From Peristeroidobacter agariperforans (GTDB taxonomy: Bacteria; Pseudomonadota; Gammaproteobacteria; Steroidobacterales; Steroidobacteraceae): 32,000 nucleotides of DNA. Under the pieces are notes generated by a model. It was not told where the DNA came from. It did no database searches and was given only the letters and a program-made list of their open reading frames with translations. Shown here in pieces: positions 1 to 32,000 of this stretch. The translations under genes and the position numbers were made by a program. The stretch spans positions 2,469,244-2,501,243 of the forward strand of contig NZ_RYFW01000001.1 in assembly GCF_004138335.1 (NCBI RefSeq), read 5' to 3'. Positions within the stretch are counted from its first letter, which is position 1, and each line of letters opens with the position of its first letter.

Positions 1-764
1 AAATACTTGGAGTCGTTGCGGTACGCGGTCAGCCCGCCGTAGTACTGCGCCCACTTCCTGGCAATGATGATGCGATCACGGGTGATGGGCTTATCGCCAG
101 GATAGGGGGCGATAGTCTTCATCTCATCGACGGCCGCCGTGTTGCCGTGGGCGATTGCCTGTTGCATGCCGTAATCGAAACTCACTCGCTCGTTGTCGTG
201 AGTGTTGATCACCTGGCCGATGCCCACGTACGCGTGAAACAGATCGGGCCGCTTGAGCGCCGCGCCCATGCCGATGACCGTGCCCCAGCTGTGTCCCATC
301 AGGATCATCTTGTTCTTGCCGTAGCGGTGGCGGATGTATTCGGCGGCTTCGATGGCGTCGTCGATGTAGCGAGGGATGTGCAAGCTATCGCCAACGGCGT
401 CGGAATGATCCTCGACATAAGTCTTGCCCGCACCGCGCTGGTCGTAGTTCACGACGGTGAAGTACTCCTCGATGGGGCGCTGGAACTGCCACAACATCGG
501 AATGAGCGGCGATGCCGGGCCGCCGTGCACGAACAGAATGATGGGATTGGCGCGATCGGTGCCGCGCACGTTGAACCATTGTTCGATGCCGCCGATGCGG
601 GTCTTGAAACTCTCTTGCACTCCGTTGGGCGTGAGGATGCGATCGCGGTCTTCGATGACTTCACGCGCCTTCTGATAGGGCGCTAGATCGGCGCACGAAT
701 CGGCGCCGGCGCGACCGCAGATGGCCGCGGCCACGAACACAAATATGCACGCCAATAGCTTCAT
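1..764 (-). CDS. secreted alpha/beta-fold hydrolase (proline-iminopeptidase-like); 3' end lies beyond the left edge
   Basis: Absent from the ORF track because it is open at the window edge. My reverse-strand translation from ATG (764..762) gives [21 protein letters not shown] (signal peptide), then [23 protein letters not shown] and LMGHSWGT (G-x-S-x-G nucleophile elbow). I saw no stop in the portions I translated. ORF 147..686(+) is its antisense shadow. Confidence 0.75.
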
Positions 765-1067
765 AGTCGAATATCTCCTGGTCGAAAGGCCCGGTTATGG
801 ACCGAGACGAGCCATCGGCTTAAATCCCGGAAGCGCAGATCGCTCATTTATACGCGCGTCGGAGACCTTCGCGGCGTGCTGTCCAAGCTAACCGTGACGA
901 AGCAGCCGCGGGAACCCCTGAGTCCACGTGCAAAATATCCGCGCAGCCGTCCGGGGCATGAATCGCTGTATCTCGCGAGCCTGTTGACGCTATTGTCCGC
1001 ATCCTGGACAGAGCGCTCAACACTTGATTTGCTCGCGAGATCCTGCCGCACGAGGCTGCGCTGGTGC

Positions 1068-1274
1068 GCTCTGAAGCTCGAGCGGCAGCTGGGTACGATC
1101 GAACGCGGTAAGCGCGCCGATTTTCTGCTGGTCGACGGCGATCCCACGCGGGACATCGGCGCCCTGCGTCGCCTGCGGTTGGTGATGAAGGAGGGCTCGG
1201 TGGTTGTTCCCGAAACGATCTACACTAGCCTGCAGGTCAAGCCATTCATCGAGGGGGCACGGATCCTTCGTTGA
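1068..1274 (+). pseudogene. amidohydrolase-family C-terminal remnant
   Basis: The tail of ORF 876..1274 reads [46 protein letters not shown], which resembles the conserved C-terminus of metal-dependent amidohydrolases (G-x-I-E-x-G-K-x-A-D-hh-hh-D-x-D-P). The upstream ~190 nt of the same frame has no amidohydrolase-like sequence, so this looks like a truncated or frameshifted relic. Confidence 0.4.
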
Positions 1275-1296
1275 TGGGACGAACGAGGGAGCAACG

Positions 1297-2463
1297 ATGC
1301 GAAGTTGGATGAGGGTTCTGGCGATAGGTGCAATGACTTACGTCGGTGTTGCTTCGGCTGAAGATCCGACTAGCGTGCGTGCGAGACAGATCGGCATCGA
1401 GCCTGGCGTGCTTCAGCCGGGAACATACAACGCGATCACCGATGTCGACGGCGTCCGGGTCGGGCACGTCACGCTCAGAAAGGGCGACAGCATCCGTACG
1501 GGCGCGACCGCGATTCTTCCGCACGGGGGCAACTTGTTTCAGGACAAGGTGCCGGCCGCCGTCGTCGTCGCCAACGGGTTCGGAAAATTGATGGGGTCGA
1601 CGCAGGTCGACGAACTGGGTGAAATTGAAACGCCCATCGTGCTGACCAACACGCTCGGCGTGCCGCGGGCCGCCGAAGCCATCGTGAACTGGACGCTCGC
1701 GTATCCAGGCAACGAACGCGTCGTCTCCGTGAATGCGCTGGTCGGAGAAACCAACGATAGCCGATTGAACGACATTCGCTCGCGACCGTTGACGGCCGAG
1801 ATCATCGCCGAAGCCATCACCGGCGCACGAAGCGGGGCGGTCGCTGAAGGATCGGTCGGTGCGGGCACGGGCACCGTCGCGTTTGGATGGAAAGGTGGCA
1901 TCGGCACCAGTTCCCGCGTGCTGCCGAAGAAGCTCGGCGGTTACACGGTGGGTGTGCTGGTGCAATCTAACTTCGGCGGCATCTTGCAGATGGACGGCGT
2001 GCCCATCGGCGAAGCGCTGGGCCAATACTATTTGAAGCAGGAGCTCAATGACAGCAGCTCCGATGGCTCGATCATCATCGTCGTAGCGACGGATGCGCCA
2101 TTGTCGCCAGGTAATCTACGTCGCCTTGGCAATCGCACGCTTGCCGGTCTGGCTCGCACTGGCTCATCGTTCTCCAATGGATCGGGCGACTACGCGATCA
2201 GCTTTTCGACGGCGGCAGGCGTGCGTCGAACACCCGCCGTCCGCGCGGCCGTTGCTGAGATCCAGGATCTGCCGAACGATCAGATCTCGCCGCTGTTTCA
2301 AGCTGCCATCGAGTCGGCCGAAGAGGCCATCTACAACTCGATGTTGATGGCTCGCACCGAACGTAGCTTCAACACCGTCGAGCGGAGCTGGGTGACGGTC
2401 GATGCGCTGCCGGTGGAGCGGGTCAAAGAGATCCTGCGCGCTCACGGCCGGAAGATGCAGTAG
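1297..2463 (+). CDS. DmpA / peptidase S58 (P1) family aminopeptidase, secreted
   Basis: Start is the internal ATG at 1297 of ORF 1204..2463, with GAGGGA 7 nt upstream. Signal peptide MRSWMRVLAIGAMTYVGVASA. Family-typical blocks NAITDVDGVRVGH, TGATAILP and GAGTGTVAFGWKGGIGTSS (self-processing/nucleophile region of DmpA-like Ntn hydrolases). Confidence 0.85.
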   Translation: MRSWMRVLAIGAMTYVGVASAEDPTSVRARQIGIEPGVLQPGTYNAITDVDGVRVGHVTLRKGDSIRTGATAILPHGGNLFQDKVPAAVVVANGFGKLMGSTQVDELGEIETPIVLTNTLGVPRAAEAIVNWTLAYPGNERVVSVNALVGETNDSRLNDIRSRPLTAEIIAEAITGARSGAVAEGSVGAGTGTVAFGWKGGIGTSSRVLPKKLGGYTVGVLVQSNFGGILQMDGVPIGEALGQYYLKQELNDSSSDGSIIIVVATDAPLSPGNLRRLGNRTLAGLARTGSSFSNGSGDYAISFSTAAGVRRTPAVRAAVAEIQDLPNDQISPLFQAAIESAEEAIYNSMLMARTERSFNTVERSWVTVDALPVERVKEILRAHGRKMQ

Positions 2464-2479
2464 GTCTCGCTGTGCAAGT

Positions 2480-2508
2480 CTGCATCGGGCCGTCGCGGCC
2501 CGATGCAG
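2480..2508 (+). terminator. GC-rich stem-loop after the peptidase gene
   Basis: Perfect 13-bp inverted repeat CTGCATCGGGCCG-tcg-CGGCCCGATGCAG, 17 nt after the stop codon. There is no T-tract, so it is only terminator-like. Confidence 0.4.
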
Positions 2509-2517
2509 GCTGTCGCG

Positions 2518-2652
2518 CTGAGCGATTCAGCCACCATCGACTTCATGGCCAAGGTCGTCGCGTTGACGCCGGCAAACTGTGATCAGGCGTACATGCCCTT
2601 GATCGTGCATCAGGTGCCGCAGATTCCCGACCGCTCCACGGCAATCAGCTGA
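2518..2652 (+). pseudogene. aspartate/glutamate-racemase-family N-terminal fragment
   Basis: My translation: LSDSATIDFMAKVVALTPANCDQAYMPLIVHQVPQIPDRSTAIS*. It matches the conserved N-terminal stretch of aspartate racemases (GGMGP-x-AT-x-x-F ... DQEH ... P-x-IPDRT). The leading M-x-x-IG-x-x-GG and the whole catalytic body are missing. Confidence 0.4.
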
Positions 2653-2672
2653 GCGATGCGCAAGAGTGTCTG

Positions 2673-2906
2673 ATGATCAATCAGTCGGAGCGCTTCGCGT
2701 TGGCGGGAGACAAGCTGGGAGGCTGGCTCGATTGGCCTCAGAATCTCGACTACATCGCCTGTCCTCGCTGCGACCGACGAATGGATGTCATCTTCCAGAT
2801 TGATTCGAGCTGCACCTTGCCACATTACTTTATGGACGGCGGAATGGCGTGGGTGAGCCAATGCAAAGATCATCCTGACGTGCTTGCCTTGAACTGGAGC
2901 AGTTGA
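2673..2906 (+). pseudogene. DUF1963 (YwqG-like) C-terminal fragment
   Basis: The 77-aa ORF reads LGGWLDWPQNLDYIACPRCDRRMDVIFQIDSS...FMDGGMAWVSQC. This resembles the C-terminal G-G-x-P-x-W-x-Q ... CP-x-C ... M-x-F-x-x-QIDS ... D-x-G block of DUF1963 proteins, which are normally much longer. Confidence 0.4.
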
Positions 2907-3011
2907 CATGAGTTTCGGCGCACGCATGTCGTGGCAGTCGGAAGCGATGCAGGCGTGGATACGACGATCATGGCGAACGAAATCGGTCGGTATAGAGCGC
3001 CAGCGCATCTT

Positions 3012-3052
3012 AGTCGACGCGAGGATTTGAACCTGCGATTGGTACGCTCGCG
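3012..3052 (-). other. tRNA 3'-half-like remnant (T-arm plus 3' acceptor strand); candidate att core, copy A
   Basis: The minus strand reads CGCGAGCGTACCAATCGCAGGTTCAAATCCTCGCGTCGACT. It has the GGTTCAAATCC T-loop consensus and a T-stem that pairs only if one C is bulged. There is no 5' acceptor strand, D-arm or CCA. It lies ~250 bp upstream of int. A diverged copy lies at 8494..8528. Confidence 0.3.
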
Positions 3053-3211
3053 GGAGCTTGTACGTGCGAGTTGCTAGTCCCGAAGAATTCTCGAGCGGTT
3101 ATGTATGTCTCTTGGGAGGTGCGAGAAAGTCTATAAAAAGCGGCGTTTCTCGATGTTCCCTTTCTTGGATCGTTCATGCATGCTCAAGCCGAAATTGGCA
3201 GGAACGCCCCC

Positions 3212-3302
3212 CAGGGCGACACCCCCGGAGCGGCGGTGAAGACTGCCAAATCGGTGGCTGGAACCCAAGAATTTGGGGTGACACCCCAGGAGTGAGTCGC
3301 TC
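3212..3302 (+). promoter_or_regulatory. conserved integrase leader with repeated G(A/G)CACCC motifs
   Basis: GACACCCCCGGAGCGG...GGAACCCAAGAATTTGGGGTGACACCCCAGGAG-N11-ATG. The arms GGGGTG/CACCCC form a 6-bp inverted repeat abutting the AGGAG Shine-Dalgarno. The same layout is present at 8692..8785. Confidence 0.3.
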
Positions 3303-4649
3303 ATGAACAAGCTCACAGACGTAGGGATACGCGCGGTGCTGGAGAAACCACGGAACGGTCGCGTCGAATTGCCCGACGGCGCAGTGCCCGGACTCACGCT
3401 TCGAATCGGGAAGACGCGGGGCGCGACGTGGTCGTTGATGATCCGTATCGCTGGTGAAGGTGGAATCACCGATCGAGGCCACGCTCTGGTGGGTCCGAAG
3501 CGGCGCCTCACGCTGGGTACATACCCGCATGTTTCTTTGCATGCCGCGAGGGCTAAGGCCAGCGCATATCTCGATCAAGCAAGGCGCGGTGAAAGCCCGG
3601 TGGAAGCGCTGGAACGAGCAGCTACTGGCCGGCTCACCGTCGAAGGTCTGGCCGAGAAGTTTCTCACCGACTACGTCTATCTCAAGCAACTGCGGTCCGC
3701 ATACAACTATGAGATCGCCATTCGGACTCACATTGTCGCGGAGGTGGGGCGGGTGGTGGCCGACATGCTTACTCGTGACCAGGTGCGTAGTCTCATGAAG
3801 AACGCCATGGTTCAGGTAACTCCTACCGGGCAGGCAAAGGCGCGCCGTCGCGGTGGTGTCGAAGCCGCGAGAAGTGTGATGGGGGTCCTCCGTAAGATGA
3901 TCAACTGGGGCATTCGTGAGCGGCTGCTGAAGCGCGTAGACAATCCCGTCGCGGGGATGCAGGACAACCTGCCGAAGAAGAGGAAGAAGGAGCGTGTGCT
4001 GTCTTTGGAGGAAGCTCGGATCGTTTGGCATGCCGCTGGGACGCTGGGCTATCCGTTCGGTCCGCTCTATCGCCTGATCCTGTTGACGGGTTGCCGACCT
4101 GGCGAGTGGGCGCAGTGTCGCCAGTCATACATCGACCTCAAGCATTCGCTGCTGGTCATTCCGGCGCAAGCGTATAAAAGTGATCACGTACATGTCGTGC
4201 CGCTTGTGCCGGTCGCCGTTCAGATTCTCGAATACACTTTGACGAACTACGCTGGACGACAGGGTGACTATGTCTTCAGTGGCACCGACGGTCTAGCTCC
4301 GGTATCCGGATGGACGAAGGGGCACAGCAGAATGATGCGCGCCGTGACGGCTGTGAGTGGTGAGCGCGACGTGGTGCCTTGGACACCACACGATCTGCGC
4401 CGAACAGTTGCAACTCGGATTGCGGAGCAACTCGGCGTCGGCGGCGAGCAACTCATCAAACGAGTTCTCGGGCATGCCGACGGCAGCGTCACAGCTATCT
4501 ACAACCGATATGGCTATGTGAAGGAAATGCGCGAGGTTCTCGAGCGCTGGGCGGAGGATCTTATGGGCGGGGAATTCGATCCCGCGAGCATTTTCTCTGA
4601 GCCCGAGACGGTGCCGTACGTGATTGTCGAGGAGACGAGCGTCTCGTGA
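3303..4649 (+). CDS. int: tyrosine recombinase / integrase (P4-type, DUF4102-like N-terminal domain)
   Basis: 448 aa. N-terminus LTDVGIRAV...PDGAVPGLTLRIGKTRGATWSLMIR is typical of DUF4102 integrases. Catalytic blocks TGCRPGEW, HDLRRTVAT and LGHADGSVTAIYNRYGY (R..H-x-x-R..Y). Confidence 0.95.
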   Translation: MNKLTDVGIRAVLEKPRNGRVELPDGAVPGLTLRIGKTRGATWSLMIRIAGEGGITDRGHALVGPKRRLTLGTYPHVSLHAARAKASAYLDQARRGESPVEALERAATGRLTVEGLAEKFLTDYVYLKQLRSAYNYEIAIRTHIVAEVGRVVADMLTRDQVRSLMKNAMVQVTPTGQAKARRRGGVEAARSVMGVLRKMINWGIRERLLKRVDNPVAGMQDNLPKKRKKERVLSLEEARIVWHAAGTLGYPFGPLYRLILLTGCRPGEWAQCRQSYIDLKHSLLVIPAQAYKSDHVHVVPLVPVAVQILEYTLTNYAGRQGDYVFSGTDGLAPVSGWTKGHSRMMRAVTAVSGERDVVPWTPHDLRRTVATRIAEQLGVGGEQLIKRVLGHADGSVTAIYNRYGYVKEMREVLERWAEDLMGGEFDPASIFSEPETVPYVIVEETSVS

Positions 4650-4804
4650 GCAACGCGTACGCTGGCTCGCTTTGATGGTCCGCTCGGCACTGTCCGCGCC
4701 GTGAAGGCGTGTGGCGCATTTCTGGCGACTGCTGGAAACTCTCGCTCGGCGGCCTTGACGGCGCGGCGCCACCGAGCGAAGAGAGTTAGTTCCGAGCGAT
4801 CGGT

Positions 4805-5170
4805 TCAGCGCCGAGTTAGTGGCGTGTTCGCGGCGATACGCGCTGCCAGCCAAGCTTGCACCTCAGCTTCCACCCACGCGACGCGCCCAGCTGTGAGCTG
4901 CACGCGCTGTGGAAAGTCGCCCCGACTCTGCAGCGCGTAGACCTTTGCCTTGCTCAATCCCGTCATGCTCGCTACCTGAGCGAGTCGGAGCATGCGGATT
5001 GGCGCGGTAGGGGTCACATCGCTAGACACGTCCGGCTGTGTGGAAGCCTGTGCATCTATCATGTGACCGGCGAGGCTGCGAACCTCGATTCGACCGGACA
5101 CTGGCGCAACGGGTGTGTCCGATCGTGTTGCGGGTATCAGGCGGAGCGGTCGAGAAGAATCCGTGTTCAT
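4805..5170 (-). CDS. alpA: AlpA-family transcriptional regulator / excisionase-like HTH protein
   Basis: C-terminus IRMLRLAQVASMTGLSKAKVYALQSRGDFPQRVQLTAGRVAWVEAEVQAWL is the AlpA/Phage_AlpA HTH signature. I place the start at the internal ATG 5170, with AGGAG 8 nt upstream, rather than at the ORF-track start 5227. Confidence 0.85.
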   Translation of the reverse strand: MNTDSSRPLRLIPATRSDTPVAPVSGRIEVRSLAGHMIDAQASTQPDVSSDVTPTAPIRMLRLAQVASMTGLSKAKVYALQSRGDFPQRVQLTAGRVAWVEAEVQAWLAARIAANTPLTRR

Positions 5171-5264
5171 GAGCGTTACTCCTGGTCTGATTTCGATGAC
5201 CGAGCGGCGTGGCTTCACTGCACGCACAGCATTCCCCAGCGGACGTGAAATGTCAGCGGGGAGT

Positions 5265-5284
5265 TTCGCCGAAAATTCGGCGAA
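5265..5284. promoter_or_regulatory. 20-bp palindrome upstream of alpA (candidate operator)
   Basis: TTCGCCGAA-aa-TTCGGCGAA, a perfect 9-bp inverted repeat ~95 bp upstream of the alpA start. The equivalent site in copy B (10745..10764, TTCGCGGAA-aa-TTCGGCGTA) is imperfect. Confidence 0.3.
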
Positions 5285-5934
5285 TTAGGCTGGTGGGTCA
5301 TGCATGTATTGGCGTGGTTGCATGGGCGGTGATCTTCAGTCGGCATTTGTCACTCGAACAAAGATCATTCCTGGTCGGCGAGCAAATGTCAGGCGGAGAA
5401 ATTGACGAGAATTGATAGAAACAGAGGTGTGTTAGCTCTGCTCGGAGGGCGATTGCAAGAGATATGGCCGCCGTCGGTGAGGCGCGTTCCTGATGCGTTT
5501 CGCAGGATAGCCGGCGAATCTGTTCAGCTACTCGCGGGCGGGTGTGGCACTGGCGGGGCTCATGGGGACAGCTCTCTACAGGCGTCCGGATCCGTCTCAG
5601 CGAGTTTCGCCGAGACTGTGATGCTCTGTTTTCGATCGGTGTGGTCTATGAGTTGGAGCAGGCACGCGCGGCGCACGTGAGCCGTCCAGCGGCGGAACTG
5701 GCCGACTTCATACGCACACCTAGCTGCGAACGGGCGGCCGGGTCTCATCGGAGGCAGGGAAAGGTGGACGGCCGGTCTCAACATGGGCAGGAATTCCCGA
5801 ATCCGGCGGGAGCAAGCAAGCCACAACGGTCGCCCGGAATTCCTGCCGAAGAGCAGGATCAGTTGTCAGATGCCCCGGGAACTGGCTGGACTCTGCTGCT
5901 GACATCGTCGGCCTCCTGTGGGATCGGGTCCCGA

Positions 5935-5975
5935 TGAAATCGTAGACAGGATGCGGTTTCCTGTGTACGATTTCA
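5935..5975 (+). promoter_or_regulatory. 17-bp imperfect inverted repeat immediately upstream of abiEi (candidate operator or RBS-occluding hairpin)
   Basis: TGAAATCGTAGACAGGA-tgcggtt-TCCTGTGTACGATTTCA (16/17 complementary), ending 4 nt before the abiEi ATG at 5980. Confidence 0.4.
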
Positions 5976-5979
5976 TCGG

Positions 5980-6576
5980 ATGAGCCGTAAAGCAACCATT
6001 CCAGGGCGAAAGGCCTTGCCGCCGGCCTTCACCTACACGCAAGCCAGGGCCGCAGGTATCTCGGCCGAGCGGCTCTATGCCTATCGTTCTCAAGGGCTCA
6101 TCGATCAGGTCGCCCGCGGGCTGTATCGCTGGGCTGATGCACCCCAGGTCGATCAGGATCTATTGGAGATTGCCCATCGGGCGCCCCGAGGCACGCTTTG
6201 CTTGGTCACTGCGCTTGCTCGCCACGGACTGACGGACATCATTCCGCCGCGCATCGACATTGCATTACCTCGAGGCAGTCGCACCCCAGCGCTGCGCGAG
6301 ACGATCCAAGTTCATGTCTTCGCCCGGGAGACATTCGAGCTGGGTCGAGATGAACTCAGTATCGGCGATGGACTTTCTATCGGCATCTACTCTCCGGAGC
6401 GCACGCTCGTCGACGTCATTCGACTGCGACATCAGGAAGGGGCAGATGTCGCGTGGAACGCGCTCCGTCGCTGGATTGCGCGGAAAGGTTCGAAGCCTGC
6501 TGCGCTTCTCGCGATGGCGAAACACTTTCGAGGCGCGGAGAAAGCTGTCCGATCCGCATTGGAAGTCGTTCTATGA
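5980..6576 (+). CDS. abiEi: AbiEi-family antitoxin (type IV toxin-antitoxin / abortive infection)
   Basis: 198 aa. The N-terminal wHTH block FTYTQARAAGISAERLYAYRSQGLIDQVARGLYRW is typical of AbiEi_4/COG5340 proteins. Its stop overlaps the next gene start (ATGA at 6573..6576). Confidence 0.85.
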   Translation: MSRKATIPGRKALPPAFTYTQARAAGISAERLYAYRSQGLIDQVARGLYRWADAPQVDQDLLEIAHRAPRGTLCLVTALARHGLTDIIPPRIDIALPRGSRTPALRETIQVHVFARETFELGRDELSIGDGLSIGIYSPERTLVDVIRLRHQEGADVAWNALRRWIARKGSKPAALLAMAKHFRGAEKAVRSALEVVL

Positions 6577-7478
6577 GTCCCGTGGATCGCACGTCAGTTG
6601 CCGGTGCACGCTATCTTGATCTCCAGCGCAAAGCGCGACAAACCGGGCGGCCAACAGATGAACTCATACAGCTATACGCGCTCGAGTGCTTTCTCGATCG
6701 CCTGACGCGGTCCGAGTATGGGCAGAAACTCGTCCTCAAAGGCGGCGTGCTACTCGCAGCTCTCGACGCCCGCCGCCCAACAAGAGACATCGACCTGGCG
6801 GCGACTGCGCTCCGAAACACGGAGGCCGAAATACTGAATGTTGTTCGCAAGATTGCTGGCATCGCGCTGGCCGATGGTATTGCGTTCGACCCCGAGCAGG
6901 CGACCGCCGAGTCGATTAGAGAAGAAGACGATTACAGCGGCATACGCGTGACGCTCGGCGGAACGCTGTCACGGGCTACGGTTCGGCTCCACGTGGATGT
7001 GAACGTTGGCGATCCAATCTGGCCAGAGCCGCAGCACGTCAACCTGCCGCGGTTGCTAGATGGTGCTCTGCAGGTGCGCGGATATCCGTTGGAGATGGTG
7101 CTCGCCGAGAAAGTTGCAACAGCGATTGCTAGAGGCACTGCCAACACTCGATGGCGCGACTTCGTGGACGTATATGCCCTGGCCATGCGGCATCCAGTGG
7201 ATGGAGCAACCTTCCGAGCATCTCTTGATCGTGTAGCACAGCATCGGAAGCTTGCTCTCGCGCCATTGGCTGCCGTATTAATTGGATACTCCGAACTCGG
7301 CCAGGCACGGTGGAGTGCGTGGCTGCGAAAGCAGAGACTTGAGACAACCATACCAACAGAGTTCGCTGCTGTGCTGGACCGCGTAATCTCGTTTGCCGAT
7401 CCGGTCATTGCTGATCAGGCAGGTCTTGGCATCTGGGATCCGGATCAGCGGCAGTGGCGTGAGCGACGCGGCCAATGA
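6573..7478 (+). CDS. abiEii: AbiEii/AbiGii-family nucleotidyltransferase toxin (DUF1814)
   Basis: Internal ATG at 6573 of ORF 6453..7478. LVLKGGVLLAALDARRPTRDIDLAA is the G-G-x-x-L...R-x-T-x-D-x-D nucleotidyltransferase motif of DUF1814. Confidence 0.9.
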   Translation: MSPVDRTSVAGARYLDLQRKARQTGRPTDELIQLYALECFLDRLTRSEYGQKLVLKGGVLLAALDARRPTRDIDLAATALRNTEAEILNVVRKIAGIALADGIAFDPEQATAESIREEDDYSGIRVTLGGTLSRATVRLHVDVNVGDPIWPEPQHVNLPRLLDGALQVRGYPLEMVLAEKVATAIARGTANTRWRDFVDVYALAMRHPVDGATFRASLDRVAQHRKLALAPLAAVLIGYSELGQARWSAWLRKQRLETTIPTEFAAVLDRVISFADPVIADQAGLGIWDPDQRQWRERRGQ

Positions 7479-7759
7479 CGCGCAGCCCGGCACGGCCTAT
7501 GCGAGACAGGCGGAGGAATGTCGGCTCCGCCTGTGCTCTGCAGAAGAGCGCCACTAATGACGATATTCGCCGCGACCTGCTCGATGCTGCCCGCGCTTCG
7601 AAAATCAATCTGTCTGCCATCCTTGAGCAGGCATTGATCGAGCAATTGCGGGACGCGCAGGATCGCCAATGGCGTGAAGAAAATCGCGAATCCATCGCTG
7701 CCTATAACGAACATGTCGAGAAGCATGGTGTGTTCTCGGAGGGCAGTCGGAGCTTCTGA
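7475..7759 (+). CDS. ccdA: CcdA-family antitoxin
   Basis: 94 aa. The stretch DIRRDLLDAARASKINLSAILEQALIEQLRDAQDRQWREENRESIAAYNEHVEKHGVFSEGSRSF follows the CcdA pattern (INLS-x-x-LE...W-x-x-EN-x-E-x-I-x-x-YN...G-x-FSD...R-x-F). The start overlaps the abiEii stop (ATGA 7475..7478). Confidence 0.75.
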   Translation: MTRSPARPMRDRRRNVGSACALQKSATNDDIRRDLLDAARASKINLSAILEQALIEQLRDAQDRQWREENRESIAAYNEHVEKHGVFSEGSRSF

Positions 7760-7838
7760 TGCGCAGTTCACTGTGTGTAAGAACAAGAATTCGTGGAGAC
7801 GGCGGTATATCCAAATGTCTGAGCACGCGGCAGGTTAG
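7759..7838 (+). pseudogene. possible ccdB toxin stump (frameshifted and truncated)
   Basis: ATG at 7759 overlaps the ccdA stop (TGATG). Shifted by one base, the reading is AQFTVCKNKNSWRRR...*. This resembles CcdB N-termini (M-A-Q-F-D-V-Y-x-N-P-N) but stops after ~26 codons. Weak evidence, by eye only. Confidence 0.25.
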
Positions 7839-7855
7839 CCTTTCGGGGAATTAGC

Positions 7856-8272
7856 ATGGCGGCAATCGGTCGGCGAAACGTTCAAGAGCAGAATCGAGAA
7901 ACGAAGGATCGAATCTTTACTCTCGCCTCAACATTCGAAGCAGAACCTCTGCACTTCTCGTGGCTGATCGAAATCTTGCATGCGAAGTCGATGTCGCCGC
8001 TGCATGGGATTCTCGTGGAGGTCAGTCAAGTCTCGGAACAAGATGGCGATCTGTACAGCGGTCTGTGGTTGACCGACCAGGAGAAGTTCTTCAGGTTCGC
8101 AGCCCTTATCCCTCGTAATAACGCGGAGCTCCATCTTGAGCAATGGCGGGATGAAACCGCAGGAATCCCCGTGAGTGCGCATCGGCCGGGCACAGGAAAG
8201 TCCTTCGGCTTACTTGCCTTAGAGGTCTTACGTGAGAGGCGGGAGACTAGCAAAGGCGTGACGAGCGCCTAA
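7856..8272 (+). CDS. hypothetical protein (no recognisable motif)
   Basis: 138-aa ORF and the only long ORF in this stretch. I recognise no family. Confidence 0.45.
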   Translation: MAAIGRRNVQEQNRETKDRIFTLASTFEAEPLHFSWLIEILHAKSMSPLHGILVEVSQVSEQDGDLYSGLWLTDQEKFFRFAALIPRNNAELHLEQWRDETAGIPVSAHRPGTGKSFGLLALEVLRERRETSKGVTSA

Positions 8273-8493
8273 GCCTCGCTGAGTTCACTGCAAAGTTTGC
8301 GATAGCTTCCCGGGTTCTTTCTGCGGCGCCATCAAACGCGACGTTGATGCACGCACTCTCGCAGGTCCCGTGCGCTGTAGGATCCCGTGCGGTCGCTTTG
8401 CCGTTGCCGTGGCAACTGAACGATGGGTCTTTCGTCTTGCGCGCAAGCGATATTCTTGCGCTGCTGGCCATTCCTGATAAGTACTTCCTTCGA

Positions 8494-8528
8494 AAGATAT
8501 GAACTAACGATCGATACGTTTGAAGCTT
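8494..8528 (-). other. diverged second copy of the tRNA-like remnant (candidate att core, copy B)
   Basis: AAGATATGAACTAACGATCGATACGTTTGAAGCTT aligns by hand at roughly 70% identity with AGGATTTGAACCTGCGATTGGTACGCTCG...AGCTT at 3022..3058. Confidence 0.25.
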
Positions 8529-8691
8529 ACTTCGCAGGCTTCTATAGAAGTGCTATGTGTCCCGAATTTTCTTCCGGCGTTTCTAAGGGAACGTGAGGAA
8601 GTGCCGCAAAGACTATAAATATAGGCATTGCGCGTCTTTCGTAGTTCACGGACGTGCTCGCTTTCTCAGGCAGAGACGAGCAAAGTATCAC

Positions 8692-8785
8692 CCTGTGGTG
8701 GCACCCCGGAGCGGTGGTTTGAAAACCCGCAAATCGAGGCTGGCACCCACGAATTTGAGGTGACACCCCAGGAGCGAGGTGGCTT
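8692..8785 (+). promoter_or_regulatory. conserved integrase leader, copy B
   Basis: GGCACCCCGGAGCGG...GGCACCCACGAATTTGAGGTGACACCCCAGGAG, colinear with 3212..3302. Confidence 0.3.
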
Positions 8786-10132
8786 ATGAACAAGCTCACA
8801 GACGTAGGGATACGCGCACTATTGGCCAAACCACGGGCCGGCCGCGTCGAGTTGCCTGACGGCGCAGTGCCTGGACTCACACTGCGAATTGGAAAAACGC
8901 GGGGCGCGACATGGTCGTTGATGATCCGCGTATTCGGCGAAGGTGGCATCACCGATCGGGGTCACGGGCTGATGGGCCCGAAGCGACGGCTAACACTCGG
9001 CTCGTACCCGCAGGTCTCGTTGCACGCTGCCCGAGCAAAGGCCAACACGTTTATCGATCAGGCGCGGCGCGGTGAGAGTCCGGTTGAAGCGCTCGAGCGG
9101 GTAGCGACCGGGCGGCTCACTGTTGAAGGTCTAGCTGAAAGATTCCTTACCGACTACGTCCATCTCAAGCGACTTCGCGCTGGGACCAGATATGAGATGG
9201 CCATCCGGACTCACATCATAGAAGGAGTGGGCCGGGTGGTGGCCGACATGCTCACTCGCGACCAGGTGCGCGACCTCATGAAGAAGGCCATGGTTAAGGT
9301 GCCTTCAACTCGTGAAGGAAAGACGCGCCGTCGCGGTGGCATCGAAGCAGCGAGAAGCGTAGTTGCTGTCCTTCGTAAGATGATCAACTGGGGCATTCGT
9401 GAGCGGCTGCTGAAGCGCGCGGACAATCCAGTTTCGGGAATGGAGGACAACCTGCCAAAGAAGAGGAAGAAGGAGCGCGTGCTGTCTCTGGAGGAAGCGC
9501 AGGTCGTCTGGCAAGCCGCTGGGACCCTCGGCTATCCGTTCGGTCCGCTCTATCGCCTGATCATGCTAACGGGTTGCCGACCGGGCGAGTGGGCGCGATG
9601 TCGGCAGTCGTATATTGACCTCAAGCAGTCCCTGCTGGTCATTCCAGCGCAGGCATACAAAAGCGACCACGTGCATGTGGTGCCGCTCGTGCCGGTCGCG
9701 GTTCAGATACTCGAACACACTTTGGCGAACTACGCTGGACGACAGGGCGACTTCGTCTTCAGCGGCACCGACGGTCTCGCGCCGGTGTCTGGATGGTCGA
9801 AGGGGCACAGCAGAATGATGCAGGCCGTGACGGCGGTGTCCGGCGAGCGAGGTTTGGTGCCGTGGACTCCGCACGACTTGCGACGCACCGTCGCGACTCG
9901 GATTGCGGAGCAGTTGGGTGTTGGTGGTGAGCAGTTGATAAAGCGAGTTCTGGGCCACGCCGATGGCAGCGTCACGGCGATCTACAACCGATATGGCTAT
10001 GTGAAGGAGATGCGCGAAGTGCTCGAGCGCTGGGCGGAGGATCTTATCGGCGCTGAGTTTGATGCTGCGAGCCTATGGCGTGAGTCGGACGCGAACGCCT
10101 ATGTGATCGTGGAGCCGACCGAAGCGGCGTAG
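8786..10132 (+). CDS. int: tyrosine recombinase / integrase, paralogue of 3303..4649
   Basis: 448 aa, the same length and motifs as int-1. I counted ~65-70 substitutions and no indels. Confidence 0.95.
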   Translation: MNKLTDVGIRALLAKPRAGRVELPDGAVPGLTLRIGKTRGATWSLMIRVFGEGGITDRGHGLMGPKRRLTLGSYPQVSLHAARAKANTFIDQARRGESPVEALERVATGRLTVEGLAERFLTDYVHLKRLRAGTRYEMAIRTHIIEGVGRVVADMLTRDQVRDLMKKAMVKVPSTREGKTRRRGGIEAARSVVAVLRKMINWGIRERLLKRADNPVSGMEDNLPKKRKKERVLSLEEAQVVWQAAGTLGYPFGPLYRLIMLTGCRPGEWARCRQSYIDLKQSLLVIPAQAYKSDHVHVVPLVPVAVQILEHTLANYAGRQGDFVFSGTDGLAPVSGWSKGHSRMMQAVTAVSGERGLVPWTPHDLRRTVATRIAEQLGVGGEQLIKRVLGHADGSVTAIYNRYGYVKEMREVLERWAEDLIGAEFDAASLWRESDANAYVIVEPTEAA

Positions 10133-10283
10133 GAGGAGCATGCTCGCGGCGCTAATGGCCCAGAGTAGCATCTCCTGGGCGTCAGCGGCGCAATCCGGTC
10201 GGGGAGTAAAAGACCGCTCGGAGGCCGCAACGACGCGGCGCTGCCGAGCGCTGAAGCTGACGGGTCATGACGGAGGGACCGAG

Positions 10284-10649
10284 TCAGCGTTCAATCAGAG
10301 GCGTGCTGGATGTGATGCGTGCGGCAAGCCAGGCCTGCACCTCCGACTCCACCCATGCGACACGTCTGGGAGATAGCTGCACTCGCATTGGAAAGTCGCC
10401 CTGAATCTGCAGTTGATAGATCTTGGTTTTGCTCAAGCCGGTGATCGCTGCGACTTGAGAGAGCCGGAGCATGCGGATCGGTGTCGTCGGCTGTACATCG
10501 TGCGGTACTTGCGATTGTGCCGGAGGAACTGACGCGATCGCACGGCCGGCGAGCGCGTGGCTCTCGCCGTGCCCAGCCGTGCCGGCCAGGCGCGTAGCCG
10601 CGGGTGCAGTGGGTATCGCACGGAGCGATCGGGACGAATACGAGTTCAT
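10284..10649 (-). CDS. alpA: AlpA-family regulator, paralogue of 4805..5170
   Basis: IRMLRLSQVAAITGLSKTKIYQLQIQGDFPMRVQLSPRRVAWVESEVQAWL. Start taken at the internal ATG 10649 (MNSYSS...), equivalent to copy A. Confidence 0.85.
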   Translation of the reverse strand: MNSYSSRSLRAIPTAPAATRLAGTAGHGESHALAGRAIASVPPAQSQVPHDVQPTTPIRMLRLSQVAAITGLSKTKIYQLQIQGDFPMRVQLSPRRVAWVESEVQAWLAARITSSTPLIER

Positions 10650-11045
10650 GATCGTTACTCCTGATGTGATTGCGATGATCAACGGGGGCGACGTTCCACC
10701 CATGCACAGCATTCCTCAGTGGTCAGGAAAAGCCCAGGGGGAGTTTCGCGGAAAATTCGGCGTATTGGATCGGCATTTGGCTCGAGTTTCGCCGCCTTTG
10801 TACAGGCGTAGTTCAGCTTGGGGACCATTCACCCGAACAAGATCATTCCCCATCCGCCAGGGAATGTCAGGCGGAGAAATTGACGAGAATTGATAAAAAC
10901 AGAGGGTGTGTTAGCTCCGTCGGAGTGCGATTGCAAGGGCTCAGGTGAGTGTCGCGACAGCGGTCCTTTCGGGGCCGGGTGCCATCGAGGTGGCCGGAAG
11001 CAGCAGGCGGTGTGTTCGATTCGACGGGATTCGATCCGAATCGGC

Positions 11046-11882
11046 TCAATCGGGATTGGACGCCGCGGCGGCGGAGTCCCTGTCGATGAATTGCGCAGCG
11101 TCGGGAAAAATCTGGTTGATGATCTCCGCCACCAGGCGTCGTGCGCTCAGCGATTGGTTATCCAGCGCGGTTGTGCCGTGCGCGTGCTCGTTTCTCAGAA
11201 AAGGAATGTTCTTGAGAACCTGTCCGACATAGTCGTGATCGCGATCTTTGTCGTTGATCTCGAGCTGCGAGTCGTCGATCTCGAGTTCCGAGAGGCCCAA
11301 GGCCTTCATTTTATCAATTGTCTCAATGCTCCTCCGGGATTGCGCTCGAAGTCGGGCCTTTAGCCGCCAGGCGCTGAAGTTCTCGTTCTTCACAGCGCCG
11401 ATTTCAATCGCGAATCCCAGGAGTGCATGCAGCATCGGGCGGAACTTCTCCTTGTCCAGCGGCTGATACGGCTTGGCATTCTGCTGATCGCCTTTGATCT
11501 TGCTCTCGTACAATGATCGGCGCTTCCGCTCTTCCTGCGCGTAAAGGTCATCCTTGAAGCGAATCTTGAGCGCGAGCTCGAGACTCTGATATGCGTGACT
11601 TCGAGCGGCTGAATGAAACCGATACACAAACCACGAGAAGAGGTTCAGGTTCTTGGCGGTCTCGAAACTGGCAACGACCGCGGACGGAACTCCAGGGTGA
11701 AGGGTGACCTCGGCGACCGCCTGGTGCTGATCCTGCAGTGCTTTCGGCCGGAAACCCTGCGGTCCAAGAATCTCGAATCCTGAGCTGCGCGGATCAGCAC
11801 CGAAACGTTCTTGGGTGAGCGGAGAAAATCGGGATGGTCGGGCATGGCTACGTGGCTTGTGACTGCTTGAGTAGAGGTTCAT
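11046..11882 (-). CDS. HEPN-like / Abi-like protein (R-x4-H motif)
   Basis: 278 aa, predicted helical. The C-terminal PFLRNEHAHG fits the HEPN R-x4-6-H motif and the RN-x-x-AH signature seen in Abi_2/DUF4145-type HEPN families. No SD precedes ATG 11882, so the start is uncertain. Confidence 0.5.
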   Translation of the reverse strand: MNLYSSSHKPRSHARPSRFSPLTQERFGADPRSSGFEILGPQGFRPKALQDQHQAVAEVTLHPGVPSAVVASFETAKNLNLFSWFVYRFHSAARSHAYQSLELALKIRFKDDLYAQEERKRRSLYESKIKGDQQNAKPYQPLDKEKFRPMLHALLGFAIEIGAVKNENFSAWRLKARLRAQSRRSIETIDKMKALGLSELEIDDSQLEINDKDRDHDYVGQVLKNIPFLRNEHAHGTTALDNQSLSARRLVAEIINQIFPDAAQFIDRDSAAAASNPD

Positions 11883-12114
11883 GAACTATCTTTGGCATAA
11901 ACATTCTCCGTTGTTGAAGAGCAGAACCAATTGATCGTAGAGGACGGGTCCTCCTCAACTTCCTCGCCGACCAACGCGGCGCAGTTGTTCGGTACTGCGG
12001 GTGAGATCAGTTTCGCTGGCCTCACCCCATCCGCTTTGCGTTCCCGTTACAGCGGTAAGGTCAGTATGGGTCCAGCTGACGAGTTCCTGCAATTTGACCC
12101 TACTCGTGCAACCG

Positions 12115-13911
12115 TCAAGGCAGGAGCTGTGCGACCACAGACTCCATGTCGTTATTGATGTTGTTCGAGTCAGAGAAGAATTGCCTGGCGTGCCGCTGGT
12201 CATCAAAGTGCTTCTCCAACCCCAACAGTGTTTCGAGCTTGCTAGGAATTTTAGCTACGCGGTTCCCGTTCAGTTCGTTGAGAATCGGAGCGTTCTGGGG
12301 GTGATCTTCGTCCTTTCCGTCTAGCTCGAGCATGACCGCGTATTTCAGGCCGAAGGCGTTGAGTATCCGTTGAAACTTCGGGATCTCGCCTTTGCTACCA
12401 GTAACCACAACGGAGACGCCGATCTCATCCGGCAGCTCATTGATCTTGCCAAGTTTCCTGGCGGTGGCTATTACCCCAACGTCGTCTTCCGGCCCTTCGA
12501 CGAGGATGGCCTCCCGGGCAAAGAAAACCTCGTTGTGCTTGAGCCCGAAACACGTGAGCATCTTGAAGACCTTTCGCTCATCCGGATTGCCGAGAATTCC
12601 ACGGGCGGCCTGAGTGATCACAGTGCCGGTGGGAAGATCGGGCTTTCGAACAAGGCCGATGCGCTGATAGTTCCAGACCTCAATAAAGGCTGGTGAATGA
12701 GTGGTGTAGATCACCTGGTCATCGCCGGTCGGTTCGGCATCGTCGTCGCCAACGCCGGCGAACTCCCGAAGGACGCGGAAAATCAGCCGCTGGCAGTGAG
12801 GGTGAATGTAGAGCTCTGGTTCTTCAATCGCGAGGATGATCGGTCTGCGATCACCCACCGACCGCTGATGCGCTGAGCTGATTAGCATTTGCAGCAGCGA
12901 GAACACCACGCTTCGTTGCATTCCGTGCCCCTTATCGACAACGTCCGTTAGAACCCCGTCGTCGATTCGAATGGTCACTCCGCGTGCGAAGATGTCCTTC
13001 GAGGCATCTACCTGAACTTCAAGTCTAATGGAGGAAACGCTTGGCATGAGCTTCTTCATCACGTCGCGAAGAGATGTCTCAACACCGCCCAATGCTTCCA
13101 ACCGTTTGGTCCCTCCATCATCACCAACACAGTTCAGTAACGCGTGCACACGGCCGAGCGCCTCTTCCAATTCCTTGTGCCTCGGGTCCGCGCTCATAAT
13201 TCGATCTGAAAGATCTGCCATAAGGCGCCTGAATACCGTGCTCGACGAGCGCCGATCGATCTCCTCGGAATAGTCGGTAATCGCGGGAAGCAGGTATAAC
13301 TCCGGCAACGCGGAAAGAAGGTTCTGAGGAATGCCCAGCGCATGCGTCGTACCAAGCTGTGGCTCGTCGTATTCCACGTTGTGTTCGGAGAGATATCGCT
13401 CGAGTCCAGCCTTGTAGCTGGTCTTAGTGACCTTTCCTTCTGGCGTTTGAACGTAGTCAATAAGGCCATGCTCCGCGGCGACCTCCTGCCACTTGGGGCG
13501 AGCGTTTTCAGCCTCCATCTTCGCGATCGAGAGCCAAGGACTACGAGGTTCAGCTTGATATCCGTGATACTCCGCCTTCACTGATTTGCGGTCCTTAGCT
13601 TCGTCGTCGTGAATTCGTAGCTCCTTTCGGAGAATGATCTTGTCACCGATTAGGTAAGGACGGAGGCGCTTGGCTTCTTCTTCATTGAGGCTGCCAAATT
13701 CGCACTCGATCACACAAGGCGAATCGCGGTCATTAAAATCCCGGATTTCCATTCCGCCTGAGCCGCTGGTCAGAAAGCAGTGGAGGGCGCGAAGGCAGTT
13801 GCTCTTTCCTGAGTTGTTCTCTCCCACGAGAGCTTGCAGTGATTCGATGCGAATATCGCCGGAATCGCGAATCGATCGATAGTTTTGGATTCGGAATCTC
13901 GCTAATCGCAT
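12115..13911 (-). CDS. OLD-family ATP-dependent endonuclease (AAA/ABC-type ATPase plus TOPRIM)
   Basis: Start at the internal ATG 13911, with GGAGG 4 nt upstream. MRLARFRIQNYRSIRD...LVGENNSGKSN (P-loop). PIILAIEEPELYIHP (Walker B/D-loop region typical of AAA_15/OLD). C-terminal FFAREAILVEGPEDD and LELDGKDED are TOPRIM-like acidic motifs. Confidence 0.9.
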   Translation of the reverse strand: MRLARFRIQNYRSIRDSGDIRIESLQALVGENNSGKSNCLRALHCFLTSGSGGMEIRDFNDRDSPCVIECEFGSLNEEEAKRLRPYLIGDKIILRKELRIHDDEAKDRKSVKAEYHGYQAEPRSPWLSIAKMEAENARPKWQEVAAEHGLIDYVQTPEGKVTKTSYKAGLERYLSEHNVEYDEPQLGTTHALGIPQNLLSALPELYLLPAITDYSEEIDRRSSSTVFRRLMADLSDRIMSADPRHKELEEALGRVHALLNCVGDDGGTKRLEALGGVETSLRDVMKKLMPSVSSIRLEVQVDASKDIFARGVTIRIDDGVLTDVVDKGHGMQRSVVFSLLQMLISSAHQRSVGDRRPIILAIEEPELYIHPHCQRLIFRVLREFAGVGDDDAEPTGDDQVIYTTHSPAFIEVWNYQRIGLVRKPDLPTGTVITQAARGILGNPDERKVFKMLTCFGLKHNEVFFAREAILVEGPEDDVGVIATARKLGKINELPDEIGVSVVVTGSKGEIPKFQRILNAFGLKYAVMLELDGKDEDHPQNAPILNELNGNRVAKIPSKLETLLGLEKHFDDQRHARQFFSDSNNINNDMESVVAQLLP

Positions 13912-13912
13912 G

Positions 13913-16144
13913 TCACCTCCGCGTTCCTGATACGAGCTCACGGGCAGCCGTTCGTGCCCCGCTGAATGATAGATGCAATGAAGCGAACGATTGCTTGAGC
14001 AACGAATCGGGCAGCGCCCAGTCCCATTTACTCCTGCGCATGTTGAAGACGTCCGTCAGTAGGCGCATGTAGTCGACATCGGTAAGCTCTGCAATGTCCG
14101 TGAGTGCGTCATGCAATCTGTCGATTCCGTACTTCTCGACTATCAGGTAAATGCCTTCGTTCTCCACTCGTTCGATCCCAAGGCCACGAAGTATCAGCAC
14201 TAGCGCGTCATTCGTAGGGTCGCCTCGCCATGTGAAAAGCGAAATCGCCTCCCCGCTCCTTAGCACGATCTCGCTGGATAGATTGAGGTCTGCGTATTGG
14301 CGCCGCGCTTCTGCGAGTAGTGCGTTCGCGGTTTGGTCGAGGAAACCGACTTGGTCAGCTGTTGCGAGAACACTTCGCATCTCCGAGCGAACTACATCGT
14401 GCGTGCTTGCTCTGCTTCCGCCGAACGATGGAGGCATGCCGCCGGGATCTGCGACAACACATACAATAAGAGCTTCATCTTCAACAGAGGTGGCTAGCCA
14501 TCGACGGCCGGCAAAGATGAGCCTCATTCCAACGAATATCGGAGAACTTATCGGTAGGGTGCCTATGGTCTGTCCTTGGCACACGATCTGCCACTCGTCC
14601 TCAGAAGTGAAAGCTGCATAGAAATCGTGACTTCCGACCAGTTGCTCACCTGTTTGGCCGAGAAGCAGGAGGCCGGTGCGATCCTGGGTAATTAGGTCTT
14701 TTAGCCCAAGGCCGCGTAGTAGTTCGCCGAACTCTGGCTGCGTCAGGCCGCCAAAAGGTCCTTCCAAGACGAACAATCTGTAGAGCGGCCCGGCATGTGC
14801 GCCGCCGCGCTCAGCAATAACCGATAGAATTTGTTGGACCAGAGTTGATAGATGCAAGCCAGCCGCGTTCGGTGGCTCGTACCAGCCGCGCAGCAGCAGG
14901 CGAATCATCGCGATCGACTGCACCAGCGACTCTCGAAGTCGATCTGAGAAAGAGGACCGGTCGGTCAAAGATTGCTCAATGTTGTACGACCGGAGTATCG
15001 CGGGCTCGCCGGGACGCCGCCCGGACCGACCAAGGCGCTGACGAATGGACGCGACGGAGGGGCCGGGCCCAATTTGCGCTACAGTTTTGACGGCGCCGAT
15101 GTCGATGCCAAGCTCTAGTGTCGTGGTACAAACGGCGGTGGCCGGCCGATCTCCGGCCTTAAGCGCTTTTTCAGTTTCCTCTCGGATCGAGCGCGAGAGG
15201 CAGCCATGATGGGGCCAGAACTCGACGGGAACAGAGTCAGACTCGCATTTGCGCCTTAGCGCATCTGTATAGAACTCCACCTTCTTGCGCGAGTTCGGGA
15301 ATACTAGGTTGTTAGATCCTCTCAGGACATTGTAGAGGTGATCTGCAATGGCGTACTCGGCGCCGAGAAGTCGGTCTTCGCCCTCGCTGTCGTTTTCAGG
15401 GTCTTCGATGACGGCAGGGGAAAGATAGCCACGCACCTGCACGCGTAAATCTTGATTGCCCGCTTTCGACACGATCAGGTCAACGCTGCTGGGGCTGCCG
15501 GGTCGCAGGTATGCGGCTGCAAGATTCATGTCTCCGAGCGTCGCCGAAAGCCCTATCCGTGGTATGCGCTTGGTTGCGGCATGCTCCATTCGATGGAGTA
15601 ACGATTGCATCTGCTTGCCGCGCTCGGTGCCAATGAATGCGTGCAACTCATCAACAACTACATACATGACCTCCGCAAAGAGGCGCGGCGCCTCGCTGCC
15701 TCGCCTGACGAAGATCGCTTCCAAAGACTCGGGAGTGATGAGAAGAACACCGCGCGGATGACGTAGAAAGCGCTGCTTCCTGCTTTGAGAGATGTCGCCA
15801 TGCCATGGAATGACCGGAATTTCTAAGGATTCGCAGAGCTGCTCCAGTCGCCCCCACTGATCATTGATCAGCGCCTTTAGCGGACTGGTGTAAATGGCGA
15901 GTGCGGACTCCTCGCCGGCGTTTGCAATTCTCGTTAGGATTGGTAGAAAGGCGGCTTCTGTTTTTCCAGCTGCAGTGGCTGCAGCGATGATTAAATCCCG
16001 CTGACCTTCGAGGATCGGCTTTATAGCCCGCTCTTGGGCATCCCTGAGTGATGTCCAGCCCTTTGACCACACCCAGCGCTGAATGCTGGGATGAAGGAGG
16101 TCGAAGCTAGAATCGTCAGAGCTTGAAGGACGCGAGCTCGTCAT
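13913..16144 (-). CDS. sngC: Lhr-like DEAD/DEAH-box SF2 helicase (Shango SngC-like / BrxHI-like)
   Basis: 743 aa. Motif I AATAAGKTEAA, motif II VVDELH, motif III LSATLG, motif VI QRLGRSGRR. The stop TGA (13915..13913) is separated by 1 nt from the OLD ATG. Confidence 0.9.
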   Translation of the reverse strand: MTSSRPSSSDDSSFDLLHPSIQRWVWSKGWTSLRDAQERAIKPILEGQRDLIIAAATAAGKTEAAFLPILTRIANAGEESALAIYTSPLKALINDQWGRLEQLCESLEIPVIPWHGDISQSRKQRFLRHPRGVLLITPESLEAIFVRRGSEAPRLFAEVMYVVVDELHAFIGTERGKQMQSLLHRMEHAATKRIPRIGLSATLGDMNLAAAYLRPGSPSSVDLIVSKAGNQDLRVQVRGYLSPAVIEDPENDSEGEDRLLGAEYAIADHLYNVLRGSNNLVFPNSRKKVEFYTDALRRKCESDSVPVEFWPHHGCLSRSIREETEKALKAGDRPATAVCTTTLELGIDIGAVKTVAQIGPGPSVASIRQRLGRSGRRPGEPAILRSYNIEQSLTDRSSFSDRLRESLVQSIAMIRLLLRGWYEPPNAAGLHLSTLVQQILSVIAERGGAHAGPLYRLFVLEGPFGGLTQPEFGELLRGLGLKDLITQDRTGLLLLGQTGEQLVGSHDFYAAFTSEDEWQIVCQGQTIGTLPISSPIFVGMRLIFAGRRWLATSVEDEALIVCVVADPGGMPPSFGGSRASTHDVVRSEMRSVLATADQVGFLDQTANALLAEARRQYADLNLSSEIVLRSGEAISLFTWRGDPTNDALVLILRGLGIERVENEGIYLIVEKYGIDRLHDALTDIAELTDVDYMRLLTDVFNMRRSKWDWALPDSLLKQSFASLHLSFSGARTAARELVSGTRR

Positions 16145-17411
16145 CCTCAGTCACCCTTTCGCTCGCGCCACCCGTGTCCTCATCTACCTCGATGACATCC
16201 AGCAACTCGCGCCAGCTCGAGTCGCGATGTTGTTCGAGCGTTGCAAGGAGGTTGAGGAAAGCCGTGATAGTGGTTCTCGGTGTTCGAAAGTAGGCTTCCC
16301 CGAGTCTCTTGGATGCATGCTGCATGAAGGCAACCAGGCCCTCATTTGGTACCAAGTAGTTCGCCTCCTCTCCGCTTGCATAGACATGTCTTAGTTTTTG
16401 AAGGAGAACAAAGAAGTCCTCGTTGGTAAGGCTAGCTAGCCGGAGCACCGGACCCGAGAAGTCTTGAATGCCAGCTCGGGCAGCGATCGTATTCTCGGCC
16501 AACCGTGATTGCAGCGCAGAGTAGCTGTAAAGGCCGCGGCGAGTGTCCAAGAGGAACTCGGGTGTGCCGCCTAGAATGAAGCCGAGCCCTTCTGCTGAGC
16601 CTTGCAGCGAATCATTCAGAATGCGAAGGATTTGCTCGTAGTTCGCATTGCGTGCTTGAGCATTGGCGAGTTTGTACAAGTTCACCATTTCATCGAGGCA
16701 GATGAGTAGTCCCGAGAATCCGGCAAGGCGCACGAATCGCGCTAGCAGCTTCAGCTGATCGTAGAATGCATCGTCGTCGACGATCGTCCTTACTCCCAGC
16801 GCGGATCGGGCATCTGTCTTGGTTGTGAATTCACCGCGAAGCCATCGAATGGCATCTGCTTTAAGTCGATCGTTCCCTTCCTCGAACCCTCGGCAGTAAG
16901 CGGCTACCACCTCGGCAAAGTCGTAGCCTCCTACCATCTCTGACAAATTGGCCAGCTTCTCGCGAATGATGTCTTCAGTGCTTTTGCCCGAGGTTTTCGA
17001 TTCTGTCTTCGCCTGCGCTACGAACTTCTCAACAACGCCCGGCAGTGCCCCGCCATCCGACTTGGTCCGCGTCGAGAAATTCTTCATCAGTTCCGCATAC
17101 AGCGAACGTGCTTGACCTCCGGATGCCTGCAGCCGACGGTCCGGATTTAGGTCGGCGTGCGCTGTAACAAGGCGCTTCTCCATGCCGATGGCGCGCACCA
17201 AGTTCAAGAAGAATGTCTTACCCGCACCGTACTCTCCGATCACAAGACGGAACCCTGTGCCTCCATCTGCTATACGTTCGATATCCCGCAGTAGCGTTTC
17301 GATTTCGCGGGCTCGTCCGACTTGGATGAGATGTTGGCCGGTTCGCGGGACGACGCCAGCGCGTAGAGCCTGGACAACGGTATCCCGCTCCTTCGATTTG
17401 ATCTTTGTCAT
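16116..17411 (-). CDS. sngB: DUF2791 / BrxD-like P-loop ATPase (Shango SngB-like)
   Basis: 431 aa. Walker A GEYGAGKT and Walker B LLICLDEM. Length and layout fit the BrxD/DUF2791 family. It overlaps the helicase gene by 29 nt. Confidence 0.85.
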   Translation of the reverse strand: MTKIKSKERDTVVQALRAGVVPRTGQHLIQVGRAREIETLLRDIERIADGGTGFRLVIGEYGAGKTFFLNLVRAIGMEKRLVTAHADLNPDRRLQASGGQARSLYAELMKNFSTRTKSDGGALPGVVEKFVAQAKTESKTSGKSTEDIIREKLANLSEMVGGYDFAEVVAAYCRGFEEGNDRLKADAIRWLRGEFTTKTDARSALGVRTIVDDDAFYDQLKLLARFVRLAGFSGLLICLDEMVNLYKLANAQARNANYEQILRILNDSLQGSAEGLGFILGGTPEFLLDTRRGLYSYSALQSRLAENTIAARAGIQDFSGPVLRLASLTNEDFFVLLQKLRHVYASGEEANYLVPNEGLVAFMQHASKRLGEAYFRTPRTTITAFLNLLATLEQHRDSSWRELLDVIEVDEDTGGASERVTEDDELASFKL

Positions 17412-19708
17412 GCGGCGAGTTTCTCCGAGACGTCGCGCGAAATCTCCACTGGGTCATCTCCTTCGATCAAAGCTTCATCGAATTGTTCGAAGGAGGCTTC
17501 ATTGATGCGCTCGAGCGCTCCGTCGAGCATTAGCTCCATATCGGCCGCCGCATCAACAAGATCTTGCCGCTGCCACGAGGATCGGGTCAGTAGTAGGCGA
17601 AGGAACGTGCTGTGCTCGGGATCCAGCCCTAAGAGAGTCGGCTCCGAGACAGGCTTCATTTCATCCTGCTCCTCTTCGGACTCAACTGAGGCTGGTGCGT
17701 CGATGAACACACTTGAAAGAAGAGTTGCGACTTGCTCGGTCTCGCGCTGGAGCGCCTCGATGCGCGCCATGTCCAGTGAAAGGCCGCCGGTCACGTGCCT
17801 GCTTGGAGTCGTAGTGGTGGCTGCAGTATTGGTTGCACTAGGGGCCCCCGCTGCTATATGCAGGTCGGTGTACAGTGCTTGCGCATCAACCTCGAGCGCC
17901 TTGTAGATGCGTTCGAGCAGACGCACCTCGGCGGGGGATACAGTGCCATCAACCTGCGCAAGGGTCGAAAGCAGGTGCGCAAGGGCGCGTCTCGCGTCTG
18001 CTGGGATAATGTCGAGTTTTCCCCTCAGTGCTGCGAGAGACGGCGGGGCCTCAATGGCCATTCGGAGTCGCGCTCTGAGTCGTTTGCGTTGGGGCTCGGA
18101 TAGCTGCACCCAACTATCGATCTGCTTCATCAGGAGACGCAATTCATTCGGGTGAGGATTTCCGTCTGCCGACGCCACACTGCATGCCAGATCAAGCGTG
18201 ACGGAGGCGGCTTGATAGGAGCCGGATTGCCGCAATGCTGCGTCTTCTCGCGCGCAGCGGAAGAGAATGATTTGATCGTCCGCCTTCGGAGTTCGCGCGC
18301 CGCCGAGAATGTCAGGTTCGATACCGACGTTGATCTCTTCGAGCGCGTGGGCGAGTGAGCGAAGACGATCGCGCGTCAGCGAGGCTGAGCCGCCGAGAGA
18401 GGAGACTAGCTCTCCGATAGTCATTACTCGCAGGCCGTCTTGAATCTTTTCGTTGAGGCCCTGCATAGCGGCGGCCGTAGCGTCCGGCCACAGTGCTCTT
18501 GGAAGTAATAGCGCTGCTTCGAGGGATGTCGCCTGAGCGGGGTTCTTCCCTACGAATCGCGAGTAGGGTGCTAAGGCACTAGCACATTTCTCGATCAAGG
18601 CTTCTAGCTTCTTGAGCGGTGCCACGACCGCAGTTATATCGGGAATGCCGTCTGTATCGACTGAGAGCTCACTTCCACCAAAGCCACTGGAGGCCGGCCG
18701 ATAACTCAACCGAATCTTCGTGCGATTGACGGGCAACTTGATGCCCTCTCCGAATTGCTCTGTATAGAGCTTCGCGAAAAGGGTCTCGAACTGCAGAGGG
18801 CACCGTTGAAGCGCTTTAGGAAGCTTTAGACGAGGATCGCTGAGTGCCCAGGCCACGGCCCACGATGTCGGGACGGGCTTTCCTCGCATTGCCATCCGGC
18901 CTAAGCCAAGCCGCAGTTCTACAGAGAAGTCTCTGGATGGCGGAGGTGGTTGGTCGCCAGGCGAGTCTCCGAGGCGGTGCGGTGCTAGGAACTCAATGAA
19001 CGACGATGCATATCGCCGAAATGAGCGATTCTGCCCATAGATCGCGATGAGTCGACGAACTTCGGCCTCGATCGCCGGTAGGTCTGCCTTGGCCGCCGGA
19101 TCTGACGCCGCGTCGACGAGGGCCCGTCTCTCCAGGCCGTAGAAAAAGAGGAAGACGTAGCCGATGTCTGCTGTCGGATCGCTTCGGCCGGTCGCCAGCC
19201 ACTCAATATATGCTCGGCGTGCGGAATCGGAGATGGCTGTGTAGCTTGGCCAATAGTCCATCTGTCGCGTGGCAAGTTCCGGCACATCAGCTGACAGTGG
19301 GTAGCGTGGATCGATGAGGGCAGGGTCGACCTGTCCGTTGGCTGCACGCAGATCAGATCCCAGATACAGCATGCCGCCTCGGACCGTAGTTCCGGCAATG
19401 GTCGTTGCCTGGTTCGCGGGAATCCAACAAGCTGGAATCGCGCGTCCCTTTGGTGGGTGGGGCGCCGGGCGGGTGCCACGGTACGTTTGTAGTGCGTCGA
19501 GCCGCATTGGGGCGTCGGGGGCATAGCCCTGAGATTGTGACGAGGAGGAGCTTTTGCTCTTGGAAATGAGCCAAAAAATTAGGGCTGCGGCGGCTACGAT
19601 TCCTATGACTACCCAGAGTTCTTTAGGAATTGTGGCAATCGCCAAGACAATCGCGCCGACGACGACCGTTGCGGCTCCCCCTGAGTCGCCTTTTCTTCTT
19701 CGTGCCAT
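17408..19708 (-). CDS. sngA: membrane-anchored TerB-N / TerB / TerB-C domain protein (Shango SngA-like)
   Basis: 766 aa. Two N-terminal hydrophobic segments (VVVGAIVLAIATI, VVIGIVAAAALIFWLI). TerB-N-like block WIPANQ...GGMLYLG...YWPSY...YIEWLATGR...YVFLFFYGLERR. Central TerB-like block DLACSVASADGNPHPNELRLL. TerB-C-like tail LLLTRSSWQRQDL...LMLDGALERINEASFE. Its stop overlaps the ATPase start (ATGA 17408..17411). Confidence 0.9.
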   Translation of the reverse strand: MARRRKGDSGGAATVVVGAIVLAIATIPKELWVVIGIVAAAALIFWLISKSKSSSSSQSQGYAPDAPMRLDALQTYRGTRPAPHPPKGRAIPACWIPANQATTIAGTTVRGGMLYLGSDLRAANGQVDPALIDPRYPLSADVPELATRQMDYWPSYTAISDSARRAYIEWLATGRSDPTADIGYVFLFFYGLERRALVDAASDPAAKADLPAIEAEVRRLIAIYGQNRSFRRYASSFIEFLAPHRLGDSPGDQPPPPSRDFSVELRLGLGRMAMRGKPVPTSWAVAWALSDPRLKLPKALQRCPLQFETLFAKLYTEQFGEGIKLPVNRTKIRLSYRPASSGFGGSELSVDTDGIPDITAVVAPLKKLEALIEKCASALAPYSRFVGKNPAQATSLEAALLLPRALWPDATAAAMQGLNEKIQDGLRVMTIGELVSSLGGSASLTRDRLRSLAHALEEINVGIEPDILGGARTPKADDQIILFRCAREDAALRQSGSYQAASVTLDLACSVASADGNPHPNELRLLMKQIDSWVQLSEPQRKRLRARLRMAIEAPPSLAALRGKLDIIPADARRALAHLLSTLAQVDGTVSPAEVRLLERIYKALEVDAQALYTDLHIAAGAPSATNTAATTTTPSRHVTGGLSLDMARIEALQRETEQVATLLSSVFIDAPASVESEEEQDEMKPVSEPTLLGLDPEHSTFLRLLLTRSSWQRQDLVDAAADMELMLDGALERINEASFEQFDEALIEGDDPVEISRDVSEKLAA

Positions 19709-20194
19709 ATCCGTGCTCTGCGTTACTTATTTCTCAAACCGTCCCGCTCGGTTGCACCCATGTAAGTGAGCCGCTTTTCGAGTGTATTGCGAATGACCCG
19801 AGGATCCAAGGACTTGCGATGGTCCTGCGTCGGTCCGGTTTACAGGTTGCCTAAACCTGTTTTCTCAACATCGGGCGAAATAGTCGCGCTGGTTCAAACA
19901 GACGAGACGGTCGGCAACCGATTGCTGCTGGTGATGTCTCACTCGCGTGGGTGCTGCTAATTTGATGCTTCACCCCTGGCGTGACCGGATCAGTGATGCT
20001 GCGAGTGCTCTAAGATCCGCCACGATCTCGCCGAGGTCGCCGCGGCCGACCAGGGATATGGAATATCGTCCACGGCAACGTGATCGTATCAGCCCGGTCG
20101 TGCTCTGTACCTTCGATGCCATCGTTAGGCGACCCGTTTCACAGTTATTCCAACAGGACTCAATAAACTCTCAACCGTTACAGAGGGGCCGTCC

Positions 20195-20989
20195 ATGTCG
20201 AAGCGACGTGAATCACTGGCAGACGTGCTTTTGGTGCTCCCGTGGTGGATCAGTGTGGTTGTCGCCGCAACCGTATATGCCTTGTTTGCGTTTGCTTTGC
20301 CTCACTATTTCGCAGGCGAGCAGAACATGGCCGGCATCGGCATGGTGTCGAAGAATAGTGCTGCACTCTTCGCAGGATTGTTTTTGCTCATCGGCCTGCT
20401 CAGCTTCATCCGAGCTCTCGTCATCAAGCGGAAGTTCAACGATCTCGCGTGCCTCGAACAGGTGCGGCAGCTTTCCTGGCGCCAGTTCGAATCGATCGTT
20501 GGCGAGGCATTCCGCCGCCGCGGCTATGTAGTCATCGAGAATGCAGTGGATGGCCAGGATGGCGGTATTGATCTGGTGCTCCGAAAGGACGGCGCGAAGT
20601 ACTACGTACAATGCAAGCAGTGGAAACAAGCGAAAGTCGGCGTAAGGCCGATTCGGGAGCTCTACGGTGTGATCGCGGCCAGCGATGCTTCCGGTGGGTT
20701 CTTCGTTGTCTCGGGTGAGTATACGAATGAAGCGCGTGATTTTGCGCGCAAATCCGAAATTGAACTGATCGACGGTCCGGCACTAGCTGAAATGATCGCG
20801 CTGGCCCGCGAGCCAGAACCTTTCATGGACCCAACGAGACGCAGGCGGGAGTCTCCCACTGTGGATCCCGCTTGCGCGCTATGCGGAGGCGCTATGGTGT
20901 TAAGAAAGGCGACACGAGGGCCTCATGCTGGCCTCTCATTCTGGGGCTGCGGTTCGTATCCGCGATGTCGCGGGACGAAACCGGCGTGA
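20195..20989 (+). CDS. membrane-anchored Mrr-type restriction endonuclease domain protein with C-terminal topoisomerase-type zinc ribbon
   Basis: 264 aa, with AGAGGGG 7 nt upstream of the ATG. Two TM segments (VLLVLPWWISVVVAATVYALFAFAL, ALFAGLFLLIGLLSFIRALVI). Mrr_cat-like core FESIVGEAFRRRGY...DGGIDLVL...YYVQCKQW (D...D/E-x-K type). C-terminus CALCGGAMVLR...FWGCGSYPRC (C4 zinc ribbon). Confidence 0.85.
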   Translation: MSKRRESLADVLLVLPWWISVVVAATVYALFAFALPHYFAGEQNMAGIGMVSKNSAALFAGLFLLIGLLSFIRALVIKRKFNDLACLEQVRQLSWRQFESIVGEAFRRRGYVVIENAVDGQDGGIDLVLRKDGAKYYVQCKQWKQAKVGVRPIRELYGVIAASDASGGFFVVSGEYTNEARDFARKSEIELIDGPALAEMIALAREPEPFMDPTRRRRESPTVDPACALCGGAMVLRKATRGPHAGLSFWGCGSYPRCRGTKPA

Positions 20990-21181
20990 GCACCCAGTGA
21001 ACTGGTCAACGGGTCATGCCGGCTCGTGCATTACATAAAAGGTGTCTGCTGCGTCGCGATGTTCTCCAGCATTTCACTCCGGTCGTTAGAAATGTTGCGG
21101 CTGTCATTGACTCCCAGCGACTTGTGAGTAAGCTTTACAAGCGCCGGAATATCAGAAAAACATTTGCACCAGGGAGTGACC

Positions 21182-21475
21182 ATGGGCGAACAGAAGAAAA
21201 GAGCGTTTCTAACCTCCACGCTGGCACTTGCTGCCGCAATCCTTGTTTCGCAGTCACCGGCCGGAGCTGCCGCTGATCCAAAGGCGCAGTTGACCCCGAT
21301 CGTGGCGGAGCAGCCCCAAGCAAAAGATTTTGTCATCGAGCCCGCTTCAGGCACGGATTCCGTGATGACAGCGCACCGCTCGCATTCATCTCATCAGTCG
21401 CACTCGTCTCACGCATCCCACGAGTCGCACGCATCCCACAGCTCACACTCTTCGCATCAGTCATACGCGGGTTAA
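21182..21475 (+). CDS. hxsA: His-Xaa-Ser repeat precursor protein with Sec-type signal peptide
   Basis: Internal ATG 21182 with GGGAG 6 nt upstream. MGEQKKRAFLTSTLALAAAILVSQSPAGAAA, then a C-terminal run HRS-HSS-HQS-HSS-HAS-HES-HAS-HSS-HSS-HQS-YAG. Confidence 0.8.
   Translation: MGEQKKRAFLTSTLALAAAILVSQSPAGAAADPKAQLTPIVAEQPQAKDFVIEPASGTDSVMTAHRSHSSHQSHSSHASHESHASHSSHSSHQSYAG
21374..21463 (+). repeat. coding tandem repeat: 10 x His-Xaa-Ser
   Basis: 30 consecutive codons with H at every third position and S two positions later. Codons vary (cac/cat; tcg/tca/tct/tcc/agc), so the repeat is conserved at the peptide level rather than the DNA level. Confidence 0.95.
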
Positions 21476-21518
21476 TCGAGCACGGCCGGGAGTCAACTGT
21501 GCGTGGGACGGAGCCTGC

Positions 21519-21812
21519 ATGCTGAGCATCGAGTTTGATCGAGCTATCTACCCTGTAGAGGTGCTTCAGCGGGCTGCTTTGAAGTTCACGGACGTATGTA
21601 GCTTCAACTTCCGGCTTGCCGAGGCCAAGATCGCTGTGGAGATCGCGCCTCTGAATGACTCATACGCCCTACGCGCGGACGATTTCGAAGGCAGGTACAG
21701 GAATGAGGTGCTAGATCAGCACCTCAGAGCGATAGTTGCCAAAGAAACGGAGAATGAGCGCAACTTGATTCTCGCTCACGCATTCTCCAACTCCAAATTG
21801 ATCTCAGCCTAG
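21519..21812 (+). CDS. hxsD: HxsD-like small protein
   Basis: 97 aa. RNEVLDQHLRAIVAKETENERNLILAHAF resembles the signature block after which the HxsD family model was named (LLNDYxLRE). Position between hxsA and hxsB fits. The stop abuts the next start (TAGATG). Confidence 0.7.
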   Translation: MLSIEFDRAIYPVEVLQRAALKFTDVCSFNFRLAEAKIAVEIAPLNDSYALRADDFEGRYRNEVLDQHLRAIVAKETENERNLILAHAFSNSKLISA

Positions 21813-23285
21813 ATGGCTCTCGCGAAGCGATTCTCAGCTGTCGAAACATTTCGGGCTGTGGAGATGGCGGGGTACCGCCTATTGCCCCTCAGGTTCACCG
21901 CTCTCGATCAAGAGCGATATGTCATTTCAAACATGGTCGGAGAGTATCTGGTAGTCAAGCGCGACCAGCTCAACGACCTGATCCACCACCGGGTGCCGCA
22001 GGGCTCAGATCTGTACGATGAGTTCAAGAGCCGCCATTTCATACGAGATGCGGACTCTGATGTAGCCCTCGATCTGCTCGCGTTGAAGTACCGGACAAAG
22101 CTGGCGCGAGTGTCGCAGTTTACGTCGCTGCACATGTTTGTGGTGACGCTGCGTTGTGACTACACGTGCGCGTACTGCCAGGTCTCGCGGCAGACCGAGG
22201 ACCGCTCTGCTTACGATATGAGCGACGACACTGCAGCCGCTGCGGTCGAAATGACATTTCGTAGCCCGGCGCCCGCGATCAAGATTGAGTTCCAGGGCGG
22301 CGAGCCGCTGCTGGCCTTCGATCGGATCAAGTCAGTCGTGGAAATGGCTGAGGCGCGCAACGTGCAGGAGAAGCGGAACCTGCAGTTCGTCATTGCTTCG
22401 AACCTGAGCTTGATTTCCGACGAGATCCTGGACTACTGCGATCGGCACGGCATCTATCTCAGTACGTCTCTTGATGGGCCGTCGAGTCTTCACGATCGCA
22501 ATCGCCCAAAACCAGGGAAGAATGGGTACGAGCTGACAATCCGTGGGATCAAAAGAATTCAAGATCGGTTGGGCCGAGATCGCGTGTCGGCGCTGATGAC
22601 GACGACCGAAAGAAGCCTCCCGTATGTCAAGGAAATCATCGACGAGTATGTGCGGCTGGGCTTCCGTAGCATTTTCCTCCGGCCACTGAGTCCCTACGGA
22701 TTTGCTGTCACAACGGGCCAGGTCGATAAATACGACGCGGAGCGGTGGCTGTCTTTCTATCGAGAGGGGCTGAGCTACATCCTCGAGCTGAACAAGCATG
22801 GCTACTCGATCCGCGAGACTTATGCGGCGATCATTCTGAGAAAGATGCTGACGCCGCAGAACCCTGGCTATGTTGACCTTCAGTCACCGACAGGTCTGGG
22901 AATAAGCGCGATCGTCTATAACTACGACGGAGCGGTCTACGCAAGTGATGAGTCGCGAATGCTGGCAGAGATGGGCGATCAGTCGTTCCGACTCGGCCGG
23001 CTGGGCGTGAACTCATACGAAGAGATGATGCTGTCGACGACATTGCTTGACGCGCTGGAGGCGGGAGTGGCGGAAGGTGCGCCCCTGTGCTCCGAGTGCG
23101 CATTCGTGCCGTACTGTGGCGCGGATCCTGTCTATCACCATGCAACACAGCGCGACATGATGGGAAATAAGGCTCTCAGCGGGTACTGCGCACGCAATAT
23201 GGCCATATTTCGACATCTGATTGCATTGATGGAGGACAGCCTGGCCGATAAGGCGATACTGCTTAGGTGGGCTTTCGATTGTTGA
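21813..23285 (+). CDS. hxsB: radical SAM (SPASM-type) maturase HxsB-like
   Basis: 490 aa. LRCDYTCAYCQ (CxxxCxxC), FQGGEPLL, and a C-terminal Cys-rich auxiliary-cluster region CSECAFVPYCGADP...GYCA. Confidence 0.9.
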   Translation: MALAKRFSAVETFRAVEMAGYRLLPLRFTALDQERYVISNMVGEYLVVKRDQLNDLIHHRVPQGSDLYDEFKSRHFIRDADSDVALDLLALKYRTKLARVSQFTSLHMFVVTLRCDYTCAYCQVSRQTEDRSAYDMSDDTAAAAVEMTFRSPAPAIKIEFQGGEPLLAFDRIKSVVEMAEARNVQEKRNLQFVIASNLSLISDEILDYCDRHGIYLSTSLDGPSSLHDRNRPKPGKNGYELTIRGIKRIQDRLGRDRVSALMTTTERSLPYVKEIIDEYVRLGFRSIFLRPLSPYGFAVTTGQVDKYDAERWLSFYREGLSYILELNKHGYSIRETYAAIILRKMLTPQNPGYVDLQSPTGLGISAIVYNYDGAVYASDESRMLAEMGDQSFRLGRLGVNSYEEMMLSTTLLDALEAGVAEGAPLCSECAFVPYCGADPVYHHATQRDMMGNKALSGYCARNMAIFRHLIALMEDSLADKAILLRWAFDC

Positions 23286-24487
23286 CGCTCTCCGCAAAGC
23301 AGAACATTCCGCTGGGGTTGATGCGGCCGGAGCGCGTACGATCCTTTCGGGTCACAACCGATGCGGAGCTCCCGGCGGTGCTGCGAGAGAATGCGGCTCT
23401 GCTTCTGCCCGTTGATTGGGCTTCCATTCCAAAGGGTTTCGGTGTTGTTCTTGTCAGGCCTGATAGCCCATTCGCTTCGGATCACCAATGCGGCGCGCTG
23501 CTAATTGATCCGTCGCTGCTCTACTTGGGGGATGGCGATGTTATCCGGCTGACGCCCGATCTCCATATACGTGTGGTTTATCGGCGAAACGCGAGCACCA
23601 ACAGCCTGCTGGTCACCGAGCGGTGCAATAGCCTTTGCTTGATGTGCTCTCAGCCGCCCAGGGACGTGGATGATTCTCACCTCGTCGATGAGCTGCTGGA
23701 TGCCATTCCGCTATTTGATCCTGGTACTCGAGAGGTAGGAATCACCGGCGGTGAGCCAACCCTACTGGGCGCCAGGCTGTTTGACTTGGTGCGCTCTCTG
23801 AAGTCGAACCTCCCTCATACCGGCGTTCACATCCTTTCCAACGGAAGGAACTTCAAGCAGCTGAGCCTCGCGCAGGCGCTCGCAGCGTTGCATCATCCGG
23901 ATTTGATGATCGGCATACCGCTCTACTCAGATATCGCGTCGTTGCACGACTATGTGGTGCAGGCCGACGGTGCCTTCGACGAGACCGTCCGCGGGATTCT
24001 CAACCTGAAACGGTGCGGCGTTCGCGTTGAGGTTCGGGTGGTCGTTCACGCAGCTACCTACGCGAGATTGCCGGCGCTTGCCCGATTTATCGCGCGCAAT
24101 CTGCAGTTTGTGGACCAGGTGGCGCTCATGGGTCTGGAGATGACGGGCTTCACTAAGGCCAATCTATCCGAGTTGTGGATAGATCCGGTGGACTATCAAG
24201 CTGAGCTGGCCGATGCAGTACACACGTTACACGCTGCGCGCGTCAAAGCTCTCATCTACAACCATCAGCTCTGCTTGCTTGATCCCGAGATTCGGAGGTT
24301 CGCGGTTCGCAGCATCTCTGATTGGAAGAACGAGTATATGCCGGAGTGCGACGGGTGCGACTTGCGACAGGAGTGTGGGGGCTTCTTTAGCTCTGCGAAG
24401 CTCAAGTACAGTGCGCATATCAAACCGCAGAGGCGGCGGGATGATGCCCTTGCTGGTGGTCTGGCGTCCATAGAGAGCTTCACATAG
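23267..24487 (+). CDS. hxsC: radical SAM maturase HxsC-like
   Basis: 406 aa. ERCNSLCLMCSQP (CxxxCxxC), ITGGEPTL, C-terminal PECDGCDLRQECGG. The track start 23267 is GTG. Alternative starts are TTG 23279/23282 (overlapping the hxsB stop) or ATG 23321. Confidence 0.85.
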   Translation: MGFRLLTLSAKQNIPLGLMRPERVRSFRVTTDAELPAVLRENAALLLPVDWASIPKGFGVVLVRPDSPFASDHQCGALLIDPSLLYLGDGDVIRLTPDLHIRVVYRRNASTNSLLVTERCNSLCLMCSQPPRDVDDSHLVDELLDAIPLFDPGTREVGITGGEPTLLGARLFDLVRSLKSNLPHTGVHILSNGRNFKQLSLAQALAALHHPDLMIGIPLYSDIASLHDYVVQADGAFDETVRGILNLKRCGVRVEVRVVVHAATYARLPALARFIARNLQFVDQVALMGLEMTGFTKANLSELWIDPVDYQAELADAVHTLHAARVKALIYNHQLCLLDPEIRRFAVRSISDWKNEYMPECDGCDLRQECGGFFSSAKLKYSAHIKPQRRRDDALAGGLASIESFT

Positions 24488-24577
24488 GTCGCCGGGAGTC
24501 TCAGGTGCGTTTGCTGGGCACCGGTGTTTCGGATCGATTAGTAGGCGTGGAGGCCCCCAGGCGCTCAGAGAGGATGT

Positions 24578-24886
24578 GTGACAGAACAGAAGCAGCTCGA
24601 GATCACTCGCATCCAAGCGAAACAGGCCGTGCTCGTTGCTGTCATTACTGCTGCGTCCTCGATAGCGGTGACCCTCCTGGCGGAACGCTCCCTTGACCGA
24701 GTCCCGGACCCCGCCGCGCCGATCGCAGCACAAGCACCAAGAGACACGGGAAGTGCGCCGCTGATATTTGTGGCGTCCGTGGATCCGGGGAAGCGAGGAA
24801 TTCCGTGGAGGAGTGTAGGCGCAAAGCGGGCGAGGAAATGCATGCGCGGCGAGGCAAGATCGTTGCTACCGGCAGCACTTGGGTAG
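24578..24886 (+). CDS. hypothetical small membrane-anchored protein, possibly frameshifted (continues in another frame to 25020)
   Basis: GTG start with GAGAGG 5 nt upstream. MTEQKQLEITRIQAKQAVLVAVITAASSIAVTLLA suggests one TM helix. ORF 24805..25020 in a different frame reads protein-like (IVATGSTWVAMEWREFGIMVMCHDEAHSAAVIVAGNDSK). No family recognised. Confidence 0.3.
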   Translation: MTEQKQLEITRIQAKQAVLVAVITAASSIAVTLLAERSLDRVPDPAAPIAAQAPRDTGSAPLIFVASVDPGKRGIPWRSVGAKRARKCMRGEARSLLPAALG

Positions 24887-25122
24887 CAATGGAATGGCGT
24901 GAGTTTGGGATAATGGTGATGTGCCACGATGAGGCGCACAGCGCAGCGGTGATTGTGGCTGGAAACGACAGCAAGACTAACGGTGATCTAGCAATCTCCC
25001 TGCGAGAAGCCGTGCTTTAACAATGAAACAGGTGGCTTTTCAGGGCGTGGCGCGAACAGCAGAGTAGCGCGCGGCGCAGCCGCTATATCGCTCCGTAACA
25101 AACAGAGAGTTGCGTAACACGG

Positions 25123-26070
25123 ATGCAGAAGCACGATGCAACTTCCTACTTCGTTCCATCGGACAAGCTTGTGGAGCTCCGAAGGATCATCGAACTGTGG
25201 AAAGAGATGGGCTTTCTCGGTCGTATCTTCAAGATGCGCCTAGTGGTGGACGCCAATATAATTCTGCGAGATGTACGTTGGTTGGCAACTAAACGCAAGT
25301 CGCCGGTGGCTCGTACCGCGTTGCTGGAAGTTGTGGAGTCCGGCACGTTGGAGGTTTATGTGCCAAGCCAGCTGTATGAAGAGGTCGGTCGGCACATCGA
25401 CCGATTCTCAGCTGAGGAAGATATCGACCGAAGTCGAATGCTGGAAGGCTGGGCCGCTTACCAAAAGCATCTGAACGTGCTGGATCCTGATGAGGACCGA
25501 ATTCGGCCATATAGGGCTGGGGTAGATCCTGACGACGCTGTGTTTCTTGCTCTGGCGGAAGCCGTTGGCGCGAAAGGAGTTCTAAGTAACGATCGGCACA
25601 TCTCTCAAATGGGCGGCAAGAGGATATCCATCGACTGCGTGTTCTCATTAAGAGATTACTCTCGCGCAGCGGCAATTGAGTGGAATATAAAGGTTGGGGG
25701 AATCACGCTGGGCTTGCTCGGCTTCCACGTGATCGGCCAGATAATTTCTGGAGTTAAAAATCTGGGTCAATCGATCGCTAGAGCGCCAGATTGGGTGAAG
25801 GCTTCGATCGTCATGGGTGCAATCCTTCTCATGTTGCACCCCGGCGCCCGAAAGAAAATCAGCTCAGGTCTAGAGCTCGCCTTCGGTGCTTTGCGTTCCT
25901 CTGCGCCCCCAATCTTTAGCATGATTATGGATGCCGCAGCACACGCTCATCGAGAGGCGGGTATTGCGCAAGAGAGTTTGGACAAGGTTTTTAAGCAGCT
26001 GGGGGAGGGGCCAATGAGCGCCACCAGCGAAATGGTGGAAGTCTCGCGCGCAGGATTTCCACCGAATTGA
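25123..26070 (+). CDS. PIN-domain protein with C-terminal transmembrane segments
   Basis: 315 aa. PIN-type acidic residues in RLVVDANIIL, LLEVVESG, DPDDAVFLALAEAVGAKGVLSNDRHI. Then two hydrophobic helices: GGITLGLLGFHVIGQIISGV and WVKASIVMGAILLMLHPGA. Confidence 0.7.
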   Translation: MQKHDATSYFVPSDKLVELRRIIELWKEMGFLGRIFKMRLVVDANIILRDVRWLATKRKSPVARTALLEVVESGTLEVYVPSQLYEEVGRHIDRFSAEEDIDRSRMLEGWAAYQKHLNVLDPDEDRIRPYRAGVDPDDAVFLALAEAVGAKGVLSNDRHISQMGGKRISIDCVFSLRDYSRAAAIEWNIKVGGITLGLLGFHVIGQIISGVKNLGQSIARAPDWVKASIVMGAILLMLHPGARKKISSGLELAFGALRSSAPPIFSMIMDAAAHAHREAGIAQESLDKVFKQLGEGPMSATSEMVEVSRAGFPPN

Positions 26071-26142
26071 ATCACAGTCGACTCATGGCAGTTAGCGCGG
26101 ATTCGGAAAAGAATTCCTCTCTGACGCGGCCGGAACTCCTCA

Positions 26143-26178
26143 ACGTACGCCTTGATTGATGCGTCAAATGGCGTACGT
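26143..26178. terminator. hairpin between convergent PIN and NYN genes
   Basis: ACGTACGCC-N18-GGCGTACGT (9-bp perfect arms, inner TTGA/TCAA pairing). It overlaps the last codons of the minus-strand gene. No clear T-tract. Confidence 0.3.
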
Positions 26179-26745
26179 AAGTGCCCCATCCAGTTCGCGC
26201 ACATGAGCTTCCTCGAATAGCCGTTGCACTAGGGCCAATCGGACGTCGTCGCCTAGTTTGGGAAACCAGGATTTAACTTTATTCGCGAGCCCCTTGCGCC
26301 TGGTCGGGCGAGCTTTCTCCTTGGTCAGGAGAGATATCAATCGCCCGAAATTATCCTGCTCGGGTTCCGGAGGGATCGCCGCTCTGGGGAATGCTGACCT
26401 CAGTGAGTTTGCTCGACGACACCTATGCCCGAGTTCGACGAGATGTCGAATCAATGGATCGAAGCCAGTGTCCTTAGAGAGCACCGTGCAGTCGGAAGTA
26501 GGTCGATGGGTCAGCTCTAGCCCGAGATAATACGCAATATGGAAGTCGAGTGCGTTCGGTCCGTTGCCTGAAATCCTGATCCATGCGAGCCGTGTCCCTA
26601 GTGGCTGTGCCTGTATGACCAACTCATCCGGCAGCTTCGTCTGCGCCGCGCCGTAGAACACTAGCACGCGAACATCGCCGGGAAGTGCGGAGAGATGGAA
26701 CTTCTGAACATTCTCCAGATCGATCAGGAGGACTCGATCACCCAT
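26164..26745 (-). CDS. NYN / PIN-like (LabA-type) nuclease-domain protein
   Basis: 193 aa. VLLIDLENV, GPNALDFHIAYYLG and VLSKDTGFDPLIRHLVELG match the three acidic blocks of NYN/LabA-like domains (D-x-E-N ... A-x-D ... S-x-D-x-x-F). Confidence 0.65.
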   Translation of the reverse strand: MGDRVLLIDLENVQKFHLSALPGDVRVLVFYGAAQTKLPDELVIQAQPLGTRLAWIRISGNGPNALDFHIAYYLGLELTHRPTSDCTVLSKDTGFDPLIRHLVELGHRCRRANSLRSAFPRAAIPPEPEQDNFGRLISLLTKEKARPTRRKGLANKVKSWFPKLGDDVRLALVQRLFEEAHVRELDGALTYAI

Positions 26746-26991
26746 TGCTGTGCAACTCCAGATTTCATTTCAGTTGTCGCTTGTTTGTTTTGGTCTAACG
26801 ATTAGGAAGCAGGAAGGCGGGATGGTTTGCCTTGCTCTCCATGCTATCACGGTGTGCTCGCCGTCAAGCAAAGCCCGGCGGGCTTTCGCCGCATAAACGG
26901 CCGCCTCCCCGCGGACGCGGGTCCCCTCCATTTATTCGACGGTCCCGCCGGTCTTCGCTTGACCGCTCCGCGCGCCGTGATCGGGAGAGCG

Positions 26992-27011
26992 CATCGGCAA
27001 ACCCGCCGATG
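26992..27011. promoter_or_regulatory. inverted repeat just upstream of the methyltransferase start
   Basis: CATCGGC-aaaccc-GCCGATG, ending 17 nt before the ATG at 27029. Confidence 0.2.
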
Positions 27012-27028
27012 CCAATGGAGATGCCATC

Positions 27029-27826
27029 ATGTTCCCGGTCAACGAAGTTCTTCAGGGTGATTGCACTCGCGTACTGCGGCGGTTGCCGGATTCTTTCGTC
27101 GATCTCGTGGTAACCGATCCGCCCTACGGTGTCCGCTATCAAGACAGCAAAGGTCGGACGATTGCGAACGACGATGATCCGAATCGCATTCTGGGTGCAT
27201 TTACAGATCTGTACCGAGTTCTGAAGCCCAACAGCATCTGCATCTCCTTCTACGGTTGGGGCCAGGTGGATGCATTCTTCCGAGCCTGGCGCCGCGCTGG
27301 GTTTCGGCCGATCGGTCACATCGTTTGGGCCAAGGACTACGCGTCGCGCACACGCTATCTCCACTACCGCCATGAACAGGCGTACGTGCTGGCCAAGGGA
27401 TCCCCAAAGGTGCCGGGGCAGCCAATTGATGACATCCAGCCCTGGGTGTACTCGGGCAATCAGGATCATCCGACGCAGAAGGCGGTGAAGATTCTGACGC
27501 CGCTCATCGAAGCCTTCTCGCAGCCTGGGCAACTGGTCCTCGATCCCTTCGCTGGCTCCGGTAGCACCCTAGTGGCCGCTGCCTTGAATGGTCGACGCTA
27601 CCTTGGCGTTGAGCTGGAGCGCGATTACTGCCGCGTAGCCCGCGAGCGGCTTGCGAATGTGCAACGTCGGTTGTCTCACTCCCAAGGAGTGACGGCGGCA
27701 CTTGGGCACGACAACCGGGAACTACCACCGCTCGAGGTTGATGCTTTTATCCGGTGGCTGCGCGGGCAAGGCCAAGAGGGCGTCGCTCGATTCGTCGAAC
27801 GTGCACGCGCGGAGTATGGCTTGTGA
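27029..27826 (+). CDS. beta-class DNA methyltransferase (DPPY; probably N6-adenine)
   Basis: 265 aa, with GGAGA 8 nt upstream. N-terminus VLQGDCTRVLRRLPDSFVDLVVTDPPYG (motif IV), followed later by VLDPFAGSGSTLVAA (motif I). This IV-before-I order defines the beta class. Confidence 0.9.
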   Translation: MFPVNEVLQGDCTRVLRRLPDSFVDLVVTDPPYGVRYQDSKGRTIANDDDPNRILGAFTDLYRVLKPNSICISFYGWGQVDAFFRAWRRAGFRPIGHIVWAKDYASRTRYLHYRHEQAYVLAKGSPKVPGQPIDDIQPWVYSGNQDHPTQKAVKILTPLIEAFSQPGQLVLDPFAGSGSTLVAAALNGRRYLGVELERDYCRVARERLANVQRRLSHSQGVTAALGHDNRELPPLEVDAFIRWLRGQGQEGVARFVERARAEYGL

Positions 27827-28523
27827 CGGATAGGTGGCTATCCCAAACGGTCGCGTGCCGTCGCAAGTTGTCGCGCGACCGTTTTATATGTTGGCGTCGT
27901 CTTCACCATCCACGTCTCTGCCGGCAGATCAGATTGCGTGCTCCAGGCGAGTCGTCTCGCGCGCTGCTTCGATAGTCTTCCGACGCCGTGACGAATAAGG
28001 ACGGTGAGATCGGGTGAGCTTGTGGGAAAGCGAGACAGAGCCGCCTGCGGACGGCTTCCTGCCGCCGCCCAGCCCACAACTGGACCCGTAGAGATGGGCA
28101 TCGCCTGGACAGCGCCCGTCGGCCACGATGCGAGAACGAGTCCGCAGCTGTCTTCGTGACTGGGCAGGGTCTCTCCCTCGCGCGAGCGGCTCCTAGTGTG
28201 GCCGGTGATGCAGGCATCCGGCGGGGTGGTGGGCCAAGATCGAGAGGAGCGTTCTGGGTGATCGATACACAGGCGTCGCGTCGTCTGCATTTGGATGCAA
28301 GACAGTACGCCCACTAACGGCCGAGCACACCCGGCGATATATTCGAGACCTCATGCGCACCGAAGTCTCAGTCTCACCATAAAGCACACGCGCCCGAGGC
28401 CAAAGATCACTGACCTCAATAAAAATAGCAAATATCGCCAACGGTCGAACTCTTCCTCCTCGAACTGCCACGCACTCCGCTGGAATCAGTGACTGCGAAT
28501 GTTTGAGTTTCGATCAACAAAGC

Positions 28524-28543
28524 GGCCAATTGCAGGATTGGCC
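28524..28543. promoter_or_regulatory. candidate oriT hairpin upstream of mobC
   Basis: GGCCAAT-tgcagg-ATTGGCC (7-bp perfect inverted repeat), ~30 bp upstream of the mobC start and preceded by an AT-rich patch (CAATAAAAATAGCAAATAT). Confidence 0.3.
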
Positions 28544-28572
28544 TGCGGCTGCTTTTGTTTACACTCTGGTGC

Positions 28573-29124
28573 ATGGGAATCACGCACGTCATCGCTGCTC
28601 GCGTCTCCCCGGAGTCGAAAGCCCGGTTCCGCAGCCTTGCGGAACAGCAGCAGATGACCGAGTCGGCGTTGCTGAAACGGCTCGTCGATATGGCCGTACA
28701 CACCGGCGGCGTGAACGATGCCGATGTTCTGAAGTCGCCAGAGCGACGCCTGCGAGGCGCTCGGCTGTGTGTCCGACTGCACCCGGACGATCAGTTGTTA
28801 CTGGCAGAAAGGGCAGCAGCTCGGCAGATGCCGGCGGCTACGTACGTCTCCGTCCTGGTGCGCGCCCATCTGCGGACGCTGTCGCCGCTTCCCAAGGCGG
28901 AGCTGATGGAGCTCAAGCGCTCTGTCGCCGAGCTCAGTGCGATCGGTAGAAACCTCAACCAGCTGGCTCGTCTGGCACACCAGCGACCGGGCTCGGTCTC
29001 CCCCGGCGGGCAGGTTGTGCAAATGATGCTCAAGGTATGCGAAGCGATGCGCGCTCACATCAAGGGGCTGATCAAAGCCAACACCAGGAGTTGGGAGGCA
29101 GGCCATGCGAACGATCAGACTTGA
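28573..29124 (+). CDS. mobC: MobC-family relaxosome accessory protein
   Basis: SVAELSAIGRNLNQLARLAHQ is the MobC signature (L-x-x-I-G-x-N-L-N-Q-x-A-R). N-terminal RHH-like segments are present. The start is either 28555 or 28573. Confidence 0.8.
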   Translation: MGITHVIAARVSPESKARFRSLAEQQQMTESALLKRLVDMAVHTGGVNDADVLKSPERRLRGARLCVRLHPDDQLLLAERAAARQMPAATYVSVLVRAHLRTLSPLPKAELMELKRSVAELSAIGRNLNQLARLAHQRPGSVSPGGQVVQMMLKVCEAMRAHIKGLIKANTRSWEAGHANDQT

Positions 29125-30103
29125 GGCCGGTCGGCCGATCCTCGACATCATCAGCTATGGCCGTGCAGGTCCGGGCGCTCGGATTGCGCTGACGCCCGCT
29201 CAGATCGCACAGATCCACCGGACGGTCTCGCGAGCGCCCGAAGTGGTGGTCAAGGTCACGGGCGGTGGGGGTTCGACCACGGGTCGAGGCGTCAATGCTC
29301 ACTTCAGCTACATTGGCAGGCGAGGCGAGCTGGAGATCGAGACCGACGACGGCCAGCGCTTGACCGGTCGGGGAGTAGGTCGGCATCTGGTCGACGATTG
29401 GGACTTGGATCTAGAGGAGGATCGCAAGCGGCTCGACCTGTTCGCGATGAATCGGCGAAAGCCGCCGAAGCTTGTTCACAGGCTGATCTTCTCCATGCCG
29501 GCGGGCACGCCGCCACAGAAGGTACTAGCAGCCGTCCGCGACTTCGCTCGTGAGGAGTTTGGACTCAAACATCGATACGCGATGGTGTTGCATACGGATG
29601 AGCCGCACCCGCATGTGCATGTGGTCGTAAAAGCGCTCGGCGAAGATGGCGTACGGCTCAATATTCGCAAGGCGACTCTGCGACATTGGAGGCAGGAGTT
29701 TGCATGTCAGCTTCGAGCGCATGGCGTTGAGGCGAACGCCACGGAACGACATGTTCGTGGGCAAAGTCGGACGCCGAAGTTGGACTCCATTTTCAGAGCA
29801 GCTCAGAGGGGCGAGTCGTCGCACATGGCCGCGCGACTGGGCGATGTCGTGCGCGAGCTGAAAGCAGGATCCCTAGATAGATCCGGTGCCGCTCAGCTCC
29901 AGCGATCCAGAATTGAAGTCCTGCGCGGATGGAAAACCGTGCGGAATCTTTTGGTCGTCGAGGGGCAGCATCAGCTTGCCAACGATGTTGCGCGATTCGT
30001 CAACCAAATGCCGCCCGCGCGCACTGAGAAGGAGAGGTTGGCGCATGAGCTAATGGCGCTAGTGGGTCAGCAGCGTGAGAAGGATAGATCGCTCCTTCGC
30101 TAG
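29105..30103 (+). CDS. relaxase / mobilisation nuclease (MobA/VirD2-type)
   Basis: 332 aa, with GGAGG upstream. EVVVKVTGGG...AHFSYIGRRG (catalytic Tyr region) and HRYAMVLHTDEPHPHVHVVVKA (H-x-D-x(2-3)-H-x-H metal triad). It overlaps mobC by 20 nt. Confidence 0.85.
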   Translation: MRTIRLEAGRPILDIISYGRAGPGARIALTPAQIAQIHRTVSRAPEVVVKVTGGGGSTTGRGVNAHFSYIGRRGELEIETDDGQRLTGRGVGRHLVDDWDLDLEEDRKRLDLFAMNRRKPPKLVHRLIFSMPAGTPPQKVLAAVRDFAREEFGLKHRYAMVLHTDEPHPHVHVVVKALGEDGVRLNIRKATLRHWRQEFACQLRAHGVEANATERHVRGQSRTPKLDSIFRAAQRGESSHMAARLGDVVRELKAGSLDRSGAAQLQRSRIEVLRGWKTVRNLLVVEGQHQLANDVARFVNQMPPARTEKERLAHELMALVGQQREKDRSLLR

Positions 30104-30379
30104 GTGAGAGCTTCAAGGCGAACGTGGATGTTCCGATCATCGAGGATTAGGCTAAATTTATGTCCGCAGGAATGGCGATGCGGGGCCGCTATCGGCCCGA
30201 GGCGGGCGTTCGCTCTCGCAAGAGGCAAGTCGTTCGTCCCTAGTTGGGTGATGACAGCCGCGCCTAGCATGAGTAGCATCGCCACCCAGGAAACCTCAAG
30301 GCGAAAGCTCGAATTGACTTGCTCGGGCAAAGAAAGATCTATCCCTGAGATTTTCGCCGTGCGACAAGATCCTTATCGA

Positions 30380-32000
30380 ATGACGGAGCAGCTGCACTTG
30401 CCCGGATCTTCAGCATCGTCCAAACGTGCGAAGCACGAGTCACTGGTCCAACAGCTCATTTCAGGGCTCGAGAGCCGCAGAGTCTCGACGACGCGGATGC
30501 GTGAACTGTTCTGCGTCATGCTGCTGCTTGAGTGGGCAAGTGAGAAGCGGGAAGCACTGGACCTCCACCCAACGGCGCACAATGGAGAACCTGAGAGAGC
30601 GGATCTCGCCACCGCTCTCTTCTCGAATCTTGACCCCCAGAACTGGTACGGCCCGGAGTCATTGAGGCCGCAACTGGAGAAACTCGGTGTAATGCTGTCT
30701 CGGGCCGCCCAGGCATCGGGTTCGCGCCATGCGGGCGCACTTAAGATTCTCGGAGAAGCCGTGTCTAGCGTGGCCCGCCTGCGAGCGGCTGACGTCGAAT
30801 ACGTCAGTTATTCATTCACTCCTCACGAGGATGAGAAAGCCACGCCTTCCCGACTTCTTCAGCTGTTCGACGCCGTCGGCGCTGAGCTGGGGAATAGAGG
30901 GCGGCAGTTCTTCACTCCACGAGAATGGGTGCGCAAACTGGTTCGTGACGTTTCAGGGCCGAACTGCGCCATCCGGGGCGCCGACACATCGATGAGCACG
31001 GAGCTCTTCCTGGCACGCGTCGCCGAGCACATGGCATCTGTTGTGATCGACGGGAAGAATCAGGAGCGCGATCTTCCCTACGATGCTCGTCTCAACAATC
31101 ACGAGTTCCTGGTCGGGCTGACGCGCTACGTCCTCAGCGAGGACGACGATGAAGCAGACTCCGGTCTGGCAACGAAGCCATTCGAGTTCGTGCTAACCAA
31201 TCCCCCGTTTGGGCGCACAATGGCGCGAGCTATTCGCCAGCGCAGCGGCGGCGATGCCACGAGCGTCAGCGCGCCGGAAGCTTTTTTCCTCGAAAGCATC
31301 GTGAAAACACTGCGCCCTGGCAGCCGCGCCGCGATCATCGTGCCGGCGGGCTTTCTTACGCGCGAATCCGCTGCGCCGCTCCGGCGCTGGCTTATCGAAC
31401 GAGGGATTCTCGACACAGTCATTCTGCTACCGCTGGGAATATTTCCTGAGGCTCCGAAGGTCCGGGCGGCGATTCTCAGCCTCGCTTATCACGGAGCGGA
31501 GGGTGCGATTCAGATCATCGATGCCTCGGCGCTGGACAGCGCCCGCGAGCCCGCCGTGCGATTTGAAAGAGCCGCGGAGCCTCAGGTGATCAGCCACCTT
31601 TTTCACACTCGCGTCGAGGGCGTGGGCGATGGCGTCCCCTGCGAATTCGAATTTCTCGACCGGACGCAGCTCTCCGCCAAGCGATGGAAGATCGAGCTGA
31701 GCCGGCAGGCGCTCAAGCGGCCGAGTTGGCTCGACACAGAGCTCGGCAAGCTGCTGGGCGCGCAGCAGCGTATCGTTCTGCTCGAACGACATGCGTGCTT
31801 GCGCGTCGGGCTCTACGTGAAGAACAAGTGTCTTGAGTCGGGAGCCCGGCCCGCAGAGTCGATCGGGTATCTGCGAATCTCGGATTACGGCAATTGTCAG
31901 ATGAAAGAGCCGACGCTCTGGTTTCTGCCCGACAAGGTGAAAGGTTCTGCCGAGTGTCTTTTGGAAGCGGGCGATGTGCTGGTATCGCGCTCCGGCACGA
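30380..32000 (+). CDS. N6-adenine methylase-like protein (HsdM/type IIG-like) fused to a specificity (TRD)-like domain; 3' end beyond right edge
   Basis: Not in the ORF track (open at the edge). My translation reads MTEQLHLPGSS...RQFFTPREWVRKLV...KPFEFVLTNPPFG (motif IV NPPF)...FFLESIVKTLRPGSRAAIIVPAGFL...VILLPLGIF, then a TRD-like tail ...LLEAGDVLVSRSGT. The frame is open back to 30104, so the start is uncertain (ATG 30251, 30269 or 30380). Confidence 0.7.
   Translation, partial: MTEQLHLPGSSASSKRAKHESLVQQLISGLESRRVSTTRMRELFCVMLLLEWASEKREALDLHPTAHNGEPERADLATALFSNLDPQNWYGPESLRPQLEKLGVMLSRAAQASGSRHAGALKILGEAVSSVARLRAADVEYVSYSFTPHEDEKATPSRLLQLFDAVGAELGNRGRQFFTPREWVRKLVRDVSGPNCAIRGADTSMSTELFLARVAEHMASVVIDGKNQERDLPYDARLNNHEFLVGLTRYVLSEDDDEADSGLATKPFEFVLTNPPFGRTMARAIRQRSGGDATSVSAPEAFFLESIVKTLRPGSRAAIIVPAGFLTRESAAPLRRWLIERGILDTVILLPLGIFPEAPKVRAAILSLAYHGAEGAIQIIDASALDSAREPAVRFERAAEPQVISHLFHTRVEGVGDGVPCEFEFLDRTQLSAKRWKIELSRQALKRPSWLDTELGKLLGAQQRIVLLERHACLRVGLYVKNKCLESGARPAESIGYLRISDYGNCQMKEPTLWFLPDKVKGSAECLLEAGDVLVSRSGT

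Follow-up and report, generated by a model that had tools for sequence, protein, structure and literature searches.

Four minus-strand genes were found in 19708..12115 of the open reading frame list for the 32,000-nucleotide stretch of Peristeroidobacter agariperforans DNA analyzed here (the window), encoding SngA, SngB, SngC, and an OLD-family ATPase/TOPRIM nuclease (Table 1). Direct reading of the sequence revealed that the sngA stop and the sngB start overlap as ATGA (17408..17411), that sngB and sngC overlap by 29 nt (16116..16144), and that the passage from the sngC stop to the OLD start reads ggaggTGAcATG, placing stop and start 1 base apart, with GGAGG located 5 nt upstream of the OLD ATG. 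This layout, with its three junctions, had been given in an earlier sequence-only reading of the same DNA, and all the motifs quoted there were also recovered in the translations of the four proteins. OLD translation starts at the ATG at 13911 rather than at the GTG further upstream (13941): a database protein of 598 aa is 100% identical, and the homologues start with MRL. Very strong profile matches indicate that the four ORFs are real genes and not chance reading frames.

Table 1. Features of the operon and the surrounding island (positions in the window).
Feature	Position	Strand	Description
Integrase	8786-10132	+	Pfam Phage_integrase and Arm-DNA-bind_3; integrase-proximal island end
AlpA-like regulator	10284-10712	-	Phage_AlpA 7.1e-18; integrase-proximal island end
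Unknown 278-aa protein	11046..11882	-	232 nt 3' of old; variable cargo
old	12115..13911	-	598 aa; class-1-like (solo-type) OLD-family ABC-ATPase and TOPRIM nuclease; promoterless
Recombination junction, Shango block/OLD cassette	13926..13935		Within the last sngC codons; from blastn ends of homology
sngC	13913..16144	-	743 aa; Lhr/BrxHI-like SF2 DEAD-box helicase
sngB	16116..17411	-	431 aa; BrxD-like ATPase (DUF2791, ORC/Cdc6-type AAA+)
sngA	17408..19708	-	766 aa; TerB_N/TerB/TerB_C protein, membrane-anchored, two N-terminal hydrophobic helices
Divergent intergenic region 5' of sngA	19709..20194		Sole non-coding stretch that could hold the operon promoter
N6_N4 DNA methylase, NikA-like protein, MobA/VirD2 relaxase	27029..30103	+	Pfam; island backbone

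SngA matched the PADLOC SngA model (2.6e-101) over residues 69-765, the N-terminal membrane segment lying outside the match, and its TerB_N (1.2e-52), TerB (2.1e-11), and TerB_C (2.9e-31) domains all scored above the Pfam gathering cut-offs. The translation displays two N-terminal hydrophobic segments at residues ~12-27 and ~31-48. SngB matched the PADLOC SngB model over its full length (5.3e-180) as well as Pfam BrxC_BrxD (2e-151), and carries the Walker A motif GEYGAGKT together with LLICLDEM. SngC covered profile positions 4-718 of 720 in the PADLOC SngC model (2.3e-267), matched Pfam DEAD and Helicase_C, and has intact helicase motifs (AATAAGKT, DELH, SAT, and QRLGRSGRR). The kinship of SngB and SngC with BrxD and BrxHI, raised in the sequence-only reading, was borne out by matches to the BrxD (4.1e-44) and BrxHI (1.3e-121) models. 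With a TerB-domain SngA, a BrxD-like SngB, and an Lhr-like SngC in co-directional A-B-C order, the locus conforms to the canonical three-gene Shango, and its anti-phage role is predicted by homology. Anti-phage defense by Shango has been described in the literature only for Escherichia coli and Pseudomonas aeruginosa homologues, and the three genes without others suffice for defense in P. aeruginosa PAO1 (PMC10250203).

The fourth protein matched the PADLOC Old model (2.1e-65), Pfam AAA_15 (9.7e-31), and OLD-like_TOPRIM (3.3e-11, residues 463-531), upholding the OLD/TOPRIM identity proposed for it, and the PADLOC and Pfam searches agree overall with the reading of a Shango triad followed by an OLD-family nuclease. 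Its translation contains GENNSGKSN, IEEPELYIHP, and ILVEGPEDD. In an alignment of 20 homologues, GENNSGKSN, IEEPELYIHP, and THS are invariant, which accounts for the Walker A, Walker B, and H-loop of the ATPase, as are TOPRIM residues E472, G473, D476, E529, and D531, comprising the catalytic glutamate and the acidic cluster. The sole match among PDB sequences was 6P74. Orthologues of this protein occur without a conserved partner (UvrD helicase, retron RT, or AriB), as in class 1 (solo) OLD nucleases.

Comparison by blastn disclosed that the Shango relatives L164, L171, and L165 lose homology at 13926, 13929, and 13935, and that the solo OLD orthologues L082 and L083 gain homology from 13926 and 13915; at the other end, OLD orthologue homology stops at 12113-12155. 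Since Shango homology ends where OLD homology begins (13926-13935), the OLD gene likely arrived as an ORF with a ribosome-binding leader of ~15 nt. In this bare form it would have been joined by recombination to the sngC 3' end, so that its native leader would now provide the stop and the last few codons of sngC. Because this short Shine-Dalgarno leader alone leaves no room for a promoter, OLD is probably part of the Shango transcription unit, as the sequence-only reading had held; it would depend on the Shango promoter for transcription and on its own Shine-Dalgarno for translation. A consensus sigma-70 scan returned no site in the intergenic region 5' of sngA, and in consensus scans of 10800-20400 promoter-like sites were less numerous than in shuffled controls and no terminator stood out; these results are uninformative in so GC-rich a genome (58%).

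The operon occupies the variable slot for defense cargo in an integrative mobilizable element whose backbone runs from integrase-AlpA through Shango to methylase-NikA-relaxase. A conserved block at 8738-10905 repeats 3256-5427, and related islands lie in tandem within the window. The methylase-to-relaxase part of the backbone is common to the related Shango island L166, with 62-70% identity by tblastn and synteny by blastn. The 278-aa protein downstream of old had no Pfam, PADLOC, or NCBIfam match. It was considered as an OLD partner and rejected: it is absent beside the OLD orthologues, where the downstream genes are unlike it and unlike each other. One relative of this protein, 31% identical, lies near the Shango of L165.

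To place the operon among its relatives, we used locus scans, each covering the best 80 loci. SngA, SngB, and SngC occur together in at least 72 related loci, with the A-B-C order read from the coordinates. An OLD of this type was absent from all 50 informative Shango loci among the matches listed (upper bound ~6%), and the genes downstream of sngC were heterogeneous. In the closest Shango relatives listed (75-87% SngC identity), other cargo directly follows sngC and is equally tightly spaced: a 162-aa ORF in L164 (4-nt overlap), a ~1130-aa nuclease-helicase (RNase_H_2/SF1) in L165 and L171 (gap of 9 or 31 nt), and SIR2-HerA in L166 and L170 (13-15 nt). One of the 50 loci, L089, has a PD-T7-1-like gene with GajA/GajB (Gabija) 24 nt after sngC. 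Among the relatives compared, the gene filling this slot varies and its spacing is tight in every case; in P. aeruginosa Shango, a 254-nt gap separates sngC from ZnuA. An all-against-all BLAST of 281 ORFs 3' of sngC produced a single cluster of more than two members, the ~1130-aa nuclease-helicase, besides three two-member pairs. Viral contigs scanned with SngC yielded 2 loci, with OLD in neither.

The converse scan gave the same picture, as Shango was absent from 15 of 15 informative OLD-orthologue loci (40-82% identity) among the matches listed (upper bound ~18%), none of which had even a single Sng gene. The closest orthologues listed, L081, L082, and L083 (82-83% identical), are solo genes preceded by 345-400 nt spacers, with no conserved partner, no adjoining helicase, and neighbors unrelated to each other. 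The sole listed locus with both OLD and Sng-like matches, L035, was rejected as a Shango-OLD pair because no TerB domain was found among its scanned ORFs; this archaeal island combines a split OLD and two BrxD-like ATPases with a helicase, an SbcC-like protein, and a type ISP restriction enzyme.

Across these matches, OLD did not recur downstream of sngC in independent genomes, and since the pairing was found only here, it looks like the stacking of two known defenses and not a four-part system. We consider it likely that a canonical Shango and an autonomous solo-type (class-1-like) OLD recombined onto sngC are independent defense layers, merely co-expressed. Going by what is known of the families, SngA would be a membrane-tethered TerB sensor in Shango and SngC an Lhr-like helicase, which SngB, a BrxD-like AAA+ ATPase, may load or activate, while OLD would be an ATP-regulated TOPRIM DNA nuclease acting alone in the manner of P2 Old, mechanistically independent of Shango. 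The sequence-only reading had instead proposed OLD as an integral fourth cistron, which would turn the locus into a Shango variant equipped with its own nuclease effector. That claim is at odds with both counts among the matches listed (0/50 and 0/15), with the different genes held at the same tight spacing by the nearest Shango relatives, and with defense by three-gene Shango in the absence of a fourth gene (PMC10250203); an adjacency unique to this locus, the outcome which that reading had itself named as counting against it, is what the sampled loci present. No report of a Shango+OLD system with four genes emerged from the literature searches.

To our knowledge, Shango has no recognized effector, and its closest clade here repeatedly has the nuclease-helicase at or near the position after sngC; a nuclease "slot" is therefore conceivable. 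OLD could accordingly have been recruited as a true or backup effector of this Shango, forming a lineage-specific four-gene system in which SngABC senses infection and activates or guides OLD, or in which OLD fires upon Shango inhibition. The 1-base spacing and the missing OLD promoter, which imply strictly coupled expression, would fit such functional integration too, and OLD-ABC/TOPRIM modules found inside BREX loci, where the related BrxD/BrxHI pair occurs, have been reported as auxiliary units and proposed to serve as backup effectors (PMC12839542). We nevertheless regard recruitment as unlikely, given that the adjacency appears in no other listed locus, that the nearest listed orthologues are solo, that autonomous SIR2-HerA and Gabija take the same position equally tightly, and that three genes are sufficient (PMC10250203). 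It is also rather doubtful that the position after sngC in this island family is a plug-in site for promoterless effector cassettes (OLD here, the ~1130-aa RNase_H_2/SF1 nuclease-helicase or SIR2-HerA elsewhere) under the transcriptional, perhaps functional, control of Shango. Such a site would give a Shango that lacks a known effector an interchangeable killing module.

The sequence-only reading had further offered a Gabija-like module, an OLD-helicase pair with SngC replacing GajB beneath the TerB membrane sensor. As in Gabija (GajA OLD nuclease and GajB UvrD helicase), an OLD-family nuclease adjoins a helicase gene on one strand, and GajA profiles do match OLD (1.2e-32 and weaker). However, these matches fall far below that of the solo P2-type Old model, and a true Gabija locus, L089, scores 1.7e-268 for GajA and 5.8e-234 for GajB. 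SngC is an SF2 Lhr/BrxHI-type helicase that belongs to Shango and invariably accompanies SngA and SngB, whereas GajB is of the SF1 UvrD type; no UvrD-helicase domain was found by Pfam in the window ORFs scanned, and the OLD orthologues have no helicase neighbor, which makes this reading very improbable. A type 2 BREX (Pgl) fragment, with a BrxD/BrxHI dyad and an auxiliary OLD, is scarcely credible despite the BrxD and BrxHI matches, as the Shango-specific models score much higher, the NCBIfam BrxD equivalog reached 146 bits where its cutoff is 350, the operon includes a TerB_N protein, and PglX, PglZ, BrxC, and PglW were unmatched among the window ORFs scanned.

Read as a Shango with an independent OLD stacked behind it, the locus is one more Shango and one more solo OLD in a defense island, which helps annotation and is not surprising. 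It offers a modestly interesting case of cassette-like defense-gene shuffling, resolved to the base, and not a new system: a full ORF with only a ribosome-binding site was fused to the sngC end, so two immune layers would share one promoter. The locus also serves as a warning that translational coupling and near-zero spacing are no evidence of functional integration in defense islands, because autonomous SIR2-HerA and Gabija lie just as close behind sngC in related islands. If the cargo after sngC did prove to be the Shango effector, this would bear on how Shango stops phages.

Compared with known systems, the operon resembles described Shango (SngABC; Millman et al. 2022; Johnson et al. 2023, PMC10250203) in encoding these three proteins in A-B-C order with overlapping frames, in being carried by a mobile defense island, and in an SngC 58-59% identical to that of P. 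aeruginosa. It differs in the two N-terminal hydrophobic helices of SngA and in the promoterless OLD 1 base past sngC, where canonical loci stop. The OLD-ABC/TOPRIM modules of BREX and BREX-related loci (PMC12839542) likewise lie inside an operon with a BrxD-like ATPase and a BrxHI-like helicase, and OLD here could similarly be a semi-autonomous backup layer; the host, however, is Shango, and the occurrence is single and not recurrent. With class 1 OLD nucleases (phage P2 Old; Thermus scotoductus OLD, PDB 6P74), the protein shares an ABC-type ATPase with a C-terminal TOPRIM, conservation of the Walker A, Walker B, H-loop, and TOPRIM glutamate, orthologues that are single genes, and Old as its best PADLOC model. 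Its identity to P2 Old is just ~25%, in the C-terminal half, and, in contrast to its class, this OLD no longer has its own upstream region and is carried by the operon of another system.

Profile searches identified the four products unambiguously, and their PADLOC and Pfam matches confirmed the annotation offered in a sequence-only reading, a Shango triad followed by an OLD-family nuclease. All the motifs quoted in that reading were found in the translations, and the four consecutive minus-strand genes and their junctions were borne out; the window sequence reads ATGA where sngA meets sngB, the ORF coordinates of sngB and sngC overlap by 29 nt, and the sngC-old junction is ggaggTGAcATG, where a single base separates the stop from the start. 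The translated N-terminus of SngA contains two hydrophobic segments. OLD and SngC match Peristeroidobacter agariperforans database proteins at 100% identity, which assigns the window to this species. All four proteins are intact and in an operon-like arrangement.

Features discussed in the text; locations refer to the window unless a locus is named
Feature	Location	Strand	Match or context
sngA	17408-19708	minus	PADLOC SngA 2.6e-101; Pfam TerB_N, TerB, TerB_C
sngB	16116-17411	minus	PADLOC SngB 5.3e-180; Pfam BrxC_BrxD
sngC	13913-16144	minus	PADLOC SngC 2.3e-267; Pfam DEAD + Helicase_C
old	12115-13911	minus	PADLOC Old 2.1e-65; Pfam AAA_15 + OLD-like_TOPRIM
Putative sngA promoter region	19709-20194		
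Conserved block (~2.2 kb)	3256-5427; 8738-10905		follows integrase in each element
278-aa gene	11046-11882	minus	downstream of old
391-aa relative	L165:12985-14160	minus	31% identical to 278-aa protein
Mrr_cat gene	20195-20989	plus	3.2e-34; divergent from sngA
Hxs module	21519-24487	plus	HxsD 7.1e-15, HxsB 6.3e-186, HxsC 7e-121
Homologous Hxs module	L001:5885-8846	minus	54-58% identity
PIN genes (PIN_3, PIN7)	25123-26070; 26164-26745	plus; minus	convergent
~1130-aa protein	L165:9564-12968; L171:10364-13753; L166:15443-18838; L158:10872-14285		beside Shango
~1130-aa protein	L138:10710-14099; L140:11652-14996	minus	beside Shango
Methanophagales island	L035:2899-12780		OLD with BrxD/helicase-type genes

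Metagenomes were scanned with an SngC alignment, and the best 80 loci were retained. Among all the loci listed, the SngA-SngB-SngC triad was present in at least 72, and 50 were informative, with sngC intact at its 3' end and followed by 1.9 kb or more of sequence; no homologue of the window OLD was found in these 50. A Pfam scan of 96 ORFs downstream of sngC revealed a heterogeneous mix that included housekeeping genes, and clustering of the downstream ORFs yielded no conserved fourth gene. At the loci covered outside the window, Shango ended at sngC. In P. aeruginosa, a 254-nt gap after sngC is followed by ZnuA. One Shango locus, L089, carries an OLD-family gene as part of a Gabija pair (GajA 1.7e-268, GajB 5.8e-234), which comes after a PD-T7-1-like gene, all on the same strand and beginning 24 nt past sngC. 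In the study that named Shango, the three genes alone were cloned and defence was obtained (PMC10250203).

For the reciprocal view, species-representative genomes were scanned with an alignment of OLD homologues, of which the protein search returned hundreds, many at 60-83% identity. From the best 80 loci together with L081, L082, and L083, 15 were informative (orthologue identity 40% or higher, with 2.5 kb or more of sequence upstream), and Sng genes were present at none of the 15. The orthologues in L081, L082, and L083 are the closest with usable context among the matches listed; they are single genes at 82-83% identity, each lying behind a non-coding stretch of 345-400 nt, with mutually unrelated neighbours (ParB/HTH, a Na/H exchanger, and a BglII restriction-modification system). 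Genes 3' of the OLD orthologues showed no homology to one another or to the window 278-aa ORF. Outside the window, this OLD was a solo gene at the loci covered. The sole other listed locus with OLD and BrxD/helicase-type genes within a few kb is an archaeal Methanophagales island, which encodes a type ISP restriction enzyme, an SbcC-like ATPase, an apparently split OLD, two BrxD-like ATPases, and an SngC-like helicase; its scanned ORFs yielded no TerB protein.

The boundary between the two modules was localised to about ten bases. In blastn comparisons, window homology to the Shango relatives ends at 13926 (L164, 80.6% nucleotide identity), 13929 (L171), or 13935 (L165), while homology to the solo OLD orthologues begins at 13926 (L082), 13915 (L083), or 13887 (L081) and ends at 12113-12155, the old stop codon. 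In alignments, the ~15 nt leading up to the old ATG look like the G-rich ribosome-binding leaders native to the solo orthologues and unlike the end of sngC at other loci. Together, the reciprocal homology ends and the leader likeness indicate that OLD arrived as an ORF with its Shine-Dalgarno leader only, and this captured leader now encodes the final few SngC residues and the stop codon. Since no room is left for a promoter before old, the gene must depend on upstream transcription, for which the putative promoter region of sngA is the most likely source.

Other genes occupy the same position in the closest Shango relatives. A 162-aa ORF overlaps sngC by 4 nt in L164 (SngC 87% identical). RNase_H_2 + SF1-helicase proteins follow in L165 (77%; 1134 aa, after 9 nt) and in L171 and L172 (76%; 1129 aa, after 31 nt). 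In L166, L167, L170, and one further contig (75%), a SIR2-HerA pair lies 13-15 nt past sngC, then a KTSC protein and again the large RNase_H_2/SF1 nuclease-helicase. Tight same-strand packing 3' of sngC is a property of the window's island family, and because well-known autonomous systems are packed there equally tightly, such spacing is no evidence of Shango membership. This protein of ~1130 aa recurs beside Shango on either strand, especially often among the nearest relatives of the window Shango, and old occupies the position often held by its gene. It combines an N-terminal RNase_H_2 (RecB-like) domain with an SF1 helicase (AAA_30/AAA_11/AAA_12), PADLOC MkoA/MkoC matching in the C-terminal helicase part only, and may represent a defence gene not yet described or a common companion of Shango.

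The window contains two tandem, related integrative elements, whose integrases are 85% identical and whose cargo differs, the first carrying AbiEi/AbiEii; no tRNA gene was found within the window. The second element comprises, in order, an integrase, an AlpA-like regulator, the 278-aa gene, OLD, sngC-B-A, an Mrr-type nuclease, HxsD/HxsB/HxsC, two PIN proteins, an N6/N4 methylase, NikA, and a relaxase. L166 shares with the window both Shango and the methylase-NikA-relaxase backbone, and there too an AlpA gene is present past the cargo. Shango is thus a conserved passenger of this mobilizable island family, set between two variable cargo slots. The old gene sits in the integrase-proximal slot.

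Several cargo genes are observations in their own right. The 278-aa protein has one relative, adjoining a 1152-aa SF1 helicase in the Shango island of L165, and neither matched a family in the libraries searched. The Mrr_cat restriction-endonuclease-fold protein is hydrophobic at its N-terminus, carries a topoisomerase-type zinc ribbon at its C-terminus, and gives only weak matches to the PADLOC models for PDC-S02 and for type IV methyl-directed restriction. The His-Xaa-Ser radical-SAM (Hxs) module belongs to the defence cargo and separates Shango from the PIN genes, and its homologue in L001, an unrelated alphaproteobacterial MAG, has a 63%-identical OLD orthologue ~1.2 kb away. We know of no function for the Hxs system; its recurrence in contexts of the defence type may have a meaning. 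The two PIN proteins, encoded after the Hxs module and ahead of the methylase, matched no PADLOC model and are possible toxin or defence candidates.

Family knowledge suggests how the locus may work. SngA would be a membrane-tethered TerB protein, for which membrane surveillance has been proposed in the literature. SngB is predicted to be a BrxD-related AAA+ ATPase of the ORC/Cdc6 type, with a proposed role in loading or activating a partner helicase (PMC12839542). SngC would be an Lhr/Ski2-like helicase, and OLD, with phage P2 as the model, a TOPRIM nuclease that is regulated by ATP and can act alone. Shango and OLD are probably two defence layers that work independently and share a single transcript. 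That OLD was instead recruited as a Shango effector or backup seems unlikely, even though Shango has no effector to our knowledge, expression of old is strictly coupled to Shango, and the samples limit the frequency of the adjacency only to less than about 6% for Shango loci and 18% for OLD loci. Such recruitment would echo the OLD modules reported within BREX loci (PMC12839542). The sequence-only reading had proposed OLD as a fourth Shango component and had named an adjacency unique to this locus as one outcome that would refute it; by this test the proposal fails, with 0/50 informative Shango loci and 0/15 informative OLD loci showing the adjacency.

The sole solved structure matched by the OLD sequence, 6P74, is annotated as a putative OLD-family endonuclease and corresponds to the full-length class 1 OLD of Thermus scotoductus. 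Old of phage P2 shares 25% identity with the window OLD over the C-terminal half, and in PADLOC the best GajA profile of Gabija scores far below the solo Old profile. By these matches and its solo orthologues, the window OLD is a class-1-like, partner-less nuclease. The locus combines known kinds, Shango and a class-1-like OLD, at a neatly resolved, cassette-like sngC-old junction.

Follow-up and report, generated by a model that had tools for sequence, protein, structure and literature searches.

The characterised representative of the His-Xaa-Ser (HXS) gene clusters is an operon of E. coli, reported by Li et al. (Nat Commun 2026; PMC13128918) to be a broad antiphage system that blocks the entry of phage DNA; it restricted 110 of 113 coliphages and required all four of its genes, the gene order D-B-C-A holding for 99.6% of the HXS set of that study. 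The E. coli HxsA was reported to be periplasmic, to bind DNA and to carry a modification (+8 Da mass shift) that maps to the motif SHRSS, and mutation of its PG_binding_1 domain abolished defence. The published mechanism relies on the cell-wall anchor and the positive charge of the effector (non-electrostatic modes being listed as alternatives), and the escape mutations of T7 map to the ejectosome proteins gp15 and gp16 (PMC13128918).

Here we describe an hxsA-hxsD-hxsB-hxsC locus within a window of 32,000 nt (the whole stretch of DNA analysed) of Peristeroidobacter agariperforans, a diderm gammaproteobacterium. All items that the initial annotation had assigned to these genes were recovered in place (Table 1), while its statement that role and modification were not established is overtaken by the published role, mass shift and periplasmic location (PMC13128918). 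The locus is probably a functional HXS antiphage system that belongs to a 'minimal-effector' subtype; what is new is the variant, which combines a divergent HxsB, the gene order A-D-B-C and a mildly acidic 97-aa effector devoid of a PG-binding domain.

Table 1. Features of the HXS locus and its surroundings (positions within the window).
Feature	Position	Strand	Basis
hxsA, minimal-type precursor/effector, 97 aa	21182..21475	+	ORF, ribosome-binding site, dN/dS, homologues
HxsA signal peptide, ~residues 1-29/31, opening with family-conserved K-K-R-A-F-L	21182..21274	+	residue composition, motif survey
Pre-repeat motif D49-F-V-I-E-P-A55	21326..21346	+	fixed spacing from first His
Ten HxS repeats, HRS HSS HQS HSS HAS HES HAS HSS HSS HQS	21374..21463	+	translation, chance baseline
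hxsD, 97-aa HxsC partner protein	21519..21812	+	TIGR03976, 55.2 bits (cut-off 50)
hxsB, radical-SAM maturase with C-terminal auxiliary-cluster motif	21813..23285	+	TIGR03978, 618.7 bits (cut-off 370)
hxsC, second radical-SAM maturase, GTG start	23267..24487	+	TIGR03977, 402.6 bits (cut-off 267.9)
HXS cassette as mobile unit	21105..24447	+	blastn against L037 and L038
Mrr-type nuclease with Zn ribbon, upstream neighbour	20195..20989	+	Mrr_cat, 118 bits (Pfam)
Complete Shango system (SngC 13913-16144, SngB 16116-17411, SngA 17408-19708)	13913..19708	-	PADLOC, Pfam
Old-family ATPase/TOPRIM nuclease	12115..13941	-	PADLOC Old, 220 bits; Pfam AAA_15 + OLD-like_TOPRIM
PIN_3 gene, in variable slot	25123..26070	+	Pfam
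PIN7 gene	26164..26745	-	Pfam
Type II DNA methylase	27029..27826	+	Pfam; PADLOC MTase_II, 281 bits
MobA/VirD2-type relaxase	29105..30103	+	Pfam
Two tandem integrative elements (integrases 3303-4649, 8786-10132)	3256..10132	+	Pfam, direct repeats
AbiEi/AbiEii	5980-7478	+	Pfam

Maturation machinery and family membership

In HMM searches HxsB, HxsC and HxsD exceeded the curated NCBI equivalog cut-offs, so that the family membership initially proposed was upheld for these three proteins; HxsA fell under the cut-off of all four NCBIfam HxsA models (A2 30.3, cut-off 48; A3 30.1, cut-off 65; A4 41.5, cut-off 55). The HxsAs of close relatives, together with examples from Alphaproteobacteria, Methylobacter and Leptospira, were also under every HxsA cut-off; short HxsAs of Pseudomonas, Burkholderiaceae, Methylophilaceae and Acidobacteriota reached 70-111 bits on HxsA2.

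The radical-SAM motif of HxsB (CDYTCAYC; C115/C119/C122) is accompanied by CSECAFVPYC at the C-terminus, and the Klebsiella and Leptospira homologues keep the same three cysteines as well as C426/C429/C435/C459. The SPASM-like C-terminus first described stands as far as these four conserved C-terminal cysteines are concerned (the only ones retained in distant homologues), but the Pfam SPASM model had no match in HxsB and a full two-cluster domain is not supported. Among solved relatives CteB (5WGG, E 8e-14) comes nearest, and the anSME model aligns with residues 112-474. HxsC carries CNSLCLMC (C120/C124/C127) and CDGCDLRQEC, with C120/C124/C127 and C336/C361/C364/C370 conserved, and gave a weak pVip match in PADLOC (29 bits). 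The cysteines whose mutation abolishes or reduces function in E. coli (PMC13128918) are kept here: HxsB C98/C101 and C399/C402 as C119/C122 and C426/C429, and HxsC C105/C108 and C342/C345 as C124/C127 and C361/C364. In HxsD (AF2 pLDDT 89.2) E63/L65/D66/L69/R70 are invariant among 46 homologues, D66 and R70 being the equivalents of the functionally tested E. coli D61/R65; the protein showed no detectable likeness to a PqqD-like recognition element and no BLASTP match to the HxsD of the characterised system.

The tight packing of the genes was confirmed, with a TAG-ATG junction between hxsD and hxsB (21810-21815) and an hxsB/hxsC overlap of 19 nt that is identical in the relative L037. Compared with two relatives (L037 and L038), dN/dS ranged from 0.04 to 0.11 across hxsA, hxsD, hxsB and hxsC (hxsA: 0.07 against L037 and 0.11 against L038; hxsD: 0.06-0.07), and the four intact genes are thus under strong purifying selection.

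The short precursor and its repeat array

The hxsA ORF runs from an ATG preceded by GGAG at a distance of 5 nt to a TAA stop, its start Met being the one chosen by gene callers in the closest homologues; 44 homologues, 81-136 aa long, were found. The Sec-type signal peptide of the initial annotation is recognisable in an n-region (K5 K6 R7), a hydrophobic core (STLALAAAILV, residues 12-22; maximum Kyte-Doolittle window 2.35) and a cleavage-type motif A-G-A/A-A-A at residues 27-31, where the precursor is presumably cleaved. Since inspection of the HxsA N-terminus found no Cys, we regard the protein as a non-lipoprotein; a twin arginine is absent from it and from all of the 70 short HxsAs surveyed, 63 of which carry [KR]x0-2F[LI].

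The pre-repeat motif keeps a constant place relative to the first His (-16 to -10), both across the short HxsAs and in the canonical Klebsiella HxsA (HDLVIAP). Its counterpart in E. coli HxsA falls inside residues 23-47, a segment needed for defence (PMC13128918), and the motif is likely a maturase recognition element. Residues 65-94 form ten back-to-back HxS triplets, after which just Y-A-G remains before the stop. As had been noted, the codons are varied (His: CAC x7, CAT x3; fixed Ser: TCG x4, TCT x2, TCC x2, TCA x2) and the 9-nt signal found by Tandem Repeats Finder in the underlying DNA is weak (score 30, 70% matches), the repeat therefore being maintained at the protein level. A run of ten triplets is expected by chance 8e-21 times in the six frames of the window, in which no other run of three or more occurs, and the array of close relatives comprises 9 or 10 repeats.

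Against the canonical protein, HxsA shows 38% identity over 73 N-terminal aa, with signal peptide, pre-repeat motif and repeats in common. The PG_binding_1 domain found in Klebsiella and Azospirillum HxsA was not found here, nor was an exact SHRSS, the final repeat reading S-H-Q-S-Y-A-G. It could be argued that such a protein, lacking the canonical C-terminal two-thirds and scoring under every HxsA model, is a truncated HxsA that lost its anchor in a decaying operon. This is highly improbable: all four ORFs are intact, hxsA is itself constrained, and the same short architecture (stop 2-5 residues past the repeats) recurs in about 70 sequences from many phyla, many of which pass the HxsA2 model. 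Selection and conservation data together essentially refute the remnant reading. Among relatives of this HxsB the minimal-effector form is the usual one, in at least seven phyla; our literature search found no phenotype for any short-HxsA system.

Taken as a functional HXS system, the locus would operate as follows. HxsA would be produced as a 97-aa precursor, of which HxsC with HxsD, plus HxsB, may recognise D-F-V-I-x-P-A just before the repeats in the cytoplasm; both radical-SAM enzymes would then put a covalent modification into the His-Xaa-Ser array, the N-terminal signal region would direct export through the inner membrane, and the mature His/Ser-rich peptide (~66 aa) would halt the DNA of an infecting phage in the diderm periplasm, no later than the inner membrane. 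Cytoplasmic maturation followed by export, as initially suggested, agrees with the experiments on the E. coli operon (PMC13128918), and we infer that the divergent subtype does the same job.

Against the same-job reading stand the distance to the characterised system (HxsB 32%, HxsC 37% identity), the missing SHRSS, the HxsA scores under every model cut-off and the absence here of both PG_binding_1 and the basic repeats that the published model needs. The mature peptide is mildly acidic (net charge -3, pI 6.35), as are many of its class (median charge -3, net positive in just 12 of 70); most short HxsAs are acidic or neutral and use Ser or Ala as X. Across the family the C-terminal module is interchangeable, being PG_binding_1 in some HxsAs, PEGA or unassigned domains in others and missing in the rest, which leaves signal peptide, motif and repeat module as the sole universal part. 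The same maturation machinery may thus, as we tentatively allow, serve a defence effector that acts otherwise than by electrostatic DNA capture at the cell wall. Such an effector might, for example, be a His-rich peptide loaded with metal, plug or perturb the phage ejection channel or an entry factor of the inner membrane, or diffuse through the periplasm as a signal. The non-electrostatic alternatives named in PMC13128918 and the T7 escape mutations are in line with such an effector, but periplasmic HxsA is reported to bind DNA, and positive charge could come from partly protonated His or from the modification itself.

Cassette mobility and the defence island

The four genes form a mobile cassette, which is the sole DNA common to the window and both closest relatives (blastn identity 82% to L037 and 86% to L038) and has the same boundaries in these two loci, whose neighbour genes differ. 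Its left edge (against L037) lies 77 nt 5' of the hxsA ATG and its right edge within the 3' end of hxsC, where the last ~15 residues of HxsC, unlike those of L037, mark a recombination junction. The cassette travels as a self-contained four-gene unit among the slots of integrase-/relaxase-borne defence islands.

The mobile defence island, including the Mrr and PIN flanks of the initial annotation, proved richer than first described (Table 1). It comprises a Shango system (PADLOC: SngC 887 bits, SngB 597 bits, SngA 339 bits; Pfam DEAD/Helicase_C, BrxC_BrxD and TerB_N/TerB/TerB_C), Old, AbiEi/AbiEii, the Mrr-type nuclease (with weak PADLOC matches to mREase_IV and PDC-S02), a type II methylase, a relaxase and two integrases that are 85% identical to each other, with direct repeats that recur at a 5.48-kb spacing. 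The PIN_3 region (24448-26171) is missing in L037, with which PIN7, methylase and relaxase are syntenic. A DmpA peptidase encoded in the flank is 100% identical to the P. agariperforans protein. Defence-type neighbours in relatives are TIR (L037), AbiE and a cassette-adjoining Mrr (L038), and IS21 with an Mrr downstream of the cassette (L040); AbiE, CBASS and HEPN accompany HXS on the P0033 contig, and a helicase, an ATPase, a thermonuclease and a PDDEXK gene on a Methylobacter plasmid. A flank survey of 20 GTDB loci, made without a background set, was heterogeneous, with many metabolic neighbours, and did not demonstrate defence-gene enrichment statistically.

The metabolic neighbours (which include the genes downstream in L038), the absence of HXS from PADLOC 2023, the ten His within 30 positions and a net charge compatible with cation binding would all suit a metallophore or metal chaperone, a RiPP-like peptide that binds metal once secreted or in the periplasm and is simply carried on mobile elements. 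We consider this non-defence role unlikely, for the homologous E. coli operon is strongly antiphage with four genes needed (PMC13128918), genes for transporters, TonB receptors or metal regulators do not accompany the cassette, either in the window or in L037-L040, and it lies repeatedly beside TIR, AbiE, Mrr, CBASS and Shango. The initially raised role in phage conflict agrees with the E. coli experiments.

The carrier itself invites a further explanation, namely that HXS keeps out other DNA and not phages in particular, be it from conjugative plasmids, rival integrative elements or transformation, to the benefit of the element that bears it. Here the cassette is part of an integrative element with a relaxase; elsewhere its neighbours on conjugative or mobilisable elements include TrwC, TrwB/TraG and relaxases, 326 of 410 HxsB-positive plasmids were typed as conjugative, and plasmids and other mobile elements lay outside the assays of PMC13128918. 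Conjugative DNA, however, passes through a type IV secretion channel and not a phage tail, and the established E. coli phenotype is antiphage, which makes such exclusion improbable.

Relation to known systems

With the E. coli MEM and Klebsiella HXS systems (PMC13128918; example pKN-LS6) the locus shares its four components, B, C and D falling in the same NCBIfam equivalogs, as well as the radical-SAM and auxiliary Cys motifs, the HxsD D/R motif, residence on mobile DNA and, in HxsA, the N-terminal signal region, the D-[LF]-V-I-x-P pre-repeat motif and tandem HxS repeats. It departs from them, beyond its low HxsB and HxsC identities, in gene order (A-D-B-C vs D-B-C-A), in HxsA length and repeat number (97 aa and 10 repeats vs 211-214 aa and 5), in having no Ser/Gly linker, PG_binding_1 or SHRSS, and in effector charge (+4 to +8, pI 9.4-10 in E. 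coli/Klebsiella). HxsA2 (NF038296), HxsA3 (NF038309) and HxsA4 (NF038313) resemble our precursor in size (~80-100 aa), signal peptide, C-terminal HxS repeats and a gene position preceding hxsD-B-C, the pre-repeat motif being DFVIEPA here vs the D-x-F-x-F-I-L-K typical of HxsA2. The hxsADBC cluster of the Leptospira phage/plasmid-prophage LE1 (KF114877) likewise has the order A-D-B-C, an anchorless HxsA (99 aa) and a mobile carrier (HxsB 45%, HxsC 43% identity), but its HxsA has basic repeats (HRS HSS HRS HSS HRS, net +3) and a 15-aa tail, and its HxsD is 127 aa long vs 97 aa.

Among radical-SAM/SPASM RiPP maturases (CteB 5WGG, anaerobic sulfatase maturase, QhpD) the rSAM core and the C-terminal CX2CX5C motif recur in HxsB, whereas HXS differs in pairing two rSAM enzymes with HxsD, in a substrate with a signal peptide in place of a classical leader, and in a product that is a defence effector and not an antibiotic or cofactor. 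Prokaryotic viperins (pVips) also employ a radical-SAM enzyme in antiphage defence, yet make cytoplasmic chain-terminating nucleotides, whereas HXS yields a modified protein that is later exported. Lastly, superinfection exclusion by T4 Imm/Sp (discussed in PMC13128918) targets the same DNA-entry step in the cell envelope, but is encoded by phages, has a narrow spectrum, shows no sequence relationship and is free of the enzymatic maturation that characterises HXS.

Gene content, family membership and selection

The four open reading frames of the HXS cassette (hxsA-hxsD-hxsB-hxsC) were found exactly as the initial annotation had described them, in their coordinates, in the TAG-ATG junction and in the overlap of hxsB with hxsC, and the cysteine motifs that it had quoted for the two radical-SAM (rSAM) enzymes are present in HxsB and HxsC. 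Its assignment of all products to the Hxs families held for HxsB (618.7 bits against TIGR03978, cut-off 370, full-length 1-466/466), HxsC (402.6 bits against TIGR03977, cut-off 267.9, profile positions 3-291 of 292) and HxsD (55.2 bits against TIGR03976, cut-off 50), but not at model level for HxsA, which falls below all four HxsA models (HxsA4, NF038313: 41.5 bits, cut-off 55, the best of the four; TIGR03979: 34.8 bits, cut-off 121.65, covering only profile positions 11-74 of 190, where the Klebsiella HxsA reaches 162.8 bits; HxsA2, NF038296: 30.3 bits, cut-off 48; HxsA3: 30.1 bits, cut-off 65). By its architecture HxsA is an adjacent protein with a signal-peptide-like N-terminus and 10 tandem HxS repeats.

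Computed against two relatives (82-86% nucleotide identity), dN/dS was 0.07/0.11 for hxsA, 0.06/0.07 for hxsD, 0.05/0.04 for hxsB and 0.07/0.08 for hxsC. All four hxs genes are under strong purifying selection, which rules out pseudogene status and leaves the reading of the cassette as a decaying remnant with hardly any probability.

Coordinates of the hxs genes and of the surrounding island features in the window
Feature	Position	Strand	Remarks
Tandem elements	3256-10905		two 448-aa integrases, 85% identical
Direct repeats	3256-3595 and 8738-9078; 5221-5427 and 10701-10905		5.48-kb spacing
Old-family ATPase/TOPRIM nuclease	12115-13941	-	PADLOC 220 bits; adjoins Shango
SngC	13913-16144	-	PADLOC 887 bits
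SngB	16116-17411	-	PADLOC 597 bits
SngA	17408-19708	-	PADLOC 339 bits
hxsA	ATG 21182 to TAA 21475	+	97 aa; GGAG 5 nt upstream of ATG
Ten HxS triplets	21374-21463 (HxsA residues 65-94)		consecutive; followed by Y-A-G and stop
hxsD	21519-21812		TAG directly adjoins hxsB ATG
hxsB	21813-23285		radical-SAM; overlapped 19 nt by hxsC
hxsC	GTG start 23267		19-nt overlap with hxsB, same in L037 (one of the two closest relatives)
102-aa ORF	24578-24886		one predicted membrane helix
PIN_3	25123-26070		hydrophobic C-terminal region

An in-frame TTG (21164) is a less likely start of hxsA, as the ribosome-binding sequence favours the ATG at 21182 and gene callers begin the closest homologues at the same methionine. 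The N-terminus combines basic residues (K5, K6, R7), a hydrophobic core (STLALAAAILV, mean Kyte-Doolittle 2.35) and A-G-A/A-A-A at residues 27-31, and contains neither cysteine nor twin arginine. Tat export, which the Tat-like K/R-x-F-L start would suggest, was rejected, since R-R-x-F-[LI] occurs in none of 70 short HxsAs (i.e. those composed of signal peptide, pre-repeat motif and HxS repeats) and the motif of the window protein, K-K-R-A-F-L, departs from S/T-R-R-x-F-L-K. In 63 of the 70 the signal peptide opens with [K/R]-x-F-L-x-P (window 21182-21215), never with twin arginines; this motif resembles the hydrophobic half of the Tat motif, a conservation that is unusual for a Sec signal, and it may be linked to the non-canonical export and cleavage reported for E. 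coli HxsA.

The varied codons that had been noted for the repeat array were likewise seen (His: CAC seven times and CAT three times; Ser: four different codons), with R, S, Q, S, A, E, A, S, S and Q at the successive X positions. In view of these codons and of a weak Tandem Repeats Finder signal (score 30), the idea that the array arose by recent slippage was rejected. A run of ten HxS triplets has an expectation of 8e-21 across the six frames of the window, in which no second run of three or more triplets was found. Among relatives (P0004, P0005 and P0007; ~77-91% identity to window HxsA over the aligned region) the number of repeats varies between 9 and 10, which indicates in-frame gains or losses of 9 nt, mixed codons notwithstanding.

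Both rSAM enzymes carry CX3CX2C and a C-terminal CX2CX5C, motifs holding residues whose mutation abolishes or reduces function in E. coli (PMC13128918). When the mutant numbering of that study was transferred through the Klebsiella orthologues (locus L035, in which Cys numbering is identical), the tested cysteines were found to be kept (HxsB C119/C122 and C426/C429; HxsC C124/C127 and C361/C364), and HxsD carries E-V-L-D-Q-H-L-R, of the LLNDYxLRE type, in which D66 and R70 do not vary across 46 homologues. Every functionally tested residue is thus conserved in HxsB, HxsC and HxsD of the window. Pfam detects only Radical_SAM and Fer4_12 in HxsB and HxsC, whose nearest solved structures (CteB 5WGG and BlsE, respectively) correspond to the rSAM core alone. 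For HxsD a solved structural relative was not found: its AF2 model, a confident one (pLDDT 89.2), consists of a beta-alpha-beta-beta unit and a 42-residue helix bearing the invariant motifs, and a Foldseek search with it returned nothing significant (best match Pcc1, E 0.033), so that HxsD is not detectably an RRE. The PqqD-like winged-helix fold that the recognition element of a classical RiPP pathway would have was accordingly not detected in HxsD.

A mobile cassette within a defence island

At its left edge the window consists of chromosomal DNA, where a DmpA aminopeptidase matches that of Peristeroidobacter agariperforans at 100% identity, and the host is a diderm (Gammaproteobacteria, Steroidobacterales). 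The integrases and direct repeats indicate that two related integrative elements accumulated in tandem at a single site; the first carries only AbiEi/AbiEii, and the second carries Old, Shango, Mrr, the HXS cassette, PIN_3, PIN7, a type II methylase and a MobA-type relaxase. Old and SngC/SngB/SngA share one orientation and overlap or abut (12115-19708); Shango is a documented system (bioRxiv 10.1101/2022.05.11.491447; PMC10250203). With a complete Shango, Old, AbiE, Mrr and MTase_II next to two integrases and a relaxase, the region is a defence island, in which known systems lie within ~10 kb of the cassette on a mobile element. Additional cargo of the island could be encoded by several open reading frames of 130-280 aa that match neither Pfam nor PADLOC (10284-11882, between the second integrase and Old, e.g. 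11046-11882 on the minus strand; 27838-29124, between methylase and relaxase, e.g. 27838-28314 on the minus strand).

Of the window, positions 21105-24447 alone are shared with both closest relatives (L037 and L038). In L037 the cassette is flanked by a TIR protein and an integrase fragment on one side and by the same PIN7-methylase-relaxase block on the other; in L038, AbiE and Mrr lie before it and metabolic genes after it. Just 3' of the cassette lies a variable slot (24448-26171) with the last ~15 residues of HxsC, the 102-aa ORF and PIN_3 unique to the window, and with an unrelated 151-aa ORF in L037; the recombination junction falls within the 3' end of hxsC. Neither the 102-aa ORF nor PIN_3 is shared with L037 or L038, and a conserved fifth gene was rejected on this ground.

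On three distant contigs carrying short HxsA the neighbours are Mrr and IS21, AbiE with CBASS and HEPN, and a large helicase, respectively, while those on a Methylobacter plasmid are a helicase, an ATPase, a thermonuclease and a PDDEXK nuclease. HxsB was furthermore detected on 410 PLSDB plasmids (326 typed as conjugative; 316 from Klebsiella) and in two phage records. Among 223 flanking ORFs of 20 GTDB loci, Pfam recurrently identified integrase, resolvase, relaxase, coupling-protein, AbiEii and UmuDC genes, besides many metabolic ones. As regards the enrichment of such neighbourhoods in mobile or defence genes raised by the initial annotation, the recurrent mobile-element genes qualitatively fit mobility; no enrichment of defence genes is claimed, because the flanks are heterogeneous and stand without a background set. 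Several unrelated short-type loci have a ~200-aa class-I SAM methyltransferase (Methyltransf_11/25/31) in divergent orientation just upstream of hxsA (L040 3064-3657, minus strand; L042 582-1208, minus strand; a JGI 3300056388 contig; two ORFs in alignment A1). This gene, which the window lacks, may be an accessory one.

Searches for the source element gave no match between window 1-25000 and 72,556 plasmids (megablast), and no close relative in the viral contigs scanned with HxsB. No tRNA or Rfam match marked an attachment site, nor did any short flanking direct repeat beyond those of the tandem elements, and the island probably extends beyond the right edge of the window. Around the cassette, a scan returned no promoter-like site, and terminator-like sites were as frequent as expected by chance.

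Short HxsA proteins as a class

The HxsA of the window has 44 database relatives of 81-136 aa, nearly all unnamed. We examined 33 GTDB loci whose HxsB is 46-63% identical to that of the window (Pseudomonadota, Acidobacteriota, Myxococcota, Verrucomicrobiota, Planctomycetota and Actinomycetota), most of them in the order A-D-B-C. In at least 20 of the 33, hxsD-B-C is immediately preceded by the gene of a short HxsA that ends with its repeats (Pseudomonas, Alphaproteobacteria, Burkholderiaceae, Methylophilaceae and Acidobacteriota included); short HxsA is hence a class rather than an oddity. Longer variants carry PEGA after the repeats (Myxococcota), other tails (Verrucomicrobiota) or, in D-B-C-A order, PG_binding_1 (Azospirillum), and since the tails vary by lineage the HxsA effector is modular, with the window holding its minimal form. 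Across the 70 short HxsAs, median length is 94 aa and the median number of repeats 7 (maximum 12), the X position is mostly Ser (227), followed by Ala (100), Glu (39), Gln (36) and Arg (34), and net charge has a median of -3, being positive in 12/70.

Several short HxsAs pass the HxsA2 model (70-111 bits); in the window lineage, an alphaproteobacterial MAG (L001), the Methylobacter plasmid and Leptospira phage LE1, HxsA stays below the cut-off of every model. As such proteins are labelled 'hypothetical protein' and lie below all HxsA models, HxsA-led surveys miss them. A search with HxsB matched 582 proteins at E <= 1e-30 (50%-clustered library), and at least 100 HxsB clusters (50% identity) are at least as close to window HxsB as the characterised type is.

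Annotation gaps and variant arrangements were encountered among these loci. On the plasmid of Methylobacter sp. YRD-M1 (NZ_CP091425.1; L034 7388-7992) the short hxsA is annotated as 'hypothetical protein' (RefSeq/PGAP), hxsD is unlisted in the gap before hxsB, and the PLSDB gene table, too, has omissions. Upstream of a single hxsD-B-C, two short hxsA genes stand in tandem in an Acidobacteriota MAG (L020 8917-9577) and in an Alphaproteobacteria MAG (L032 8980-9686), so that some systems have multiple precursors. The Verrucomicrobiota contig JBEEHT010000141.1 holds two HXS systems ~37 kb apart (L024 and L025), in each of which the opposite strand encodes a ~207-aa HxsA with a C-terminal domain that is unassigned. 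In the Myxococcota HxsAs (L012, L013, L016, L022, L023, L033), PEGA (PF08308) scores 18-31 bits after the repeats, 2 of the 4 tested passing its gathering cut-off, and the open frame at L012 7578-9599 spans 673 aa stop-to-stop.

Relation to the characterised E. coli system

From 2011 onwards the Hxs family had remained a bioinformatic orphan, a state that a paper of 2026 ended. In that study (Li et al., Nat Commun 2026, PMC13128918; preprint 10.64898/2026.01.06.697848), an hxsD-B-C-A operon cloned from E. coli MEM restricted 110 of 113 coliphages, with adsorption kept and no abortive infection, and phage DNA entry was blocked by the Enterobacterial operon; all four genes were needed. The 214-aa HxsA of E. 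coli comprises a signal peptide (1-22), five HxS repeats and a peptidoglycan-binding domain; it occurs in processed form in the periplasm, carries a +8 Da modification on SHRSS within its last repeat, and needs residues 23-47, each repeat and the PG-binding region. Mutation of the cysteines of either rSAM enzyme, of HxsD Y23 (Y23A) or of D61/R65 (D61A/R65A) impaired processing and abolished defence, HxsC and HxsD form a complex, and the authors propose that anchored basic repeats hold incoming DNA electrostatically (PMC13128918). No other paper on HXS function was found by full-text literature search; a 2022 JBC paper merely lists HxsB as an annotated cluster. The biological role, the leading question of the initial annotation and stated there as not established, had thereby already been answered in print (PMC13128918), and both the sequence of maturation before export and the role in conflict that it had proposed agree with the E. 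coli experiments. The locus itself points to a large uncharacterised subtype.

By analogy with that operon, we consider it fairly probable that the window encodes a functional HXS defence cassette, in which HxsA would be matured in the cytoplasm by HxsB, HxsC and HxsD via a conserved pre-repeat motif, exported, and then counter incoming phage DNA in the periplasm. Residue conservation supports the maturation half of this mechanism well. The motif D-[F/L]-[V/F]-[I/L]-x-[P/K/R]-A stands 10-16 residues ahead of the first His in short as well as canonical HxsAs (HDLVIAP in the latter) and falls within segment 23-47, essential in E. coli HxsA (PMC13128918); it may be the recognition element of the maturases. 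The effector half we infer from a system whose HxsB is 32% identical. Two readings depart from phage defence: a His/Ser-rich product could be a metal-binding peptide unrelated to defence, or a cassette recurrent on plasmids could exclude other mobile DNA, and beside the antiphage phenotype of the E. coli operon we regard each of the two as improbable.

Compared with the Klebsiella pKN-LS6 operon (L035), taken as a proxy for the E. coli system, HxsB is 32% and HxsC 37% identical, HxsD has no BLASTP match, and only the N-terminal 73 residues of HxsA align (38% identity). Gene order is A-D-B-C in the window, whereas it is canonically D-B-C-A, an order present in 99.6% of the systems of the published survey, which places 99.7% of all systems in Pseudomonadota (PMC13128918). 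The conclusion drawn there was that HXS almost always combines this order with a PG-anchored effector and does not go beyond Pseudomonadota. Ten repeats stand against five; the linker and PG_binding_1 (detected in Klebsiella and Azospirillum HxsA) are absent from window HxsA, which has no Pfam match of any kind, PG-binding domain included, and 3 residues alone after the repeats. The exact SHRSS motif is likewise missing, and instead of basic-residue-rich repeats and a positive mature effector (+4 to +8, pI 9.4-10), mature HxsA of the window has a net charge of -3 and a pI of 6.35. As anchor and positive charge are missing, the effector mode cannot equal that of the E. coli system, and a reading that overlaps the phage-defence one, namely the same machinery with a different effector mode, is a real though not favoured possibility.

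Just as tentatively, the effector may have started out as the minimal HxsA, which may also be its most widespread form and have a mechanism other than PG-anchored electrostatic DNA capture. If so, PG_binding_1 and PEGA would have been added in particular lineages, activity would reside in the rSAM-modified His/Ser array as such (e.g. as a metal-dependent or channel-targeting peptide), and the mechanism put forward for the E. coli system would have to be revised. For the radical chemistry, the ~66-aa mature peptide with ten target repeats offers a smaller substrate than full-length E. coli HxsA, which resisted in-vitro reconstitution. The short-HxsA branch, large and unstudied, with an effector cut down to the repeat module and mostly not basic, is a test of how general each part of the published mechanism is.
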